IMG/VR virus record: IMGVR_UViG_3300021466_000176 | Reading direction: 5' to 3' (one strand) | Source of the DNA: a virus | Length of the DNA: 64,000 bases | Shown: positions 1 to 64,000 of the stretch, piece by piece | Layout: the number at the start of each line of letters is the position of its first letter | Position numbering within the stretch: position 1 is the first letter of the stretch | Notes under the pieces: model-generated | Told to the model about the DNA's origin: nothing | Database searches by the model: none | What the model saw: only the letters and a program-made list of their open reading frames with translations | Translations under genes and position numbers: made by a program

Positions 1-1260
1 ATGTCAATGCTAACAATGAACGCATCACCGGAGACGAAGGTCGATCCGGAGACCTACGATGGAGAGATGTTTCGTGCGCCGAACGGCGTGTACTTCCGCA
101 AGGAACCGGCCGGGCTCATCAAACAGTTGGTAGATGAGTTGATCGAGGAGCGAGGGAGTAAGAAGAACTTCCGGAGTAACGCTGCTGAGGAGTTCGGTAC
201 CGGGTCGCGCGAATACGAGAAATATGACCGCCAACAGGGTGCAGTGAAGCGGATAATGAACAGTTACTATGGCGTCTTAGGCTGGACCCAATTCCGTCTC
301 TACGATGTCGATATGGGCGCGGCAGTTACAGCTTGTGGTCGGGAGGTGTTGAATTTCACTGAGGAAGTTGTCGATAGAAACGGATATGAGGTGCTTTACG
401 GCGATACTGACAGTGTTATGATAAGTCTCGGCTCGGATGTAAGCAAAGAGGAGGCGATCGATGTCGGAATGTGGTTAGAGGAACAGATAAACGAGTCGTA
501 TTCGGAGTTCGCCGCTGAAGTGCTGAACGCTACTGAGGATGATAGGTTCGAGTTGGAACTTGAAAAACTCTATCGGCGCTACTTCCAAGCCGGTCGGAAA
601 AAACGATACGCAGGTCACATCACTTGGAAGGAGGGCCTGGAGGTGGATGATATCGATATCACGGGCTTCGAGTATAAGCGGTCGGATACAGCCGCGCTCG
701 CGAAGAGAGTCCAGAAGAAAACGCTCGGTATGGCTGTTAGGGGTCATGGAATCGACGAAATCCGCGAGTATCTCCGTGATGAGTGGGAGGCGCTGGAGAA
801 CGGCGATCTCGGGTGGGACGAGGTAGGTATCCCACAAGGTATCGGTAAGGAGTTGGATAACTACAAGGCACCGAGAGCAAACGTCAAGGGTGCTATGTTA
901 TCTAATCTCATTCTCGGCACGAACTACGGGGATGGGTCGAAGCCGATGTTCTGTTACATCGGACGGGTAGACGCTTCGTTCTGGGATCGGATGGACGGGC
1001 AGTACGCTACCAACTACGGCGGCGATCCGGACAATGGGAACGCCTATGATCTCTTCAAAGCGTCTATCGAAGACCCGTCCGAAGACATAGGGATCTGCTA
1101 TCAGTACCCCGATCAGGTTCCGGAAGAATTCCACTACGACGTGGATAAGATGGGAGAGCGATTGATGGAAAACCCTATCGGGCGTGTTATCGCTGCCCTC
1201 GGGATGGACTGGGCGGAGATACGGCAGGGACACCAGCAGTCTGGGTTGGATCAGTGGTGA
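1..1260 (+). CDS. polB: Family B DNA polymerase, C-terminal part (probably 5'-truncated by the window edge)
   Basis: Region III KRIMNSYYG, region I YGDTDS, KKRYAG and ITGFEYKRSD motifs; ends in a PIP-box-like QSGLDQW. Confidence 0.95.
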   Translation: MSMLTMNASPETKVDPETYDGEMFRAPNGVYFRKEPAGLIKQLVDELIEERGSKKNFRSNAAEEFGTGSREYEKYDRQQGAVKRIMNSYYGVLGWTQFRLYDVDMGAAVTACGREVLNFTEEVVDRNGYEVLYGDTDSVMISLGSDVSKEEAIDVGMWLEEQINESYSEFAAEVLNATEDDRFELELEKLYRRYFQAGRKKRYAGHITWKEGLEVDDIDITGFEYKRSDTAALAKRVQKKTLGMAVRGHGIDEIREYLRDEWEALENGDLGWDEVGIPQGIGKELDNYKAPRANVKGAMLSNLILGTNYGDGSKPMFCYIGRVDASFWDRMDGQYATNYGGDPDNGNAYDLFKASIEDPSEDIGICYQYPDQVPEEFHYDVDKMGERLMENPIGRVIAALGMDWAEIRQGHQQSGLDQW

Positions 1261-1472
1261 TGAAACCCGATCAGTTGGACAGTTGCCCTTCTTGCGGGCG
1301 TCCGTTCGAGGAGGTAGCGAAGGTCGGACAGTATCACAACTACTTTGCTCGCCCGCCGCTTGGGTGGTGGTTCTACCACGAGTTCGACGAGGAGGAGTCA
1401 ACCCCTAAGTACGTGCTCGATTCGTGCTATGTTGAGAACGAGGATATGCCGGAAGATACTCCAGCCCGGTGA
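1260..1472 (+). CDS. Small CPxCG-type zinc-finger-like protein
   Basis: ATG overlaps the polB stop (TGATG); CPSCG motif typical of haloarchaeal small Zn proteins. Confidence 0.6.
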   Translation: MKPDQLDSCPSCGRPFEEVAKVGQYHNYFARPPLGWWFYHEFDEEESTPKYVLDSCYVENEDMPEDTPAR

Positions 1473-1505
1473 TTTTCTTTAGTTCTCTGTTTTCGTTCTG
1501 TATCA

Positions 1506-1533
1506 GAAGATTTATTACCTCGACCTGTGTACA
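1506..1533 (+). promoter_or_regulatory. BRE/TATA promoter followed by a CTGTGTACA box
   Basis: gaaga-TTTATTAC at 1506-1518, CTGTGTACA at 1525-1533, ATG at 1544; same layout upstream of 4275 and 6714. Confidence 0.65.
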
Positions 1534-1543
1534 CTGGGTTGCA

Positions 1544-2134
1544 ATGTCGGAACTACTCGGCGACATGGCGAACGAGATGGGCGGTAACGCACCCTTCTGG
1601 GCACCACACAAGAGCGACGATGAGGCGAACGACCCGGAATCCCTCATGGGTGATCGACCCGACTACCCGTTGGGTATCATCGGTATCGTGAGCGGGATCA
1701 ATATGGTTCCCACCTACGAGGCGCGTCACGGCGATTCGGACGAGACCGTCGAGGCGTGGGAATTGATTTCGTTGGGCGATCCCGAACAGCCTCGTATCCC
1801 CTTCGGTGAGGATGCAGTTCCCGTCGGTGAGCGCCGCCGCCTGCCGAACACCTCGATCGCCCTGAAGCGGCTTCGGCCCCCTGCTGAGGAGTTCAGCAAC
1901 GAACAGATGGGCAACGACGCTGAGGTCGGCGATCTGTTGCTCATGGTCTACAACGGTGAACTCGAAGACTACGAGCAAGGCGGTAACATCCCACACGGAT
2001 GGGACGTTCGTACTCGGAGCCGTGAAGAATGGGAACAGGCGGATGAAGCCGACGAGTACAACGAGATTATCGAAGAGGCCGGTGGTCTCTTCTCGGACAA
2101 CAGACCAGTAGATTTCATTAACCCCGACGCCTAA
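1544..2134 (+). CDS. Hypothetical protein, possible OB-fold ssDNA-binding protein
   Basis: Start moved to ATG 1544 behind the promoter. VGDLLLMVYNGE...PHGWDVR resembles phage SSB-like proteins; acidic C-terminus; replication-gene context. Confidence 0.4.
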   Translation: MSELLGDMANEMGGNAPFWAPHKSDDEANDPESLMGDRPDYPLGIIGIVSGINMVPTYEARHGDSDETVEAWELISLGDPEQPRIPFGEDAVPVGERRRLPNTSIALKRLRPPAEEFSNEQMGNDAEVGDLLLMVYNGELEDYEQGGNIPHGWDVRTRSREEWEQADEADEYNEIIEEAGGLFSDNRPVDFINPDA

Positions 2135-2142
2135 CGAGGGAC

Positions 2143-2484
2143 ATGGGGTTAGTTGACGAGATGGCAGAGGACGTGGCTGATCGATCCGGTTCGGATTCTG
2201 AGAGTATTTTCGATTCGTTCGGTCAGGACATATACGATGACCCTGAAGAGGACGAACTCGACTTCATTCGGCGATTAGTAGCTCTTCCCGATTTCAAGTA
2301 TGGAGAGGGGTGTGTACCGCTCAGGTTCGTCCGGAAGTACTGTCGGGAACACGATTCGATCGGGAAGTTGAACGCGGATACGATAAACGAGGATCTCGGC
2401 TACGAGAAAGCGGAAATCGAAGTAGATGGGGAGTCAGTGACGGTGCTTGCCGACCCATCCGTATTCGATCCAAGTACCGCTTAA
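2143..2484 (+). CDS. Hypothetical protein
   Basis: Acidic 113-aa ORF with GAGGG upstream, in operon order. Confidence 0.6.
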   Translation: MGLVDEMAEDVADRSGSDSESIFDSFGQDIYDDPEEDELDFIRRLVALPDFKYGEGCVPLRFVRKYCREHDSIGKLNADTINEDLGYEKAEIEVDGESVTVLADPSVFDPSTA

Positions 2485-2521
2485 TTTTTACTTTCGGAGC
2501 GTTACTAACGAGTAACCTCCG

Positions 2522-3496
2522 ATGTTGGACATAGACGATCCCGATGGCGAAATTCAGCAATGGCTCAATGAGAAATACGGCGGCAAGCCCGATGAACGCT
2601 GGAAGCGCGAGATAGGGGAGTATCACTCCTCCGAGATGGGAAAGTGTGCCAGAAAGACGTTTTTGAAGTTCGTGGATGAAGCCCAAGGCCGACCGTCCGG
2701 TGACTTCCGATACTTCGAGTTCGGTATCTGGTTCGAGGACAAATACGAAGAGAAACTGGTTGAGGAATATGGCTCTGATTACATTCTCCAGGACGTTGGA
2801 ATCGAAATCCATCTCCCCGGTGACATCCGAATCGTCGGCGAATCGGACTGGTGCGTACTGAATCGCCCCTACAATGGGGATCCGATCGAATACGAGTTAC
2901 TGGAGGACGAAACTCGGCTCGAACACTCCGATGAAGGGACCCGCGAGATCGGCGAAGACGACGAGCCGATCGTGAAAGAAGTCATTGAGACGAAGACGAT
3001 CGGGTCGCTTTGGTATGTGAAAGGACAACCGAAACATCCCCATAGCTACCAGATAATGAGCTATCTGAAGGCTATCGGTGTTGATGGTCGTGTAACTTAC
3101 ATGCAGCGTGATATCCTCTCGGAAAACGAATTGATGGCATACCTCTACCGCTGCGATCACGAAGAGATGGAAGTTCCGGATCGGCTTCACGAGCGCGTCA
3201 ATGATGCGTTCCATAATGACCTGCGCGAACAGCATTGTGATGTGAACTTCTCCGAGTATACCTGGTATCGGATCGTTGAGAAAGCACATTTGCTCCACAA
3301 TAAGCTCATCGCGGCAGCAAACGATCCGGATGTTCCACACCCACGCGAGATCGATCTGGATGGTATCGATCCGTATTCGAAGAAAACACAGGAACTGATG
3401 CCAGCGACTGACCCGTATGATAGGTCATTTGAGTGTAACTTTTGCAACTTTACTGCTGAGTGCACGAGAATCGGAGGATCGAGGTGGGATAGTTGA
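2522..3496 (+). CDS. Cas4-like PD-(D/E)XK nuclease (stand-alone)
   Basis: N-terminal SSEMGKCARK, GESD, ETKT, QIMSY and C-terminal CxxCxxxxxC (ECNFCNFTAEC): four-Cys Fe-S pattern of Cas4/AddB-type nucleases. Confidence 0.8.
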   Translation: MLDIDDPDGEIQQWLNEKYGGKPDERWKREIGEYHSSEMGKCARKTFLKFVDEAQGRPSGDFRYFEFGIWFEDKYEEKLVEEYGSDYILQDVGIEIHLPGDIRIVGESDWCVLNRPYNGDPIEYELLEDETRLEHSDEGTREIGEDDEPIVKEVIETKTIGSLWYVKGQPKHPHSYQIMSYLKAIGVDGRVTYMQRDILSENELMAYLYRCDHEEMEVPDRLHERVNDAFHNDLREQHCDVNFSEYTWYRIVEKAHLLHNKLIAAANDPDVPHPREIDLDGIDPYSKKTQELMPATDPYDRSFECNFCNFTAECTRIGGSRWDS

Positions 3497-3512
3497 CTGG
3501 TTTTCGTTCTCG

Positions 3513-4202
3513 TTATTGGTATACTTGGTTCGCTGTTGAGTAGATGTGATCCGCTGTTGCTGGCCCGACTCCTTTCACTTCGAGGAGTTCTTCTTCGGAG
3601 GCGTTGAGTACGGCTTTCGGGGTATTGAAGTGTTCGAGCAACGATTTCGCAGTGCTCGGACCGACTTTATCGAAGCTCTCGATAACTCTGCGTGGGAACT
3701 CCCCTTCCGGGACGGTTGGCGGATCACGCAGTGGGCGTTCGTCGATCGGCATAACTGGTGAGGCACATGATTTGACGTAGTAAGCGGTGAAGTCCTCGTT
3801 GGGTGTGTGACTAACCCCTCCGGTGAGGATCTGATTTACGTTCGCGTATTCGCTCATGAGGTAGGCTTTGTGCATATCCGAGTATTTTATCGCGGAACTG
3901 AAGCTTCCTTCGAGCAAGAGTTGGGTGCGGAGGTCCTCGTAGTGGGCGTCGGCAGCGATCTGGAGCCTCGTTAGTTGAAAGAACAGATCGTTCGCGTTGT
4001 TCGCCATCCGGCCGACGAAATCGGAGGCTTCTTTCCGTTCGATGATTAGATCATCGACGATGAAATCACCTACTGGAAGTTCTTCTTCGCGTATTTCGTA
4101 TTCCGTATCCCTTCCCGAGAGCTGTTCTCGTATTTTACCGATTAGAGAACCGGGCTCTCGGGTATCGCAGACGATAACGATCGGCTCTTCCTCTTCTTCC
4201 AT
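3513..4202 (-). CDS. Short XPF/ERCC4-family endonuclease with C-terminal HhH motifs
   Basis: DTRE, LPVGDF, IERK motifs and tandem HhH (VGPSTAKSLL, VKGVGPATA). ATG 4202 preferred over TTG 4229. Confidence 0.9.
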   Translation of the reverse strand: MEEEEEPIVIVCDTREPGSLIGKIREQLSGRDTEYEIREEELPVGDFIVDDLIIERKEASDFVGRMANNANDLFFQLTRLQIAADAHYEDLRTQLLLEGSFSSAIKYSDMHKAYLMSEYANVNQILTGGVSHTPNEDFTAYYVKSCASPVMPIDERPLRDPPTVPEGEFPRRVIESFDKVGPSTAKSLLEHFNTPKAVLNASEEELLEVKGVGPATADHIYSTANQVYQ

Positions 4203-4238
4203 GCCCACTCGTACGATCCGCAATGTCAAAACAGTATC

Positions 4239-4267
4239 GAAAGGTATATGATCTCGAACTGTGTACA
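4239..4267 (+). promoter_or_regulatory. BRE/TATA promoter followed by a CTGTGTACA box
   Basis: gaaagg-TATATGA at 4239-4251, CTGTGTACA at 4259-4267, ATG at 4275. Confidence 0.65.
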
Positions 4268-4274
4268 GTATGAC

Positions 4275-5015
4275 ATGGGCCTATTGAAACGGACCCTCAA
4301 ATTCGGAAAGAAGGCGTTGATAGCGTTTGCTGTCAAAGAATACAGGGATCACTACCTTGTGAATCGGCCGAACATAAAGCGGGACGCGATCGAAGACCGG
4401 ATCGGGGACGAACCCGACGAGAGAGTACAAACGAGAGCACTCCTACTTATCTCCGAGCAACTCACCGAGCGGAACCGGATGGAGTACGCTCAGTTGGAAG
4501 AAAACGAGCAAGCAACTCTCGTCGGTTTCGGAGCAGAAGATAACCAAGCTGGTTACGAGGACATAGATGTCACCAAACACATCGAAAGTTACGTGAAGAC
4601 GCTTTCCGATGCTGTGAAGCGGCGGGTCGAAGGTCGAGTTAACTCACCCACTACCCGCGAACCTTTCGGCGGAGTCCCACTGGAAGACCTACTCGGAACC
4701 GATCGAAGCAGTATGATGGGTGAGTCCATGGTGAACGAGGACGGTCACATCCGGACCCCTAATGGGGACTACATCGATCCGGACGACCCCGAACAGGTCC
4801 AGGAAGCAGTCCAGGAGATGCAAGAGGATCTGTTCGGCGAGTCCAGTGTGGGGTTACCGCTCGATGATATCCTCGAAGGCCTCTCTTCCGATGAGGACGA
4901 TGGTTCGGGATTAGGGTCGGGGTCGTCGGTCGAGATCGGGATTGGCGATCCGGACGAGGAGGACGAGGATGAGGACGAAGAGGGTGATTCAATGGCTGCC
5001 GGAGCAAGTCAGTAG
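4275..5015 (+). CDS. Hypothetical protein with very acidic C-terminus
   Basis: Long ORF directly behind a promoter; start moved to ATG 4275. Confidence 0.7.
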   Translation: MGLLKRTLKFGKKALIAFAVKEYRDHYLVNRPNIKRDAIEDRIGDEPDERVQTRALLLISEQLTERNRMEYAQLEENEQATLVGFGAEDNQAGYEDIDVTKHIESYVKTLSDAVKRRVEGRVNSPTTREPFGGVPLEDLLGTDRSSMMGESMVNEDGHIRTPNGDYIDPDDPEQVQEAVQEMQEDLFGESSVGLPLDDILEGLSSDEDDGSGLGSGSSVEIGIGDPDEEDEDEDEEGDSMAAGASQ

Positions 5016-5024
5016 GGAGTAATT

Positions 5025-6227
5025 GTGTCGCAATTAGACAGAGAGCGTATCGCTGTTGACCTCGAAGGCGTTTTAGCGGATATTCACGCAGCGTACTTGG
5101 AGGAATACAACGATACCTATGATACGGATCACTCGCTTGAAGAGGTCGCTGGTGGTAATGGCTGGTCGTGGATGAACGAGATGGAGGGCGGGTTTGACGT
5201 GTTCATGTCGATCACGACGCAGGCGTGGAACGGTATGGCAGATGTGGAGATATATTCGCTTGTGGAGAACCTCAGATGGCCGTTGCTCAAGCTACAGCGT
5301 GGCGGGTTCACAGTTGATGTGGTTACTAATCGGATCGGGGTAGACGATCACGTCGAGAACTGGCTTGCGGACCATAACGTTCCCTATGATGATCTGATTT
5401 GTACACCAATGGATAAAGGTGAGATGGGGTATGACATTTACGTGGATGACAATCCCCACTTACGGAAGTCGATTCCGGACGGAGCCCACCAATACTACAT
5501 CACCCACCCTTGGAACATCGATGAGTATTGGTCCAACACTACCCATTGTCCGAGTATCACCGAGGTTTCGAAACAGATCCTCCAGGATTACTCGATCGGG
5601 GTCGGTGTCGTCGGCTATCCGGGAACCGGAAAGTCATCAGTAGGGGAGTACCTCGCTGCTGATATTGGTATCGACTACGGGAACCACTCTGAGGGCGATA
5701 GTTCTGCTGTCCTCATCGGGACGGGCGATTTGGTTCGTCGGATGGCGGCCGAACACTTCGGAATAGAGGATACGACGGAACTGTCATCGGATGAACTCGG
5801 CGATTATTCGACGGATCGTCGGAACGAAGACGGCGGGGATTACGTCGGTCAGGACGTTATCTCGGTGCTGGATGAAAAGCCCCAATTCCCGGATCAACCC
5901 GTTATAATCAGCGGGATGCGCGATACCGAGGTGCCGGAGTTGTTCCGGGAGTACTTCGGTACGTTCGTCATTCTATGGGTCCAGAGCGATTTCTCCGATC
6001 GGTTATCGCGCTTACAGGATCGCGGGCGGCAGGATGAATCCGAGTTTACCCCATCGGCGCTGATGAATCGGGACTCACGCGAGCGGGATTGGGGTATTGG
6101 GGATCTCGTCCGACAGTGCGACGTGATGGTCCGAAACGACAGTAGTATCGAAGACCTACGGTCACGATCAGTCAATGGTGTCCTCGAACACATCCGAACC
6201 GGGAGGCATGTTAGCGTTCGTGATTGA
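5025..6227 (+). CDS. Fusion: HAD-family 5'(3')-deoxyribonucleotidase-like domain + P-loop NMP-kinase-like domain (archaeal UPF0200 type)
   Basis: N-half DLEGVLAD, VVTNR, YVDDNP, PWN; C-half GYPGTGKS, GDLVRR, ISGMR, RLSRLQDRGR, RDSRE, VMVRNDSSIEDL. Confidence 0.8.
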   Translation: MSQLDRERIAVDLEGVLADIHAAYLEEYNDTYDTDHSLEEVAGGNGWSWMNEMEGGFDVFMSITTQAWNGMADVEIYSLVENLRWPLLKLQRGGFTVDVVTNRIGVDDHVENWLADHNVPYDDLICTPMDKGEMGYDIYVDDNPHLRKSIPDGAHQYYITHPWNIDEYWSNTTHCPSITEVSKQILQDYSIGVGVVGYPGTGKSSVGEYLAADIGIDYGNHSEGDSSAVLIGTGDLVRRMAAEHFGIEDTTELSSDELGDYSTDRRNEDGGDYVGQDVISVLDEKPQFPDQPVIISGMRDTEVPELFREYFGTFVILWVQSDFSDRLSRLQDRGRQDESEFTPSALMNRDSRERDWGIGDLVRQCDVMVRNDSSIEDLRSRSVNGVLEHIRTGRHVSVRD

Positions 6228-6672
6228 AACAACGAAAAATTGGATGGACGACGATGAGCACCGGGAGAGAGTTGAATCGCTGAGGGAAGAGATGAATAGA
6301 CGGAAAGGTCGGGAACCCTCGACTAATGCGGATGAATTCGATGACTTTTTCTTCGATATCTCGAAGGAGTCCGCACTCGTCGAGATGGAAACAATTTTGA
6401 TGGTTCTTGTCGCACGACGCGGCGAAGCATCCGGTCTCGAACTCTGCGAGGAATTGGAGTCGCTGTTCGGATTCGATGCTGCTCAGAGCACTATCTACCC
6501 GAAACTGAATGGATTGGTTTCGGACGGGCTGCTTGAAGTAACCCATTTCCCCCAGTCTAAGCGACACGAACTGACTGAGCACGGTGAAGAGGAGTTAGAG
6601 CGACGGAGAAAGGAATTGGCGTCCCGCTACGTCGTTTTGTCTACTTTTTTCAGTGATGTTGGTACCGAGTAA
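6208..6672 (+). CDS. PadR-family winged-helix transcription regulator
   Basis: QSTIYPKLNGLVSDGLL and HELTEHGEEEL motifs. Start uncertain (6208, 6220 or 6244). Confidence 0.8.
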   Translation: MLAFVIETTKNWMDDDEHRERVESLREEMNRRKGREPSTNADEFDDFFFDISKESALVEMETILMVLVARRGEASGLELCEELESLFGFDAAQSTIYPKLNGLVSDGLLEVTHFPQSKRHELTEHGEEELERRRKELASRYVVLSTFFSDVGTE

Positions 6673-6677
6673 GGCCC

Positions 6678-6706
6678 GAAACCTTTTTATTACGATACTG
6701 TGTACA
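6678..6706 (+). promoter_or_regulatory. BRE/TATA promoter followed by a CTGTGTACA box
   Basis: gaaacc-TTTTTATTA at 6678-6692, CTGTGTACA at 6698-6706, GTG start at 6714. Confidence 0.65.
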
Positions 6707-6713
6707 TCCCGGT

Positions 6714-8075
6714 GTGAAAACTGATTGGGACGTGCCCGAGTACCTTCAACGGGATGAATTACGGATTTGGGTGCTTTGGCACACAGGATTCAAGCGCGCG
6801 TGCGCTCCGTGGGAAAACAACGGTGTAATGAGGGAAGCGATCTGGAAAAAAGAGGTCAAAGACCGCCCGGAGCGCAGCTACGATGAGGTAATCGAGTACA
6901 TGGAAGAGTACGAAGCGGAACTGCTCGATCCTGATAACTACGATTTCAGCGGATTCGAGCCCGAAGACCCCATCGACCCTGAAGAGGTTCGGCCGACCGT
7001 TCTTCTCCCGCATCGTGATCGTTGGTCCGGCGATTGGCCTGACCACCATCCGGCTATGATGACTTCGAACAATCGCTTGACTGGGGAACGCGAATGTCTG
7101 ATGTTCCTCGATCTCGACGACGTTCACAATCCCGAGACTGGAGAGACACTGCCAGAAGCCGAACAAATCATCGACCGACTCGATTGTTACACGGAGTGGT
7201 CGCGGTCGAAAACAGGCTTCCATTGTTGGTTTCTGGCACGCCTCCCTCCGGGTGATAAGGTATTGAATGAGAGCTTCGATACTGATCCCATCGTCGGGGA
7301 CGATATGCCGGGTGTCGAGATGTATAACTTCGCCCGGTTCACCGGATCGACATGGAATCACATCGAAGACACTCCGATGACAGTTCCCGAGCGCCAAGAG
7401 GAGCTGGGCGGGTACGGAGACGGAGGGGAAGGAATACTCGCCGACTACGATTTCTTTGATCCGGACGACCTGGAAGATTGGGATCCTGATGAGCTGACGG
7501 GTTCGGGGTCGGGATCGAGTTCGGATACAAGCTTGTTCAACGACATCGAGGACGTGTTCAACACAATGAATCCGTTCTATGATGCGGATATCATGGATAT
7601 CGTCCGGAGCACCGACTTCAGCAAGCACGGGAGCAAGTCGAGCGGTGGCGAAATTCACGGTCCGAACCCGGGGCATGGTGCTCAGGCCGGAAGCAAATGG
7701 AACAAACAGTCCACTAATACGACCATCAACCCATCCGATAATGTCTGGTGGTGTCGGATCGACGGACACGGTGGCGGCGGTCCGCTTACTGGTGCTGCTA
7801 TCACTATCGGTGTCGCTGATTGTGGTAATGCTAATCAGATCATCCATGACCCCTCTTCGCCGAGCGATTACGTGGCTGTCTACAAGGCATGTAAACATAT
7901 CAAGGAATCGGGAGCTGTAGACCCGGATGCCGAGTATCCGTATAATGCGATGGTCGGGCATTACATTCTGGAAAACGGCCTTGAGAACGATTCGTGGAGG
8001 GACATGCAGGCCGATCCGAGCAAATACAAGCCAGCATCGTCGATGGAGAGACAGTACCGGCAGTTTATGGGCTAA
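6714..8075 (+). CDS. Primase/primase-polymerase-like protein (AEP-related catalytic domain + zinc-binding-like domain)
   Basis: WVLW, FLDLDDV, TEWSRSKTGFH, VEMYNFARF motifs; later HGPNPGHG...WWCRIDGHGGGG. No helicase P-loop in this ORF. Confidence 0.75.
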   Translation: MKTDWDVPEYLQRDELRIWVLWHTGFKRACAPWENNGVMREAIWKKEVKDRPERSYDEVIEYMEEYEAELLDPDNYDFSGFEPEDPIDPEEVRPTVLLPHRDRWSGDWPDHHPAMMTSNNRLTGERECLMFLDLDDVHNPETGETLPEAEQIIDRLDCYTEWSRSKTGFHCWFLARLPPGDKVLNESFDTDPIVGDDMPGVEMYNFARFTGSTWNHIEDTPMTVPERQEELGGYGDGGEGILADYDFFDPDDLEDWDPDELTGSGSGSSSDTSLFNDIEDVFNTMNPFYDADIMDIVRSTDFSKHGSKSSGGEIHGPNPGHGAQAGSKWNKQSTNTTINPSDNVWWCRIDGHGGGGPLTGAAITIGVADCGNANQIIHDPSSPSDYVAVYKACKHIKESGAVDPDAEYPYNAMVGHYILENGLENDSWRDMQADPSKYKPASSMERQYRQFMG

Positions 8076-8078
8076 TAT

Positions 8079-8579
8079 ATGGTTGAGCGAAAAACTATTC
8101 AAGCGACTTCCGAAGCGCACAGCTACATCGAGATGGTCAAGGAGTGGTTAATCGACCAACCCGCAATATATGGGTTTGACCGCCAAGCTTCGATGACGAA
8201 AGCGTTGGATCAGATCATCCTCGGGGACGTTTTGACCCGATATGAGATGTTCGAAGAGGGACGGGATGAGAACGGATGGAACCACTGTGAATGGAGCGGG
8301 GAACCTATCTCCCGAAACCTCCGGGAACTCGAACCGGGCAGTTCCTATGTCCTCCGAATCGATAGTCACCGTGGGGACTTCGCATACACACCCCACCTCT
8401 ACAAGGACGCAGAAGCCGCATATTTGGCTCAGATAGCGTCGGAAGGAGTAGATGATCTCCAGGAGGTTCCAGGAGAGAAACGGCTCTCACTGGCCGCTCT
8501 CGTCTGTCTCGCGGAGGGCTACGAGGAACTCGCAACGGAGCTGCTCAGAATGGCGAATCGGAACGGGGTTGAGACGTGA
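8079..8579 (+). CDS. Hypothetical protein
   Basis: 166-aa ORF starting 3 nt after the primase stop; acidic. Confidence 0.65.
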   Translation: MVERKTIQATSEAHSYIEMVKEWLIDQPAIYGFDRQASMTKALDQIILGDVLTRYEMFEEGRDENGWNHCEWSGEPISRNLRELEPGSSYVLRIDSHRGDFAYTPHLYKDAEAAYLAQIASEGVDDLQEVPGEKRLSLAALVCLAEGYEELATELLRMANRNGVET

Positions 8580-8614
8580 TGTCCGGGATCATGCATACGG
8601 ACGTGATTTGATCG

Positions 8615-9211
8615 ATGTATCGCTCAGGGCATATCGGTGTGAACCTGCTTTTCATGTCGCTATTAACGCTGTTTTTGCTTCCGGGTAGTGTGGTGCTGTT
8701 CATCGTAGCGTTCCTGCTGCTTGGTCGTATCGAGTGCCTTCCGGACCGTGATCAGCGTATTCCTATGTTGAAGCATCGTGGGTTTACCCATACGTTTGTT
8801 TTCGCACTCCTGATGGGCGCTGGTACCGGGTTGGCGTCGTATCTCTTCGCCTCGGCAGACCCCAATGCGTTCGTAAACTACGTGTTACGGACAGTCAATC
8901 AGTTACCCGTTGTTGCGTTGGATACCGGAGTCACGTCGATGCCGCTGTTCCCTGATCCGGTCGTGTTCGGGATGTTCGGCTTTTCCATCGGCACGTTAGG
9001 TATTGTCTCGCATATAGCGGGCGATATTTTTACTCCATCCGGGATCGCTTTCCTGTGGCCGATAACGAGCAAGCGGTACACGTTGAACTGGTGGAACGCA
9101 GCGAGTCCAGTGGCAAACAAGGGACTGTTGATTACTGGATGGATCGTGTTCGGAGCGACGTTGCTATTGGTTGGTGGACGAATTCTAATGGGGTGGATAC
9201 CCTTCCTGTGA
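8615..9211 (+). CDS. YdjM-like membrane-bound metal-dependent hydrolase
   Basis: N-terminal GH, LPDRD, HRGFTHT, SHIAGDIFTPSGI motifs; several hydrophobic helices. Confidence 0.85.
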   Translation: MYRSGHIGVNLLFMSLLTLFLLPGSVVLFIVAFLLLGRIECLPDRDQRIPMLKHRGFTHTFVFALLMGAGTGLASYLFASADPNAFVNYVLRTVNQLPVVALDTGVTSMPLFPDPVVFGMFGFSIGTLGIVSHIAGDIFTPSGIAFLWPITSKRYTLNWWNAASPVANKGLLITGWIVFGATLLLVGGRILMGWIPFL

Positions 9212-9218
9212 TGAGCAG

Positions 9219-9512
9219 TCACTGGATCAGACCTTCGATTGTTTCTATCTCCGTATCGTCAACGAGAAGCTCGACGTTCGATTGTGAGGCGTTTTCCACC
9301 CAGGGGAGGATAACTTCCCCATCGAAATCGAAACCGTGCTCATAGCCGGAAACTCGTCCATAGCAGATGGATGTGCCTTGGAGGGCAACCACTCCACTGC
9401 CTCGCTGAATCGTTACGTCTCCGCGATCGTGTTGAACAGCCGGTCCGCCGACGATAACAGCGTATCTCGCTTCGCCGTTCGATCCGTCTACCAGTAGTTC
9501 TCTGTCTGGCAT
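9219..9512 (-). CDS. Hypothetical protein, last gene of the late operon
   Basis: 97-aa ORF converging on the + strand block. Confidence 0.55.
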   Translation of the reverse strand: MPDRELLVDGSNGEARYAVIVGGPAVQHDRGDVTIQRGSGVVALQGTSICYGRVSGYEHGFDFDGEVILPWVENASQSNVELLVDDTEIETIEGLIQ

Positions 9513-9538
9513 ACTTCCAGGATAACCGCTGTAGGAAG

Positions 9539-10837
9539 TTAACCCTTCAGCGGCACCCTGTGAACTTCGTCGTATAAGGATCCGGCGGCGTTTCCCGCGT
9601 GGTACCCGATCCCACCATCCGGAAGTTCCCCCGATCCGACCGTATCCTGTGTCGGAGCAGTGCTTGTTATTTCCGTACCGGCAGCATCATACAGTACTGC
9701 TTGTTTGTTTCCGTTCCCGTAGAACCGACCTCCGACAATATACTCGGTATTTTCGTTTACGGTCTGGGTAACACTATTGAGCGTGTAAAAGTTTCCATCC
9801 TGTAACTTCTTGAATTCTACGTCATCTGCTGCGTCTACCTCAATGAAGTAGGTCGCATCGAAGGATCCTCCTTCGGTCTGAGTTTTAAACGCGACCCGAA
9901 CGAACCTCGATCCTGTTATCTGGGCGTGGGTGCGATACTCGTACCCGTCCGTCACTACCCCGAGTGTATCAGTCCCCATCCACCCGTACGGATCGACGCT
10001 TTCGAACGATTGTGACCCGACTAATGGCGATGACGTATTGACAGTGAAGTCTCCCGTCGTACCCTGGTAATCCGCGATTGGGTCGGCACGCTCTACGTCT
10101 TCAAAGGTCGCTGTCGGTTTAATCCAATTCGAAGCTCCGATACCGTTCGATCCGAGGTCGTCTATCCACGATACAACGCTGCTTTGCCCCCATCCGTTGT
10201 TATAGGAAGCGAACTCGATCAGTTTGATATCAGTACCCACTTTCAACGGACGTGGACTGGAAGTGAACGTGACGCCATCCTCTTCGCTTGTGAACGTGAC
10301 TGTGAACTCCGAGTTCGCCCAATCGAAGTCGATGATGATTTCAACCCAGTGATTGTATCCGTTCCCCGGATCATTGGCAGTCGCAGACCCGTTGGCGTCG
10401 TCTATCTCCCATTGTGGGTTGTTGGATGCAACACCTGCTTCATACGAACCGTTGGAGTTCCTGAGTCTGAAGCCCTGGCCTGTTGAGCCGGCGGTTTCTT
10501 GAAAGTAAAGCGTTATCCTGCTGGGTTGGGTGTGTGGGTCCAGAGCGCGTTCACTGATCGTGGATGTGTCGCTCGTGTCGGTGCCGCTGGTTGTATTTAT
10601 GTACCCGGCGTAGGTTCCGGATCGAGGGCGGTCAGTCACCGCTGTGAACCTCGCGTCGTAGGCTGTCCACCTACTTACGTCTCCTTGTTCGAACCGTCCG
10701 ATCTCCCTTGGAGTGTGAATTCCTACCAGGTTCCCGTTCCGATTGAGGTAGACATCAGCATACTTCGCTGTTCCAGCGTCGTTCACTGTCGGATCGACGC
10801 GTTCGGCTATACCGTTGTTGTTTCGGTAAATAGGCAT
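9539..10837 (-). CDS. Putative tail-associated lectin-like (beta-sandwich) protein
   Basis: Shares a domain with 13443..15611 (FQET..STGQGFRL..NNPQW..HWVEIIIDFDW vs FHET..SYGGGIRL..DNPQW..RWILAEIDFDW). ATG 10837 chosen. Confidence 0.6.
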   Translation of the reverse strand: MPIYRNNNGIAERVDPTVNDAGTAKYADVYLNRNGNLVGIHTPREIGRFEQGDVSRWTAYDARFTAVTDRPRSGTYAGYINTTSGTDTSDTSTISERALDPHTQPSRITLYFQETAGSTGQGFRLRNSNGSYEAGVASNNPQWEIDDANGSATANDPGNGYNHWVEIIIDFDWANSEFTVTFTSEEDGVTFTSSPRPLKVGTDIKLIEFASYNNGWGQSSVVSWIDDLGSNGIGASNWIKPTATFEDVERADPIADYQGTTGDFTVNTSSPLVGSQSFESVDPYGWMGTDTLGVVTDGYEYRTHAQITGSRFVRVAFKTQTEGGSFDATYFIEVDAADDVEFKKLQDGNFYTLNSVTQTVNENTEYIVGGRFYGNGNKQAVLYDAAGTEITSTAPTQDTVGSGELPDGGIGYHAGNAAGSLYDEVHRVPLKG

Positions 10838-10841
10838 GTGA

Positions 10842-12920
10842 TCACTGGTGTGGTTGGAACCAGATGTCCCCATCTCTCCAATCGGTCGGTTCCGTATCCG
10901 ATTCGAACAGTGCTCCCGCTGGAGGGTCCGATTGGTCGAGGGAATACGTTCCTTCGTTGTCCACGTACCGGTTCCCGGACCCCGAAATCTCGAATATGAT
11001 TCGGGTGTTGGTGTTCGAACCGTCGGCTATAATGACGTTCCGGGCAATGTAGCTGTCCGAAACCTCAGTGCCTGTGGAACCGATGTCGTTGAGGAATATA
11101 CCTCCGTCGTTACCGAGGTTTCGAAATACGTTTCCAACGACCGTGAGATCAGTTGAGTCGTCGATTTCGAACCCGTAATCACTTCCACCGACAACGGTAT
11201 TGTTCTTGTAGACATCGCCGGTTCTACCTTCTGCTTCGATGACGGGTTCGATTGCGTTGCGGACGAGGTTCCCAACTACTTCGACCGTTTCAGCAATGTA
11301 GTCCGGGTTGATATCGAACAGTTCATATCCGTTTACTGCTGTGTTATTAGCGACTCTGATATGTTCGGAATTGCCGGCTCCGGATCCCCCACGGAATATT
11401 GCCCCCCGTAGCCCTTCCATTGTACAGCCTTCTATCACTAATTCACGGTTTTCAGTGTCGTCTCTGTGATTGAAGAAGGTGGTAGTATTGTTGTCTTGTC
11501 CTTTCCCGCGACCCCGGCAGTTCCGGATCTCGGTTTTCCTACACCCTGTCACGAACACGGTATCGTAATCAGCTACCAGTTCCCCAGTACACCCTCTGAA
11601 TGATAGTTCGTGACATTTCGGGTGTGAGTCGAAGAGGTGGTTTGCTACAGTACTTTCTTCGGGCTGTCTGGCGTCTACGTTGACGATTTCGAGTCCTTTA
11701 CCCTGAGCGCCATTCGTTCCCGTTACGGCGGTCGCGTGTCGGCAGGACAGTATCGTTCCGTCCCGAATTTCACACATCGTCGATCCCCCGGAGAGCCACA
11801 CTCCATACCCGGTGCTACCTCCTGAAGTACTCCGTTGGGCGTGACGGATCTGGAAATCCGAGACCGAACAGTTATACGATCCATCGAACCGAACGCCGAA
11901 GTTATCACAGTGTTCTATATCGACGCCGCTTATCCAGAACTCATGACCGTGGAGAACATCGATACCACCACTGAGGCCGTCCCCTCCGGGTCCGATGAGA
12001 TTGAGGTCGTGGATCTCTCCCGTTACCGGAGTGATTGGGCGGACTCGTGCTGTATCAGCGGTCGGATAACCCTCGATGAGTGGGCCGTCGATATAGAGGA
12101 CATCGTTCGTCGTGTCCGCTGACTCTACTCGCTCGATTTCGCCTGTATCGGCGGATTCGTTCGGTGACCAGGCTACTTGCTTGGATACTTCTATGAGGTC
12201 TCCCTCGGAGAACACGCTCGCGTCAGTGACGCTCAGTTGACCATCACCTTGCGTTGCATCAGCAGTAAGATCCTGGTAGTTCCCTATTTGTCCTTGGCAG
12301 TGGAATATGTCCTCACCGGCGTTCGATTGTTGAATTGTTACCGTACCACGTATGACTTTCCCGTCGTAGACCGACAGTGGGGTGCTATCGATCTCGTAAT
12401 CCCCGGCGAAATAGATTTCTCCCTTCGCTGGAGCAGTGTCGATAGCTGCTTGGAGAACCCGACGACAATCAGCGTTCGTCTGTGCGTCACCAGTGTCGAT
12501 CAGTGTTCCATCACGATTGATAGCTGTTATCGTTCCTCCATCATCGTAGACGAGCGTGTCATGAGCGGAAACGATGCCCCGTCCCGGCTCGTACCCGAAC
12601 GACCCATCCGATTGTACGGTCGGGACGAATCCGGCAGTTGCGTTCTCCGAGTCGAGATCGGAGACCGGATGGGCGTCGGTGACCGATCCGATGCGGTTCC
12701 ATCCGTCACCTGCCGCGTTCGATTGATAAATATCGTTGTCGCCGTCGTTCTCGATGAAAACGACGTTAGCTCCCGGAGGTGTTGATTGTCGGTTCGCTCC
12801 GGCATCTACGTCGATCATCCGGGCGTCTATCTCATCGAAGTTATCGTTGAGGAACAGATGCCATTCGAGGTCGTGTTTCTCCCCTTTGATTAGTCCGAAC
12901 CGAGTGGTTTCCGGTGCCAT
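10842..12920 (-). CDS. Tail fibre/tailspike with right-handed parallel beta-helix
   Basis: LNDNFDEID N-terminal fibre motif, LQAAID beta-helix cap, PbH-like repeats (VVGNLVRN, VVGNVFRN), C-terminal GDIW. Confidence 0.8.
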   Translation of the reverse strand: MAPETTRFGLIKGEKHDLEWHLFLNDNFDEIDARMIDVDAGANRQSTPPGANVVFIENDGDNDIYQSNAAGDGWNRIGSVTDAHPVSDLDSENATAGFVPTVQSDGSFGYEPGRGIVSAHDTLVYDDGGTITAINRDGTLIDTGDAQTNADCRRVLQAAIDTAPAKGEIYFAGDYEIDSTPLSVYDGKVIRGTVTIQQSNAGEDIFHCQGQIGNYQDLTADATQGDGQLSVTDASVFSEGDLIEVSKQVAWSPNESADTGEIERVESADTTNDVLYIDGPLIEGYPTADTARVRPITPVTGEIHDLNLIGPGGDGLSGGIDVLHGHEFWISGVDIEHCDNFGVRFDGSYNCSVSDFQIRHAQRSTSGGSTGYGVWLSGGSTMCEIRDGTILSCRHATAVTGTNGAQGKGLEIVNVDARQPEESTVANHLFDSHPKCHELSFRGCTGELVADYDTVFVTGCRKTEIRNCRGRGKGQDNNTTTFFNHRDDTENRELVIEGCTMEGLRGAIFRGGSGAGNSEHIRVANNTAVNGYELFDINPDYIAETVEVVGNLVRNAIEPVIEAEGRTGDVYKNNTVVGGSDYGFEIDDSTDLTVVGNVFRNLGNDGGIFLNDIGSTGTEVSDSYIARNVIIADGSNTNTRIIFEISGSGNRYVDNEGTYSLDQSDPPAGALFESDTEPTDWRDGDIWFQPHQ

Positions 12921-12923
12921 GAT

Positions 12924-13421
12924 CTATTCCATCACTATGACGCCGTTCGGTCCGAACTGTGCGGTGATACCCCCGCCGTTCGTCGTCATTGGAAGATCCG
13001 GTGAATCGAGCACACAGAGCAACCGATCGATGCTATCGTCGTCACTTGACCCGACTCTCTGATAAATCAGCGCACCACCGATGGTGTCGTTATCTATTCC
13101 TTCCCATACGACTTTATCGGCGTTTGCATTGGCTGTATCGGCTGCTGGATCGACGGTTACGTATCCGGATTCGATGGTGAGGGTTCGCCGGCCGTAGTTG
13201 ACTCCGTTGAACTCGTCTGCTGGGGGTGTGCTCGAAGCTGTAGTGCCGAACACGTCCGATACAGTTTCCCTATCGGTCGCTGCTCCCGGGTCCGGATCAT
13301 CCATGAACGCCTGTGAATCAGCCGAATTGTTAACGAGAGCCAGTCTGATCGTGTCGTTTTCCCAATCAATACTTCCGTTGAGCAAGTACTGCTTCGCTGA
13401 ATTGAATACTACTGTTACCAT
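12924..13421 (-). CDS. Putative minor tail structural protein
   Basis: FNSAKQYLLNGSIDWENDTIRLALV...TNGGGIT pattern resembles phage minor tail proteins; lies among fibre genes. Confidence 0.6.
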   Translation of the reverse strand: MVTVVFNSAKQYLLNGSIDWENDTIRLALVNNSADSQAFMDDPDPGAATDRETVSDVFGTTASSTPPADEFNGVNYGRRTLTIESGYVTVDPAADTANANADKVVWEGIDNDTIGGALIYQRVGSSDDDSIDRLLCVLDSPDLPMTTNGGGITAQFGPNGVIVME

Positions 13422-13442
13422 TGTCGTACCTCTCTTCTGACT

Positions 13443-15611
13443 TCACGGGACGTGAGCGAAGTCGAACCTGGTGAGGGCATTGTTATCCCGCACACCCCAT
13501 CCCGAATCTGCGTAGTCATGAAGTGAGTTCCCTGTGTCGTCTTGTGCTGTATCGTCCGACACTATCAGGTTCCCGTTAGTGTCATACACTGCTATCGGAA
13601 GATCGTTCGATCCGTTGGGGAACCACTTGACCTCAAGTAAGAACCAATTTCCAGTGGCGAAACTCACTGAATCGACGCCACCGATGCGGTCCGGATTCCC
13701 GTTATCGATCCGATAGAGCAGGAATTTATTCAGTTCATTCTCAAGGAATAGCTCGTACCTATCGTCCGGATCGTTCGGATTGATGCCGAACCTGAGTTCC
13801 GAACGACCACCGCCACTCGTCGGTTTCATCCAGACACGGATGGTATCGCCGACATCCGGTATTCCAGGCCCATAACCCGGATACGTGTGGATGTATCTCG
13901 AATCAAGTTCAGTACACTCGACCGAATAGGACCCGTCTTTCGCATCAGTTGGGAACGACCAATCCGACGTGTTGTTGGATTCGTAATTCCCGACGATATC
14001 TCGGTGCTCGAACGAATCCAGGACAGTAAGTGCCTTTTCTACGTCTATGTTCTTCGCTACTGTATCCGTAGCGCCACCGTTATCTATAACGTTGAGAACT
14101 GCGGTGTAGGTCCCCGAACTTCCGTAAGACGCTTGTACGGTACTCCCAGTTGTATCTACTCTATTGTCGTCGTCGAAGTCCCATTGCCAGGTATCGATCG
14201 ACCCGTCCGGATCGCTCGACCCGGTGCCGTCGAACGTGATCGTTTCCCCCGCGCTCGGCGAGGAAGGGAAATATGTGTATGCTGCTGTCGGAGGTTCGTT
14301 CGGGGGAACTTCTATCCCCCGATCAGTGGTCATGAACTCGAACCACATATCTATCGATCCTCCCTCTCCCCAATTCTTCTGGTTATAATCCCATATCTCC
14401 ACTCCTCCTACGTCGGCCGGGTCTCCGTACGTCTCGTACGGGCCGAAGTTATGACTGGTCGCATCGTAGAGGTCAGTGAGTCGTACGTTGAATTCCGTCG
14501 GGTTGGTGGTCCAATCGAAGTCGATTTCTGCGAGTATCCACCTATCGTAAGTCTGTTCACGTTTGAGAACGGTCCATTGGGACTTCGATGATACGTTATC
14601 CCTGGATACTATCCACTGTGGGTTATCAGTACCCACGCCGAGTATGTTATTTCCGTTTCCATCGAACAGTCTAATCCCCCCTCCGTAGGAGGAGGTGGTT
14701 TCATGGAACACGAACGAGAAATCGGATAGCTGGTAGGCCGGATCGAAGTATTTTCCGGCTATCTTACTGTTCGATACTGGGTCTTTCGTATACCCGGAGT
14801 GGAGGCTTGCATAGACCCTATCCGTGACCACATCGAGCGCAGTCGAGTTGTCCAGTTCCCACCTTTCGAGTGGAGTTGCGCCCTCGAAATCCTCGAACAC
14901 TTCGCCGTCGATATTCCGGTGAACATCGACGGAATCCACATCAGCAACTGTGTCCGTATCAGCATAGAATTTTATCCCACCCGATTCGAACGCTCGATCC
15001 GGATCGATGCCGTTGAGTTCGAACAGGATTGATCCGTTTTCGGATTTCACCCGTCCGGTGAGTTCGAACTCCGATCCTGTGTCGTTTGTTTCGAGTTCCG
15101 CTATATATACGTCGTTTTCGGTAAGACTATACCCCACGGTATCGACCCGGGCTGTTAATTCTGCATCCCGGATGAGATACACTTCGTCATTTGTCAAGTT
15201 GAACTCGATCCCGTAGTAGTTATCGAACGATGTATCCTGTGAAAACGCACGGAGGTCCAGTTGACCTTGACCTACTGCAAGAGGTCTGAACTTGAACTGT
15301 ACCGTATCCCCTATAGTGGGGTATACGTTGTGGCGTGGTGGTTCGAACCCCGGGAGTCCGGGTTCGAGTGAGGCACACATCCCTCCGGTACCTGCTTGTG
15401 GACCATCGGCTCTGAGCCCATACGTCCCATCGATCGCAGCATCGGTCGCCGGTGTCCAGGGTCCGAGGTCATCGCTCCATGATGGGTTCGATCCATCCGG
15501 CGGGCCTTGGACGTACCCCCATCTGGTGAGCGTTCCGCTTTCCATCGAATCGAATTCGATTGGCGACCCGGAGGTCGTGACTCCATTGATCGGTTTCCAG
15601 AACATTGTCAC
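13443..15611 (-). CDS. Multidomain PKD/lectin-like virion protein
   Basis: Clear PKD domain (NEPPTAAYTY..ITFDGTGSSDPDGSIDTWQWDFDD..GTYTAVLNVIDNGG) among three beta-sandwich-like domains. Confidence 0.8.
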   Translation of the reverse strand: MTMFWKPINGVTTSGSPIEFDSMESGTLTRWGYVQGPPDGSNPSWSDDLGPWTPATDAAIDGTYGLRADGPQAGTGGMCASLEPGLPGFEPPRHNVYPTIGDTVQFKFRPLAVGQGQLDLRAFSQDTSFDNYYGIEFNLTNDEVYLIRDAELTARVDTVGYSLTENDVYIAELETNDTGSEFELTGRVKSENGSILFELNGIDPDRAFESGGIKFYADTDTVADVDSVDVHRNIDGEVFEDFEGATPLERWELDNSTALDVVTDRVYASLHSGYTKDPVSNSKIAGKYFDPAYQLSDFSFVFHETTSSYGGGIRLFDGNGNNILGVGTDNPQWIVSRDNVSSKSQWTVLKREQTYDRWILAEIDFDWTTNPTEFNVRLTDLYDATSHNFGPYETYGDPADVGGVEIWDYNQKNWGEGGSIDMWFEFMTTDRGIEVPPNEPPTAAYTYFPSSPSAGETITFDGTGSSDPDGSIDTWQWDFDDDNRVDTTGSTVQASYGSSGTYTAVLNVIDNGGATDTVAKNIDVEKALTVLDSFEHRDIVGNYESNNTSDWSFPTDAKDGSYSVECTELDSRYIHTYPGYGPGIPDVGDTIRVWMKPTSGGGRSELRFGINPNDPDDRYELFLENELNKFLLYRIDNGNPDRIGGVDSVSFATGNWFLLEVKWFPNGSNDLPIAVYDTNGNLIVSDDTAQDDTGNSLHDYADSGWGVRDNNALTRFDFAHVP

Positions 15612-18600
15612 GTAGGTGTGAGGATGAGATAGGAAACGGATGGGTCGGTGGCTGTCGTTCCGTCTTGGAAGACCTCTACTTCGTGTTCGCCTCTACTTTC
15701 GTTCCACCGGGCGCGAGCTGTCAGTGCGACTGTTTCCCCGTTTCCTCCAGGACCGAGCAGGACGCCGATTTCAGCTTGTGGGTCCGCCACTCCGGTGGTT
15801 ATAATAGCCGTATCACCGGATAGGGTCACCGAACCCGTTGTCGCAACGCCGATTCCGATGTCTATCGGGCTCCACTGTGTACCGTTCGATGTCGCAGTCA
15901 ATACCTCATCAACATTGCCGCTCGCGGCGGTGAGATCGGCTGCATCAACCGATCCGGTGACTGCGCTTCGAGCGTCGGTGTCGTTGTAAGGTTTTTCCTG
16001 GACGATAGTGCTTGACGCCACCGTGTCGATCGACGCTTCCGAGTTCTCGATGAAATTGTCGTATATCCTGTTGTTATCGGAGTTATTTCCGGTTTCGTTG
16101 ATTCCGACCTCCACATCGTCGTTTTCTCTGGCAGTATCGGTAATCTTGTTATCCGATACGATAGTGGACGTTACGTTATCGATCCAGATTCCGTAATCAT
16201 CCCCGTTGGAATTTTCCGTTCTACCGATATCCGTGAGATTGTTTCCGACGATGTGACAGGAGTCGGATTCGATCAGGACAATACCATGTGCGGGAATGTC
16301 ACTCACGTCGTTTGACGCGATCGATGCACTCAGGACGTTTTCGATGCTGATGCCCGGATGGGAGCCGTCATTAGCATAGCTTCCATCGACTCGCACCACG
16401 TTTCCGTTCACGTAGAGACTCCGGACGGTAGCGTCCGCGTTTTCCGGTTTGTATCGGACTAACTCCCCGGAATCACCGGTACAGACGTTCGATTTGATTG
16501 TTACCGATTCGAACGAATCGTACCCTACGTCTTCGTCCGTCGATCCTGGTCCGGCTCGGGAGAGATCGAACCCACCACAGTCAATGAACCAGTTACCAGT
16601 ACCGACGAGCGTACTGTCCGGAACCGTCCCGATCGAACCTACGCTGTAGGCATTGGTCTTCGAGAACCCTCGTGCATGGACTCTATTGGACTCTATCTCG
16701 CTGTATTTAGCTCCGCTAAGGATAGCGACCGCTCCGATGCCAGTTGCTCGGACGGTATTATCGCTCACTTCGACCTCTTGAGCGCCTTGTCCGATGCGTA
16801 TCGTCGCTCCAGTGCCTTCTCCATTAACGAAGTTAGAGTTCACTACCAACGAGCCCACTTGTCCGGTCGATCCGGATTCCGAATAGACACAATTCGAACT
16901 GTCCCGGATCGTGTTGTTTCGAACGGAAACGTCCGTCGAGGGGCCGATAACGTAGATCCCGTTCCCGGCCGTGTCGTCCATCGATCCCCCTATTATGGCG
17001 TCGTTAACCGACACTGTGTGGCTTCTTTCAATGACGATTCCCGCTGATCCACAGTTCGATATATCGACTTCCTCAACGGCGCTCTCGACCGCGTAGTCGA
17101 AGTGGATTCCAGTAGCTGATTGTGTTTGACTGTCCCCCTGTATCGTGAGTCCCGATACCGACCCGCTTTCGGAAGCGACCGGAATGAGAAGCGAGTCATC
17201 GGCAGTCGTGTACTGGTTCGATATCGGTTCATCGAAGAACACGAGGTTGTTATCCGTATCTACGTCGGTGATACGCTTAATCTCGCCCGTGTTGGAGGTA
17301 TCAGTCGAACTCCACGGTGAGGTACTGGTGAGTACCGCATATTCGTCTTCAGTGAACCTGGAGATGGCCGTGTTCGAAACGACGACTGATTCGGCGTTTT
17401 CCGGAACGTTCGAAACGATACTTGAGGAGTCCCCGGCTATTCCCTCCACTGTAATCGCTGGATTCTGATTGCCTGACCAGTTGATAGTCCCGTTCCCGGT
17501 GAGTTTCTTCCCGCCGTCCAGATGTATCGTGTTATCATCTGTGGAAGCAGGGGTGTGATCACCGGAGAGGAAGACGTGTCCGCCAGTGGGTGCTGCGTCG
17601 ATTCCAGATTGAATCACTCGGAGAACATCGGATGGGGTGGAAATGTCGCCTGTAGCGATCGTGCCGGATTTCCCCGCCGCATAGATAATGGAGTTCTTAT
17701 TGTATACTTTCACGTCCGGACCCGCCCGCCGGCCAGTGTCGGCTGCGTTCTCCGCGTCCTCCGTCATGATAGGACCTAAGAATATATCATAGGTCAGATT
17801 ATCCGTCCCGGAGGGTGGGGCTGCCGCGTACGTGATTTCCACTTCTGAATCCGTTTTCGCGGAAATATAGAAATCAGTCGATGCCGGCGATGAGGTCGGG
17901 ATGACAGCAGCTACGTTAGGCGTCTCACCCAGTGTGTGGGGGAGCGAGAACGTGGTCGTTTGTCCGTCCCCGGAGACGGTTACTTGCTCGGCGAGTGATT
18001 TATACCCGGGGAGGGGTTCCCAACTCGATACCCCATCACCGTCAGATGTTAACACTTCTCCAGAGTTCGCTGAACCGGAACTTAACGATGCAGCATTGAC
18101 TATCCCCCGGACGGCTTGCCGTGCCTCATCCGATGTGAAATACTCGTGTGGCGCTTGCGTACCGTGATCGAGGTGGTTATTGATAGTGTCGATGAAGTCC
18201 TGCTGTTCAGGGATGTCTTCGGTGCTCGCTATCCCACCCGTGATCTGGTTGCCGAATACGGTGAGGCTATCAGCGACATCGAGACTATCGACCGAAATCT
18301 CCCTGAGATCAGCAACAGCAGAGACCCGTCTGTCCCGTACGTCGTCCGTTGTATCGATGAACCCGGTATTGGTTCCGATCCAGACTTCGTGTAGGACTGC
18401 TCCGGGTTCCGGAGGGGTCGGCGGTGCTGGGCTCTCAGTTTCGAATCGGATTTTGTCTTCGGGCTGTGCGGGCTCCGGTTCTCCGAGTTCCTTCTTTATC
18501 TCACCGAATTCATTGATGTAAATGATCGCCTTACGGGGGAGCGAATCGTTCACATCCCCGGTGAAATCGACTGTCTTTCCGTTTGAACTGACGAATTCCT

Positions 18601-18757
18601 TCCCGACGAGTGCTTGTACAGCCTCCACATCAGTGGCGATGTTTATCGCTGAATTCTGTTTTTCGCCGCCACTAATGACGCCCGTCCCATCGAGTCGGTC
18701 GTATAGCTGCTGCCAATCTAAGGCGAAGCCTCCTTGTCCATCAGAAGGGCGGAACAT
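15608..18757 (-). CDS. Large tail fibre/tailspike with beta-helix
   Basis: IQSGID cap and many PbH-like repeats; paralogous to 10842..12920. ATG 18757 has GGTGA upstream. Confidence 0.8.
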   Translation of the reverse strand: MFRPSDGQGGFALDWQQLYDRLDGTGVISGGEKQNSAINIATDVEAVQALVGKEFVSSNGKTVDFTGDVNDSLPRKAIIYINEFGEIKKELGEPEPAQPEDKIRFETESPAPPTPPEPGAVLHEVWIGTNTGFIDTTDDVRDRRVSAVADLREISVDSLDVADSLTVFGNQITGGIASTEDIPEQQDFIDTINNHLDHGTQAPHEYFTSDEARQAVRGIVNAASLSSGSANSGEVLTSDGDGVSSWEPLPGYKSLAEQVTVSGDGQTTTFSLPHTLGETPNVAAVIPTSSPASTDFYISAKTDSEVEITYAAAPPSGTDNLTYDIFLGPIMTEDAENAADTGRRAGPDVKVYNKNSIIYAAGKSGTIATGDISTPSDVLRVIQSGIDAAPTGGHVFLSGDHTPASTDDNTIHLDGGKKLTGNGTINWSGNQNPAITVEGIAGDSSSIVSNVPENAESVVVSNTAISRFTEDEYAVLTSTSPWSSTDTSNTGEIKRITDVDTDNNLVFFDEPISNQYTTADDSLLIPVASESGSVSGLTIQGDSQTQSATGIHFDYAVESAVEEVDISNCGSAGIVIERSHTVSVNDAIIGGSMDDTAGNGIYVIGPSTDVSVRNNTIRDSSNCVYSESGSTGQVGSLVVNSNFVNGEGTGATIRIGQGAQEVEVSDNTVRATGIGAVAILSGAKYSEIESNRVHARGFSKTNAYSVGSIGTVPDSTLVGTGNWFIDCGGFDLSRAGPGSTDEDVGYDSFESVTIKSNVCTGDSGELVRYKPENADATVRSLYVNGNVVRVDGSYANDGSHPGISIENVLSASIASNDVSDIPAHGIVLIESDSCHIVGNNLTDIGRTENSNGDDYGIWIDNVTSTIVSDNKITDTARENDDVEVGINETGNNSDNNRIYDNFIENSEASIDTVASSTIVQEKPYNDTDARSAVTGSVDAADLTAASGNVDEVLTATSNGTQWSPIDIGIGVATTGSVTLSGDTAIITTGVADPQAEIGVLLGPGGNGETVALTARARWNESRGEHEVEVFQDGTTATDPSVSYLILTPT

Positions 18758-18836
18758 ATGTCTCACCAACTGTCATAGTAGCTGTAAAACTGGGACTTCT
18801 TCTCGTGGTCTCGAATTCTCTATCCATAGTTATTTG

Positions 18837-20177
18837 TTAGCTCCTCACAGCGTCGAGATACTCGTCTTTTCGCCAGCCTCTGAGCACTGCCCAGCCGATC
18901 TGACCTCCGTTGATTTCCCGTAAACGGATGTGATTCACGTTCTCTACATTTTCTTCGAGGTGACCATGCAGTGTGGTACCGTTGCTATTTGTTCCGACCG
19001 CAGGAACGGACGAAAACGTCGGGTAGTGATAGGAGGAATCCGTCGTTACCGGATCGGGGGCGCTGATAGTAATATCGAATGTTGCCGGTGCGTTCGGTGG
19101 GACAATGGCGATTTTCCAGTCGTCTTCGTGTTTCGTGTTGACCTTCGATTGGGAACCGCCACCGATTTTCCGGTAGAAGTAGTTGTTCGATAGTTTCTTG
19201 TTCACTCTGCATTTGAAGAGGTTGTTTCGCGGTGCCCCCTCCGGGTAATTATCGCGTTCCTGCCGCGCTACTAAACGATTTTCCAGATATAGTGTTATGT
19301 TGTACATATCATAGGGCTTCCCGTCGCCACCCTCACCGCCGGACGCGGCGTCGAATACCCAGTCTATCGGCTGTAAAAAGTTCCCGTGTTCGAAGTAATC
19401 GAGATAGGTCCAACCGTTATCCGACTGCTGTTGGGCTCTATTGAGGATACGGTCTACGTCGTACTCGTCTCCGTTTCGCAGTAGATTGTCCGAGGTGTCG
19501 GAGTGTCCAGAATTATTGGCGTAATTCGCTGTATCCGCGTATCTCGACTTCCGGACGTACCGCTTCGTGTCCCCGGTTGTGTTTGATTCCACTGCATCGT
19601 CGTACTGGGTGTTCGTATGGTCGAGAATTGAATCCCAGGTTATTGGGGAATCAAACGTTCGATTTCCATCCGGCCAGAGAACGGATGATCCGAGGATGAT
19701 CTCGTTTACCTCTGCCGTGTCGTGAGCAGTGTCCGGATGGGGGGACGGTTGGTTGTACGTCTCGGCGTTCAGGTCCACTTCAGCGATCAGTAGCGAATCA
19801 TCGTAGGGGGGCACGTCGCTCCCTGTTACTTCGATTCGGGGTGAGTTGCGAGGCGCTTCCCCAGGGGGTATCGATTGTGAGTGTGCGTAGACGTAGTTCA
19901 CTCCGGTTTCGGTGAGTTCTATGTCATCTCTCCGATCGAAGTGCATCATCATCAGGGTGTTATACCTGGGTTCGTCCACGGACACAGCCTGATATTCGTC
20001 TATCATCACCCACGCTTCCCCGCTTGATAGGGTGAGGATTGGTGGACTTGCCGTGTATTCAACACCGAGAACCTTGAGACCCCGGCGGTGGTCGGCGAGG
20101 TTGTCCTGCCCGGTCAGGGCGTCCACTTCGGCGGCGTTATCCGGGTCTTGATGCTGAATTGAACAATATTCAACCAT
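18837..20177 (-). CDS. Putative tail fibre attachment/hinge protein
   Basis: Position after baseplate wedge genes; YADTANYANNSGHSDTSDNL fibre-like repeat. Confidence 0.5.
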   Translation of the reverse strand: MVEYCSIQHQDPDNAAEVDALTGQDNLADHRRGLKVLGVEYTASPPILTLSSGEAWVMIDEYQAVSVDEPRYNTLMMMHFDRRDDIELTETGVNYVYAHSQSIPPGEAPRNSPRIEVTGSDVPPYDDSLLIAEVDLNAETYNQPSPHPDTAHDTAEVNEIILGSSVLWPDGNRTFDSPITWDSILDHTNTQYDDAVESNTTGDTKRYVRKSRYADTANYANNSGHSDTSDNLLRNGDEYDVDRILNRAQQQSDNGWTYLDYFEHGNFLQPIDWVFDAASGGEGGDGKPYDMYNITLYLENRLVARQERDNYPEGAPRNNLFKCRVNKKLSNNYFYRKIGGGSQSKVNTKHEDDWKIAIVPPNAPATFDITISAPDPVTTDSSYHYPTFSSVPAVGTNSNGTTLHGHLEENVENVNHIRLREINGGQIGWAVLRGWRKDEYLDAVRS

Positions 20178-20239
20178 CTACTTATACCTGGTTCTTACTC
20201 GTCTTACTTTGTTCATAGAAACTGTAATTTATCGCTATT

Positions 20240-20641
20240 CTACCGTTCCCTGCGAACCATATACGGCATACTCGTACGGTAGATCGTACCCGGAGTTATG
20301 GTGGTCCCCTCCGAAACATCACGGGCAACCAGCAGTCCGCCTTCCGCGCCCAACTCCGATACTATCAACCCCATCTCAGTGATCTCGGTCCCCGCTGGCA
20401 CCTCGTTACCCGCTGATATAGTTACTGAAACGATTACCCTCCGTGGGTCGTTCGGATCCGCAACCAGCGATACGTTATTGTTTTCAGTCGTCGTCCGGTG
20501 TTCTATTTGGCCGAGTGAGGTGTCTTCCGTTGATTCTCGATCCGTTCCGCTCCCGATGACAACTGTATCTATCGGAGCAGAGACAGTCCCGAGGGACATA
20601 TCCCGCAGCCACGTCTCACCGTTGTTCGTTACTGTAGTCAT
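20240..20641 (-). CDS. Baseplate/tail-fibre collar-type protein
   Basis: VTNNGETW, VIGSG and ITEMGL motifs typical of fibre-collar N-terminal domains. Confidence 0.65.
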   Translation of the reverse strand: MTTVTNNGETWLRDMSLGTVSAPIDTVVIGSGTDRESTEDTSLGQIEHRTTTENNNVSLVADPNDPRRVIVSVTISAGNEVPAGTEITEMGLIVSELGAEGGLLVARDVSEGTTITPGTIYRTSMPYMVRRER

Positions 20642-20668
20642 ATTACACTCTGTTGTTTTGTTTGCGCT

Positions 20669-21676
20669 TTACTCGCCTCCGTATCCTTCACCTTCGAATC
20701 CGAATCCACCCTCACCGAAGGCGTACGATTCATCGAAACTCGGGTCTTCTCCAGTAGTATCAGTGCGGGAAAGTTCGAGGGCTGCTGTCGTCGGACCGGG
20801 ATCGACCGAAGCGATGCTCTGGGCGGTCGTGTCGATCCGTGCGGTTCCCAACTGGATCGGGTCTCCGAATACGAAGCCTGGAGACCTACCTTCTGCCCCG
20901 ATGGACGCGCTTTTCATCCGGATCAGCCCTTCTCTTGGCGGCCCTCCGAATTCGTCGTATTCCTCACCGAACGGATCCTCTCCGTCGAAGTACCCCGCGC
21001 CGAATCCCTTGTTGGTCACCACTTCCGTTTGTCGAGTCTCTAAGTCGAACTCGAATACGGCTGGGTCGCGCCCATCTATCTCTTCAGTCGTAGACTGACT
21101 GACATCGAGAACCATTTCGGCATCCGGCCGCCGGTAGTCTATCGGTTCCCGGAGTGAAACGGCTGAGGCATCCGCGAGATCAGCTATCTCGACCGGCACG
21201 TCTGTTTCGTGTGACTCCCAATCTTTCAGCGTGAGTCCATATTGGAGGTATTCCGGATACTCTTCGGGTATTACGCTTTCGGGATCGCTCGAAATGACGG
21301 ACGCCCCGACCGCGAATTTGATGTCCTGTACGGTCCCAGTGCCTTTGAACGCGTTCGAAATTCCGAGAAGGAACTGTCTGTATGCACCATCTCCTCGTTT
21401 CCTTCGTTTCCCCACTTTTCCGTACTTTTTCCCGATCTGATCGAGATCATCTCCGCGAGCGTAGAGAATATTCGATGAGAGAGCTATACCCCCGAGTGCT
21501 CGCCCGTGTCGGTCGAATTGGTCCTGATGAGCTTGCCAAAATCGATAGAAGAGGGAATCGGTTTCGTCGGGTGTTTTCTCAGGTGCGTAATCGTGGAGTG
21601 TGAGAGTGTAGACCGACTCCGAACTATAGTATTCCAGACCCGTATCCAGTGTAACTTTATTTTCTGATTCCGACAT
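20669..21676 (-). CDS. Baseplate wedge protein (gpI-like)
   Basis: ARGDDLDQIGKKYG, DGAYRQ and GTVQDIK motifs; directly follows baseplate J. Confidence 0.75.
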   Translation of the reverse strand: MSESENKVTLDTGLEYYSSESVYTLTLHDYAPEKTPDETDSLFYRFWQAHQDQFDRHGRALGGIALSSNILYARGDDLDQIGKKYGKVGKRRKRGDGAYRQFLLGISNAFKGTGTVQDIKFAVGASVISSDPESVIPEEYPEYLQYGLTLKDWESHETDVPVEIADLADASAVSLREPIDYRRPDAEMVLDVSQSTTEEIDGRDPAVFEFDLETRQTEVVTNKGFGAGYFDGEDPFGEEYDEFGGPPREGLIRMKSASIGAEGRSPGFVFGDPIQLGTARIDTTAQSIASVDPGPTTAALELSRTDTTGEDPSFDESYAFGEGGFGFEGEGYGGE

Positions 21677-21678
21677 AA

Positions 21679-22911
21679 TCAGTTAGGAGGGTCCTCGATG
21701 GTTATATTCATCATACCGGGGGTTATTTTCTCCCGTCTGTTGATTATCATGTCGGGTCCTACATCCGTCCCGTCTTCAGTTATCCTAATGGTATCAGTAT
21801 CTATTATGTCCCTATCGAAGCTCATCAGTGTAAACCCGATCTGACCACTGTAGAGGTTCTCTCCGAGGGAAAGCGAACCGACGTGATTAGCGAGTACGAT
21901 TTCGAGATCGGATATATCGATATCCCCTTTCGAACCGACGACTGTAACGTCGATATCGACGTTGTGTATGGTCGGACGATAGACCGGATGGCCGACGCCG
22001 AACGGTTTCGCTTTATCGACAGCGCCCTGTAGTTCGGGTATCGTATACTCGGGTGCATCGATGATTACCTCCCCGTATGGGGCACCATCGTACGGCCCAG
22101 GGTCGGGGTCGTCGTTTGATCCGGGGTTATTGTGCTCGATTAACTCGATGTCTTTTTGTTCCACCCTATCGAGCAGTTCCTCGACGCGGCCTCTGATTCC
22201 ACTTTCCGTCCCGCCGCCGGAGCGTTCAGTGATGTAGTTCTGTGCTCGCTTGCGGAGTTCATCGTTTGACTCCTCGAACTCTCCGCCGGAGATGGGATCG
22301 TTGTTTATAACGAATCTGTCGCCGGAGACGTTGCCATCTCCGATGTTAGATACCTGTCCGACGCCGACGTTATATGTGTCTCCGATCTCTTCAGCTTCAA
22401 TTGGCACTCTCACCGTCGAGGAGTCGGGATCCCCAGTTCGTTGCTCCGTGGAGTAATACGAGAGGAAATTTCCCCTGTCGTCCGGGTCAGTGCGAAACTC
22501 CGTATTCGGCTCTATGACGTTTCCTGTGGTAGTGAAGTGGACAGTGACATGACCTGTCGCTTTGTAGCCCGGGTTTCTCGATATTCCTATTTCCTCGACC
22601 TTTGCGTTGAGGTCCTCATCATCCATGTAGGAGTTGAGAATATCGAAATCGATCCAGGAGGTATCGTATTCGGGATCTATATCGAGCAGTTGCTCTTCGT
22701 CTACCGGCCCCCCGGCGGTCGCTATCCACCCGGAGAGTTGCATTGCGAGGGTCGCGTGATCACGCTCGACTTCGTGACCCGCATACATCCCATCGATAAT
22801 CGTGTGGTTGAAGCTACCCGGAACGTAATTCGTGAGCTTCTTCGTGCGTCCCTCCGTAGAACTCCGTAGCGCCTCGAAGTGCTCGTCTCTATCGTGTCCT
22901 TGAAATGGCAT
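21679..22911 (-). CDS. Baseplate J/gp47-like protein
   Basis: KATGHVTV, VPIEAEEIGDTYN, GGEFEESNDELRKR, GGTESG motifs. Confidence 0.9.
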   Translation of the reverse strand: MPFQGHDRDEHFEALRSSTEGRTKKLTNYVPGSFNHTIIDGMYAGHEVERDHATLAMQLSGWIATAGGPVDEEQLLDIDPEYDTSWIDFDILNSYMDDEDLNAKVEEIGISRNPGYKATGHVTVHFTTTGNVIEPNTEFRTDPDDRGNFLSYYSTEQRTGDPDSSTVRVPIEAEEIGDTYNVGVGQVSNIGDGNVSGDRFVINNDPISGGEFEESNDELRKRAQNYITERSGGGTESGIRGRVEELLDRVEQKDIELIEHNNPGSNDDPDPGPYDGAPYGEVIIDAPEYTIPELQGAVDKAKPFGVGHPVYRPTIHNVDIDVTVVGSKGDIDISDLEIVLANHVGSLSLGENLYSGQIGFTLMSFDRDIIDTDTIRITEDGTDVGPDMIINRREKITPGMMNITIEDPPN

Positions 22912-22928
22912 CGTGAATCATGAATTTC

Positions 22929-23423
22929 TCAGCTTGTGAATACGGGAATCACGTCCCTGTGGAAACGGTCGGATTCCGAGTCGATGGCTATCTCAACGGG
23001 TATCGTGTCCGGATCGGTGGCGTCGTCCAACACGCTCACGTTATTGATATAGTACACCCGCTGGTCGTCGCGGACGATCCGTTTGATTTCTACCTCTAAA
23101 TCCGCCCTCGCATCGGCTGTATTCAGGAATCCAATGATGTTGTCCGATTGGGTGGTCGTGCGCCACGCGATGTCCTTTCCGAGTTCGTCGCGGCCCGCAA
23201 ACCCCATCAAATCTCCCGTGTTATCGACTTTGAAATCCCACGGATATCGGTCGTTTTCGAGGATGTCAGTTCGATTTGTCAGTCCCCACCCACTGCCGAG
23301 AGCGTCTAACTCGGATGGGGTTATCTCACGGTCAAGCGGGACTCTCTGTGCGCCTCGTTCCCGGAGGGGGCGTTCGCTAACACCGTAGCTAAACTCTCCC
23401 CATGTAAATTCACCATAAATCAT
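22929..23423 (-). CDS. Baseplate wedge/sheath initiator (gp25/gpW-like)
   Basis: DFKVDNTGDL and EIKRIVRDDQRV; immediately upstream of J. Confidence 0.7.
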   Translation of the reverse strand: MIYGEFTWGEFSYGVSERPLRERGAQRVPLDREITPSELDALGSGWGLTNRTDILENDRYPWDFKVDNTGDLMGFAGRDELGKDIAWRTTTQSDNIIGFLNTADARADLEVEIKRIVRDDQRVYYINNVSVLDDATDPDTIPVEIAIDSESDRFHRDVIPVFTS

Positions 23424-23429
23424 GCTACA

Positions 23430-24260
23430 TCACAACTTTACCCAAGAACCCTCTTCGTAACCGTAGAAACCGGCAACACCATCCGCTCCGGGATCCCAAC
23501 CGACCCCATCCGCGTATTCGACTTGTCCGTTCGATGGGTTCGATGGCGCTTGAGTTGTCGGGTCGATGTCGAGGCCGTTCCCGTCTCTATTCCCGTTTCC
23601 GGTGCCTGAGACGAGCGCGTTATGGAACTGTCCGGTTTGATCGAAAACCCCGCTCGGAAGCCGTATTCCGTCCTCGTTTGGTCTCGCTTCGATCCGCGAT
23701 ACTTCGTTGGGGCCGGTGAATCGGTATTTACCGCCCGGACTCCAGTTCTCGACCCATCCGGTGTCTTTCAGGTACACGATCAGTGAATCTATCGAGATCG
23801 AACTCCCGGAGAACACTGATTCGACCCGGATGGTCGATACTGGAAGCGGATAGAAGCCGCTCACGTACTCGCCGTCGGCTCGCAGGTCCCGCCCGTCCCC
23901 TGAGAGGGCTACCTTCGCGGAGGTCTTCCCGTCCAGTGTGAGGTCGTGTGTGCGCTGGTATATTTGGGTGGTTACGGGACCGTACACTGAACTAAGTGTA
24001 AAGGTCAGTGTTTCACTCGCGGAAGAGGTGGTCGTGTTCTGTATATCGAGTTCGATTCTGGATAACAGTGTATCGTCGTTGTTCCCTGGAGCGAACTCGT
24101 ACGCGCCGGGGGTATCCACTTCCTGTAACACCGTCCCTTTCGTATCCGAATCGCCGAGGGCTATCTGTTCAAGCGGTGTGCCACGTTCCGATCCGTCTTG
24201 TGGAGGGCCTAAACGACGCTTCTGTGACGATATGTTGTCGAAATTCCATCCTGATGTCAT
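23430..24260 (-). CDS. Hypothetical virion protein
   Basis: Segment IELDIQNTTTSSASETLT resembles IEVTIENNTSSAATEDIT of 49434..51587; C-terminus APSNPSNGQVEYADG..GSWVKL is fibre-like. Confidence 0.55.
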   Translation of the reverse strand: MTSGWNFDNISSQKRRLGPPQDGSERGTPLEQIALGDSDTKGTVLQEVDTPGAYEFAPGNNDDTLLSRIELDIQNTTTSSASETLTFTLSSVYGPVTTQIYQRTHDLTLDGKTSAKVALSGDGRDLRADGEYVSGFYPLPVSTIRVESVFSGSSISIDSLIVYLKDTGWVENWSPGGKYRFTGPNEVSRIEARPNEDGIRLPSGVFDQTGQFHNALVSGTGNGNRDGNGLDIDPTTQAPSNPSNGQVEYADGVGWDPGADGVAGFYGYEEGSWVKL

Positions 24261-25549
24261 TAAATGTCGCCTCCATCGTCGGTCGGCGGTCCGGTAAGCG
24301 TGTCCGGATAGGTCGCTGATAAGTCAACGTCCGGAATACCGACCTCCCGGACCGGCGCGCTGAGTGTCAGCCGGGTACCTCGATTCGTTACTCCGGATGA
24401 GGGCACCGAAAGTGGTGTTCGATCACCCGGACGTTCGATAACCGAGCCGAACAGTGTCACCCCTCGTCCGGCAACCGATACCGCTCGTCCGCTCGTTGTA
24501 TCCCCAATCCCATAGAACCGATCCAATCCGACATCCGCGTTGTTCAGATCGCTTCTATAGGGTGGATCGAACCTCACTGCCGGGAAACCACCCGAATCCA
24601 CTCTCCCATCAGAGCGCGAGATTCGCGTTGTGAGAGCAGTTTCGGTTCCGTAGAAGCAAGACCCTATCACTGGTTCGGACCCCACAGGCCGGATGATATA
24701 CGCTACACAACGGTCTACAGTAGCTCCTTCTTTCGATCGCCTGAACAAGTCGGTGGTAGTTTCGAACCGCACCCCATCGAGTTGGGTATAGGCGTCCGTC
24801 GAGAGCGCAGTGTCAGTTGTGGCACCCACCGGATCGATACCGATTATGGTTTTCTCGATCGAATCATTCGGTGAACCAACTCGGATTTGAGCAACGTTGT
24901 TGTTTACAGACTCACACTCATTGATCTCTATTGTTCCTTGAGATCCATACCCGTCTATACCTGGACCCGAGAACTCCCGAAACGTAGAGTTCTCTATAAT
25001 CGCTTGACCGTAATGATCCGAACCGATCCGTACTCCGGGCCGTCCGCCGTTTTCGGAGTCACCTATTGAATCCGCTGACCATAGTGATCCATGTTTGCAA
25101 AGTATGGAGTCGAGAACGACCGTTGCGTTCGAATCAGTACCTGCTATATCGAACACTGATCCGGTTGCTGCATCGGAGTCGTCCCGGCCCGTCAACGCCA
25201 TATCCGTAATCGAGGCGAACCGTCCGGCGCGAATCCGTAGTCGTGGGGACGCTCCGGGAGAGGACCTATCGATATCGATACCTTCTATCGAAACTTTCCC
25301 TTCTATGTCGATCCAGATTCCGGAGTAATCTCCCGGAGCGACGAATGTGGGGTCGGAAGGGAGTTCGGCTTTGATTTCACATCCTACTTCGGGTTCGAGT
25401 TCGTGAGTGGAATCTGAAAAGGTGTAGTCTCCTTGGGGTACTGAGACTTGGAACCGGCGGTCGATACTGTTCATCTGATCGAAGACGCCATCCGAGACGG
25501 AGTTCCCGGATGGGTCCGCTCCGAGATCGTCAACGAAATCGAGTACCAT
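24260..25549 (-). CDS. Beta-helix (pectin-lyase-like fold) protein
   Basis: VDDLGADPSG start, VPQGDYTF, NNNVAQIRVG; paralogous to neighbouring beta-helix ORFs. Confidence 0.7.
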   Translation of the reverse strand: MVLDFVDDLGADPSGNSVSDGVFDQMNSIDRRFQVSVPQGDYTFSDSTHELEPEVGCEIKAELPSDPTFVAPGDYSGIWIDIEGKVSIEGIDIDRSSPGASPRLRIRAGRFASITDMALTGRDDSDAATGSVFDIAGTDSNATVVLDSILCKHGSLWSADSIGDSENGGRPGVRIGSDHYGQAIIENSTFREFSGPGIDGYGSQGTIEINECESVNNNVAQIRVGSPNDSIEKTIIGIDPVGATTDTALSTDAYTQLDGVRFETTTDLFRRSKEGATVDRCVAYIIRPVGSEPVIGSCFYGTETALTTRISRSDGRVDSGGFPAVRFDPPYRSDLNNADVGLDRFYGIGDTTSGRAVSVAGRGVTLFGSVIERPGDRTPLSVPSSGVTNRGTRLTLSAPVREVGIPDVDLSATYPDTLTGPPTDDGGDI

Positions 25550-26509
25550 TTAGACGCCTCCTGATGCTTCTTTCGCCGATAGTGGCGCTCCTGTCGGAGG
25601 GCTTAGATTGACCGATGGGGTCACGGTTAGGCCTCCTTTATCGCCGTTCCACGTCGTTGTGACCGTATCTCGCAGCGAGACTTTGTTCGACCCGCCATCA
25701 AATATGCAGTTCTTTAGTTCCGCATGGACTGGTGGTACGTCCCCACCTGGATCTTGGTTCGGGCCGACTCTGATGTATACGTTGCTCACGTTTCCGGCTT
25801 TTGAGTTTATGTAGCGCCCAGTTTGCCATCGCTGCCAGAAACCGAGCAGTCCCGTTGAACTCCCATCGACAACAGTATCTTTGATGTAGCTTCCATCGCT
25901 CCCCATTCTGAACCCTATATCGCTGCAATTTAGGGCATAGCTACCTTCTACTTCTATTACACCGCCAGCACCTGTAGTGGAGAATCCAGGAGGCGCACCA
26001 GGTGCTGCTGCGTCGAGACCGTCGGAATCACTCACGTTTTCGGCAGTATAATTGATGATCGTGAGTAGGCCGGCGTGATCCGGATTCACGAACGCTGCCG
26101 GAGTGCCGGTCGCTTCCACCCCGCCGATATAGACGTTTTCGACCACCCCGGAACCGTCTGACCCGTTCACCTGGAGGTCGAGCCCCTGGTTCGTGATCGG
26201 GCCTTCGAACCCGACGTTTCGGATGATCCAGTTATCACCGTTTGCAACGATACGTCCGTTCCCAGTTATTCGCTTGTTAGCAATCGCCTGCCCACCGCCG
26301 ATTGTGATATCGCCCGGCGAATCGAGCACTTCCGGGTTCGAATTCGCGTCCAGATCATCTACTTTGGTATCCACTAACTCGTTCTCTGAGGCGATCGAAT
26401 CGACCGGGGATTTTTGCGCTGTTTGACCCGGAGGACTCCCGGATTGCTGGGTCACAAGCGGTATTCCACCTCCAGTTACGAACGAACAATTTCCGGTGTC
26501 CGGGCTCAT
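25550..26509 (-). CDS. Beta-helix protein
   Basis: IRNVGFEG, VENVYIG, FVNPDHAG, GFRMGSDGS; paralogous to 43494..44765. Confidence 0.7.
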   Translation of the reverse strand: MSPDTGNCSFVTGGGIPLVTQQSGSPPGQTAQKSPVDSIASENELVDTKVDDLDANSNPEVLDSPGDITIGGGQAIANKRITGNGRIVANGDNWIIRNVGFEGPITNQGLDLQVNGSDGSGVVENVYIGGVEATGTPAAFVNPDHAGLLTIINYTAENVSDSDGLDAAAPGAPPGFSTTGAGGVIEVEGSYALNCSDIGFRMGSDGSYIKDTVVDGSSTGLLGFWQRWQTGRYINSKAGNVSNVYIRVGPNQDPGGDVPPVHAELKNCIFDGGSNKVSLRDTVTTTWNGDKGGLTVTPSVNLSPPTGAPLSAKEASGGV

Positions 26510-26512
26510 GAC

Positions 26513-28234
26513 TTATCCTCTCCTCGGGTTCGGATCGGCTGGAGTTGCATTGCTTCCTCGAACCGATCCGGTGAGGTCAGCTCCTACGACATCCAGATCC
26601 CCGGAACCGCTGAACTGATTCCCGGAGCCTGTAACGTTACCCTCTTCCGCACGGATGGGTGGTGTCTGAATATTATTAGTGAATCTGCAATTTTTGACAC
26701 TGACTGACTTGACGGTCTCCGATGCTGATCCGCCACCGATCGTCAGTGCGCCACCGTCCTCGCTTTGAATGAAATCACAGTCCTCGATGAGGATCTCACG
26801 GGCATTATCGCGTACCCAGATCCCGCGCTGGTTGATATTCCCGTTGTGGTAGCTCGTCGCGTTTGCCGTCTGGTCGTTGATGATGGTGACCGATCGGGCG
26901 ACTGATCCGGAGCCACCCATCCTGAGCGGAGCGACGTTGGAATTCCGATAGAGACCGCCCTCCGCTATCACTCGTCCGCCCTTCCCACCGTTCGAATCTA
27001 TCCCGGGTGCTGATCCATAGACGCCGTTGTCAGTGTACCCACCACCTACAAGCAGGTTTCGAAGATATATGGTTCCTGAATGTGAGGTAGGAACGAACAT
27101 CGCACCGTTCCGTTCGTCGCTCGATCCACCGTCTCCCATATGGACGTTCCTGAATACGAGACTCGATTGTTTGTCCTGAACGGCCGGAGTGAACCACCGA
27201 TTGACGTTTTTCACTCCCTTCATCGTTATATTGCTGAAATATACCGATGAGTCACCGCCTTTCGTTACCCGTATCCTGTTTTCGACATCGTTCTCGTTTC
27301 CCGCGTTGAGAACTATCTGCCCCGCTCCCTGTTGACTGCCACCGTCGAATTGAGCATCCGCTGGCTCATCTATCGGATCCCCGGTGACGCTTCCGGCGAC
27401 GGAGGGAGGCATCAAGCCAGTATTATAGAGTTCATTCGGAATACCGCCACCGTCCCACTGGTAGTTCCCTGGTTCTACGATTGCGAGTGTCCCAGGGTTG
27501 AAATAATCATCGAGATACCCATCGATCGTATCACCCTGGGAGAGCCCCTCCTCGTTCAGGTTCACTCTGTTTTGCGTATTCGGGAGCGGGAACTCACGGA
27601 ACGGTTCCCCGCTTTCCCAGTTTACAGGGCCGTTCGTCGCCCCCGGAGAGTAGACCTCGCTTTGGGTAGCTCCAGCGACTCCAGAAAGGCTTATTCCACC
27701 CTCCCCATCGCAACACAATCCGTTGAATACTCCATCGTATATCTCGAAACTTCCCCGTTCGAGGTTGATGACGAGTCCGAAATCCAAATCGCCTCTGTCG
27801 TCTTCCCGGCTACCAATCCGGATTACCCGCTCGCCGTCTTCCGTAACGGCTGACTCGATAGTTGCCCCATCCTCGAATCGCTGCATCCACTCGTTTTCCT
27901 TGGCGAGTGGTGCTTCGTTCTCCACAGTGTGAAGCACACAATCAACATACGCTTTCCTATTCGATTGTCGATCCGGCGACGTAATAACGTTGAGGCCGAC
28001 GTATTGATTCTTCTGGATGCTCGGGGATTCGTTGTAGCGTCCGGTAGCGATCTGCGTTCTCGGGTACAGCTCTCCTGTGATGAGCGATCTCACGTCCACT
28101 TCGCCTTGACTATCTGGTTCGATTGGGGGATAAGTCTCTTCTACGACCCCGGGGACCACACCCATAGATGTAGTCTCCCGTATGACCTGTTTTATGAAAC
28201 CACGGTCCGTTTTCGGGTCGTCGCGCTCTATCAC
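26513..28234 (-). CDS. Baseplate central spike (gpV/gp5-like N-terminus) fused to a beta-helix domain
   Basis: GTG 28234 overlaps the hub-gene stop (GTGA). Position after hub; N-terminus GVVEE..VDVRS..PSIQKNQYVGL is OB-like; C-terminus has beta-helix motifs (DNGVYGSAPG, NSNVAPLRMG, QRGIWVR). Confidence 0.7.
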   Translation of the reverse strand: MIERDDPKTDRGFIKQVIRETTSMGVVPGVVEETYPPIEPDSQGEVDVRSLITGELYPRTQIATGRYNESPSIQKNQYVGLNVITSPDRQSNRKAYVDCVLHTVENEAPLAKENEWMQRFEDGATIESAVTEDGERVIRIGSREDDRGDLDFGLVINLERGSFEIYDGVFNGLCCDGEGGISLSGVAGATQSEVYSPGATNGPVNWESGEPFREFPLPNTQNRVNLNEEGLSQGDTIDGYLDDYFNPGTLAIVEPGNYQWDGGGIPNELYNTGLMPPSVAGSVTGDPIDEPADAQFDGGSQQGAGQIVLNAGNENDVENRIRVTKGGDSSVYFSNITMKGVKNVNRWFTPAVQDKQSSLVFRNVHMGDGGSSDERNGAMFVPTSHSGTIYLRNLLVGGGYTDNGVYGSAPGIDSNGGKGGRVIAEGGLYRNSNVAPLRMGGSGSVARSVTIINDQTANATSYHNGNINQRGIWVRDNAREILIEDCDFIQSEDGGALTIGGGSASETVKSVSVKNCRFTNNIQTPPIRAEEGNVTGSGNQFSGSGDLDVVGADLTGSVRGSNATPADPNPRRG

Positions 28235-29391
28235 GTTTGGCCTCCGGCTGTCTCTTCGGCAGTTTGAGTGGTGTCGGTTCCAGTATCCGCTCCTTGTCTC
28301 GTTTCCGAGCGGGTCGGGATCTCCGCCGTGGCGCTGATGAGCCCTCCGGGTTCTATTTCGGTTGTGTACCCGGAGGGGTGGTCGAACTTGTGTGTCAGCG
28401 AGGAGACCAGATACTTCGCTCCTCCCAACCACGACGGCATTTTCACGCCATCGAAAACCCGGAGTGTGGGGTCGCCCGGGATCTCTATTTTCCCGCCGAC
28501 TCTCGAACGGAGTAATTCCTCGTAGATCCCCTTTGCTGCCTTTTCAGCGAACTCCTCCTCACGGATAGTCGGATCGGGGTGGATGAACACACGGTCCCCA
28601 TCGCTTGTAGATCCAGCGTACCCCACTACCCTCTGTGTTGAGAGTTGATGCGACCCCGGTCCGAGCTTTCCATCCGTAGTGGGTATTTTCGATCCGCCCT
28701 TGACGATAACTCCATCATAAGGGGGTTCTCTAAGTGCTGGGTCGGCTTCGATTACGTCTAACAACTCGACTACCTCCCTCGAAATGGATTGTGGAGACTC
28801 CGGTTTTATGTCGTCTGACGTAGCAAGTACGAGCCTGTCGTACTCATCGATGTAGTATATCCAGTTTATTTTCTCACACAGTGAGTCGATTATAGACCAC
28901 GCGGTTTCCTCGTTGTACGGTATTGGAGGTGCAGTAGGTTGCTCTTCCGGAGGTGTTGTAACGACTGATCCCGATTGGAAAACTTCGACTCCGGCCGCAT
29001 CGCAAACGTCCGCGATGACTTCTATCGCCCGGTTTTCGCTGAAATTCCGCGATATAGTTTCCCGCTTGAGTTTCTTCACCGAGTCGATTGCTTGAACCTC
29101 GGTGAGCACTCCATCAACGGGCTTTACAGTATTGATAGTTCCAGTTCCGACCGTCGTTCCCATCACCGAGAGGGTCAGTTTCTGGTCTTTCGTCGGAAGC
29201 TGGTCGGTCTGTCCGGTAACGTTCAACATCCCGGCTTGATCGTATAAGTTCGTCTCGAACTCGAATTCGGTTAGCCAGACCGGACGGCGTTGGTCGCTAA
29301 TGGACTCAGCGGATGCGCTTCCGGTCGCTACATCCACCACAGTGCCGTCGTCTACAGCGACTGCGCTCCCCCGGACTCTCTGGAATGTCAT
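28231..29391 (-). CDS. Baseplate hub / late control D-like protein
   Basis: EVIADVC, ETAWSIIDSLCEK, IPGDPTLR, YLVSSLTHKFD..GYTTEIE motifs. Confidence 0.8.
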   Translation of the reverse strand: MTFQRVRGSAVAVDDGTVVDVATGSASAESISDQRRPVWLTEFEFETNLYDQAGMLNVTGQTDQLPTKDQKLTLSVMGTTVGTGTINTVKPVDGVLTEVQAIDSVKKLKRETISRNFSENRAIEVIADVCDAAGVEVFQSGSVVTTPPEEQPTAPPIPYNEETAWSIIDSLCEKINWIYYIDEYDRLVLATSDDIKPESPQSISREVVELLDVIEADPALREPPYDGVIVKGGSKIPTTDGKLGPGSHQLSTQRVVGYAGSTSDGDRVFIHPDPTIREEEFAEKAAKGIYEELLRSRVGGKIEIPGDPTLRVFDGVKMPSWLGGAKYLVSSLTHKFDHPSGYTTEIEPGGLISATAEIPTRSETRQGADTGTDTTQTAEETAGGQT

Positions 29392-29915
29392 GTGTTACCA
29401 TTTTCGTCGGTTGCTTCCTGGAGTTGCTCATCCAGATCGGGGAAGGCTTCCCGCACCGCGTTTTCGGCGTCCTCTCCGCTAACAGCGTTGTTCGGTGCCC
29501 GGATCATCTCGATCCGGTAGTCATAGATCCGCTCTCGAACGTCTTCCCGTGGCCCGCCACCGGACCCCCTCGGGTTAGTGGTTGATTTCTGTACGATAAC
29601 GAAATCGGTCGATTGTAACCGCTCGTGTCGGAGCACCCTCGTCCGTCCGTCATCCATCGTATCGATCGACGCCCCCTCATCCAAGTAACAATGCCCTCGA
29701 AGGGTGTATTTAGCTAATTCCGAGCCTGTATACTGAAGCACTGAACTCCGCTGCTCTACTCCTTCGGTTAGCTCGCCCTCATCCGGCTGGAGGAGTGCGT
29801 GATCCGTCGTATTCGTCGCTGTATCGACGGAGAGGAACGGGTACTGGTAATCGAATTCGACATCCCCGAGTTTAGCCGATACCCTGTCTCCGAGAAATCT
29901 GCTGTTAGTAGACAT
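29388..29915 (-). CDS. Tail tube initiator (gpU-like)
   Basis: AKLGDVEF and LQYTGSEL; between tape measure and hub. Confidence 0.6.
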   Translation of the reverse strand: MSTNSRFLGDRVSAKLGDVEFDYQYPFLSVDTATNTTDHALLQPDEGELTEGVEQRSSVLQYTGSELAKYTLRGHCYLDEGASIDTMDDGRTRVLRHERLQSTDFVIVQKSTTNPRGSGGGPREDVRERIYDYRIEMIRAPNNAVSGEDAENAVREAFPDLDEQLQEATDENGNT

Positions 29916-29929
29916 GATTCGGTCGTGTA

Positions 29930-32900
29930 TTATCTCGCACTCCGGTTCTCGGATGTCTTGTCAAGGGCGTCCTCCACGATGCGTTCCAATCGAGCATCCG
30001 AATCCTCTCCACCTTCGATAGTAACCTCCCGATTATCGTTGTAGGTGTACTCCTGAGACCCTTTCGGCGGTCCTGTTCCACTTGGATCTCGGTACCCACC
30101 GGGTCCGGATTTCTGATTTTTGCCCTGACCCTGGGATCTCTGGCGTTGTCCACGTCCTGCTTTCGCTTTACTCAGATCGACCCCTTCTTGCCCGATATCT
30201 CCCGCCACCTCTGCCGAGAGGTCGGATGCCTCGCCGAGAACCCCCCCGATAGCATCCACCAACTTTCCGACCGCACCGGCGATTTTCTTTATGAAATCCC
30301 AGACGGCCGGGAGACCCTCATTTATTAAGTAATCGATAAATACAATGAATTCGTCGTTAAAACTGAGTGGGAACCCTATCTTCGCTATCTCAACTAACCA
30401 GTTCCATACCTGTCCGAGGGCCCCGTACATCCAGATAAGTGAGTTAACGAGTATCTCGACTACATCGATCAACCCGTTCCAGATACCTGTAAGGAACGAA
30501 GCAGTTCCCCCGACGAGATCCATTTTCGTATTTAAGTAAGCCAACGCCGCTACCAATGCTGCTACGACAGCAACGACTGGCCAAAGGGTAACGCCTGCCA
30601 AGCCAACTGCTCCCGCGAGAGCGGTGAGTCCCGTCGTTGCTAACCCAACCGCCGCGTTCAGAAGACCAATAACTCCCAGCAGTGAAAGGGTGACCGGAAT
30701 CATCGATACGAACGCAACGACTGCTTTCTCGACACCATCTGGAAGTAGGGATAGTATCTCAGCCACGTCCGCTATGATCGAGAACAGAGCCGTCAGCATT
30801 GGGAGCACTACCTGAAACGCGACCATTCCGAGTTCGGACAACGCTCCGGCCATATCGAAGAACGAATCTATTGCTGCCCCCAGGTCAGATGACATACTAT
30901 TAGCCATTCGACGGGAAAACCGGATGAACGAAATCATCGCTTCGAGAAGATAGGTGAACAGGGACTGTAGCTCCGGGAGGAGATCCCGGGTCGTCTGTTC
31001 GAGTTCATACCAAAACGTCGGCTCGAATTCCCCGAAGGCAGCTCCCATCGAGTCCGCGAAATCCCTAATCGTTTCGGATAATCTATTCGTGAAAACGGCA
31101 AAATCGCGGACGAGTTCGACCACGCCCTCTAAAATTCCCATCGACCATTGTTCGAACAGTGATGTCCGGATGGGTTCTAACGCCTCTTTTATAGCATCTC
31201 CAACACGACTGAAGAGTTCCTGGACACCCTCCATTGTCGATTCGATGTCCTCGTTCGTGTTGGCGATCTGCTCACCACGTTCGAGGATACCGCCAGCGAA
31301 CATGCCGCCGAGAACCCCCGTAAGACCCAGGCCAGCTACCGCTACTCCGCCGATCGCGCCTGCGAGCGATCCGAGCATCCCGATCAGAGCCGGGAGGATA
31401 GTCACTACAGTCCCGAGACTCGACCGGAACGGACCGAGACTCACGCCGGTTTGTGAGAGTCTCTCGAAAGCACTGATTAAATTGACCGACCTGAGTTTCG
31501 CACGTAACGTCCGATCGTTGACCTCATCGAGGCGCTTTCTATAGTCAGTGAGACTGCCGGACGAGGACTTGAACGCCGACCGGAGTCCTTCGTTCCGATT
31601 GATTATCTCTTTTGCTTCCTCTCCGTAGTTCTCTACGAGAGCCGAGGACTGCTGTAGCTCAGTGTTGAACTCCTCGAAAGAATCCGCGTTTTCGTACGCA
31701 CTACGGAACAGCCTCTGCTGTGCGCCGGTTGCACCGTTGATCGCTTTCCCGTACTCTTGTGCATCGTCGCTTCCTTCCTGGAGGTTTTCAGTGAATTCGG
31801 TTATGTTACCTGATGACTCGAACATTCCATCGACATCATCATCGAGTTCTCCCAACCGTCTCGATAAGACGACTGAACTTTCGGAGGATACCTGAAGTCT
31901 CTCTATGAAGTCATCTATGTTTTCTCCTCTGGTAAACTGGGTGTTCTCAGCGAAATCGAATACCCGCTCAATACTCTCTACTGCTGAAGTCTCCTCAGTA
32001 GATATCTGACTGAACGGATTGATCTTCAATTCCGAAACGTCCGACATAGACCGAACAGCCGCGATCTCTCCGGTAAGCGTTCTCGCTTTACGGATAGATT
32101 GAGTAATCCCATCATCCGTTTCAGCTTCCACAGCAACACTGAAGGTAGTATCATCCAACTGTCGAGTAGTTCCGAGTACAGAATCGAGTTCGCTCTTATC
32201 GACATCAGTCTTTGTCTCAAGGGTTGTGACCACTGAATCCGGAATGTCATCGATCGTCTCAGCGGCGAGGACAGCTTCCGTAACGTCCGCATCCGCCTCT
32301 ATCTCGACCGTTCGGCGTTCAGATACGGAATCGAGTGTTCTTCGTGTTTGCTCTGCTGCTTTCTCGACCCCGGATGTGTCCGCGTCAAGTTCGGATTGGT
32401 ACCCGGAGAAGCCGCCCTGTCTTGATAATTCACGAACAGAATCGGTTACCTGGTTTATTTCGTCTACTACTTGATCTGCATCCAACGCGATATCATCGTC
32501 CGAAAGCGACCGTTTCAGATCTTCCGCATCCGACACTAACGCAGTCATCCCTTTCCGAGCATCAACGAGGTCTCCTCCGCTGATATTCATATTATCGGCA
32601 TCGAGCCGATCGAGGGTATTATCCGCTGACTGAGTAACTACTATTAACTCACTGAGTGCTGCTACGAGGGGTTGTACTTCTCCGGCCGATTCCGTCATCT
32701 CATCGCCCGCCTCATCCGCTGATCTGGTCAAGTAATCAGTAAGCTCCGCCGCTTGAACGAGATTGTCCTGGATTTCAGCGACCTCCTCGCCGAACGATTC
32801 CGTTCCCTCTTCGGCGCTTGCAGTAGCAGCGGTTAATCCGGCTGCATCCGACTGCATCTCCTCGATAGTCTCGCCAGTACGTGTAAACGATCGGCGAGCT

Positions 32901-32971
32901 TTCCCAAGAGTACGGCTTACCGTCTCCTGGGCTTTTATAATTCCCGTAAGGGATTCTTTGTTCGGAGGCAC
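29930..32971 (-). CDS. Tail tape measure protein
   Basis: 1013 aa, helical, Ala/Gly-rich hydrophobic C-half; follows the chaperone gene. Confidence 0.9.
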   Translation of the reverse strand: MPPNKESLTGIIKAQETVSRTLGKARRSFTRTGETIEEMQSDAAGLTAATASAEEGTESFGEEVAEIQDNLVQAAELTDYLTRSADEAGDEMTESAGEVQPLVAALSELIVVTQSADNTLDRLDADNMNISGGDLVDARKGMTALVSDAEDLKRSLSDDDIALDADQVVDEINQVTDSVRELSRQGGFSGYQSELDADTSGVEKAAEQTRRTLDSVSERRTVEIEADADVTEAVLAAETIDDIPDSVVTTLETKTDVDKSELDSVLGTTRQLDDTTFSVAVEAETDDGITQSIRKARTLTGEIAAVRSMSDVSELKINPFSQISTEETSAVESIERVFDFAENTQFTRGENIDDFIERLQVSSESSVVLSRRLGELDDDVDGMFESSGNITEFTENLQEGSDDAQEYGKAINGATGAQQRLFRSAYENADSFEEFNTELQQSSALVENYGEEAKEIINRNEGLRSAFKSSSGSLTDYRKRLDEVNDRTLRAKLRSVNLISAFERLSQTGVSLGPFRSSLGTVVTILPALIGMLGSLAGAIGGVAVAGLGLTGVLGGMFAGGILERGEQIANTNEDIESTMEGVQELFSRVGDAIKEALEPIRTSLFEQWSMGILEGVVELVRDFAVFTNRLSETIRDFADSMGAAFGEFEPTFWYELEQTTRDLLPELQSLFTYLLEAMISFIRFSRRMANSMSSDLGAAIDSFFDMAGALSELGMVAFQVVLPMLTALFSIIADVAEILSLLPDGVEKAVVAFVSMIPVTLSLLGVIGLLNAAVGLATTGLTALAGAVGLAGVTLWPVVAVVAALVAALAYLNTKMDLVGGTASFLTGIWNGLIDVVEILVNSLIWMYGALGQVWNWLVEIAKIGFPLSFNDEFIVFIDYLINEGLPAVWDFIKKIAGAVGKLVDAIGGVLGEASDLSAEVAGDIGQEGVDLSKAKAGRGQRQRSQGQGKNQKSGPGGYRDPSGTGPPKGSQEYTYNDNREVTIEGGEDSDARLERIVEDALDKTSENRSAR

Positions 32972-32980
32972 GTAATGAAC

Positions 32981-33220
32981 TCAGCGATTTCTTAGCTGCC
33001 GTTCGAGATCAGGTGGTAGTTGCTCGTTCGATCCCCCCTGTGAGTCGGGCATTTCATCGTCGGATGGTGCTTTCAACTCCTCCCGGTAGACCCACGCTTT
33101 GTTCAGGAAGACGAGTTGGTGGTCCATGAGTTCGGATGTACTCCCGCCGGGAGAGCTGTTAGCAAATCCCCATCCGTGATCGATTGCCGTGTAGAGTGAC
33201 TGTCCTAAATTAGTTGATGC
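32981..33220 (-). CDS. Frameshift extension of the tail assembly chaperone (G-T-like product; not in ORF track)
   Basis: The +1 frame after GAA TTT C is open for 79 codons (ASTNLGQSLYTAIDHGWG...LERQLRNR) to TGA at 32981-32983, filling the gap to the tape measure gene. Confidence 0.75.
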   Translation of the reverse strand, partial: ASTNLGQSLYTAIDHGWGFANSSPGGSTSELMDHQLVFLNKAWVYREELKAPSDDEMPDSQGGSNEQLPPDLERQLRNR

Positions 33221-33677
33221 GAAATTCGGTAATCTCGCCCATATCCATCGAGTATTCGATTATCTCGCTTCCAAGTTCGAAGATAACCTGATCCGAGACG
33301 TGTGGACCCCGGATCAACTCGGCGATCTCATCTTCGACGAGAACATCGTGTCGAAGGGATTTTATCACGATAGTCTCGAAAGCGGCAACGGTCTTAGCGT
33401 CGGGGAACCCCAATCCGGACTGTGATATGATCTCCTCTTCCATATCAGGGTCCAGATTACCCTCTTCATCGTACGCTTCGTCCGGGATATCGATCTCCGA
33501 ATCGGAACCCATGAAGTCGTCCGACATCTGGGAGAGGTATTCGTACCTCTGATGGCGATCCAATGCTACGACTCTAAAATTCAACTCCCCGTTCGGGAGT
33601 GTGAGTGTAGCGTCCTTGGTTCGCTGTTCACCTTCGGTTAGCTGTCGGAACAGCTCGTATTCTTTTTCTGAATCCAT
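33210..33677 (-). CDS. Tail assembly chaperone
   Basis: Acidic 155-aa ORF between tube and tape measure; ends GAA TTT CGC ATC AAC TAA. Confidence 0.8.
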   Translation of the reverse strand: MDSEKEYELFRQLTEGEQRTKDATLTLPNGELNFRVVALDRHQRYEYLSQMSDDFMGSDSEIDIPDEAYDEEGNLDPDMEEEIISQSGLGFPDAKTVAAFETIVIKSLRHDVLVEDEIAELIRGPHVSDQVIFELGSEIIEYSMDMGEITEFRIN

Positions 33678-33747
33678 TAGTATAAACCTCTATTGTACGA
33701 AAATTTTTGGAATGTTGGGTGTCGGACTACGAACCAAACAGGGTCGG

Positions 33748-34191
33748 TTATACAGTGTCTCCGTTACCACTGAGTTCTGGACCGATGGTGAGGCCAGCAC
33801 CGGATCGGTTCTCTCCACCGAAGGTGAAGTAATCAGCTTCGAACTCCACGGTACCGGAGGTCTTCCCATCGGATGGGCTCTCGCGGCCGTAGGAGTTGAT
33901 CCGCACATCACGGAAGTTGATGACCTCTTCATCCAGATCCATTGACATTCGGATCGATGTCTTCGGGATCCCTGTAGAGTCGATGAATAAATCCCTGTAT
34001 TTCGGGATCGAGCCGTCCCACTCGAAGCTACCAGTTACGTGTACGTTGATGTACGCGGTATACTGGCGGAGCCCGTCGTTGAAGTCGGACTGCTCGGTGT
34101 CGTACTCGATCGTGAACGATGCGTTCGTGAACGGGTACTCCTCATCACCCGCCCGGAGAACTCCGTTTCTACCTGTTTCGTTTCTGTTCAT
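33748..34191 (-). CDS. Tail tube protein
   Basis: 147 aa beta-rich protein directly after the sheath (VTGSFEW, GTVEFEAD). Confidence 0.8.
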   Translation of the reverse strand: MNRNETGRNGVLRAGDEEYPFTNASFTIEYDTEQSDFNDGLRQYTAYINVHVTGSFEWDGSIPKYRDLFIDSTGIPKTSIRMSMDLDEEVINFRDVRINSYGRESPSDGKTSGTVEFEADYFTFGGENRSGAGLTIGPELSGNGDTV

Positions 34192-34194
34192 TGT

Positions 34195-35661
34195 TTACTC
34201 CGATACGATGATCGTTTCATCCACGTTTCGCGCGATTCCAACCGGAGCGAACCCGACAGAGATAGCTACTGTGTCGGATGCACTGCGCGAGACATCGACG
34301 AAATACTTGGTTTCCTGTTGTGCGCTATCCTGATTGATTCGCCCGTCGCTCGTGGTGTCCGGGTTCCTATCGTCGTCCGACGACTGAAGATTGTTGTTCG
34401 TTAACGTCTCTGGACGCGAGGATTCGAGCACACCAATGTTGACGAGATCCTCAAGCGATGCCAAGTAATCCTCCTCGATGGAGGTGAGAAGCGTATCGCT
34501 CATGAGGTTCGTCCGAGCTTGCTCGCCCAGCTCGTTGCCGATCATCAGGACCTGATCGACGATCCGGATGCGGTGGAAGTCCCGCGTCCATCCGGTTGCC
34601 GTCGAAGTCGAGATGTTATCAGCAAGACTGATACCACCGGCACCGCGCCGGTTGTCCTCGACCGGAATGACCCGCACGAGATCCGACCGAAGGTCTTGTC
34701 GCTCGCTTCGTGTAAGTGACTGTGCGAGTGACTGATACCCGAGTATCTCATCGCCGTAGACGGGGTTGATGATCGAGTGTCCGGCAAGCTGACCAGCAAT
34801 CCCGCCGAGTACCGAACGCATCCGGGTGGTCGTGTTCGCAAGCCTGACCGGACCAGCGAGGAATACAGCGTCGTTGTCGATATCATCCCCATACGAGCTT
34901 GTATCGATGATCGCCTCGCCATCGGAGGAAGTAAGGTTCGGTTCCGCTCCGGAAACTCCCTTGACCAGTTGCCATTGTGGACGCAGTTCGTCCACCTTCG
35001 CTTCGAGCTGTTGGGCTACGCTTTCGGCATCCGATAGCGTGCAGTAGATCCCAGTCTCGTTGTACTGGATCGTCGTATCAGCGGAATCAAGCGCCGCTTG
35101 CCAATCCCCGTACTGGTAGTCTACCTCATAGGAGTCGGTATCTCCCGCCTCGAATTCGCCCGTATTCGGATTGATCGCTACCTCATTAGCATCGAGCCCG
35201 GATGGGTCCGGCGGCGACTCATACCGGAAGACGGGTGTCTCCTCGGTATCATTGGTTGTGTTCCGGACCGTGATGAGGCTCACATCCTCTCTGATCGGAC
35301 TGTTAGACAGACGGCCGCTTCCGTCGCCTAAGTTCGTCGCATCACCGGCAGCTCCTGCTCCTGTATCACCGAGGACTTCCGTCTCGGCCAGCATCACACC
35401 GTAGACGAAATCGATGTTAGCGCCGTTTGTGAGGGCATCTTCGATCGATAATGCGAGTTCGGATGTCGCCCCGAACTGTTCCCGTGCGTCCACTCGTGTC
35501 CGGATGCCTGTCGGTGTATTCGGGTCTGCGGTCCCTACGTCGTTATCACCGTGTCCGAACAGAACGAGTACCTGTTCTCTGCCTACCTGGATTCCAGAAA
35601 TCCCACCTGGGGTGAGACTCGCTCTGACTCCTGGGAAAGCACCGAATGTTACTGTTGACAT
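34195..35661 (-). CDS. Contractile tail sheath protein
   Basis: N-terminal FPGV, AREQFG, RIRIVDQV and C-terminal VGFAPVGIARNVDETI. Confidence 0.9.
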   Translation of the reverse strand: MSTVTFGAFPGVRASLTPGGISGIQVGREQVLVLFGHGDNDVGTADPNTPTGIRTRVDAREQFGATSELALSIEDALTNGANIDFVYGVMLAETEVLGDTGAGAAGDATNLGDGSGRLSNSPIREDVSLITVRNTTNDTEETPVFRYESPPDPSGLDANEVAINPNTGEFEAGDTDSYEVDYQYGDWQAALDSADTTIQYNETGIYCTLSDAESVAQQLEAKVDELRPQWQLVKGVSGAEPNLTSSDGEAIIDTSSYGDDIDNDAVFLAGPVRLANTTTRMRSVLGGIAGQLAGHSIINPVYGDEILGYQSLAQSLTRSERQDLRSDLVRVIPVEDNRRGAGGISLADNISTSTATGWTRDFHRIRIVDQVLMIGNELGEQARTNLMSDTLLTSIEEDYLASLEDLVNIGVLESSRPETLTNNNLQSSDDDRNPDTTSDGRINQDSAQQETKYFVDVSRSASDTVAISVGFAPVGIARNVDETIIVSE

Positions 35662-35733
35662 GTGTGTCTCTTATCGTCGTTTTTCATGTTACTCAACCTC
35701 GCTAACCGCAAATCGGAAATCTCAATCCGTCGC

Positions 35734-36378
35734 TCACTCAGGAGCGATGTATTCTATCTCGTGATCTTCGTCCTCAGTCGCCGGATAGAAGTCCCCATCT
35801 GCCGGCCCAACGATCGAATCGAGGTAGTATCCAGCGCCGTACTCCTCTACCGTATTGAGCCGATCACGATACCGACAGGAAATCTCCTGTCTCCATCCAC
35901 GAAGAGATGGTGTCGTTCCGAGGTCCGCTGTCGGGTATCCATCCCCGACGAAAAAGTCCGTTACAGCGGAGATCGTCCCCCCGTCAGCGGATGGGAGTAG
36001 GTCATCCCTGGATTGGGAATCATATCTATAGAGCGCCTTTTCAGCGTTCTCTCCCATCATAACGATATCAGATAGTGTATTTGCCTGAGTTTGGACATCC
36101 CATACAGTGAGTTCCACATCCATTTGGTACGTAAATTCGAATATCCGACCGATATCGTTGCCGTCCTCGTCCTGTACGAATCGGAGGAACGCCGTCGATG
36201 AATCCTCCTCGCGTGACGAACCAGTAGGACTCGTTATTTCGGCAAAGGGTATCGAAAGGTCGGCGTCCCTCTCATTGCCGTCTGCTTCAACGATCCTGTA
36301 ATCGTTGAGTTCCGGAAGGCGAGGCGCAGTGATAAGAGCCTCTCCGATACCTTCGAGAACGGGAATCGATCTCACCAT
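35734..36378 (-). CDS. Tail completion/terminator protein
   Basis: Position between neck and sheath; IPFAEI, MDVELTVW. Confidence 0.6.
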   Translation of the reverse strand: MVRSIPVLEGIGEALITAPRLPELNDYRIVEADGNERDADLSIPFAEITSPTGSSREEDSSTAFLRFVQDEDGNDIGRIFEFTYQMDVELTVWDVQTQANTLSDIVMMGENAEKALYRYDSQSRDDLLPSADGGTISAVTDFFVGDGYPTADLGTTPSLRGWRQEISCRYRDRLNTVEEYGAGYYLDSIVGPADGDFYPATEDEDHEIEYIAPE

Positions 36379-36384
36379 TGCAAA

Positions 36385-36909
36385 TTAGAACTCCTCGTCG
36401 AACGCTTCATCCAGTACCCGTTCCATCTCACGTCGAAACTTCGATTCGTTGGCATCGAGAGCCGGACGGAGGAACGGCTGCGCCTCAGTTCCCGGATGAG
36501 CAGTCTTATCGACAGTGATGCGGTTATCGACATTGCTCACCACGGCCCCACCGCCCGGAAGCTCCCCGATCCGACGTTCGGAAACGGTAAACGAAAGCGC
36601 ACTTCCGGGAGCAGCCTCGATGACGTGAGGCTTCGAACCGTACTCCACCGCAGCAGCATGATCAGCGTCGAACACCACCGACTTCGAATAGCGTCCCTCT
36701 GGGGCGTCTTCGGTGTTTCCGGATGCTCGCAGCTCGCCGCTGTCCTCCGGCGCGTTTCTCACTGCATCACGCAGTACGGCGTCGGCCGTCCGCTCGACTG
36801 CATCGCGGACCGGTTCATCGAGTTCGTCCTCGACTTCGCCGAGTTTATCCGCCATGTCGTAGTGTTCGTCAGCGAAGTCAGCGAACCCACTTACCTCTAT
36901 CCCCGACAT
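36385..36909 (-). CDS. HK97 gp10-like neck protein
   Basis: APEDSGELRAS, AVEYGS, HPGTEAQPFLRPA motifs. Confidence 0.9.
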   Translation of the reverse strand: MSGIEVSGFADFADEHYDMADKLGEVEDELDEPVRDAVERTADAVLRDAVRNAPEDSGELRASGNTEDAPEGRYSKSVVFDADHAAAVEYGSKPHVIEAAPGSALSFTVSERRIGELPGGGAVVSNVDNRITVDKTAHPGTEAQPFLRPALDANESKFRREMERVLDEAFDEEF

Positions 36910-36915
36910 TACAGG

Positions 36916-37410
36916 TTAGGAATCCGAATCGGGGAGGTCGTCTCGGTCATCACGGATCGTTTTCATCCGGTTTTCTACGGCCGAAAGAACGGAATCGCGT
37001 TGGCTATCCCGGTTGCGCTCATACTGATCGAGTTCGGCGAGAATCGAATCGGCTCGACCCTCCTCGATATCATCAGTAACCGTGTTCCATTGGCGCTCCG
37101 AGAAGTCCTCTACTGTAAGCTCCCCGTCAAGCGAAGCTTCGGGCATCACTTCCGCGCTCTCCAACTGAATCGGCTGTTCGGATACTTCGTCTTCGGAATC
37201 CATGCCGAGTTCGGCGTCCGAGTCGGTCGTGTGATCATGGTCCGTGCTAACGTCTTCTGCCCTCGACCATCCGTAATCGAGATATCGATCAACGTCCGCT
37301 CGATCGATATCGTAGCCACCGGGTTCGATAAACTCCCTCCGCATGGCCGAATCCGATGGACTCTCGTCTACGAACGGAGCCGACTCCTCCGGTAATACTA
37401 ACTTAACCAT
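36916..37410 (-). CDS. Hypothetical head-neck region protein with C-terminal helical domain
   Basis: C-terminal domain paralogous to that of 37824..38273. Confidence 0.65.
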   Translation of the reverse strand: MVKLVLPEESAPFVDESPSDSAMRREFIEPGGYDIDRADVDRYLDYGWSRAEDVSTDHDHTTDSDAELGMDSEDEVSEQPIQLESAEVMPEASLDGELTVEDFSERQWNTVTDDIEEGRADSILAELDQYERNRDSQRDSVLSAVENRMKTIRDDRDDLPDSDS

Positions 37411-37819
37411 AGCTATTGAATTGGAATTCCGTTATCGTATCTACGTTGTTCCCACCGGATCCACCTCCACCATCACCATCGGACCCCTCCGGTTGGCCCA
37501 AAACAGCCTCTACCGCGTCGAGGTACATCTGGTAAAAGCGGTCGATCGGGTTCCGATCCTCGTCGTTGTTAACTACATCGCCGTATCTGGCGTCATCGTA
37601 GGACCCAGCACCACTCATCAGCATATACGAGGCGTACGCTTTCATCGCCTTCTTGTGTTGGTCGTTGAACTCGTCCCCGAACTGCTCGCCTCCATTAACC
37701 CGCCAGACGACTTGTGATTCAGCATCCGGAATCACAGCCACTTTCTCTTCACGGTCGAACTCGTCCCGACCCGCAATCGGGAGATCCGATGGGTCGATGT
37801 ACCGTCCTACTTCAGCCAT
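37403..37819 (-). CDS. Head-tail adaptor-like protein
   Basis: YIDPSDL start, IPDAESQV, KAYASYML; position after capsid gene. Confidence 0.65.
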   Translation of the reverse strand: MAEVGRYIDPSDLPIAGRDEFDREEKVAVIPDAESQVVWRVNGGEQFGDEFNDQHKKAMKAYASYMLMSGAGSYDDARYGDVVNNDEDRNPIDRFYQMYLDAVEAVLGQPEGSDGDGGGGSGGNNVDTITEFQFNSYG

Positions 37820-37823
37820 TATC

Positions 37824-38273
37824 TCATTCCTCGTCGCTATCTGTTACCGGAGCCTCGCGCCGCTCTTCGATCGTGTCGAGGACCGAATTCTGCCGGGGAC
37901 TATCCCGGTCTCTCTCGGAGCTTTCGATCTCATCGAGGTACTCGTCGTACTCCCCTGATTCGAGGTCATCACGGACCTGAGCCCAGTGACGCGACGTGAA
38001 TTCCTCGGCGTGGAACTGTTCGCTGTCGAGGAACTCTATTTCCTCGATAGCCTCGGCATTATCGCCGTCGTAGGTTTGTTCGTCTGTGGTGCGCGGATCT
38101 TCTACTTCTTCCTCGTCGAACGTCTCTGCCTGTTCCATTTCCTCGAAACGTTTAGGGAACGCTTCGAGTTCACCTTCGGTCGGAACCATCGTCTCACCGG
38201 CAGCGTAGCGTTCACCGTCGCGGTGCGATCGGTGCGATCCGCCTACCAATCTGTATTCTTCGGTGTTACTCAC
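37824..38273 (-). CDS. Capsid-adjacent hypothetical protein
   Basis: DGERYAAGETM N-domain plus a helical C-domain ending RQNSVLDTIEER. Confidence 0.65.
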   Translation of the reverse strand: MSNTEEYRLVGGSHRSHRDGERYAAGETMVPTEGELEAFPKRFEEMEQAETFDEEEVEDPRTTDEQTYDGDNAEAIEEIEFLDSEQFHAEEFTSRHWAQVRDDLESGEYDEYLDEIESSERDRDSPRQNSVLDTIEERREAPVTDSDEE

Positions 38274-38294
38274 GTACGATCAACTCCTGACAGA

Positions 38295-39344
38295 TTACGG
38301 AGCCGTGTAGTGAACGATACCACACTCGTCGTTCATCGTGGACTTGATCCGAGGAACCATGCAGGTGAATACCTTGAAGTAGTCACGGAAGCCGGGGTTA
38401 TCCGACCACTGGATAGTCTGCATATCCTCAGCGACAGCGAGGTCGATAACGTCCGAGGTGAATCGAAGCATCACGACAGTCTTCTCCGGAAGGAACTGTG
38501 AGATTCCCATATCCTGAAGCTCGGGTAACTGCTCGACTCGATCCATGACGGTACGATTGCCATCACCCTCGGGGTCTGCGTCTCGGAGGACCTCCTCATA
38601 GTCCGTGGACATGTAGACTCGGTAGGATGCTTCTCCGCCTCGGAATCCGTCTTCCTTGAGGTCGGAGATCATGTTGCGGAGGTCACGTCGGATCGACGAC
38701 GGACCGCCGTTCGTCCGGTCGGTCCAATCCGTTCCGAACGTCCCCGTGTTCCGCGATGGGTGATTGAGGAGACCGTACGCCTGGAACCCATCGGTGCTAC
38801 CCAGTTCACCCGGAGCACCGTTGATGATGAGACTCTCTACTTCCTTCTGTACGTTGTAGGAAGCCTGTTCCGCAAGGTAGGTCTCCATATCGTCCGCACT
38901 GAAGGTTAATTCTCCGTTCGGCGACGGACGCTCCCGGAAACCGATCGAGAAGTCGTCGTGAACGAACGGAAGGGGGGCTCCGTCCCGCTCGAAGCTCGCG
39001 GTCACCTCAGCAGTCTGGGGCTCCGGAGTCATACTGGTCCGTGCCTCTCCCATTGGTCGAGACTTGTACCAGTAGGTGTACTCGTTTTCCATCGGGACTG
39101 TTGTCGTGAGACCTGCATCACGCAGATCGTTGACAATATCGGTCTGTTCCCGATAGACATCGATGATCGTATCATCGAGTTGCTGCCAGAGTTCCCCCGG
39201 CAGAGCAGCGTTCTGTCTGGTCTTCGCTCGGTGCTTCGGACCGCCTGTTAGCTGCATCCCGGCGAAACGAGGGATGTGTAGTGCGCCGTGGGAGTTAACG
39301 CGCGCTCCCTGTGGAACCGCCTGGTTCGTCTGATTAGTTGACAT
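38295..39344 (-). CDS. Major capsid protein (HK97 fold, encapsulin-related type)
   Basis: LPGELWQQLDD, PLPFVHDDFSIGFRE, IINGA, YGLLNHPSR, PRIKS motifs; 349 aa. Confidence 0.9.
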   Translation of the reverse strand: MSTNQTNQAVPQGARVNSHGALHIPRFAGMQLTGGPKHRAKTRQNAALPGELWQQLDDTIIDVYREQTDIVNDLRDAGLTTTVPMENEYTYWYKSRPMGEARTSMTPEPQTAEVTASFERDGAPLPFVHDDFSIGFRERPSPNGELTFSADDMETYLAEQASYNVQKEVESLIINGAPGELGSTDGFQAYGLLNHPSRNTGTFGTDWTDRTNGGPSSIRRDLRNMISDLKEDGFRGGEASYRVYMSTDYEEVLRDADPEGDGNRTVMDRVEQLPELQDMGISQFLPEKTVVMLRFTSDVIDLAVAEDMQTIQWSDNPGFRDYFKVFTCMVPRIKSTMNDECGIVHYTAP

Positions 39345-39394
39345 TAGTTTAGCTATTGCTGAAATCGATTACTTGTAAAACTGTACTACGCAGA

Positions 39395-39895
39395 TTACGA
39401 CACCGGAAGGACTGGGACGAACGTAACGCCACCAGTCACTGTCGTATCTACGTCCTGATCCGCACGTGCCAGAATCGCCGCATCCGAATCATCAGGAGCC
39501 GTCCCGTCCTGATCCAGGAGTCGGACCTGTCCCGGATTATCGCCGTCAACCACGAGTTCGTCGCCGACAACGGCTACCTCTCCAGAGGTGAGCCGGAGGT
39601 GGTACGAACCGCCACGAACCCGTCCGTAGGACACCTGCTCACCCTCACTGTAGACGTAGCCATCAGCAACGCCGGCATCCGTCTCGTTGAGTTCGCCACC
39701 CTTCCGCCGTGGCTCGAACGCAACGAGGAAATCACCGGGGCCAACCCGCCCGCCAGTATGTTCTTCTACCTCTCCTTCTTCGTTTCGCTGGAGAACGTCT
39801 CCAGCGGCGATGGAAGTTCCAGCCGCTGCCGGTGCTTCCTCGTACTCGTAGTGGTCGTGACCGTATACAACCGTCTGATTGTTAACTAAAGACAT
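39395..39895 (-). CDS. Head decoration/cement protein
   Basis: Between scaffold and MCP; IAAGDVL, VGDELVVDG beta-rich motifs. Confidence 0.7.
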   Translation of the reverse strand: MSLVNNQTVVYGHDHYEYEEAPAAAGTSIAAGDVLQRNEEGEVEEHTGGRVGPGDFLVAFEPRRKGGELNETDAGVADGYVYSEGEQVSYGRVRGGSYHLRLTSGEVAVVGDELVVDGDNPGQVRLLDQDGTAPDDSDAAILARADQDVDTTVTGGVTFVPVLPVS

Positions 39896-39951
39896 ATCTG
39901 TCTGGTTTCGTATTACCGCACACTCTCAATTTCGGATCGATGCCGCTGGTT

Positions 39952-42612
39952 TTACGAGGAACGCTCGTTGTACCGCTCGCTCGCCGACTGAGGGGCGAGG
40001 TCCAGATCGACCTCACCCTCCTCGTCCACGGACGCATCGAATCGCTGTCCCTCGGGACTCATGCCGCCGAAGTCGGTATCGACCGTGAACTCCTCTCCAT
40101 CCGAGTTCTCGCGGTTTTCCTCACTGTCTTCCATGACATCGGAGTGGATTTCCTCAAGCCGATCGAGGTCTCCAGTAAGCGTATCCATCGTAACAGCGGG
40201 GGACTCGGAATTCGCAACGATGTCCTCCTTTAGCTCAGTCCGGCGCTTTTCCTTCTCGCGCTCGCTGAGAGCTTCATTCGCATCTGCTCGGACCTCGGAG
40301 CGGAACTCCTCGTCAGACTTGAGTTCCTCTCGCACCTGCTGTGTGATCGTATCTACGTCTACTTCCACGTTCTCTCTGTCCTCGTCGTTCTCGCCGCTTT
40401 CGTCGTCTTCGTCACCGTCGTCCTCACCGTCTTCGTCGTCCTCACCACCGCCGTCACCGTCTTCGTCGTCCTCGTCGGCTTCCGCATTGACCCGCTCGGC
40501 CATGTCGTGGAAGCCTTTCAGACAGTCCGTACCAGCGAGCTTGACCATATTCTCGCGGTCGAAATCATGGTCCTCTACCAGCGTATTGATTCGCTGCTCG
40601 TCTTCGTCGGAAATATCGAGTTCTTCTTCGTTACTCATGTTTTGATCGGTTTCCTCTGACTCGTTTTTATGATCGGTGCCGTCAGCATCACCCTCAGCGG
40701 ATTCCGCCGCTGCTCGTTGATTGTCATCGCGGCCCATCGTTACAGCAACCGTCGCCGCAATGTTCTGTGCCATCCGATCGACGAACCCATCGGATCGGTC
40801 CGCGCCTTTCGTGGGATCTTCAGCCGATTCGAGATCATCAACCGATGCCGTCGATGGAGAGCCTTTCTGCGTTGCTTCTCCATCCTCAACTTCGAATTCA
40901 GCAACGAGGACTTCTCCCTCGTTACCGGCTTCGGAGTTGATGATCTTACCGACTTTTCCATCCCACTTTACCCAATCACCGGATTCCATGTTGGAAATTA
41001 ATCTCACATTGTCTCTCTTTTCGCTATCTACATCACGATCGAACTCGCTTTCGAGCAAATCATACGCCCTGGACCGGGCGGACGCGAGCTGTGAAGACCC
41101 TATATCCGCCGAGGCTCCTCGACCGCCGATGACCGCATCGAGGGCACCTTCGTATAGCTTTCCATTGGATGGGTTCACAACTGGGAAGAATTTCACTTCA
41201 CGTATCGTCCCTGCATCGGGGTTTCCGAGCAACGAGTGATCAGCAATCTCGCTCCGTTGGGCCGGGGTGAGGTCATCGACGCTGTTGATCGAGTCGGCGT
41301 TCCCGCCGGGTTTCAGATCGAGTGCTGAGACGAAATCGTCCAACCCCGTGGAGACATCCCCCCACGAGTCCGAAGACGTTCCGTTGAATTTTGGCTTACG
41401 CGCCTCTTTCCGAACCGAGTTCTGTCTCCACTCTAACTCATTCACATCTACCCAACTCGGGATTTTATGCAACCGCGAATCAGCGTTTACATAGAGTTCG
41501 TTAGCGTTCGATCGAGACTTCGGATGGTCATCGGGCAGTAAATCTTCGTCTGACGTATAGTTCGGGTTCTCGGGTTTCCCGTTCCGAAGCAAGTACAGAA
41601 ACGCGTTAACACGAGCCATTGCCCACTGGCCCCGAGATACGCCCGGACGGTGGGAACTCGAATACGCTCCCGCACCACGACGATATACCTTCTTTAGTGT
41701 CCTACTTCCAGCAGGAATAGAATACGTCGAATCATCACCATCGGCCTTCTCCTTGTGTTCCTCAGCCTTATTTTTCAGTGCTTTCTCAGTCTTCTTACTG
41801 AAATCGATGTCGGCTTCAGTGGTTTCGGATGCTGAACCGTCCTTGTTAGTATCGGACCCTTTCTTTTGGTCTTCTTTGGGAGCTTTCGTCGTCGCTTCAT
41901 CGGATGGGTCCGCGTCCACACGCATCCCGCCGTCCGTCAATACAGGCTGTGAACTGGGGTTAGGCATATTCGAACTCGACCGGAGGAGTTTCTCCATCGG
42001 ACCGCCGATTGCACACCCCTCCTCGATCGTACACCGTGGGGTTCCGGAGAGGATCATCGCAACGTGATCTCCATCTACACCCTTCTGAACACCATCCGCG
42101 CGCACGCCCTCGTATTCCGAAGAATCGATTTTCGGTGCGGAGTCAATATCGTATCCCGGGGATACCGACACTGGATCACCGTTTTCGATCTTCTGAAGCG
42201 CAGTAGCGTATCGAGGAAGCCGACTCCGGATCTCGGTATCCGCCTGGAGCCATGCCTGTCCAACCAGAACATCATCGTTCGGTCCCTCCATCCCCGAAGA
42301 TCGGAATTCGCCGACCACCTTACGGTTGAGAACGTCTGGATCGTTTATAGAGCCGAACGTCACTCCGGTCGGGGATGATTCCGATGGAACGAGTGGATGT
42401 TCGATGTTGATCGGAGTGCCGTCGAACGACGACGCCGCCCGTTCTAACTCCTCTTTAGGGAGGAACTCGGTTTCGTTCGGGAGATCCTGATCAGAATAAT
42501 CGTACACCCTTTCGCGTGCTATGGGGGAGGGTACAACCAAATACTCCTGTCCGTCTTCGGTTACCCTCCTGTATTCCGAGGAATTCAGTCTCCCTATTTG
42601 TAACTGTCTCAT
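39952..42612 (-). CDS. Prohead protease (DUF2213-like) with accessory domains and C-terminal scaffold
   Basis: FDGTPINIEHP, VSVSPGY, DHVAMI..PRC motifs in first ~200 aa; internal globular inserts; acidic coiled C-terminus. Confidence 0.85.
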   Translation of the reverse strand: MRQLQIGRLNSSEYRRVTEDGQEYLVVPSPIARERVYDYSDQDLPNETEFLPKEELERAASSFDGTPINIEHPLVPSESSPTGVTFGSINDPDVLNRKVVGEFRSSGMEGPNDDVLVGQAWLQADTEIRSRLPRYATALQKIENGDPVSVSPGYDIDSAPKIDSSEYEGVRADGVQKGVDGDHVAMILSGTPRCTIEEGCAIGGPMEKLLRSSSNMPNPSSQPVLTDGGMRVDADPSDEATTKAPKEDQKKGSDTNKDGSASETTEADIDFSKKTEKALKNKAEEHKEKADGDDSTYSIPAGSRTLKKVYRRGAGAYSSSHRPGVSRGQWAMARVNAFLYLLRNGKPENPNYTSDEDLLPDDHPKSRSNANELYVNADSRLHKIPSWVDVNELEWRQNSVRKEARKPKFNGTSSDSWGDVSTGLDDFVSALDLKPGGNADSINSVDDLTPAQRSEIADHSLLGNPDAGTIREVKFFPVVNPSNGKLYEGALDAVIGGRGASADIGSSQLASARSRAYDLLESEFDRDVDSEKRDNVRLISNMESGDWVKWDGKVGKIINSEAGNEGEVLVAEFEVEDGEATQKGSPSTASVDDLESAEDPTKGADRSDGFVDRMAQNIAATVAVTMGRDDNQRAAAESAEGDADGTDHKNESEETDQNMSNEEELDISDEDEQRINTLVEDHDFDRENMVKLAGTDCLKGFHDMAERVNAEADEDDEDGDGGGEDDEDGEDDGDEDDESGENDEDRENVEVDVDTITQQVREELKSDEEFRSEVRADANEALSEREKEKRRTELKEDIVANSESPAVTMDTLTGDLDRLEEIHSDVMEDSEENRENSDGEEFTVDTDFGGMSPEGQRFDASVDEEGEVDLDLAPQSASERYNERSS

Positions 42613-42664
42613 TGTATTGAATCGATAACGCGTAACATCTCGTCTGTATTGCTATGAAATTCTA

Positions 42665-43474
42665 CTACACGGGAACGAATAGGCATCTACACCGGGGGTG
42701 GGTCTCCCCGGGTATCACACCGACAGCCTCTTCGAGCGAGTACCTATTTCCCTCTAAACCCCGGCAGAGAGGGCAGACTCGCTCATCTCCTGCTGTCGTA
42801 AACTCGACTTCCGGATCGACGCCGACCTCTTCGACACCCGCCGACTCGTACCGATTCAGTGCTGCATTGTTCGCCGCTTCAACGGTTCGAGTATGAGAAA
42901 CCGCTTCCGAGCGGGTCTGTCCGACCGCATCGATTCGATCGTTGATTGATTCGGCAATCTGGCGGCGTGAGGGACGGCGACCCTGTAATGCCTCGTCTAT
43001 CTCGCGCAGCACTTCCGTAACTGAAGCGTTGGCAACTGCCTGCAAATCCTGATAGACAGCCGTATACGATCGTCCGAGTTCTCGCCGGTGTTTTTCCCTC
43101 GTGATTGCAGCTTCGGGCGATACATCCGGGACCGTGTATTTCTCCGAATTACGGAGGTGATAATCAGCCCGCTTTAAACCGGCTTCATAGGCATCACGGA
43201 CGTTAGATGCCGTCCAATGGCGTCCGGATGCAACCGAGCGTCTCCGAGTAGTCTCGATAACCTCCTCATCTATTTTCCGTCGGATCCAGTTCTCCAGTGC
43301 GAACCGTACTTCCGAATTATCCCAATTATCGGGCGTAAGTGGAGAAATTCGAAACCGATCTCCATCCTGTATCTCGCTTCGTACTGCTCCCCGGACCCTC
43401 CGCCATCGCCTGTTGAGATTCCCCACCCACCGTTCCCTACGAGTCTTCGTCCTCGTCGGGTCGTGGGAAGTCAT
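42665..43474 (-). CDS. Minor head morphogenesis protein (MuF/SPP1 gp7-like)
   Basis: TAGDERVCPLCRGLEG and HPRCRC motifs. Confidence 0.9.
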   Translation of the reverse strand: MTSHDPTRTKTRRERWVGNLNRRWRRVRGAVRSEIQDGDRFRISPLTPDNWDNSEVRFALENWIRRKIDEEVIETTRRRSVASGRHWTASNVRDAYEAGLKRADYHLRNSEKYTVPDVSPEAAITREKHRRELGRSYTAVYQDLQAVANASVTEVLREIDEALQGRRPSRRQIAESINDRIDAVGQTRSEAVSHTRTVEAANNAALNRYESAGVEEVGVDPEVEFTTAGDERVCPLCRGLEGNRYSLEEAVGVIPGETHPRCRCLFVPV

Positions 43475-43493
43475 TCATCCGGCCTTCCCGCTA

Positions 43494-44765
43494 TTAGCAT
43501 GAATGGTCTTCTTCGTCTTGGTTGCCCTGATCTCCCTGGTCGCCTTGATCGCCCTCGTCGTCGGTCGGGATGCGTGTCACCGCATCGGCCGTCGAAACAT
43601 CCGTGCCATTGAGCAGGACAACTACACGTTCGATATCATCAGCCGGTCCGCGTAATTCAAGCGAAGTGAGATGGGGATCGAACTTACTGTCTATCAGGAA
43701 GTCGTCTTGTCCGCCTTCGACGAGACCTTCCCACGTCCGCTTGTCGATCCGCTCTTCGCCATCGCCGACATTAGCGTCGTCGCCGGGATCGACCCGTGAG
43801 GCGTGCCCGACGAGTTCGTACTCGACAGTATCGGCGACCTTGCTGCCGTCGATAACGAGCCGATGGATATAATCCGGTCTGCTCGTCCCACCCGATCCGC
43901 TTGCAGCAGCTTCAGGACTAAGTGGACATCCACCGGGCGGGGAATAATCAGCATCAGGATCTTCTTCTACGTCGTCGTAATTAATCTCGCCGCCGGGGTA
44001 CTCCTGTAGCGGGCCGCCGGTATACAGAAGGTTCCGAAGTGTAACCTCACTTGTCGCGCCCTCGTTCTCGTAGTAGTAGCGGGAGTTGACGGCTGCTACC
44101 ATCCCTTCGCCGTCGATCCGAACTCGGCAATCCTCGTACTCGGGAGACCCCGAATACGCCCAGATGCCCCGGTCAGTGTGGTTCCGTGAGGTGTAGCCTC
44201 CTCCGTCCGAAGCATCAACCAGTGGGTTGTCCTCGTGTTCGTCATCGATTACACAGCCAATCGCCTTTGAACTGGGAGTGCCTAATCGAATACCGGAACT
44301 CGTTCCATTATAGCCGAAACAATCGCGGAGAATCACAGTTCCGTTTGCTGAGGCGTTCTTGTCGATCAATCGATTCCCCGGGCTTGAACAATACCAGAGG
44401 TTATCAGCGAAGTTCCCGACAGTGCAATTTTCGATCTCAACGGTGCCACCGTGATGTCGGGACGTGAAGATGCCGGTTTGCCCATCTTCTCCACCATCCC
44501 CGAGGTAGACGTTCCGGACGTAGGCTGTCGCGTCCTCGTCCTCGATTTTGATATGAAAGCATGACTCCTTCTTTGCCGGAAGAGAGCCCCGAACGCCTAC
44601 GTTCTCGATCGTGTTTGGCGAATGGAGGAGGATGTCGTATTTCGCTCCTGGCGCAGTGATGTCGATGAGCGTGTCGGTTAAATCGCCGTCCTGATCGGTG
44701 TCGTGTCGGAAGGTTTCGCCGGCCGATACTTCGATCTCGGTGTCGTAATCAGTATTAGTTGACAT
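43494..44765 (-). CDS. Beta-helix protein with C-terminal beta-sandwich module
   Basis: IENVGVRG, VRNVYLGDG, FADNLWYCSSPG, GIRLG, RGIWAY, PPGGCPLSPEAAASG; paralog of 25550..26509. Confidence 0.75.
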   Translation of the reverse strand: MSTNTDYDTEIEVSAGETFRHDTDQDGDLTDTLIDITAPGAKYDILLHSPNTIENVGVRGSLPAKKESCFHIKIEDEDATAYVRNVYLGDGGEDGQTGIFTSRHHGGTVEIENCTVGNFADNLWYCSSPGNRLIDKNASANGTVILRDCFGYNGTSSGIRLGTPSSKAIGCVIDDEHEDNPLVDASDGGGYTSRNHTDRGIWAYSGSPEYEDCRVRIDGEGMVAAVNSRYYYENEGATSEVTLRNLLYTGGPLQEYPGGEINYDDVEEDPDADYSPPGGCPLSPEAAASGSGGTSRPDYIHRLVIDGSKVADTVEYELVGHASRVDPGDDANVGDGEERIDKRTWEGLVEGGQDDFLIDSKFDPHLTSLELRGPADDIERVVVLLNGTDVSTADAVTRIPTDDEGDQGDQGDQGNQDEEDHSC

Positions 44766-44896
44766 TTTCTGATGTTATAGTGTGTAAATTTTTGTAATGT
44801 TCTCATCGTGGAAGGTAGCGTCGATCCGGCCGTTGACCGCGACTCCGCGCTACCGCAGAGTATCACCCTCAAGGCGAGCGAGTAGGGCGGGGTAGT

Positions 44897-47350
44897 TCAC
44901 GAGTAGTAAATATCTGAGGCTTCGCCAATATTGTCGTAGAACTCCTCGTAATAGTATGCCAGTTCGTCATCAACGTCGCCCGGATCAGCGTTTTCACCAA
45001 TCGCACAATCGACGAGTTCGAGATTATGAAACCCCATCTCTCGCACGCGGCCGTCCGGATCGGGCCAGTCGATGTTGATCTCGCTGCTGCTGTCGTACTC
45101 CATGAGATGCCGGCGCGTCCATTCGCCTTTCAGCTCGGGGTAATCCTTGTCCTCGTAACCAGCAGAGTTTACTTGTACAAGAGGTGAGTCCGGGTCAGGA
45201 TAGCGATCGTCCATGTCGGGCTCCTCACCCCACGGGATACAAAGTTTGGTTGCCCGCCAACCGGGGTAACTCCGTCCACGGAGCCAGAGTCCCGATCCGC
45301 CATAGTCGTTGGGCATGACCGCGCCAATCGCCCCCGCGTGCCAACACACATTGCCTGGGCGATGTGCGTCGATCTTATACCCGCCGGCCGCTCGATGTCC
45401 GATGATGAACCGGGAAGGCGCAATCGCCCCGTTAGTTCCCTGTTCGATTTCGTGGCGGCCGCCGTCGAGGAGGACGCGATTGACATCGGTTTGCCTCCAG
45501 AAGGGCGTCCGAGTTTGCAACTCGTCAAGCGACCAATGATCCGCGTCGGTCCCGTCGATCGGACCCCCTGCTCCAATGCAATACGCAGCCCCCGACGGCC
45601 AGGGAGCATAGCTATCTGTTGCGAGTACGGTCATAGCATCGGCACGATCGGAGATATTGATCATCGAAAAGCCATGTATCTCGCAGTTGACCACCGCTCC
45701 GTAGCGACCGTCGAAGTTACCCTCAACACCGCGCATTTGATAGCGTCCGTCCCGGTTGGGCGGGATGTCGCTATCCGCTCCCGTATAGGGGTATTCATCC
45801 GTTCCGGGGCCTGCGACCTCACAGTTTATGATCGACCAGAACGGTTCGGTAAATTGGATCGCACAGTGGCCCCATTTCCCGTCGTCATCACGATTTATCT
45901 GCCGATCGAAGGATAGACGAGGGTTCTCGCCGTCGTGGATGAAGCCAGCAAGCGTAATCCCGCGCGTATCGATGTGAACGGAGGGTTTGGTATCGCCGGT
46001 CGGCAACTGTACGTTGCCACGGATACCCAACACATCTCTATCGTCGGCGTCATCAATTGCGCTAATGAGATCGTTGATGTCGTCGATCCACATGTCTACA
46101 TCGTCGGTATCGACGGCCAGATCGGACGGAAGCCCGCCGGTACCGAAACTGCACCGTCCATAGGGAAGGTCCATGTCCGATTGAGCATCAGCGTCGACTG
46201 GTAGCGGATCAAAGAACTCGTGGTTGCGCCGCTTGCCATCGACGAGGAGCCGGGTATGGCTATCGCGGTAATCGCCGATAATCTCGCCGTCGCCGCTTCG
46301 GAACAGGTTCGGCTCGCTATCGATATCCGGTCGCTGCCGTCCCTCAGTAATCAGCGAGGGCGAACAGCGGACTTGCATGATCCGTCCTGAATAGACGAAG
46401 GAATCGGTATTATCAGGCCAGACGCTCGATATGGCAACGCCGTACTGTCCCACATTATACGTATCGTCGCTGCCGACGGGTTCGAGACGGCCGCTTGCCA
46501 TCAACCGATAGTCGCGCCGCCGCTCGGCCGCCTCATCGACAGCGATAGTAACTTCTCCATCGGCCCAGTCAGGCAGGTCAGCGTCCGAGCCACCATCTGA
46601 TCCGCTATCCGAACCACCGTCCGAACCAGACTCGGAATCGGACTCATCACCGTTCGCAGGCCGATCCTCCTCGGCGGGTGTTTCTCGCCCACCTAACGGC
46701 GACTCAGTGAGTCGCGGCGGCTCATAGGGTAGTTTATTCAACTGGAAGTTGAGCCGGTCGTGGCGGCCGTGTACCCATGTTATTTCGCCGATTAGTCCGA
46801 AGGCGTCATCATTATTCGCGGGTATCGAGCCGACGACCATCTCGCCCTGATCAAGCGGGATGATTGCGTCGAACCGGTCCGATTTGTCCTTTCTGACGAA
46901 TTCGCCGTCAGTGGCCGCCGAATAATAGATGGGCGATTCATCCTCTCCCTGCCAGTCATCCCCGTAAACGTAGAAACGCCGGGGCTCGTCAGGGCTGCCG
47001 AAGTCCGGCTGCTGACCATCGTCTCTCTCATCGTCCTCGGAGCTATCGGGAAGCAAATCCTCTCGATTGACTTCCTCGCCGTCAGCAAGGAGTGTGAGGG
47101 CGTCCTCGGCGTCGTTCGTAATAGCGAGTCGGACTAACTTCCCATCGACGGCATAGCGATCGAACAGGTCGGTCTCGTCGATCCCACCCCCGGCTATATG
47201 CGGCGTCTCGCTATCGTAGTAATCGCCAGTTCGGACACCGGTCGTTCCTGAAACAGGAACGATCGTGCCACCATCATCAGCGTCGACTTCGAGTTCGTAT
47301 TCGATCCTTGAACCGTCAGTTCGGAGTTCGAGTTCGTATTCGTCGGGCAT
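44897..47350 (-). CDS. Large multidomain protein: repeated beta modules + C-terminal beta-helix-like domain
   Basis: Three repeats ending in D.Y/F..G.I/L; then DLISAIDDA cap and NCEVAGP/NCEIHGF. First ATG after the upstream stop is 47350; the frame is open further upstream. Confidence 0.7.
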   Translation of the reverse strand: MPDEYELELRTDGSRIEYELEVDADDGGTIVPVSGTTGVRTGDYYDSETPHIAGGGIDETDLFDRYAVDGKLVRLAITNDAEDALTLLADGEEVNREDLLPDSSEDDERDDGQQPDFGSPDEPRRFYVYGDDWQGEDESPIYYSAATDGEFVRKDKSDRFDAIIPLDQGEMVVGSIPANNDDAFGLIGEITWVHGRHDRLNFQLNKLPYEPPRLTESPLGGRETPAEEDRPANGDESDSESGSDGGSDSGSDGGSDADLPDWADGEVTIAVDEAAERRRDYRLMASGRLEPVGSDDTYNVGQYGVAISSVWPDNTDSFVYSGRIMQVRCSPSLITEGRQRPDIDSEPNLFRSGDGEIIGDYRDSHTRLLVDGKRRNHEFFDPLPVDADAQSDMDLPYGRCSFGTGGLPSDLAVDTDDVDMWIDDINDLISAIDDADDRDVLGIRGNVQLPTGDTKPSVHIDTRGITLAGFIHDGENPRLSFDRQINRDDDGKWGHCAIQFTEPFWSIINCEVAGPGTDEYPYTGADSDIPPNRDGRYQMRGVEGNFDGRYGAVVNCEIHGFSMINISDRADAMTVLATDSYAPWPSGAAYCIGAGGPIDGTDADHWSLDELQTRTPFWRQTDVNRVLLDGGRHEIEQGTNGAIAPSRFIIGHRAAGGYKIDAHRPGNVCWHAGAIGAVMPNDYGGSGLWLRGRSYPGWRATKLCIPWGEEPDMDDRYPDPDSPLVQVNSAGYEDKDYPELKGEWTRRHLMEYDSSSEINIDWPDPDGRVREMGFHNLELVDCAIGENADPGDVDDELAYYYEEFYDNIGEASDIYYS

Positions 47351-47483
47351 CGTCGGAGTTGTCTCATCGCCGTCACTGCTGTCGTTGTCGCTGTCACCGT
47401 CCGTATCGCTCAGAGGTTCGTCCGGATGGTCGTTGAGGATCTTTGCGAGGTCGTCGATACTTGCCCGGATGTCAAGAAGCAGG

Positions 47484-48233
47484 TCACACTGCTCTGAGGT
47501 CGTCGAACCGCAACGTTGCGCGATAGCCACCGAAGCCGAACACGCCACTGCTATAGGACGTATCGGTCACCGAGACAGTACCCATCGATGTCCCGGTCTC
47601 GTCGAAAAGTTCAGCTTCAATTGTATCGGCAGCCGTCGAAGGCGTATCGAGCCGGAGTTCTGCTTCGTGGTAGGCACCCGTCGTGAAAGACCCAATATCG
47701 GAAGTTTTCGTCGTTGTTCGAGTGCCTCCGGAGACGACGTGCAAACGAATTTCTGGCCCGCTGGACGACAGCTCGAACATGTAACCATCAAAATTATCAT
47801 ACGTCTTCGTCGCAGCCGACGGTACCAGAACCGGTACCTTCAGATACCCGCCGCCGGAATACGTTTTATCGTCCCAAACCGCCACGCGATAGGTCTGGCC
47901 GCGCTCCATCGTCGGCGCAGGATGGGAGTTCTCATCGGCAAATTGGAGCCGGTCGGAAGCCGAACCGGGAGCGTATTCCAGTACGTTCGACCCACGATTC
48001 GAATCACTAATAATACTGAACACTGCCGGATCATCCCCAACGTAGTCGTCAGAAAGCGTATTCGACTCGAAATCCTCAGCGGCTGTGGTCGTCAGGTTGA
48101 TCGCCGGGATACCTCCGAGTATCCCAACTGCTACGCTCGACGCATCTGTCGAGTACTGGTAGGCCCCGAGATCGTCGCCCGGTCCTGAGCCGCCCCCCTG
48201 ATACTGGTAGGCTCCGAGATCGTTGCCCGCCAT
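47484..48233 (-). CDS. Lectin-like beta-sandwich protein with N-terminal DLGAYQY repeats
   Basis: Two DLGAYQY; EDFES..YSSGVFGFGG..RFDDL resembles domains of 13443..15611. Confidence 0.65.
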   Translation of the reverse strand: MAGNDLGAYQYQGGGSGPGDDLGAYQYSTDASSVAVGILGGIPAINLTTTAAEDFESNTLSDDYVGDDPAVFSIISDSNRGSNVLEYAPGSASDRLQFADENSHPAPTMERGQTYRVAVWDDKTYSGGGYLKVPVLVPSAATKTYDNFDGYMFELSSSGPEIRLHVVSGGTRTTTKTSDIGSFTTGAYHEAELRLDTPSTAADTIEAELFDETGTSMGTVSVTDTSYSSGVFGFGGYRATLRFDDLRAV

Positions 48234-48234
48234 T

Positions 48235-49428
48235 TTAACTCACCGACTGGCCGGCATCAATCATGGGCGATCCGCTTGCGAGGCGAAGGAATTCCCCGGT
48301 TACCCGGTTAAAAGCTGTCCCAACCGCCGTATCGACGAACCAGGAGTCTTGAACATCACTCGCCGCCACTTGCCAACTGTTCGTCTGTCCTGTTACAGCC
48401 GATAGCTCGCTGCCTGACTGATTCCCGATGTTATCGTAGAACGAGGTATCAGAATTCCCCGAATTAAGGTGGAACGAGTGGCCTGGGTTGACATAGCCGG
48501 CCCGACCGCTTTTTTGTCCGTTGTAGATGCACGTATTGTTATATATCTCATAACCGCCACCGTCCGAGCGGTTGTAGATTCCGGGGCCGCCATTGCCCCA
48601 GGAAACGTTGTCGTAACACTCGATGTTTTTCGCTACATCATCGTCGTAGCCGAGTTTGATCCCCGTCGAAGATGGGATTGTGTCCCCTTCGGGGAACCTC
48701 GAACCGTCGGCTTGCATCCCGTTACCCCAGACGAGATTATTTCTAAATGTCAATCCATCCGACGCTATGGCGTCGACGCCATCGTCTGAGTTGTGATGGA
48801 GTGCGCAGTGTTCAACGAGGAGGTCATTGTAATAGGGGTTGTTTGCTCCCCCAGCGCCGATACCGTCAGCGTCACCCCCAATCGTACTTCCCGTGTCGTT
48901 CGCGTCGGGACCGAAGTTCATCCACGATTCGACGTATCGAACCACTCCGCCTGATCCCGTTGACCTAAGATGGATACCAGACCCACCGCAATGATGGATG
49001 TTACAGTCCGTGATCGACCCACCAGTACCGAGTCCTACCGAGTCGCCAGATGTGATGCCCGGGCCGAGTGCACCGTCGATTTCGAGGCCAGTGATAGTCA
49101 TGCCTGTTGACGAACCGTTGAAGTGCAGCGCACCATCCCCCGATGAATCGGTTCCCGAGCCGGTCGTCGTTAGTGTGGGTGCTTCGCCGGGTTCAGCTTT
49201 GAACGTGAGATTGTTAACATCATAATACCCCGACCTGTTAGCTTCGTCGAGGACGATAGCCGATCCGTCGCCTTCCAAGAAGATGACCGTATCCCCATCG
49301 GATACGGGGTCGATCTGTGACCCGTAGGGATAGGTCGGCTCCCAGTTCTCGTAGGGGTTCGATTTTGTTCCGTCACCGTTACTGTTCGATCCATTCGGCG
49401 AGACGTATTTCGTTGCCATGATTATCAC
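48235..49428 (-). CDS. Polysaccharide lyase family 9-like beta-helix protein
   Basis: YVSPNGSNSNGDGTKSNPY start, GDADGIG, HHNSDDGVD, GIKLG: pattern of PL9 Ca-binding Asp residues and catalytic Lys. Confidence 0.75.
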   Translation of the reverse strand: MIIMATKYVSPNGSNSNGDGTKSNPYENWEPTYPYGSQIDPVSDGDTVIFLEGDGSAIVLDEANRSGYYDVNNLTFKAEPGEAPTLTTTGSGTDSSGDGALHFNGSSTGMTITGLEIDGALGPGITSGDSVGLGTGGSITDCNIHHCGGSGIHLRSTGSGGVVRYVESWMNFGPDANDTGSTIGGDADGIGAGGANNPYYNDLLVEHCALHHNSDDGVDAIASDGLTFRNNLVWGNGMQADGSRFPEGDTIPSSTGIKLGYDDDVAKNIECYDNVSWGNGGPGIYNRSDGGGYEIYNNTCIYNGQKSGRAGYVNPGHSFHLNSGNSDTSFYDNIGNQSGSELSAVTGQTNSWQVAASDVQDSWFVDTAVGTAFNRVTGEFLRLASGSPMIDAGQSVS

Positions 49429-49433
49429 CCCTA

Positions 49434-51587
49434 TTAGCTAATCGTGTACGAGCCGTTCGTCGTGGTATCCTGGGAACTGCTGGTGCCGGTATTCGAGTCT
49501 ACGCCCCCGTTATCGACGATAATGGCAACCATCTTCGTCTCACCCGATGAGTTCGCAAACGAGGCCAGTGGAGATCCTGACCCGCTTGCACTCGACGTGG
49601 TGCCATCGCCCTGAAGGATTTTTTCGCCCTGAACGGCCGTTCCGGAGTCATTAATCAAAATTGAAAGATCGAGTCCCGTCGGTGGTGGATCGGGGAGATC
49701 GCTTGAGTTTTTGATTCCGAGGGCTGCTTCGGAGACAGCGAGCGTCTGTCCGTCCGGAACTGGGAGAGCTATGATCTGACCGGCCGTTCCTGCGGCGATT
49801 GTTCCAGATTCCGAAAAACGCGGCTCGCCCTCGTTATCAAGAGACCAGGTTACATTCCCCGATCCGTCAGCAGAGGGGACGGTACCGGAGGTCGCTGATC
49901 CGCTCGAAAACTGATTGAGGTCTGTGCTCGCCGGATCGAGTTGGGTGTCCGTATCCGTTGCGAGAGTTTCAACATCGTAGCTATTCCCCGAAGAGGCGTC
50001 AGTTATGGACCCGGCTTCGAGATTTTTCAGGCCAAGGCCGAGACCGTCGCCATCACGACCGAACGTCGCTTTTGCAGTACCACCTGGATAATACGCCCGG
50101 ATCTCATACCCATTTTTCAATGCAACGGCATTGAAAATCTGTGTGTTCGACGCCCCGGCGTCAGCGACGACCATGTTCGTCGGGTGTTCATAGAAGCCAC
50201 CGTGAAGTGTCGGACTGTTGAAGAAACCATCGAAGTCCGGCCCGAACCGGAATGAACTCGTGTTCGAAGCGTGCTCTTCAGTCTTCCCGCCCGAAATTGT
50301 CAAGCCCCACATCCGAGTATCAGCGTTGAACTCGAACCCTACTGCCCCATCATCGAACAGGAATATCTGTGGAGACTCGAAGAGACAATACTGCATGTTG
50401 CCTCGCATCCGGATTCCGGCCTCATCAGTATCGAGCGAACACGGACCGATGTAATTCCCCTGGAACGAATCGGTCCCGCCCGAAGTAGAGTCAGGATTGT
50501 ACGTCGCGCCGACGAAATCGATACAGTAATCTGACCGGACTGTTCCGCCGCTCGGAAGCAAGCTATTCGTCTCGGACCAACGATCCTGATTCCGTAACTC
50601 GATCCCTTTGACAGGTGCATTAGTACCGCCGTCAAACGAAACGTTGTACGGGTCGATGATACAGCCGCCGATATCCAAGAGCTGACACCATCCTTGTGCA
50701 TCACCCGTTGCGAACCACTGCCCGCCAGTGAGGACGAACGGTGCGGGGTCAGATTTCTTGTATTCCCCGCCAGTAGTAACGATAAGCGGCCATCCCGATC
50801 CTGGGTATTCGATTTCGACGTTATGGTCCACCTCGATATGGACACCAGCTTTGAAATCGGACTTCGGGTCGATAACGAGGTCTCCTGTCCATTGCCAAGC
50901 CGTACCATCATCCTTGGGAGTGATTCGAACACGACCCTGATCGCCAGCGTTTGCACTGAGGTAATCTAAAGCGTTGGAAAGTTTTGCCGATAAGTCCCCA
51001 CCGCTAAACTCACGTGCATAAGCCTCGTTGTTGACACTGGTTGGAGAGATGGCAGTTCCATCACTGCCGCTACCCAGTGACCCGCCGATCGGTCCTGTAT
51101 CCGCGACGAGACTGTCGTCTTGATCAACGATCTGAAATTCGCCAGTCCCGCTCTCACGCGTAACGAAGACTGCTGCTGTCGTATCGACTTTCGTTTGAGT
51201 TATCGAAAGAGTCGATCCCGACTGACTCACATCAACAGTGTAGTCTCCAGCATCGAGCGGGACGCGTTCGGTGAGGAATGAAACAGTCGTGCTACCACCG
51301 GAAGCCACTGACCCACTCGACTTCGTTTGTGGATTCGAAATAGTCGGGAACGAGACAGCGGGGTCGGATGTACTCGACCCGTCGTGAAGCGCAACTGTAA
51401 TGTCCTCAGTAGCTGCACTCGACGTATTGTTCTCTATTGTTACTTCGATGTACTCGTTAATATCCCGGTCATATCCTGCGACAAAACTGGTTGACTTGGG
51501 CGTTGAAGTCTCTACTACCGGGTCCGGGGCTAACTCAGGTGGCGTCCCGATAATACTCTCATCGAGTTTATCTCGTCTTCCACTCAT
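49434..51587 (-). CDS. Fibre/spike-like protein with central beta-helix
   Basis: LSNALDYL cap, beta-helix-like repeats, SGSATSGTVPSADGSGNVTW motif shared with tail fibres. Confidence 0.65.
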   Translation of the reverse strand: MSGRRDKLDESIIGTPPELAPDPVVETSTPKSTSFVAGYDRDINEYIEVTIENNTSSAATEDITVALHDGSSTSDPAVSFPTISNPQTKSSGSVASGGSTTVSFLTERVPLDAGDYTVDVSQSGSTLSITQTKVDTTAAVFVTRESGTGEFQIVDQDDSLVADTGPIGGSLGSGSDGTAISPTSVNNEAYAREFSGGDLSAKLSNALDYLSANAGDQGRVRITPKDDGTAWQWTGDLVIDPKSDFKAGVHIEVDHNVEIEYPGSGWPLIVTTGGEYKKSDPAPFVLTGGQWFATGDAQGWCQLLDIGGCIIDPYNVSFDGGTNAPVKGIELRNQDRWSETNSLLPSGGTVRSDYCIDFVGATYNPDSTSGGTDSFQGNYIGPCSLDTDEAGIRMRGNMQYCLFESPQIFLFDDGAVGFEFNADTRMWGLTISGGKTEEHASNTSSFRFGPDFDGFFNSPTLHGGFYEHPTNMVVADAGASNTQIFNAVALKNGYEIRAYYPGGTAKATFGRDGDGLGLGLKNLEAGSITDASSGNSYDVETLATDTDTQLDPASTDLNQFSSGSATSGTVPSADGSGNVTWSLDNEGEPRFSESGTIAAGTAGQIIALPVPDGQTLAVSEAALGIKNSSDLPDPPPTGLDLSILINDSGTAVQGEKILQGDGTTSSASGSGSPLASFANSSGETKMVAIIVDNGGVDSNTGTSSSQDTTTNGSYTIS

Positions 51588-51589
51588 GA

Positions 51590-51820
51590 TTAGAGGTGAC
51601 TGTACGTGCCGAGAATCGAATCATACGGGATGTAGTACTGGCGTAGCTTCTTGTCTACGAAGAGGTGATCCTCGTTGAACTCAGTCTCTGGAGGATGGAC
51701 TTCGAGCACCGATTCCTCGTCCTCACCTCCAGCAAACCCATCGACGATCAGATGAAGCTCGCCGCGCTGTTCTACGTCCCCGCCTCCGGTCAGTAAGTTC
51801 TCTAATAGTTCTTTTTCCAT
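51590..51820 (-). CDS. Small hypothetical protein
   Basis: 76 aa acidic ORF with GAGGTA upstream. Confidence 0.6.
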   Translation of the reverse strand: MEKELLENLLTGGGDVEQRGELHLIVDGFAGGEDEESVLEVHPPETEFNEDHLFVDKKLRQYYIPYDSILGTYSHL

Positions 51821-51888
51821 TGTTTACCTCTTACCTCTTAACAGCAAGTCAGATACCCGATACAGAATCCCAGTCCAACGTATTGTTG

Positions 51889-52152
51889 TTATTCGTTGCT
51901 TATCTGAGGGTGTTCGACACCGAATACATCCTTATATATGCTCGCCAGATCCTGCTTATAATTCGCTATCTCGTCCGGCGGCAGGTACTCGAATCCTTCT
52001 TTTATCTCCCGCTTGAGTTCCCTCTCAGTTGCATTGCTCGGATCGAACATATTGTGCATGTAGGGTTTAGCATACTGATACTGAAGCGCACCTCGGCGTT
52101 TCAGATACTCTTCCATGTTCGCCTTCGTCTCCTCGTCTTTTATAAATAACAT
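51889..52152 (-). CDS. Small hypothetical protein
   Basis: ATG 52152 overlaps the portal stop (TAATG). Confidence 0.6.
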   Translation of the reverse strand: MLFIKDEETKANMEEYLKRRGALQYQYAKPYMHNMFDPSNATERELKREIKEGFEYLPPDEIANYKQDLASIYKDVFGVEHPQISNE

Positions 52153-54797
52153 TAGAACTTCCCTCTCCATTTTTCTGTCATTAATACTTCATCTTTAAGC
52201 TTCGAACAGAACTGCCTCGGAGAGCGTATCTCGCCGGACATATCGGCAACACAGGTTCTCCACGTGCCACCAAGTGACGCCCATGCCTGGAGAACGGATT
52301 TCCGATTCCAACCATTTGGTAACCTCTTGAATCCAACGTACGGATCTCCGGCGTTCGCTCGGGGGAGATCCTCAACCGGAACAGTATCCCGATAGGAGTT
52401 TACAGCTCGACTCACCTCATCCGGATCATCGAGGTCATCGACCTGATCGTACCACGAATGGGAGTTCTCACGATCCGAATCAGCGAGGTCCTTCGAATCC
52501 ATATCTTCTTCGCCCTCACTCGTTTTCTTCAGATCGCTCGCACTGACAATCGTGAATCCACCGGACTCTTTCGCAACGACGTAAACCGGGCTGTCCGAGG
52601 AAGCTTCTACTTCCTCGTCGGAGTCGGTAGATGGGTCCTCGAAGTTCGAAGTCATCTTCGCAACGATAACGCCGAACTCCCCATCGACTTCGACCGTCGA
52701 TCCTTCACTATACGAAGCGTTGTAGCGGCTCAATGGGTCCCATGCCCAGTTTCGAAGGCTTATCGTCGCTTTCGATGGACACTGAACTTCATTGCCGTTC
52801 TCGTCTTCAGTTTTCGGACCATCGTCCTCGGATCCTCCCGAGCGCGCGCCACGCATCCGGGAGTTGAACGATATGGTCCGCTTCGCGTCTTTGATGTCCT
52901 TCGCCGTCCACTCGCTTTTGTTCTTCCGAAGCAAACGGAGGTTTCTCTTGATTACAGCATTCGTATCAACGGATGCCTCAGAAGCACACGGATTGTCGGC
53001 CCAATCTTCAAGTTGAGTAGCCGACATATTTGTGTTCTCCCTCCACTTCTCGTACACGTCGTCGAGTTCATCCATCGACGCATCCACGCGACGATAGAGA
53101 TGATAATCCTCGATCGCATCGAACCGTGTCCCATCGTAGCTTCGGTCCGCTTCGGTCGTGTTCATTTCATTTCCTCCTTGAGCACCCTCCGAAAGGCGTG
53201 CCTGCTGTGCTTGAGTTGCTGGATCGGATTCATCGATAGGCCCGGATGATGGGGGGACTTCCTCTTCTACGTTCGGAGCCTCCGAACCCCGCTTTGGGTC
53301 CCATCCGAATATTTCTTTTCGGAATTCGGCCATCGTACCGAGCCGGCTTGCCTGTCCTCCAGTGAGGGACGCAACAGCACTCCCGAACCCGGATGCGATC
53401 TGGGCCATCTCCTTCTTGCTCGGCTCGTCCAGCGAGGACCAGTTAACGGTATATTCGCCGGACTCCGATTCGGGGGCGGAGATGATTCCCGCCCAAACCA
53501 GTTTATCTATCATCGGACGGAGAATCGACGGCTCGACGTAGGTGTTACGACGCCGAGCAATCGTCTGAGACCACATTTTCGAGTCCTCAGTGGTACTACG
53601 TTCTCCAGTCTCGTTCCCTGTGAGAACGCTTTGTGGGATATCGAGTGCGGCGCTGATCGCCTTGTATTGCTGATTCATGTGATCAGCAGGCGAGGAGACG
53701 TTAGGGTCGAGAGGCTCGATGTTACCCGTAGTAGCAATCGTTCTGGAGAAGTTCTCCAGGTGATCCTCTATTTCCTCCTCTATATCCGAAGAGTCTTCGA
53801 ATTGAAGCGTGCGACCGAGAGAGTCCTCCGGCGGCCGTACGACGTAGCCTTGGTATCCTCCTCGCCAATACCCTTCGGCGCTCGCTCCGAGGATCTTATC
53901 AGCATCCACCAGCCTATTGATGATGGGCTGGAAGAACGGAAGGCCCCGCAACGAGTCCATGATAGCCCCCTCGACTACATGAACCGCGCGCGTGTGATGA
54001 ACCGTATTGGAAATCTGCCCGAGTTCCTCAGTCTGGCGGGATACCTCGTAGCTCTGTGGACGACCGTACCGCTCGTCGTTGATGTCTTCGACGATGTTGA
54101 TGTCAGCTTGGGTGTCCGGATAGACCTCGATATAGGTTATCCCTTCGAGCCCATCGGAGGACAAATCGCCCTCGCTGATCTCATCGCTGATATCACCGCC
54201 ATCGCTGAAGCCGAACACCACAACTGCGTATTCCCCAAGCGAAGCGATAATATCAGCGGCGATCATCCGCTGTAAGGGTGGGGATCGGAGGCCGATACCA
54301 GGCCCGGAATTAGTGAAAAACTTCCGCAAGTCGGTCTCGAAATCCGTACTGTTTTCGTTTTCCTTGGGTTGATTTATTTCTTGGATACCGTCTTTGATGA
54401 CAGGAGTTTGTTGCCAGGAATCATCTACGTACTTGTTCAAAATACCGTTTGCGAGTCCCTGTCGGGTGAACCGTCCGAAGTACTGATCGAAATCAAGGTT
54501 CTCGTCGCTTGGATACTTGAGCGCGGCGTATAGCGTGTCCTGTATCTGATCGGAATTCAGCGACGAGGCGAGCCCGCTCCGCCCACCAGCGAACGGATTG
54601 TCGCTGGCCGTTTGATTGAACCTGCTGCCGTCGTTCGATTCCGGACCAAGCGTCCCACCGGCCATCCGGTTCACACGAGCGAAGATATCCTCCTCAGTCG
54701 TGACGTGAGACCCCTCGAATCCAGTAGCATATGGTGACCGACGCCTGGAGCCACCGCTATTTGCGCGGCTCTCGTTGTCTTCGCTCTCACCAGTCAT
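52152..54797 (-). CDS. Portal protein (DUF1073-like) with C-terminal accessory domains
   Basis: VHHTRAVH, LRGLPFFQP, LGASAEGYWRG, ISAALDIPQSVLTG, LRPMIDKL motifs; about 330-aa C-terminal extension. ATG 54797 chosen. Confidence 0.9.
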   Translation of the reverse strand: MTGESEDNESRANSGGSRRRSPYATGFEGSHVTTEEDIFARVNRMAGGTLGPESNDGSRFNQTASDNPFAGGRSGLASSLNSDQIQDTLYAALKYPSDENLDFDQYFGRFTRQGLANGILNKYVDDSWQQTPVIKDGIQEINQPKENENSTDFETDLRKFFTNSGPGIGLRSPPLQRMIAADIIASLGEYAVVVFGFSDGGDISDEISEGDLSSDGLEGITYIEVYPDTQADINIVEDINDERYGRPQSYEVSRQTEELGQISNTVHHTRAVHVVEGAIMDSLRGLPFFQPIINRLVDADKILGASAEGYWRGGYQGYVVRPPEDSLGRTLQFEDSSDIEEEIEDHLENFSRTIATTGNIEPLDPNVSSPADHMNQQYKAISAALDIPQSVLTGNETGERSTTEDSKMWSQTIARRRNTYVEPSILRPMIDKLVWAGIISAPESESGEYTVNWSSLDEPSKKEMAQIASGFGSAVASLTGGQASRLGTMAEFRKEIFGWDPKRGSEAPNVEEEVPPSSGPIDESDPATQAQQARLSEGAQGGNEMNTTEADRSYDGTRFDAIEDYHLYRRVDASMDELDDVYEKWRENTNMSATQLEDWADNPCASEASVDTNAVIKRNLRLLRKNKSEWTAKDIKDAKRTISFNSRMRGARSGGSEDDGPKTEDENGNEVQCPSKATISLRNWAWDPLSRYNASYSEGSTVEVDGEFGVIVAKMTSNFEDPSTDSDEEVEASSDSPVYVVAKESGGFTIVSASDLKKTSEGEEDMDSKDLADSDRENSHSWYDQVDDLDDPDEVSRAVNSYRDTVPVEDLPRANAGDPYVGFKRLPNGWNRKSVLQAWASLGGTWRTCVADMSGEIRSPRQFCSKLKDEVLMTEKWRGKF

Positions 54798-54874
54798 CGG
54801 CAAAGGGGGAAGGGGGTGGGTTGGGTCCGGCCTACAGCATCGCTTGGCCGGTGTTTCACGCTTTATTCTTTCTG

Positions 54875-54888
54875 TATTTAAGTATTTC
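54875..54888 (-). promoter_or_regulatory. BRE/TATA promoter upstream of portal
   Basis: Minus strand reads gaaata-CTTAAATA about 80 nt before the portal ATG. Confidence 0.55.
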
Positions 54889-55067
54889 TAAAGTGAACGG
54901 AGCAGTTCCCTGAAACCCATGACGTTATCATAGCACTGAGCTTCAGACGGGTGGATCTCGACAACGTATCCGAGGTCGGGTCCGAGGTCGAAGGTATCGG
55001 CCGGATTATCGACCTCTTCGGCTTCGATCAAGCCTGTTTCCGAATCTTCGTATAATTTGAATGGCAT
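54888..55067 (-). CDS. Small acidic hypothetical protein (59 aa, below the ORF-track cutoff)
   Basis: Manual translation: MPFKLYEDSETGLIEAEEVDNPADTFDLGPDLGYVVEIHPSEAQCYDNVMGFRELLRSL. Confidence 0.6.
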   Translation of the reverse strand: MPFKLYEDSETGLIEAEEVDNPADTFDLGPDLGYVVEIHPSEAQCYDNVMGFRELLRSL

Positions 55068-55261
55068 TGTGTACTGAAAAATGGTGGTCTGATCGGTTAG
55101 TAGCTACCGATCCAAATCGGAAAGTGGGTCACGTGCAATTCCAACCTATCGGGGTGGTATGATATCCGATAGTTGGGTGTAACCTAATGTTCAGATCTAC
55201 ACTACCGTCGGTACGAATCGATACACCGTTCGTATCCTCAGTGTTTTTCTTCATAGTTCGG

Positions 55262-55990
55262 TTACGCTCCAACGAGCAGCCGAAGAACCCGGACGAACTG
55301 GTCTACAGCTCCGGTCTCGACGAGACCTAAACCCAAAGCCTCGTTAATCGCGGAGAACATCGTGCCGAGAGCGAGACCGACGCCGGTCTGGACCGTCATC
55401 TGCGTGGGGTTCAATCCGAACCTCGTCCGAGCTTTCTTGCGCTTTCTTTTGAGTATCCTCTTCAGCACGGGTCTTGAGTTGAGGTACTTCGAACTGCTGC
55501 CAAGAGCGAGAATCACAACAGCGAAAATTCCGGTTATTACGGTCCACAATGCAGGAGAGGCACTATCGAGACCCGGCCACGCCCCGATCGCGGCTGTGAA
55601 ACCCCCAATTGTCATGATACGTTCCTCTGGGTCGTTCCACTTCCGGATGGCCCACGAACGCAATCCCGCAACGGCAAGCCCACTTCCGGACGAGGGTACC
55701 GGCCGAGGAACACCGATCAAGGCTTCTACCCTCGCACAAACCTTCTTCGTCGTCCGCTTACTGTTCCACTCGGCTTCGGACATGTGACCCGTCTCCCCGG
55801 TGCGATTATTTGCGTATCCGACATGCCCCCGTAGCGATCTCAGCCTACTATCCGATGGGGATTTCGGGTTCGTCTCGTCCCATCCACAGATACACCGATA
55901 CCGGCTCTCATCGTCCTCATTCGAGAACTCGAAATCCGATCTTTCATCCGGGTCCGTTCGTATCCACGCGGACTTGTTTTCAACTTTCAT
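55262..55990 (-). CDS. Membrane protein with N-terminal zinc-finger-like motif
   Basis: YRCICG...LRGHVG...GH followed by 2-3 hydrophobic helices and a basic KRILKRKRKK loop. Confidence 0.65.
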   Translation of the reverse strand: MKVENKSAWIRTDPDERSDFEFSNEDDESRYRCICGWDETNPKSPSDSRLRSLRGHVGYANNRTGETGHMSEAEWNSKRTTKKVCARVEALIGVPRPVPSSGSGLAVAGLRSWAIRKWNDPEERIMTIGGFTAAIGAWPGLDSASPALWTVITGIFAVVILALGSSSKYLNSRPVLKRILKRKRKKARTRFGLNPTQMTVQTGVGLALGTMFSAINEALGLGLVETGAVDQFVRVLRLLVGA

Positions 55991-55993
55991 CGC

Positions 55994-57547
55994 TTACCAT
56001 GTAGACGGAACTCGTTGAATACTGCTGGTATCAACCCCACGTAATGCCAATTCTACTGAGTCTAACTGATCATCATGCCCAGAAGGAAAGTTGAGCCATT
56101 CGTGCTCGAACCCCTCCCAATCGTGCTTACCGTAATCATCAACGTTAGGTCCTTTCTCAAGCAGTTTAACCTCACCGCTCTCGAATTTCCCGGACATCGA
56201 AATAAGCCGACGCCGCTTATTACCGGATGAAGTCGTCGCCCGCATCGGCATCCCCTTGTTCTTCGCTACCTGGACCAGCCAGTGTTGAGCTTGGACTGTC
56301 TCAGCAAGGACATCCGAAACAGGATACCCCGAAACAACGGATTTCACCCAATCGATTCCAGCATCGATGGACATACCACGCTGGCGTTGTACGTCTACAA
56401 CGACGGTCTGGTTAAATTTCGGCGAGTGTGCGAGAACAGCACACGCCCACCAGTCAGTGTTCCCGGTTACCGCTTCCTCGGGATCCTCAGTGATAGCCGG
56501 ATCGACGCCCGCGACCCACACACACTTTCCGGGATCCTCCGGGAGTCGATCCGTATAGTTCAGCATCGACTTCGAGAGGATTTTGCCTGACATCGCCTTC
56601 GGGTCGTTCTGACGCTCACGTCTCCAGACAGCAGTCCCCTCGTTTGCTCCGAATCCCGAAATCAGATCATACAGGAGCTTATTGAGCGGCCATCGATCCT
56701 GCCATAGAACGTCTACGTTCCGATGGGGGTGAATATGGGACGCATCCGGGACCGTCTCTCCAGCGGGTATTTCAGAAAAGGCGACCCCAGGATACCGATT
56801 TCCAGCATCAGTAGTGACCGAGAATTCCCTGTTCTCTACGACGGACCAATCCGAAATAGCCGGTTCCACGATCGTCTTCCATGCCGGACCGTTCACGAGA
56901 TGGTGGTAGAGGTCCTCTTCGTGCTTCCGAGTACCCAAAACGACATAGGTAGTCTCTCCACCAGCACCGAGGTTCTGGTAATCCAAAAATTTCGTCCAGG
57001 ATTTCTCACGTCTGGATTCGGTTCGTTGTGTTGACCACGATACAACGTCATCGAAGATGATGACATCGAAGTGACCTCCGGTAACTCCCGAGTCATAGCC
57101 AGCGGCGAGAATCGTCGGAACATCCGACGCCTCCGACCGTTCAAGCGTGATCGAAGATCGATTGTCGTATTTGACTTCTTGACCGAACTGATCGGCGAGT
57201 CTATTTATATGAGATTTCGTCTCCGACAGCTTGCGGCGTGCCTGACTCGTCGTCTCCGACATTATAAGTATGCGCGCGTTCGGGTCATTCAACGCATACC
57301 AGGCTGGACACACTGCCGTTCCAGCTACGCTCTTCCCATGCTCGCGCGGGAGGATGTAACACAATCGCTTCGGCGAACTGAAATACGGATCGACGGACTC
57401 GTAAAAATCTTCGTAAATACGCGCGAGATGTGGCGGTATGCTCGAATCGAAGTCGAAACACTCGTGTGCGAAGACGCCCGGATGGACAAGTGGCTGTTCC
57501 GAAAGTCGCTGATAGTTCTCATGGTGTGTATCGGCTGTCTTATTCAT
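55994..57547 (-). CDS. terL: Terminase large subunit
   Basis: Walker A PREHGKS, Walker B VIIFDD, GTR coupling motif, nuclease GVDPA and HDDQLDS. Confidence 0.95.
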   Translation of the reverse strand: MNKTADTHHENYQRLSEQPLVHPGVFAHECFDFDSSIPPHLARIYEDFYESVDPYFSSPKRLCYILPREHGKSVAGTAVCPAWYALNDPNARILIMSETTSQARRKLSETKSHINRLADQFGQEVKYDNRSSITLERSEASDVPTILAAGYDSGVTGGHFDVIIFDDVVSWSTQRTESRREKSWTKFLDYQNLGAGGETTYVVLGTRKHEEDLYHHLVNGPAWKTIVEPAISDWSVVENREFSVTTDAGNRYPGVAFSEIPAGETVPDASHIHPHRNVDVLWQDRWPLNKLLYDLISGFGANEGTAVWRRERQNDPKAMSGKILSKSMLNYTDRLPEDPGKCVWVAGVDPAITEDPEEAVTGNTDWWACAVLAHSPKFNQTVVVDVQRQRGMSIDAGIDWVKSVVSGYPVSDVLAETVQAQHWLVQVAKNKGMPMRATTSSGNKRRRLISMSGKFESGEVKLLEKGPNVDDYGKHDWEGFEHEWLNFPSGHDDQLDSVELALRGVDTSSIQRVPSTW

Positions 57548-58250
57548 TTGAATCGTCTTCTCTTTCGTCTCCGTCGTCCTCTACCGGAGTTGACTCGACA
57601 TCGATCGGTTCATCGGACGATCGGGCACCGTCCTCGCCGGAATCGCCAAACATACTACTCAGGAATTCCTTGTCCTCATCGCTAATCTCTTCATCTACAG
57701 TGTGAGTGACCTCGTGATCCTGGGGCATCTGATTTGCCGCCTCGGAAAAGTCCCCAGGATACTTCATCTCGGCCATCCGCTCCCACATCCTCCAATCATC
57801 AGCACCCGCTTCTTCCATCTTATCGAGGACGTGTTGTTTCGCTGCTACACGAGCATCGGAAACTCGTACGAAGAAATCAAAATACGGTCCGCGCTCCTCC
57901 GGAGGTCCGTTCGCCTCTTCTTTCCCTTTATTAAACCAGTAATCGAAGCTCGACCTGCTGATTCCGGCTCTATCAACTGCCATCTGGACAGTCCCGCCGG
58001 ATCGAATAGTGGACTCTATCGCAGCTACCTTGTGGGCGGTGATAGTCGATGTCCCGTGAGTGGAGGAGTAATCGACCGTGAGTTCCGGCTCTTGTCGGTG
58101 TTCGTAACACGGGCCGTAATTCGTTCCTTCGACGCCTTTCCCCGCAGGTTGTCGGCACTTCCTCCCATCAGTTTTCGGTTGCCCACAAAGCCCGGCACTC
58201 GGAGTTTCAAGTGCTCCCGTCTCCCGTTCAGTTTCGTCCTCATACTCCAT
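57540..58250 (-). CDS. terS: Terminase small subunit
   Basis: CGQPKTDGRKCRQPAG..CYEH motif and HTH (AVDRAGISRSSFDYW); overlaps terL start. Confidence 0.8.
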   Translation of the reverse strand: MEYEDETERETGALETPSAGLCGQPKTDGRKCRQPAGKGVEGTNYGPCYEHRQEPELTVDYSSTHGTSTITAHKVAAIESTIRSGGTVQMAVDRAGISRSSFDYWFNKGKEEANGPPEERGPYFDFFVRVSDARVAAKQHVLDKMEEAGADDWRMWERMAEMKYPGDFSEAANQMPQDHEVTHTVDEEISDEDKEFLSSMFGDSGEDGARSSDEPIDVESTPVEDDGDEREDDSNE

Positions 58251-58273
58251 TTATATCACCCACTGCGAGGTTC

Positions 58274-58732
58274 CTACCGATGGTCTTCCGAGAGTTCGCT
58301 TTGATCGTTAACCGGCGTATCCACGCCTTCCCACGTCGATAACACACGGATGAAGAATCCGAGCAATACGATTGCGTATCCGAAATAGCCGAGTACCTCA
58401 TACGCGATCCAGTCCGGATAGCTCCGCACGACGAAGCGACTCGTGATAAGCAACATCGACGCACCGAGCCCGATGTACATGACCGAATATACGCGTGTCC
58501 TATCCGACACTTCATCCCTCGCGTCTGCGCGCAAGTCAGTAGACACGATGAAGAAAATCCCGATCGTGACGGACATCCATCCGATTACGAGCCCGATCAA
58601 TTTCGCATAAAATATCTCGTTTTTGTTCTGAGTAGCGGAAATAGAATTTATAGCCAAGGCGATACCCACGGCTATGAGTAGAGTGATACCCACCGAAGCA
58701 GCTATCCTGATCGTTCGACGGTTTAAACTCAT
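58274..58732 (-). CDS. Four-TM membrane protein
   Basis: Four hydrophobic segments; start moved to ATG 58732. Confidence 0.65.
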   Translation of the reverse strand: MSLNRRTIRIAASVGITLLIAVGIALAINSISATQNKNEIFYAKLIGLVIGWMSVTIGIFFIVSTDLRADARDEVSDRTRVYSVMYIGLGASMLLITSRFVVRSYPDWIAYEVLGYFGYAIVLLGFFIRVLSTWEGVDTPVNDQSELSEDHR

Positions 58733-58739
58733 GTCAAAC

Positions 58740-58985
58740 TTATCCACCTCCAGCACCACCGCCACCCCCGCCACCTCCACCACTTCCGCCACCTCCGCCA
58801 CCCCAACCGGTGTTAGGTCGCAATATATCTACACCGAGGAAGACCGACATGAGCAACAACAGTAGGTAAATAGTCTGAGTGGGTATGTCATACTGGGGGT
58901 TGAACGCATCCCAAATTATCAAAATGAATAACGTTATACTCGCCATTGCTCCAAGGGCGAGGAGTACCTGTTCTCTCTCTACCAT
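58740..58985 (-). CDS. Small two-TM protein with poly-glycine tail (holin-like candidate)
   Basis: Two hydrophobic helices, then a nearly pure Gly tail; GAGGTA upstream. Confidence 0.6.
   Translation of the reverse strand: MVEREQVLLALGAMASITLFILIIWDAFNPQYDIPTQTIYLLLLLMSVFLGVDILRPNTGWGGGGGGSGGGGGGGGGAGGG
58743..58802. repeat. (GGN)n low-complexity tract encoding poly-Gly
   Basis: Run of cca/cct/ccg/ccc triplets on the + strand. Confidence 0.8.
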
Positions 58986-59003
58986 TCATACCTCGGCCTC
59001 ATT

Positions 59004-59207
59004 TTAACTTCGATGGGTGGGAGGATCCACATAATCGATAACCACCCTCAGCGACAACGCCACCAGAGACGCAATCATCCCATAATCGATCAATGGCCGG
59101 GTCGGAGGTTGAGTTTGGACGAACCATCCGATTATTACGAGAATCGTACCGACCAATAGCAGTATATCCATCAATTGGTTCAATATACTTCGTTCCAACA
59201 GTTTCAC
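59004..59207 (-). CDS. Small two-TM membrane protein
   Basis: GTG 59207 preceded by GGAGGTGA; two hydrophobic helices. Confidence 0.6.
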   Translation of the reverse strand: MKLLERSILNQLMDILLLVGTILVIIGWFVQTQPPTRPLIDYGMIASLVALSLRVVIDYVDPPTHRS

Positions 59208-59211
59208 CGGA

Positions 59212-59442
59212 TCACCTCCTTTTGACCACGAACATATCCACAATGGATATGTTAGCACTATCTACCGGGCCTGTAGTCTTCCCGTTGCCATTGGAGACGT
59301 ATAGATCGTAGAAATTGTAGTTGTGAAATCCGGCATGATACATGAGGGTATCCGCCGTCACTATCGGATTGGTGCGATTGATAGTAACCCAATCCGAGTG
59401 GTATCCCTCCTCATCCTCTATGTGATACTCGAATTCAGTCAT
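59212..59442 (-). CDS. Small hypothetical protein
   Basis: ATG 59442 overlaps the end of the upstream gene (MTEFEYHIED...). Confidence 0.55.
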   Translation of the reverse strand: MTEFEYHIEDEEGYHSDWVTINRTNPIVTADTLMYHAGFHNYNFYDLYVSNGNGKTTGPVDSANISIVDMFVVKRR

Positions 59443-59986
59443 TTTTCGGGAGGGATTTCCCGATTGCAGCTTGAAATACACCCTCGTCTTGTCTGTTTTG
59501 ATTCTCGGGCCTGCGCGCGAGGTCGTGAACAGCATCGATCAGGGTGTTCTTGTCGTGATCGACTCCCCGCATCCGAAGCGAATTGGAAAGATTATGGGCG
59601 AATTCAATGGCGTCCGAGACGCTTATCGGACGATAATGTTCGTACCGTGAGCCACATGCACACGTCGGGCGGGTCCCCTCACCCGCTGGTTCAGCAGGCA
59701 CATTACCGGATTCGTCCGCCCACTGCCTGTCCTTTCGCATCATCCACGTATCGCCCGTCCAGTATTCGTGTACGAACGAATCGTATTTCTCCGAGAAACA
59801 GTGATTACAGACGCTTGGGTCCCGCTGGATGAGGTTTTTGAAAACGTCACGAGCGGAAGTCTCATCTATGTTTGCCCGTTCGACATTCGAATTGGATTCC
59901 GAACCGGCAGCGTCGAAATCGTCACGCTGTTTCGAGTATTCAGGACTATACTGCCTCGGTAGTCGAGTTGCTCTACTATTGGACAT
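59435..59986 (-). CDS. Zinc-ribbon-like hypothetical protein, first gene of the leftward operon
   Basis: CNHC and CACG motifs; ATG 59986 chosen. Confidence 0.65.
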   Translation of the reverse strand: MSNSRATRLPRQYSPEYSKQRDDFDAAGSESNSNVERANIDETSARDVFKNLIQRDPSVCNHCFSEKYDSFVHEYWTGDTWMMRKDRQWADESGNVPAEPAGEGTRPTCACGSRYEHYRPISVSDAIEFAHNLSNSLRMRGVDHDKNTLIDAVHDLARRPENQNRQDEGVFQAAIGKSLPKND

Positions 59987-60101
59987 TGGTGAATTGGAGG
60001 GAGATGTGACTCGGTTCAGAAGAAAATACACGCAACTGATGAATGTGTACTCCGCACCTCGGCGGTCGAGGCGCAGAGGGTTGGTGTACAGTACCAGGTA
60101 T

Positions 60102-60200
60102 GGATAGTTAAACATTTCGGCTACAAATACACAACCAAGCGTAAGTAAGCGGTATGAAAATACAACAACACATCAGAAGAACGAAAACACTTTATACCGC
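60102..60200. promoter_or_regulatory. Divergent promoter region
   Basis: Minus: cgaaatg-TTTAACTA (60119-60105). Plus: gaaaacac-TTTATACC (60183-60198). Confidence 0.65.
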
Positions 60201-60242
60201 CTAACAATAGGTGTAAATGACCCTATTAAGGGCATAAAGACA

Positions 60243-60641
60243 ATGGCACTCAAAGTAGAAAGTTACGTGACAGGAGTAATACAAAAATTAGTCCTCGGAG
60301 CAATCGCACTCCTCATGAGTAGTGGAGTAGCGATGGCCCAACCCACCGAAGATCCCCTCGCCTTCGTCCGACAGACGATCGCAGAAATCGGACCGGCCGT
60401 CTTGGTAACAGTACTGGCGATCGTCGCTTTCGCCATCGTATGGCAACTCGCACAGGGATCGTACGGGGATCCATCAAAACGGTCAAAGAAGAATCAGGGA
60501 GCGATGAAATCAATGAAGAATTTCTTCCTGATACTCTTCTTTGTGGCCTTCGTCTTCGGGTTCATCTTAAGCATGTTCGGAATCACTCCACAGTTCACCC
60601 CCGATGGTGGGGGGATCGTAGAGTTATTCACCGGAGGTTAG
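60243..60641 (+). CDS. Putative VirB2/TrbC-like pilin
   Basis: Signal-like segment ending AMA-Q, two hydrophobic helices separated by a short basic loop; first gene of the operon. Confidence 0.55.
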   Translation: MALKVESYVTGVIQKLVLGAIALLMSSGVAMAQPTEDPLAFVRQTIAEIGPAVLVTVLAIVAFAIVWQLAQGSYGDPSKRSKKNQGAMKSMKNFFLILFFVAFVFGFILSMFGITPQFTPDGGGIVELFTGG

Positions 60642-60672
60642 TGGGTAACAACACAACCCGGCTCAATTTATA

Positions 60673-62550
60673 ATGGGGATAAATAAAAAAGTAGCTCACA
60701 TAGGGGTACTCCTGATAGTTCTATCAGCAGTAGTAGCACCAGCGTTCGCCCAACCTGCACCGATTAACATCACCGAAAACGGAACCGGAAACGGAACTGA
60801 AGTCGAGGTCAATAACGGGACAAACGTAACGAACAATACGACTTCGGATGGTAGTGGTGGCAGTGGTATCTACTCAGGCATCCCCTCCGCATCCGAGATG
60901 GGGTCTGCACTCGTAGACGCGATCTTCAGCGCCATGTTCGGCGGGATCCTCGAATTCTTTGCCCAGGCAATCCTGTTCATGATGGAGATCGTAGCGGGCA
61001 GAGGATTCGGAGTCGAGGACTACAACTTCCTCGCGCCACCAGGACACCCACTCGGAAACCAAATCCACGAAGCGATCTTCGGATGGGCGCTACCGCTCTC
61101 ATACATGATCGCGGCACTGTTGATACTCACCAACTTCGGGATGAACGTCGCTCGAATGAACCCGCCGAAGTTCAGCCCTGAAGAAATGGCGAGTTACTCG
61201 ATCCTAAAAATCATCCGCCTCTCGCTCGTATGGCCCTACAGATACGGACTGCTATGGTTCTCATCAGCTTTCGCTCTCACCCTCATGCCATCACAAGAAA
61301 TGGTTGCCGGAGGGTGGACCGAAGCAGCAAGCACCTCATATGGAAGTGTCGTCGGCCTCGCCATCGCGTTCAACCTACCCGGACTGTTGTTCGGGCTGAT
61401 CCTGTTCGCACACGTAGTGTCGTTCGTCCTCGCCGTGGCGCTAACGACGATATCGCCGCTTATAGACACATTCAACATCCCAGTCGGATGGGCCGGACCC
61501 ATTCAACGCAACGCTCAAAGCCTCAACGAGACACAAGTAATAATGTGTTTCTTCCCCATTCCATTCGGCGCAGTAATGTGGATCGGGTACTACTTCAGGG
61601 ACGCCTTCATCGCATCGCTCGGTACGAGTTCCTTTCTCGGGGCTCCAATACTCGTCGTCTATGACCCTATCGTCTGGTTTGCGGCCGGAATAGCCCCAGT
61701 GTCACTATTTTTCTTCAGAGGGCTCGAACGGCAAATCGTCAGCGGAACAGTCGGATTCCTCGCCGGGGCATCGGTAGCCGGGGGACTGGGATCCGGATCA
61801 GACGACGACAATCAGTCCACCCTCGGGGATTTCGATTCCAACTCCGGAGGAGATGCACCCGACGATGACATGACTCAGAGTGGCGAGTTTACTGACGGGA
61901 AACAGCAGACCTTCGGCGACTACGCATGGGGAGATAACGACGACGATGACAGCAACTCTGGTATCGGCGGATTCCCGGGAAGTACCGGCAACACCGGCAG
62001 CGGAGGTGTTGGTGGGTTCCCGGGAAGTACCGCTAACACCAGTGCCAATAGCAGGGATTCGTCAGGCAGTCGCCGGGCGCTCGGAGAAGGGGAAAGAGGG
62101 ACTACATCCGGAGTATCGGGAGCATCAACGTCATCCACTCAAGCAACCAGCGAAGACGTGGATTACGAAGGATCGCAGAGACCGTCTCCGGGTAGCGTCA
62201 CTGAAGTATCATCCAAAAACGAACTCGAAGAAGGGAGATACCACATCGGTACGCTCAACGAAGACCAAGAAAGCGTCAGAAGTGTCAAAGACTTCAGCGG
62301 TCCGGAGGGTATGAGCAAAGACGCGCTGTTCAGCACCAGCGGGATGGGAGATCAGATGTACTTCGAGACCATCGATGAGAAGACGTACCCGAACAACACC
62401 CTCTACGTTGAAAACACGGACTCTGGCGAAGTCTATGACGTTAGGGAGGCAATGAAGAAAGAGAAAGCAAGAGAACTCTACCAAACTGAGAACGAAAACA
62501 CAGCACAAAGCCGAATGAACAAGAACCGCGAGAAATTCAACAGCATCTGA
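60673..62550 (+). CDS. Putative VirB6-like polytopic membrane protein
   Basis: Signal peptide (AFA-Q), N-x-T-rich extracellular stretch, about 6-8 hydrophobic helices, long Gly/Ser/Asp low-complexity tail. Confidence 0.55.
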   Translation: MGINKKVAHIGVLLIVLSAVVAPAFAQPAPINITENGTGNGTEVEVNNGTNVTNNTTSDGSGGSGIYSGIPSASEMGSALVDAIFSAMFGGILEFFAQAILFMMEIVAGRGFGVEDYNFLAPPGHPLGNQIHEAIFGWALPLSYMIAALLILTNFGMNVARMNPPKFSPEEMASYSILKIIRLSLVWPYRYGLLWFSSAFALTLMPSQEMVAGGWTEAASTSYGSVVGLAIAFNLPGLLFGLILFAHVVSFVLAVALTTISPLIDTFNIPVGWAGPIQRNAQSLNETQVIMCFFPIPFGAVMWIGYYFRDAFIASLGTSSFLGAPILVVYDPIVWFAAGIAPVSLFFFRGLERQIVSGTVGFLAGASVAGGLGSGSDDDNQSTLGDFDSNSGGDAPDDDMTQSGEFTDGKQQTFGDYAWGDNDDDDSNSGIGGFPGSTGNTGSGGVGGFPGSTANTSANSRDSSGSRRALGEGERGTTSGVSGASTSSTQATSEDVDYEGSQRPSPGSVTEVSSKNELEEGRYHIGTLNEDQESVRSVKDFSGPEGMSKDALFSTSGMGDQMYFETIDEKTYPNNTLYVENTDSGEVYDVREAMKKEKARELYQTENENTAQSRMNKNREKFNSI

Positions 62551-62554
62551 AACC

Positions 62555-63658
62555 ATGTCAAGCAAAAGACGTAAAGTACTAAACGGGCTCGGATCAGGAG
62601 ACGAAATATTCGGTGGCGGGTTCGGCGAAAAACAACTCAAACAGGGGGACGCAATCGTGATAACCCTCCTATTAGGTGGTAGCCTGTTTATCGGTTACCC
62701 ACTTTTCGGGATTATTATGTTCGGAAACATTTTCCACCCCTTTGGCTTCACAGCAGTACTCATGGGTTTTTACCTCTCTTATAAAGTAATGAAAGAAACA
62801 CCTCCGGACAAGACCGCTTTGGAATACCTCAAAGACTGGAACCACAGAAGAACCCAAGCGGATCTGTTCACCCGGTTCGGAGATTCCGGGGAGAACTCCA
62901 CTGAATCCACTCAGGTCGGCGAACCCGACCGAGTTGGGAACCTCATCACGCGCACTGACAACACCGTGGTTGCCACGACTCGGGTGAAAGCCCGATCGAT
63001 GTCCGCCGCGTCCTCAAACGACTGGGAACGGACAGCCGATAACTTCGGTTCGTTCTGCAATAATCAGACAGCCGGGTTCGAAATATCATGCAGAGGATGG
63101 CAAATATCCGCCGATGAGATAATCGGAGATATAGACTCACGGCTGCAAGACGCTGATGTAGCTGAAAACGAGAAACTGAGGGCCGCTGTAAGAAGCCACG
63201 ATACCGAACTCAGAGAGGAAATCAAAAACCGAGGATCAACCAACCGGAAATACAGGGCCTCCATCGAAGTAGGAGTGAACGACGTAGAACGGGACCTCGG
63301 CCGTACAGAGAAGTGGAATCAAATCGTCGTGATAGGGCATATAGCGCGTTTCTTCCAATGGGTTGGCCTCTTCCACACCGAAGACAAGCAAGCCCTTAGA
63401 GAGCGTCAGAAGCGATCCCTGTCCTCCAGAATCCGGTCACTGCGACGAGGAATCGACTCGATCCATCCGGAAATGGAGACAATGGAGGGATATACGGACG
63501 AGTGGCTCGATGACATCGAAGCGTTCTGGTCCGGATGGCGGGGAGTGCAGGAACGAAACGGGAGACGCCAACACGACATCCCGGTAGTAATTGCACCGGA
63601 TACGTTCGAAGCGGACGAACTGAACGGAGAAACCGGAGATAACGGAGAAGAAATATAA
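62555..63658 (+). CDS. Putative VirB3/PrgI-like membrane protein with soluble C-terminal domain
   Basis: Two N-terminal TM helices followed by ETPPDKTALEYL; then LITRTDNTVVATTRVKARSM..DWERTADNFGSFCN; directly upstream of the VirB4-like gene. Confidence 0.55.
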   Translation: MSSKRRKVLNGLGSGDEIFGGGFGEKQLKQGDAIVITLLLGGSLFIGYPLFGIIMFGNIFHPFGFTAVLMGFYLSYKVMKETPPDKTALEYLKDWNHRRTQADLFTRFGDSGENSTESTQVGEPDRVGNLITRTDNTVVATTRVKARSMSAASSNDWERTADNFGSFCNNQTAGFEISCRGWQISADEIIGDIDSRLQDADVAENEKLRAAVRSHDTELREEIKNRGSTNRKYRASIEVGVNDVERDLGRTEKWNQIVVIGHIARFFQWVGLFHTEDKQALRERQKRSLSSRIRSLRRGIDSIHPEMETMEGYTDEWLDDIEAFWSGWRGVQERNGRRQHDIPVVIAPDTFEADELNGETGDNGEEI

Positions 63659-63660
63659 CA

Positions 63661-64000
63661 ATGAATCCAGAAGAAATCAAACCGACGATCGTATCGACCG
63701 GCGACATCAAAATCGAAGTCGATGCAGCCAGAGTAAAAGACAAGTGGTGTGCTACGTTCCACGTTGACGGATGGCCGAATGAAACCAAGCCGGGCATCAT
63801 AGAGCCACTGACGAGCCACTGGTCATCGAACGTAGACGTGACGATCGACGTGGATCCGATGAATCAAAACCGCGCGATCAACGTCTTCCAGCGGAAATGT
63901 AACGAGATAGAGACGAAAAAACTCAGTGCCAGCTCATCCGCCGAAAAGAGAAAGCACACTCGAAACTTCGATCGACACGAAGAGATACTCGACCAACTCG
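63661..64000 (+). CDS. Putative VirB4-like transfer ATPase, N-terminal part (truncated by window end; not in ORF track)
   Basis: Open from ATG 63661 to the end: ..KWCATFHVDGWPNETKPGIIEPL..NVDVTIDVDPMNQNRAI.. resembles VirB4/TraC N-domains. The ATPase motifs are not in the window. Confidence 0.6.
   Translation, partial: MNPEEIKPTIVSTGDIKIEVDAARVKDKWCATFHVDGWPNETKPGIIEPLTSHWSSNVDVTIDVDPMNQNRAINVFQRKCNEIETKKLSASSSAEKRKHTRNFDRHEEILDQL

Follow-up and report, generated by a model that had tools for sequence, protein, structure and literature searches.

What are three additional domains doing at the C-terminal end of a viral portal protein? The question is raised by a virus of salt-loving archaea (IMG/VR record IMGVR_UViG_3300021466_000176), represented by a window of 64,000 nucleotides, the whole stretch of DNA that was analyzed. 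The gene for the portal and its C-terminal extension lies on the minus strand at 52152..54803 and spans 883 codons from a TTG at 54803, with the stop codon at 52152-52154. Translation likely starts at the ATG at 54797, which gives 881 amino acids; a database copy (P0002) is also 881 amino acids long, 100% identical, and begins at the ATG at 54797. Residue numbers used here follow the 883-codon frame. The portal core (residues 93-505; 53289..54527, minus strand) is recognized by PF06381 and PHROG 146. PF06381 (Phage_portal_3, the DUF1073-type portal) matches residues 179-471 with an E value of 2.6e-31 and 109.1 bits (cut-off 33.8), covering model positions 55-349 of 357, so the protein belongs to that family. 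PHROG 146 'portal' aligns to residues 93-563 (E 1e-49). The nearest cultured portals, from Hardycor1, Humcor1 and HJTV-4, are about 29-31% identical, in the core only.

The extension of about 320 residues consists of three folded modules on low-complexity linkers. Linker 1 (residues 506-576; 53076..53288, minus strand) is low-complexity and acidic, has no Pfam match, and is entered by the PHROG 146 alignment as far as residue 563. The first module, seg1 (residues 577-688; 52740..53075, minus strand), forms a compact helical bundle in which two Cys covary, and represents a divergent version of DUF3140. The second, seg2 (residues 693-757; 52533..52727, minus strand), is a Tudor/Hva1-like five-stranded barrel. 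It is followed by linker 2 (residues 758-815; 52359..52532, minus strand), which is highly acidic and modelled with low confidence, and then by seg3 (residues 816-883; 52155..52358, minus strand), a conserved basic helical end domain of no known family. A preliminary description of this DNA had proposed such a string of domains past the portal core. All three stretches that it quoted lie where it had placed them, and they are conserved domains rather than chance similarities.

Seg1 is classed by sequence comparison as DUF3140-like, a divergent viral subfamily. The qualified label is used because PF11338 (DUF3140) scores below its curated cut-off on this copy (14.9-19.0 bits against 25 bits, E 0.0019-0.036, model positions 2-75 of 92). 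The profile built on seg1 aligns to a plasmid DUF3140 protein, itself at 140.2 bits to the Pfam model, at 97.9% (hhalign, E 4.9e-13, 99 columns). With the caveat of its own sub-threshold score, the match to this bona fide member bears out the DUF3140 assignment first made from the letters alone. Nine of 28 related proteins and 11 of 41 related ORFs reach 25 bits or more to PF11338, and in an Atlas search with seg1 all 30 of 30 neighbours were DUF3140 clusters (top score 0.90). Copies of seg1 at 45-58% identity are present in 51 of the 54 proteins found by similarity to this protein. Relatives of seg1 occur on at least 544 IMG/VR stretches; these were detected with profile-derived patterns, a scan with the single sequence having given no match. 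Family and VIA-align searches linked seg1 to no family or fold that binds nucleic acids. The best VIA-align match, the C-terminal domain of the mimivirus sulfhydryl oxidase R596 (Z 6.2, rmsd 6.1 Å), was rejected as a structural relative since these values are within the noise of helical proteins. The seg1 studied here is slightly acidic (pI 5.07); for free seg1 proteins the median pI is 8.46 (n=120).

Seg2 is best described as a predicted Tudor/Hva1-like barrel. PF11160 (Hva1_TUDOR/DUF2945) does not match the sequence itself at E <= 10 (seg2 alone) or E <= 1 (seg2 with seg3); it weakly matches 6 of 10 aligned relatives (best E 0.0034, under the cut-off). Compared by hhalign with eight PF11160-matched instances, five of them over the 24.1-bit cut-off, the seg2 profile aligns at 94.7% (E 6.4e-8, 54 columns). 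The predicted strands have block-mean pLDDT values of 78-92. In VIA-align the barrel matches a Tudor domain (Z 7.8, rmsd 2.2 Å, 53 aligned residues) and Cryptococcus neoformans CNAG_02591, which we take to be Hva1 (Z 6.5, rmsd 2.6 Å, 61 aligned). Tudor, PWWP (one solved with ssDNA), KOW and UvrD/PcrA Tudor folds are tied at Z 6-7.8, all below 8. The profile and barrel matches uphold the DUF2945-like reading of the preliminary description, with the reservation that the sequence by itself has no Pfam match. A sub-threshold Pfam match of seg2 to the Spi protease inhibitor I69 (32 residues, 15.9-19.6 bits) was rejected as chance because it falls within the Tudor-like barrel and is common to no relative. 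Seg2 and linker 2 have a pI of about 4.05-4.3.

The third domain is also real and conserved, and matches no family. Seg3 has two conserved Cys and ends in W-R-G-K/R-F, and its pI is 8.8-9.7 in 6 of 10 members. In the Atlas it finds only unnamed viral and bacterial clusters with scores below 0.9. Foldseek with the seg2+seg3 model found nothing at E <= 0.001; the Foldseek and VIA-align lists for this model are filled by seg2 matches, so they reflect seg2. Sequence searches of the PDB with the seg1 and the seg2+seg3 profiles gave nothing below E 0.5.

Seg2 and seg3 form a single conserved unit that is either on the portal or encoded beside it. The seg2+seg3 profile detects 294 cluster representatives at E <= 0.001 among 1.84 billion. 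Among the best 150 of these 294, 93 are no longer than 330 amino acids and 32 have 601-900, and seg3 lies within 10 amino acids of the C-terminus in 132 of 146. The unit ends within 4 amino acids of the C-terminus in 14 of 14 long proteins examined. At IMG/VR loci it is a free gene for 218-253 amino acids in eight cases and a portal C-terminal fusion in four more. At 6 of 7 loci examined, the free gene follows an HGTV-1-type portal-MuF gene at a distance of 30-770 nt; for example, in HGTV-1 itself gp8 comes after gp7. In HATV-3 the unit is at the end of portal gp12. Portals with the unit at their C-terminus match one of two Pfam models, PF04860 or PF06381. The full order seg1-seg2-seg3 occurs elsewhere both free (P0269, 346 aa) and fused (P0270, 819 aa).

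Seg1 is more mobile than the seg2+seg3 unit. Its carriers include portals of three families, prohead proteases and protease-capsid fusions, in which it takes the N-terminal side; it also occurs between portal and MuF, and some copies are free. A recognized head anchor was present on 16 of the 28 seg1 proteins scanned, the other 12 having none that was recognized. The anchors are portals of PF04860, PF06074 and PF06381, prohead proteases of the S78, DUF2213 and XkdF types, and protease-capsid fusions. PF04860 portals account for 16 of the 41 complete IMG/VR ORFs that host seg1, and nine of those 16 have it between portal and MuF. In cultured viruses seg1 occurs only within 'prohead protease' genes of haloarchaeal viruses (eight records). 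It is also part of long multi-domain proteins alongside DUF5824, DUF3721, DUF7282, DUF4399 and DHH. Head genes of the same window include a separate MuF-like minor head protein (42665..43474), an 886-aa prohead-protease-like (DUF2213) polyprotein that carries DUF5824 (39952..42612), and a candidate major capsid protein (38295..39344; PHROG 771, PF19774), all on the minus strand. In relatives the equivalent of the DUF2213 polyprotein additionally bears seg1.

We infer that the three domains are located in the capsid lumen because all recognized carriers are head-interior parts (portal, MuF, prohead protease, capsid protein). Solved portals establish that portal C-termini face the head interior, as do the other carriers. 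The reading that we prefer, and hold tentatively, is that the cassette may be a portal-tethered internal head protein that faces the lumen in contact with packaged DNA. Hanging from the inner end of the portal into the lumen in twelve copies per head, the helical DUF3140-type domain, the Tudor-type barrel and the basic C-terminal domain would touch the packaged DNA. This putative contact is suggested by a basic seg3 in an acidic halophile protein, by the Tudor/PWWP/KOW-type barrel, and by basic DUF3140 copies from non-halophiles. The fold of seg2 leaves DNA unspecified as its ligand since Tudor-type barrels bind peptides too, and the many seg1 proteins that are free (124-125 aa), like the 12 of 28 with no recognized anchor, count against this reading, as do the slightly acidic seg1 of this virus and the want of a nucleic-acid-binding match for seg1. 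Neither virion proteomics nor a structure of any carrier was found in the literature searched, including the available text on HGTV-1, HSTV-2 and HRTV-7, and the HFTV1 cryo-EM paper, in its accessible part, describes no related domain.

The preliminary description had seen the extension as a slot for effector cargo. The domains would be loaded on the portal, freed by the prohead protease and ejected with the DNA, to act in the host against defence systems or in modifying the host. This has precedents, as effector domains (PBECR, 2H phosphoesterase, RelA/SpoT) fused to MuF or portal have been interpreted as packaged for injection (PMC5512222, available text). The promiscuity of seg1 among head-interior carriers and in long multi-domain proteins resembles such effector-packaging logic, the window encodes a prohead-protease-like protein, and flexible linkers lie beside each domain of the extension. 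However, no enzymatic or known anti-defence domain was detected in the extension with Pfam, NCBIfam, PHROGs, the PDB sequence search, or fold searches of the seg1 and seg2+seg3 models. Comparison of portal C-termini, proposed as a way to reveal domain swapping, gave a divided answer: seg1 does move among carriers, whereas seg2+seg3 stays on or beside the portal. Because it is conserved and fixed in position, seg2+seg3 is unlike arms-race cargo. The capsid-interior location of the slot follows from its carriers, the idea of variable cargo does not extend to the seg2+seg3 unit, and delivered effectors are on balance unlikely.

Improbable too is a role in assembly, in which the cassette, above all seg3, would bind capsid protein, scaffold, MuF or protease and so help to start procapsid formation at the portal or to bring in internal components, much as scaffold C-terminal or capsid-targeting domains do. 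The position of seg3 at the extreme C-terminus and the strict synteny or fusion of seg2+seg3 with portals of two different Pfam models are consistent with it, as are the occurrence of seg1 between portal and MuF (9 of 41 ORFs) and in the C-terminal part of prohead proteases, and the fact that every recognized carrier is an assembly protein. Against it, DUF3140 and Hva1_TUDOR are also cellular families, encoded for instance on bacterial plasmids next to genes for catalase and DNA repair, with no capsid there to bind. Moreover, seg1 exists as a free 124-aa protein, and the closest PF06381 portals (Hardycor1, Humcor1, HJTV-4) match the core alone.

A virion-protective or redox role, with a stress-protection module in the head whose Cys form disulfides in the extracellular virion, is very unlikely: the Cys of seg1 do covary (both in 219 of 221 distinct sequences, neither in 2, a single one in 0), distant seg3 copies P0185 and P0187 have lost both of theirs together where P0184 keeps both, and 2 of the 5 plasmid neighbourhoods examined have catalase next to the cellular DUF3140 gene, but the bona fide cellular DUF3140 protein examined has neither Cys of the seg1 pair, so that these Cys belong to the viral subfamily and may have no more than a structural role, and the R596 match is weak.

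The tethered-protein reading preferred here can be carried further, to an undescribed and widespread class of capsid-internal proteins in archaeal and bacterial tailed viruses that would ride the genome into the cell and shield the incoming DNA; this broader proposal is doubtful. Such proteins would be loaded by way of portal, MuF, protease or capsid protein, and would represent viral re-use of a cellular stress or DNA-protection pair. The pairing of DUF3140 and DUF2945 in bacteria, stated in the preliminary description, was seen in one of the five plasmid neighbourhoods on which the cellular evidence for DUF3140 is based, a Streptomyces plasmid where the DUF3140 gene is adjacent to DUF2945 and katG. 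One of the five DUF3140 genes immediately precedes a radical-SAM/UdgX pair for DNA repair, and another is about 2 kb from recX. Viral polyproteins hold both domains in 7 of 30 proteins and in 4 of 41. Of 301 genomes sampled across the phylum to which a Methanosarcinaceae MAG belongs, none has a PF11338 match that passes the cut-off. PF11160 matched nothing in three MAGs and nothing in the control genomes either, so this result carries no information. The literature searched makes no mention of DUF3140; DUF2945 is mentioned in two publications, neither with a title on viruses. If the shielding proposal is true, it would supply the first functional setting for the orphan families DUF3140 and DUF2945/Hva1. 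The head interior at the portal would already be a physical setting for DUF3140, DUF2945/Hva1_TUDOR and one nameless domain, and if they turn out to bind DNA or to exit together with it, the domains would represent a novel type of internal or ejected protein. A conserved portal accessory similar to HGTV-1 gp8 is common to haloarchaeal tailed viruses, where it is annotated as hypothetical or hidden in 'portal' labels.

Several known systems resemble parts of this cassette. Cellular DUF3140 (PF11338) and Hva1_TUDOR/DUF2945 (PF11160) are homologous to seg1 and seg2. They differ in standing alone, as proteins of about 75-115 aa encoded near stress or DNA-repair genes, and the one cellular DUF3140 examined lacks the Cys pair of viral seg1. 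The 'prohead protease' of several haloarchaeal viruses (HSTV-2 gp10, HRTV-7 gp10, HCTV-6, HRTV-2/-11) has the same DUF3140-type domain at 25-28% identity (E 9e-6 to 3e-5), far more divergent than the metagenomic copies at 45-58%. It too is held in the C-terminal region of a head-interior protein, a protease in those viruses and the portal in this one. HGTV-1 gp8 (hypothetical protein, KC292026) and the last part of the HATV-3 portal gp12 (MZ334527) are homologous to seg2, linker and seg3, with 35% identity across 93% of the query for the first and 29% across 95% for the second, and are annotated without function. The first adjoins a portal and the second sits on one. Both lack seg1, and gp8 differs further in being a free gene that follows a portal-MuF fusion; the portal there is of another type (PHROG 9232) and has no match to a Pfam portal model.

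SPP1 gp7, Mu F and phage T4 IPI-III are small head-interior proteins held near or through the portal or by a protease-processed tag, and some of them bind DNA or travel with it. The likeness to small proteins inside the head is an analogy only. Seg1-3 have no sequence or fold relation to them, and this virus encodes a MuF gene separate from its portal cassette. A parallel in layout is offered by the phage 'polyvalent proteins' and the effector domains joined to portal or MuF that Iyer et al. (2017) described (PMC5512222, available text). MuF, SPP1 gp7 and T4 IPI are named there, and the words 'Tudor' and 'DUF' are absent from that text. As in those proteins, small extra domains are joined to a virion-packaging domain within the head gene module, an arrangement that Iyer et al. 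interpreted as packaging in the capsid. The domains of Iyer et al. are enzymes or known antirestriction modules, whereas no enzyme was found in this cassette, and unlike their fusions, two of its three domains form a conserved unit of fixed position.

The gene at 52152..54803(-) has 883 open codons; its database copy (P0002), with an ATG start two codons downstream, is a protein of 881 amino acids. Portal families cover residues 93-563 (PF06381, E 2.6e-31; PHROG 146, E 1e-49). No record among 50,697 phage records aligns to 80% of the protein. Its closest portals in that set, from Hardycor1, Humcor1 and HJTV-4, match residues 75-528 only, at 28-31% identity, so that the final 320 residues extend beyond the core. 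The string of C-terminal domains placed at 52152..53160 by the preliminary description is present there, as seg1 (residues 577-688), seg2 (693-757) and seg3 (816-883). The window carries the portal-fused form of a recurrent seg1-seg2-seg3 cassette.

Seg2 and seg3 travel together. For example, the pair ends the PBSX-type portals P0003 and P0011, with seg3 67% identical. A profile scan of IMG/VR for the pair gave 13 loci; in four it closes portals about 820 aa long, and in eight it is a gene by itself, 218-253 aa in length. At the remaining locus, L094:4833-8156 (+), a seg3-like stretch (46% identity over 65 residues) occupies residues 57-121 of a 1108-aa ORF without a Pfam family. The pair is also found at the end of HATV-3 gp12, a PF06381 portal, and near the end of HHTV-1 gp12. 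At the free-gene locus of HGTV-1 it is gp8, a 'hypothetical protein' directly after gp7, whose annotation reads portal plus Mu F. A gp7-type portal-MuF homologue lies 30-770 nt upstream of the free gene in six of seven such loci examined (L087, an apparent duplicate of L086, was left out). All 14 long proteins examined have the pair 4 aa or less from the C-terminus, and none has seg1.

With seg2 and seg3, a HMMER search across all 1.84 billion representatives detected 294 proteins at E <= 0.001, of which 165 reach 1e-10. Among the best 150 of the 294, 93 are of 330 aa or less and 32 of 601-900 aa; of the 146 that bear seg3, 132 have its end 10 aa or less from the C-terminus. The third domain first noticed in the sequence is real and recurrent at C-termini, with no family matched. 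Nine of the same 150 are longer than 900 aa, and in eight of these seg3 is internal. Seg1 is also present in seven of the 150, the window's own protein counted. The order seg1-seg2-seg3 occurs in a free 346-aa protein (P0269) and, with the architecture of the window, in an 819-aa protein (P0270); since both forms exist, the whole extension is one recurrent cassette.

Seg1 had been called DUF3140-like (PF11338), a name that its own Pfam score does not support (14.9-19.0 bits, under the 25-bit cut-off) and that a profile comparison does. Searching a word index with the extension gave 54 proteins, 51 of them with a seg1 copy at 45-58% identity. The alignment of the window's seg1 with 28 of these relatives has 18 invariant columns, and its profile matches a Neorhizobium plasmid protein, itself bona fide DUF3140 (140 bits to Pfam), at 97.9% by hhalign (E 4.9e-13, 99 columns, C-terminal S-L-x-N-W motif included). 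The Pfam cut-off is passed by 9 of the 28 relatives and by 11 of 41 complete IMG/VR host ORFs, and all 30 Atlas neighbours of seg1 are DUF3140 clusters. These sequence matches make seg1 a divergent viral lineage of DUF3140. From the alignment, AlphaFold2 predicts with confidence a compact bundle of helices (mean pLDDT 90.3, pTM 0.83), for which VIA-align found no known fold among 48,161 chains, the best match (Z 6.2, rmsd 6.1 Å) being helical-protein noise. Two cysteines, C616 and C677 in the window ORF, covary: of 221 distinct sequences 219 have both, two have neither and none has one alone. The bona fide cellular DUF3140 protein examined has neither.

The earlier assignment of seg2 to the Tudor/DUF2945 family (PF11160, Hva1_TUDOR) holds for the profile and the fold, although the window's sequence has no Pfam match of its own. 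Six of ten aligned relatives match Hva1_TUDOR weakly, and the seg2 profile matches eight Pfam-matched instances of that family (five over cut-off) at 94.7%, E 6.4e-8. The AlphaFold2 model of seg2, linker and seg3 (mean pLDDT 72.3) consists of a five-stranded barrel (block means 78-92), a poorly defined acidic linker (residues 758-815), and three to four helices in seg3 (block means 69-85 over model residues 131-180). The barrel resembles Tudor, PWWP, chromo, KOW and UvrD/PcrA Tudor domains (Z 6-7.8, rmsd 1.1-3 Å, 45-60 residues), in tied rows of which none exceeds Z 8. One such match is the Cryptococcus protein CNAG_02591, which we take to be Hva1 itself. Foldseek returned nothing at E <= 0.001 for the model. 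Searches with seg3 returned neither a family nor a sequence relative in the PDB, and its Atlas neighbours are all unnamed. It is basic (pI 8.8-9.7 in six of ten members); seg2 and the acidic linker have a pI of about 4.05-4.3. Distant seg3 copies drop their two cysteines jointly.

Seg1 relatives are encoded in at least 544 IMG/VR stretches. Among 41 complete host ORFs from the best 80 of these loci, 16 are PF04860 portals, with seg1 between portal and MuF in nine; in the other seven it follows a portal without MuF, at the protein end in six. Most other hosts are long proteins with DUF5824, DUF3721, DUF7282 or Hva1_TUDOR, or with no recognised partner. A recognised head anchor is present in 16 of the 28 Pfam-scanned word-index relatives; anchors are portals (PF04860, PF06074, PF06381) and prohead proteases (S78, DUF2213, XkdF-type), and two proteins have the order seg1-protease-capsid protein. 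Seg1 also exists free, as indicated by 495 short matches of 57-224 aa, typically 124-125 aa. In cultured viruses it is confined to eight haloarchaeal records, within 'prohead protease' genes. A scan of 185,579 species genomes with a strict pattern gave five loci, all in MAGs of diverse bacteria and archaea. One of these is a Methanosarcinaceae MAG; in a sample of 301 genomes from its phylum, PF11338 never exceeded its cut-off.

Cellular DUF3140 was viewed in five plasmid neighbourhoods, a tiny sample: beside catalase in two, before a radical-SAM/UdgX DNA-repair pair in one, and near recX in one. In a Caballeronia plasmid (L109, NZ_CP084253) it directly precedes a radical-SAM DNA modification/repair gene and a UdgX uracil-DNA-binding gene; in a Streptomyces plasmid (L107, NZ_CP023408) it follows katG and a DUF2945 gene; in a Neorhizobium plasmid (L106, CP030832) it overlaps a PNPOx-like gene upstream of catalase. 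These three are stress and DNA-repair neighbourhoods.

The virus record containing the window is 134,075 bp long, and its head module lies on the minus strand. The small terminase (57540..58250) and large terminase (55994..57547) are followed by a 242-aa ORF (55262..55990) with no PHROG or Pfam family, whose hydrophobic stretch, judged by eye, could cross a membrane. Next come the portal gene, two small ORFs, and about 8 kb (43494..51587) of beta-helix and baseplate-like genes and family-less ORFs (717, 397, 249, 883 and 423 aa). This block, which breaks up the head module in an unusual way, separates the portal gene from those for MuF (42665..43474), an 886-aa prohead-protease-like protein (39952..42612; DUF2213, E 4.2e-11; DUF5824 at residues 303-357) and the capsid protein candidate (38295..39344). 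A tail sheath gene further along marks the virus as a myovirus. Seg1 is single-copy in this virus. On a relative's contig (L007/L090) it sits in the protease polyprotein, directly after a DUF5824 region 57% identical to that of the window's protease protein, which lacks seg1. Relatives' equivalents of this polyprotein add seg1, DUF3721, DUF7282 or Hva1_TUDOR, so that the polyprotein forms another string of small domains of the head interior.

In solved portals the C-terminal end faces the capsid interior, and the procapsid encloses both the prohead proteases and the N-terminal regions of capsid proteins. PMC5512222 describes MuF proteins as components of the head that are attached to the portal. 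All the recognised carriers of seg1 thus belong to the head interior, as does the constant partner of seg2 and seg3, so twelve cassette copies should hang into the capsid lumen, each suspended on a 71-residue linker (residues 506-576). The favoured, though tentative, reading is that the cassette acts there as a portal-tethered internal head protein touching packaged DNA. DNA contact is suggested by a basic seg3 in an acidic halophile setting, by a barrel class that often binds nucleic acids, by basic seg1 copies in non-halophiles (median pI 8.46 in the free forms) and by the catalase, radical-SAM/UdgX and recX genes beside or near cellular DUF3140 among the five plasmid neighbourhoods. Against it, neither a DNA-binding family nor a DNA-binding fold emerged from the family searches and the models of seg1 and of seg2-linker-seg3, the seg1 copy in the window is slightly acidic, Tudor barrels bind peptides too, and the cellular sample is tiny. 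That the domains are putative effectors ejected at infection, as first proposed, seems unlikely, and a putative part of the invariantly terminal seg3 in assembly or recruitment is equally doubtful. A putative redox or stabilising function for the cysteine pairs is quite improbable.

Extra domains fused to portal or MuF and read as capsid-packaged are of a known kind, described in the accessible text of PMC5512222; the words 'Tudor' and 'DUF' are absent from that text, and the particular domains of this cassette are not known from such fusions. The literature searched yielded no paper naming DUF3140, and 'fused', 'MuF' and 'prohead protease' do not occur in the accessible text of the archaeal tailed virus paper. 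What the observed fusion, its domains and their distribution add is the third domain, the fused form of the entire cassette, and the pair of seg2 and seg3 as a conserved, HGTV-1 gp8-like portal accessory of haloarchaeal viruses. The window's portal core (53289..54527, PF06381) has no similarity to the portal-MuF protein gp7 of HGTV-1 (KC292026; L093/L095); what the two viruses have in common at the portal locus is the gp8-like tail only.

What the first reader, a model, noticed from the sequence alone, without database searches (positions are those of the whole stretch)
60243..64000. Probable conjugative T4SS operon back-to-back with a myovirus morphogenesis operon: candidate conjugative virus-plasmid
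Seen: a tightly packed + strand operon (pilin-like 2-TM protein, polytopic protein with low-complexity tail, 2-TM protein with soluble domain, start of a large soluble protein) diverges from the same ~250-bp intergenic region as the leftward terminase operon. No integrase, tRNA or evident att site lies between them. Established: VirB2-VirB6-VirB3/PrgI-VirB4 is the minimal mating-pair core of Gram-positive and archaeal conjugative elements. Inference: one replicon may spread both as a virion and by cell contact, with the divergent promoter as a switch. I know of no well-characterised haloarchaeal tailed virus with this arrangement. The VirB4 call rests only on the N-terminal 113 aa.
Basis: partly seen in the sequence, partly recalled or inferred. 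Interest (0 to 1): 0.88.

Follow-up and report, generated by a model that had tools for sequence, protein, structure and literature searches.

The report
Conjugation-type gene module inside haloarchaeal virus
A large tailed virus of salt-loving archaea carries, inside its own genome, a complete-looking set of the DNA-mating (type IV secretion) genes otherwise found on haloarchaeal plasmids, so it may be able to pass DNA by cell contact as well as by virus particles, which has not been shown for any virus.

Summary
The four + strand ORFs exist as described. The last one is a full-length 634-aa VirB4 ATPase with intact Walker motifs (E about 1e-40 to two VirB4 models; 31% identity, E 2e-105, to haloarchaeal plasmid VirB4). 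Beyond the window the operon continues to a VirD4-type coupling ATPase. Six genes (VirB6/TrbL-like, PrgI/TraC-like, VirB4, a zinc-ribbon membrane protein, a 380-aa protein, VirD4) have collinear homologues in haloarchaeal plasmid T4SS clusters.

The module lies in a 134-kb tailed-virus record. To its left are PolB, myovirus structural genes and terminase. To its right are RNR, 31 tRNAs and ThyX. One independent 76.6-kb assembly contig carries virion genes, terminase and the whole module. Contigs from two further samples bridge the junction. I found no integrase, relaxase, att repeats or compositional break.

A distantly related viral contig (G001) also has VirB4 and VirD4, of another clade. 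22 other viruses with a related capsid protein, and HGTV-1, have no VirB4. The module is therefore accessory and was probably acquired from plasmids.

DNA transfer by cell contact is inferred, not shown. Earlier notes of this scan report similar modules in Methanosarcinales viruses. My literature searches found none described.

The parts
55994..57547 (-). Terminase large subunit (517 aa)
   Evidence: Pfam Terminase_6N 1.1e-8 and Terminase_6C 4e-4. Best GenBank phage matches reach only about 24% identity.
57540..58250 (-). Terminase small subunit candidate (236 aa)
   Evidence: PHROG 4102 'terminase small subunit', 2.3e-10.
58274..59258 (-). Small membrane-protein ORFs of unknown role (175 aa with about 5 hydrophobic segments; 81 aa; 84 aa with 2 segments)
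   Evidence: ORFs, hydropathy. No family hits. No homologue in plasmid T4SS loci.
59435..60115 (-). 226-aa Cys-rich protein, the gene that actually diverges from the T4SS operon; possible regulator (inferred)
   Evidence: ORF and CxxC-type motifs. No family hit.
60116..60242 (.). 127-bp divergent intergenic region with a TTTATA element at 60190-60195, about 50 nt upstream of the ATG (a promoter role is inferred)
   Evidence: Sequence. The sigma-70 scan is no better than shuffles. The region is bridged without differences by contigs of two further samples.
60243..60641 (+). 132-aa pilin-like (VirB2/TrbC-type architecture) membrane protein
   Evidence: Signal-like leader, two hydrophobic helices and a basic loop. 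Pfam TrbC/VirB2 E 0.12 and DUF6112 E 0.054, both sub-threshold. No homologue found.
60673..62550 (+). 625-aa VirB6/TrbL-like polytopic protein with an N-x-S/T-rich N-terminal region and a low-complexity acidic tail
   Evidence: ESM Atlas: all 10 best family hits are TrbL families, score 0.88. phmmer 1.8e-14 to L050 5416-7308, which passes Pfam TrbL_3. tblastn 5e-6 to the syntenic plasmid gene, which scores TrbL_3 3.4e-12.
62555..63658 (+). 367-aa PrgI(VirB3)-like membrane anchor plus archaeal TraC-like domain
   Evidence: ESM Atlas score 0.93 and TM 0.69/0.70 over 322 aa to archaeal PrgI_like + TraC-like clusters. Homologues lie directly upstream of VirB4 in the related loci: 34 ORF hits, best 4.5e-29.
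63661..64000 (+). VirB4 ATPase, N-terminal 113 aa in the window; the full gene is 634 aa (genome 66189-68093). THE MODULE CONTINUES BEYOND THE WINDOW (genome coordinate = window + 2528). A 477-aa tail-anchored acidic protein lies at genome 68090-69523 and has no relatives. A zinc-ribbon plus polytopic membrane protein of about 376 aa lies at genome 69564-70694 and matches, at 4e-14, the gene after VirB4 in the Haloprofundus plasmid. A 380-aa conserved protein lies at genome 70698-71840, with tblastn 1.7e-38 to Halococcus loci. An 873-aa VirD4-type coupling ATPase lies at genome 72460-75081. An approximately 81-nt G-string repeat cluster, a candidate origin, lies at genome 76779-77534.
   Evidence: NCBIfam VirB4_plasma 2.7e-40, conju_CD1110 4.9e-40, TraC 4e-19, VirB4_CagE 1.1e-14. 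Pfam AAA_10 5.1e-8. PDB 4ag5 VirB4 4.9e-9. Haloarchaeal plasmid VirB4 31% identity, 96% coverage, 2e-105. Walker A GELGAGKS and Walker B VIDEF are present. VirD4: tblastn up to 30.7% identity, 2e-63, to plasmid genes annotated VirD4 or TraM-recognition-domain. phmmer 6e-91 to L053 15556-18867, which passes Pfam TrwB_AAD_bind and TraG-D_C.

Best explanation
A complete-looking type IV secretion (conjugation-type) gene module of the kind found on haloarchaeal plasmids is an integral part of a 134-kb tailed haloarchaeal virus genome, and it likely builds a VirB4/VirD4-powered envelope channel that would pass DNA, most plausibly the virus genome itself, to a touching cell. Shown: the module holds a pilin-like protein, a VirB6/TrbL-like protein, a PrgI(VirB3)/TraC-like protein, VirB4, a zinc-ribbon membrane protein, a 380-aa conserved protein and a VirD4-type coupling ATPase. 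Their order matches haloarchaeal plasmid clusters, the reading frames are intact and both ATPases keep their Walker motifs. The module lies between the packaging operon and the DNA-metabolism genes on one contig. Inferred: the proteins assemble into a working channel; VirD4 feeds DNA into it; the cargo is the viral genome, which would then also exist as an episome, since no integrase is present; and processing uses an unrecognised nickase or double-stranded transfer, as must also hold for the relaxase-less haloarchaeal plasmids. The module was probably captured from a plasmid long ago. Its closest relatives are only 30-36% identical and its composition matches the rest of the virus.
For: Gene identities: VirB4; VirD4; VirB6-like; PrgI/TraC-like; zinc-ribbon membrane protein; 380-aa protein. 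Collinearity with the Haloprofundus plasmid (110-577-349-633 aa VirB4-350-1311 aa) and with Halococcus loci (PrgI/TraC-like, VirB4, 380-aa homologue, VirD4). Tight spacing or overlap of the genes. Viral setting: TerL, TerS, portal, baseplate J, Mu-F and an MCP-like DUF6260 protein to the left. PolB, RNR with intein, ThyX, Tmk, a UvsW-type helicase and 31 tRNAs elsewhere. The portal's best matches are haloarchaeal viruses at 29-31% identity. HGTV-1 homologues lie on both sides of the module. The proteome is acidic, median pI 4.65. Physical linkage: one 76,630-nt Logan contig of run X1 spans genome positions about 111-76,740, that is PolB through VirD4. Contigs of X2 (60053-60382) and X3 (60022-60472) bridge the divergent junction with 0 differences, and depth is alike on both sides. 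Tetranucleotide distance of the module windows is z 0.3-1.0, within the genome's range. No integrase and no flanking repeats above chance. A second viral contig, G001, with head genes about 40% identical, also holds VirB4 and a VirD4-like gene.
Against: No relaxase was found: 0 hits in Pfam scans of 152 ORFs and in six-frame searches for Relaxase, MobA_MobL and Mob_Pre. No oriT is known, and no plasmid replication or partition genes were found. The pilin assignment is sub-threshold. Neither the pilin-like protein nor the 477-aa protein has a detectable relative. The virus VirD4 itself passes no Pfam T4CP model, so its identity rests on homology to proteins that do. The module is not conserved among relatives: only 1 of 23 viral records with a related MCP has a VirB4, and 0 of the 3 that are at least 90% complete. 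HGTV-1 has none of the module genes. None of the 35 loci (two plasmid stretches, the G001 stretch and 32 metagenome loci) nor of the 8 genome loci, all holding related VirB4 or VirD4 genes, showed a terminase, portal or capsid homologue of this virus; the one structural-gene hit was a weak one (7.6e-5) of a 429-aa tail-region ORF to L053. The G001 locus used there ended before that record's head genes, which later found. The two viral VirB4s belong to different clades: G001's ranks 161 of 163 for this virus's protein. An accessory gene set need not serve the virus's own spread. The function of haloarchaeal plasmid T4SS clusters is itself only hypothesised (PMC13532300, passages read). All four read sets come from one study and X1 may be the source of the record. 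The record is a 91% complete linear contig. No expression data are available.
Confidence: 0.45

Rival explanations
1. Accessory cargo. The module was picked up from a plasmid and is kept as a passenger or as a lysogenic-conversion trait. For example, it would move host or plasmid DNA, or promote cell contact that helps the host. The virus itself would still spread only as particles.
For: Patchy distribution: 1 of 23 viral records with a related MCP has a VirB4, and HGTV-1 has none. The closest relatives of every module gene lie in loci where I found no homologue of this virus's packaging or head genes. No relaxase or oriT links the module to the viral DNA. The genome carries other mobile passengers: a TnpB-like gene, a DUF2080 gene and an intein with a LAGLIDADG domain.
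Against: A 12-kb insert is costly for a capsid-limited genome. All reading frames and both ATPase motif sets are intact. Composition is ameliorated to that of the virus. The nearest homologues are only 30-36% identical, which argues against a recent chance capture. A second virus lineage acquired a different T4SS ATPase pair, which suggests a recurrent benefit.
Confidence: 0.25
2. Repurposed machine. The virus uses the T4SS-derived channel for something other than exporting its genome. Possibilities are DNA import as in the Ced/Ted systems (scavenging DNA for nucleotides or recombination), exclusion of competing plasmids or viruses, protein secretion, or envelope remodelling during entry or exit.
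For: Archaeal VirB4/VirB6/pilin systems that import DNA exist (PMC9905601: I saw the title and abstract start in the listing; details are recalled). The virus VirD4 has a weak match to NCBIfam CedD (E 0.0027). No relaxase was found. The operon sits back to back with the late packaging region. The virus invests heavily in nucleotide supply: RNR, ThyX, Tmk and NT5C.
Against: The NCBIfam scan gave only VirB4/TraC-type models for the ATPase, and no family at all for the VirB6-like protein, at E up to 0.01. Every detectable homologue lies in plasmid-type T4SS clusters with VirD4. A VirD4-type coupling protein is, from established knowledge of T4SS, the substrate-recruiting part of export systems.
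Confidence: 0.2
3. Artefact or mere neighbourhood. The contig is a chimera of a virus and a plasmid, or it is a provirus inserted in a conjugative plasmid, so virus and T4SS are not one functional unit.
For: The record is a linear metagenome contig without terminal repeats. An approximately 81-nt repeat occurs in three clusters: at 76.8-77.5 kb, at 128.2-128.9 kb and at the contig start. Logan's assembly breaks at the first cluster, so the joins at these repeats are less certain. Bacterial conjugative megaplasmids that carry prophages have been described (PMC12934698; title and abstract start only).
Against: The T4SS-virion linkage does not depend on the repeat joins. One 76.6-kb contig holds PolB, the virion genes, the terminase and the whole module. 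The junction is bridged in two further samples. Depth is equal across the break, 14.1 against 13.4. Genes shared with HGTV-1 lie on both sides of the module. There is no integrase, no att-like repeat and no compositional step. No plasmid replication or partition gene turned up in 152 ORFs.
Confidence: 0.05

Closest known systems
T4SS clusters of haloarchaeal megaplasmids and chromosomal islands (e.g. Haloprofundus halobius plasmid NZ_CP083668.1; Halococcus sp. AFM35 locus L053; the pHdsl9-3-type plasmids of PMC13532300)
   Same: The gene order is the same: small membrane protein, VirB6/TrbL-like, PrgI/TraC-like, VirB4, membrane protein, then a VirD4-type ATPase. Six genes are homologous. Neither VirB4 nor VirD4 has a membrane helix, as that paper notes for the plasmids. 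No canonical relaxase was found here.
   Different: The carrier is a tailed virus with terminase, portal, sheath, baseplate, PolB and tRNAs, not a plasmid with Orc1/Cdc6, TFIIB, ArdC and XerA. Identity is only 24-36%. A 477-aa tail-anchored protein is inserted after VirB4. The HhH insertions and N-terminal extensions seen in several relatives (P0003, P0007, P0008 and the Halococcus locus L053) are absent.
Monoderm-type conjugative T4SS (the CD1110-family and mycoplasma-ICE VirB4 models of NCBIfam; the PrgI/PrgJ-type core of Gram-positive plasmids, the latter names recalled)
   Same: The best NCBIfam models for the ATPase are VirB4_plasma and conju_CD1110. The core is the minimal VirB2-VirB6-VirB3-VirB4 set plus a T4CP.
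   Different: All scores lie far below the curated cut-offs (138 bits against 590 and 325). No relaxase, no cell-wall hydrolase and no VirB8-like gene was recognised.
Ced (Sulfolobales) and Ted (Thermoproteales) DNA-import systems (PMC9905601)
   Same: These are archaeal machines built from a VirB4-family ATPase, a VirB6-like membrane protein and VirB2-like pilins, and they work without a relaxase (recalled from that paper; I saw only the listing).
   Different: There is no significant sequence match to Ced models apart from a weak CedD hit (0.0027) for the VirD4-like protein. The closest relatives are plasmid-borne haloarchaeal clusters. The direction of transport is unknown here.
Phage-plasmids (P1, N15 and the like)
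   Same: A virus genome without an integrase that may persist as an episome and that carries plasmid-derived genes.
   Different: No plasmid replication or partition genes were found here. [quoted passage not shown] This element has a mating-type module.
Halogranum tailed virus 1 (HGTV-1, NC_021328, Halomagnusviridae)
   Same: A large haloarchaeal myovirus with a big tRNA set, PolB, RNR, thymidylate synthase, Tmk and a TROVE protein. 14 of 153 ORFs have homologues, with sheath at 40%, RNR at 42% and one 239-aa protein at 58% identity.
   Different: Only 14 of 153 ORFs are shared. HGTV-1 has none of the T4SS genes.

Membership tests
Conjugative type IV secretion system (mating-pair formation core plus coupling protein) | VirB4-family ATPase with Walker A and B | tested here: met
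   E 2.7e-40 and 4.9e-40 to the VirB4 NCBIfam models, below their curated cut-offs. E 2e-105 to plasmid genes annotated as VirB4. Both motifs are present.
Conjugative type IV secretion system (mating-pair formation core plus coupling protein) | VirD4/TraG-type coupling ATPase (T4CP) | tested here: met
   Met through homology: phmmer 6e-91 to L053 15556-18867 and 6e-86 to L049. Both pass Pfam TrwB_AAD_bind and TraG-D_C. The virus protein itself has only sub-threshold P-loop hits in Pfam. It has no membrane helix.
Conjugative type IV secretion system (mating-pair formation core plus coupling protein) | VirB6/TrbL-like polytopic channel protein | tested here: met
   There is no direct Pfam hit. 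The protein is homologous to TrbL_3-positive syntenic proteins. In the ESM Atlas all 10 best family hits are TrbL families, at score 0.88, which counts as a lead.
Conjugative type IV secretion system (mating-pair formation core plus coupling protein) | VirB3/PrgI-like small membrane partner of VirB4 | tested here: met
   ESM Atlas score 0.93 and TM 0.69/0.70 to PrgI_like + TraC-like archaeal clusters. The gene sits directly upstream of VirB4, as in the related loci. The two Pfam models are missing from the local library.
Conjugative type IV secretion system (mating-pair formation core plus coupling protein) | VirB2/TrbC-type pilin | tested here: inconclusive
   The architecture fits: leader, two hydrophobic helices and a basic loop. 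Pfam TrbC/VirB2 scores only E 0.12. No homologue was found. The structure job could not be run.
Conjugative type IV secretion system (mating-pair formation core plus coupling protein) | Relaxase and oriT that couple an element's own DNA to the channel | tested here: not met
   No relaxase family was found in 152 ORFs or in six-frame searches for PF03432, PF03389 and PF01076. Other relaxase families (TrwC, Rep_trans, TcpA-type) were covered only by the ORF scans. oriT cannot be tested. The repeat cluster at genome 76.8-77.5 kb is only a candidate.
Conjugative type IV secretion system (mating-pair formation core plus coupling protein) | Demonstrated contact-dependent DNA transfer | not testable with these tools
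   This needs a culture of the host and virus.
Phage-plasmid | Virion genes together with plasmid replication and partition genes | tested here: not met
   Virion genes are present. No Rep/RepH, Orc1/Cdc6 or ParA/ParB family was found in 152 ORFs. The lack of an integrase leaves an episomal state possible but not shown.
Ced/Ted DNA-import systems | Sequence membership in the CedA/CedB/TedC families | tested here: not met
   The NCBIfam scan at E up to 0.01 gave no Ced model for the VirB6-like, PrgI-like or VirB4 proteins. The only hit was CedD, 0.0027, for the VirD4-like protein. Whether CedA and CedB models are in that library was not checked.
Tailed archaeal virus (Caudoviricetes) | Terminase, portal, HK97-type capsid and tail genes on the same molecule | tested here: met
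   TerL, portal (Phage_portal_3, 2.6e-31), Mu-F, a DUF6260 capsid-like protein and baseplate J. Sheath is 40% identical to HGTV-1 gp17. The portal's best hits are Halorubrum and Natrinema viruses.

The most novel reading that the evidence does not exclude
This is a conjugative virus. One replicon spreads both as tailed virions and, through its own plasmid-derived VirB4/VirD4 channel, directly from cell to cell. That would let it reach hosts that lack the virion receptor, and it would make the boundary between virus and conjugative plasmid a matter of gene expression. Independent capture of T4SS ATPase pairs by two haloarchaeal virus lineages would make this a recurrent strategy in archaea. Earlier notes of this scan suggest the same for Methanosarcinales viruses.
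Probability: 0.25. Interest if true: 0.92.

Novelty: new variant of a known kind. Interest (0 to 1): 0.72.

Why it matters
Viruses and conjugative plasmids are treated as two separate routes of gene transfer. [quoted passage not shown] Here a complete-looking mating-type machine, including the substrate-recruiting VirD4 ATPase, lies inside a tailed-virus genome. The linkage is supported by two assemblies and by contigs from two further samples.

If the module works on the viral DNA, the virus would have a second way to spread that needs no virion receptor. That bears on host range, on persistence in dense, surface-attached communities such as halite endoliths, and on how viruses and plasmids evolve into each other.

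It would also give an experimental handle on haloarchaeal T4SS clusters, whose function is still only hypothesised. Even if the module is cargo, it shows that tailed archaeal viruses can carry whole conjugation modules between hosts.

Tried and rejected
Close relatives:
- Word-based protein search with VirB4: none at E up to 1e-5 among 8000 candidates.
- The same search with the 380-aa protein: only itself.
- IMG/VR scans with VirB4, TerL and the best VirB4 relative P0002: no relatives.
- This lineage therefore has no close relative in the collections searched, and I could not test whether close relatives conserve the module.

Alignments for scans:
- Alignment A1 was too divergent for the viral scan and A2 for the metagenome scan.
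- The narrower A2 (viral scan) and A3 (metagenome and genome scans) worked.

Families and structures:
- PF26593, PF26592 and PF26449 are not in the local Pfam copy.
- I suspected an HUH motif ('HVH') in the 380-aa protein as a sign of a relaxase. It is not conserved in the three homologues, so I rejected it.
- The AlphaFold model of the 380-aa protein, from a 4-row alignment, had mean pLDDT 46.2 and pTM 0.52. That is too poor to interpret.
- Fold searches could not be started because the machine was busy.
- The structure job for the pilin could never be started.

Other attempts:
- A VirB4 tree timed out. I used BLAST ranks instead.
- No listed run that holds the stretch is on record as RNA, so there is no expression information.
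- G001's first 21 kb, which include its T4SS ATPases, have no homologues in three related viral records. I could not show that the ATPases lie inside that virus rather than beside it.
- The sigma-70 promoter scan of the divergent region was no better than shuffles and is not suited to archaea.

Literature:
- Searches for a described T4SS or VirB4 in an archaeal or tailed virus found none.
- The main text of Liu et al. 2021 (PMC8651126) has 0 occurrences of VirB4, conjugati*, T4SS, TraG or HerA. Its supplements were not read.

Full report
WHAT IS THERE

The gaps between them are 31, 4 and 2 nt.

The window is positions 2529-66528 of a 134,075-bp IMG/VR virus record. The record is classed as linear and CheckV estimates it 91% complete. 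I could therefore read on beyond the window.
- The last ORF is 634 aa.
- It overlaps by 4 nt a 477-aa ORF.
- Next come a zinc-ribbon plus polytopic membrane protein of about 376 aa, which my first greedy ORF call had missed, and a 380-aa soluble protein.
- After a 620-nt gap with two small opposite-strand ORFs comes an 873-aa ATPase.

IDENTITIES

VirB4 (634 aa):
- NCBIfam VirB4_plasma 2.7e-40, conju_CD1110 4.9e-40, TraC 4e-19 and VirB4_CagE 1.1e-14. All are below the curated cut-offs.
- Pfam AAA_10 above its cut-off.
- PDB 4ag5 VirB4, 4.9e-9.
- Walker A and B are present.
- Against PLSDB it matches 655 of 72,556 plasmid records at E up to 1e-6. The best are haloarchaeal genes annotated 'transfer complex protein' or 'VirB4 family', at 29-32% identity over 96% of the length, with E down to 2e-105.
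- An exhaustive HMMER search gave 2137 relatives at E up to 1e-3. The best is only 36% identical.

VirD4 type (873 aa):
- It matches 68 plasmid records, mostly haloarchaeal (11 are Bacillus). The listed best are annotated VirD4, TraM-recognition-domain or T4SS DNA-binding-domain proteins, at up to 30.7% identity and E 2e-63.
- Its Halococcus-type homologues score phmmer 6e-91 and 6e-86. They pass Pfam TrwB_AAD_bind and TraG-D_C.
- The virus protein itself has only sub-threshold P-loop hits, a weak DotL/IcmO match in the PDB (0.0043) and a weak CedD match (0.0027).

PrgI(VirB3)/TraC-like (367 aa):
- It is homologous to the gene directly upstream of VirB4 in the related loci: 34 ORF hits, best 4.5e-29.
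- In the ESM Atlas it matches archaeal clusters that carry the PrgI_like and TraC-like families, with score 0.93 and TM 0.69/0.70 over 322 residues.
- Those two Pfam models are not in the local library.

VirB6/TrbL-like (625 aa):
- Its membrane part matches the syntenic polytopic proteins of two loci: tblastn 5e-6 and phmmer 1.8e-14.
- Both of these hit Pfam TrbL_3 (3.4e-12; 23.4 bits against a cut-off of 23).
- All ten best Atlas family hits are TrbL families, at score 0.88, which counts as a lead.

Other genes:
- The zinc-ribbon membrane protein matches the gene just after VirB4 in the Haloprofundus plasmid (4e-14).
- The 380-aa protein matches a gene that lies between VirB4 and VirD4 in three haloarchaeal loci, two of Halococcus and one of an unclassified Halobacteriales archaeon (1.7e-38, 1.1e-37 and 2.6e-32).
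- The 132-aa protein has the layout of a VirB2/TrbC pilin. The match is only sub-threshold (E 0.12), and no homologue was found.
- The 477-aa protein has no detectable relative.

The gene order equals that of the Haloprofundus halobius plasmid (110, 577, 349, 633 aa VirB4, 350, 1311 aa) and of the Halococcus loci.

IS IT PART OF THE VIRUS?

Left of the module lie TerS, TerL, portal, Mu-F, a DUF6260 capsid-like protein, baseplate J and beta-helix fibres. Further left lies PolB.

Right of it lie a UvrD-type helicase, RNR with an intein, a TROVE/Ro60 protein, a subtilase, 31 tRNA genes by ARAGORN, Tmk, a UvsW-type helicase and ThyX.

The portal's best GenBank matches are Halorubrum and Natrinema viruses at 29-31% identity. 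The proteome is acidic, with median pI 4.65.

Only 14 of 153 ORFs have homologues in HGTV-1. These lie on both sides of the module: PolB, sheath and baseplate J on one side, and RNR, TROVE, a 239-aa protein at 58% identity, Tmk and thymidylate synthase on the other. None of the module genes is in HGTV-1.

Physical linkage:
- Logan's own assembly of run X1 gives a single 76,630-nt contig that covers genome positions about 111-76,740. That is PolB, the virion genes, the terminase and the whole module including VirD4. X1 may be the source sample, so it is not independent as a sample, although it is a different assembly.
- Contigs of two other samples bridge the divergent junction with no differences: X2 at 60053-60382 and X3 at 60022-60472. 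Depth is alike on both sides.
- All of these runs belong to one study of halite metagenomes.

The tetranucleotide distance of the module windows (z 0.3-1.0) lies within the spread of the genome, with slightly lower G+C of 0.50-0.52.

I found no tyrosine integrase, no repeats above chance (matches of 11-13 nt only) between the module's flanks, and no terminal repeats.

One caveat. An approximately 81-nt G-string repeat forms clusters at 76.8-77.5 kb, at 128.2-128.9 kb and at the contig start. Logan's assembly breaks at the first cluster. The order of the segments beyond 76.7 kb is therefore less certain. The linkage between virion genes and T4SS does not depend on that order.

IS THE LINKAGE CONSERVED?

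No close relative of this virus exists in the collections searched.

I compared all 152 virus ORFs with 35 loci holding related VirB4 or VirD4 genes: two plasmid stretches, the G001 stretch and 32 metagenome loci. Only T4SS genes, a primase-polymerase-like protein, two YdjM-family hydrolases and a TnpB-like gene matched. No structural or packaging gene matched. The G001 stretch in that set ended before G001's head genes.

In the 8 genome loci the module genes matched again, together with PolB, the primase-polymerase-like protein, a YdjM hydrolase, a polysaccharide-deacetylase protein and an HhH protein. The only structural hit was a weak one (7.6e-5) of a 429-aa tail-region ORF to L053. There was no terminase, portal or capsid homologue.

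One IMG/VR contig does combine the two kinds of genes. G001 is 46.6 kb, has G+C 0.63 and is estimated 73% complete.
- It carries a tape-measure protein (PhageMin_Tail, 1.8e-43), an HK97-gp10-like protein and a DUF6260 capsid protein.
- Its capsid, portal and Mu-F proteins are 40%, 39% and 33% identical to those of this virus.
- It also carries a fused PrgI/TraC-VirB4 protein (1139 aa) and a VirD4-like protein (1309 aa).
- Its VirB4 belongs to another clade. It is 35-40% identical to other VirB4s but 21% identical to this virus's, and ranks 161 of 163 for this virus's protein. That points to independent capture.
- Its T4SS side has no homologues in three related viral records, so I could not show that the ATPases lie inside that virus.

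Of 23 IMG/VR records with a related capsid protein, only G001 has a VirB4. Of the three that are at least 90% complete, none has one. The module is therefore accessory, not a lineage hallmark.

HOW IT MOST LIKELY WORKS

Shown: an intact, operon-like, plasmid-type T4SS gene set with both motor ATPases sits inside a tailed-virus genome.

Inferred:
- The VirB6-like, PrgI/TraC-like and small membrane proteins would form a channel energised by VirB4.
- VirD4 would recruit DNA to it.
- The nearest DNA that gains from this is the virus genome. With no integrase, it may persist as an episome.

No relaxase was found, and none is reported in the passages I read on the related haloarchaeal plasmids. Their T4SS function is itself only hypothesised (PMC13532300, passages read). 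The repeat cluster next to VirD4 is a candidate origin, but this is untested.

The rivals are accessory cargo, a repurposed machine (Ced/Ted-like import, exclusion or secretion) and artefact. I rate them 0.25, 0.2 and 0.05.

COMPARISON AND NOVELTY

The machinery is a member of the haloarchaeal plasmid T4SS kind. What is new is the carrier.
- GenBank phage records hold no relative of the VirD4 (0 of 50,697).
- No archaeal virus record matches the VirB4. The 32 matching records are 28 unannotated 'Bacteriophage sp.' contigs from human faeces, 2 Listeria phage records and 2 Bacillus phage G records.
- Four literature searches found no description of a T4SS in an archaeal or tailed virus.
- The main text of the 2021 survey of archaeal Caudoviricetes does not mention VirB4, conjugation or T4SS.

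Earlier AI notes of this scan report VirB4-centred modules in tailed viruses of Methanosarcinales and a conjugation system in an actinobacterial phage. A note on this same genome places its tRNA set on a virus rather than on a conjugative element. I did not test the notes on other genomes. They are leads, not support. If they hold, the present case is a second archaeal host group with the same theme.

Noticed in passing
Beyond the window: genome 76779-77534 (L002 14780-15535); also genome 128238-128871 and contig positions 3-66: An approximately 81-nt repeat with a G-string and an internal palindrome forms three clusters. The first has 3 direct and 2 inverted copies in a 1.2-kb gene-free gap next to the VirD4 block. 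Logan's assembly breaks there, depth rises from 14 to 56, and three other samples carry a form that lacks 136 bp. It could be a set of replication origins (ORB-like), an oriT, or a small mobile repeat. The contig itself starts inside one copy.
   Followed up: partly
G001 (IMG/VR contig, loci L054-L056): VirD4-like at 8620-12546 (-), VirB4 fusion at 12546-15962 (-), tail and head genes at about 21-46 kb: A second, high-GC haloarchaeal tailed-virus contig has head genes about 40% identical to this virus. It also carries a VirB4 (fused to a PrgI/TraC-like part) and a VirD4-like ATPase, of a different VirB4 clade. I could not show whether they lie inside that virus.
   Followed up: partly
window 6714-8072 (+), 453 aa: About 100 residues (129-228) match proteins that sit next to T4SS clusters in 9 related loci. 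The plasmid counterpart carries the NrS-1 primase-polymerase helix-bundle domain (7.2e-30). This is probably a primase-polymerase-type replication protein shared between the virus and the plasmids.
   Followed up: partly
Beyond the window: genome 81383-85831 (+), 1482 aa; genome 81178-81360; L003 14505-15746 (-): The ribonucleotide reductase is interrupted by an intein with a LAGLIDADG domain. Just upstream lies a DUF2080 'transposon-associated' gene. Further on lies a TnpB/Cas12f-like gene. Small mobile elements therefore live inside the virus genome.
   Followed up: no
Relatives of the VirB4: P0003, P0007, P0008; L053 8933-12214: Several haloarchaeal VirB4 relatives carry helix-hairpin-helix insertions or N-terminal HHH_5 domains. 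JGI names two of them 'flap endonuclease-1-like nuclease'. The virus VirB4 lacks these.
   Followed up: no
window 8615-9208 (+) and L004 3120-3596 (-): There are two copies of a YdjM-family membrane hydrolase (1.4e-15 and 8.5e-21). Elsewhere in the virus there are a TraB/PrgY/GumN-family protein (L004 14774-15649) and a 657-aa polysaccharide-deacetylase protein. These are envelope-related accessory genes of unknown role.
   Followed up: no
window 60673-62550, residues about 32-58 of the 625-aa protein: The predicted extracellular N-terminal stretch of the VirB6-like protein holds at least 6 N-x-S/T sequons in under 30 residues. This fits an N-glycosylated, surface-exposed part, as in haloarchaeal envelope proteins.
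   Followed up: no
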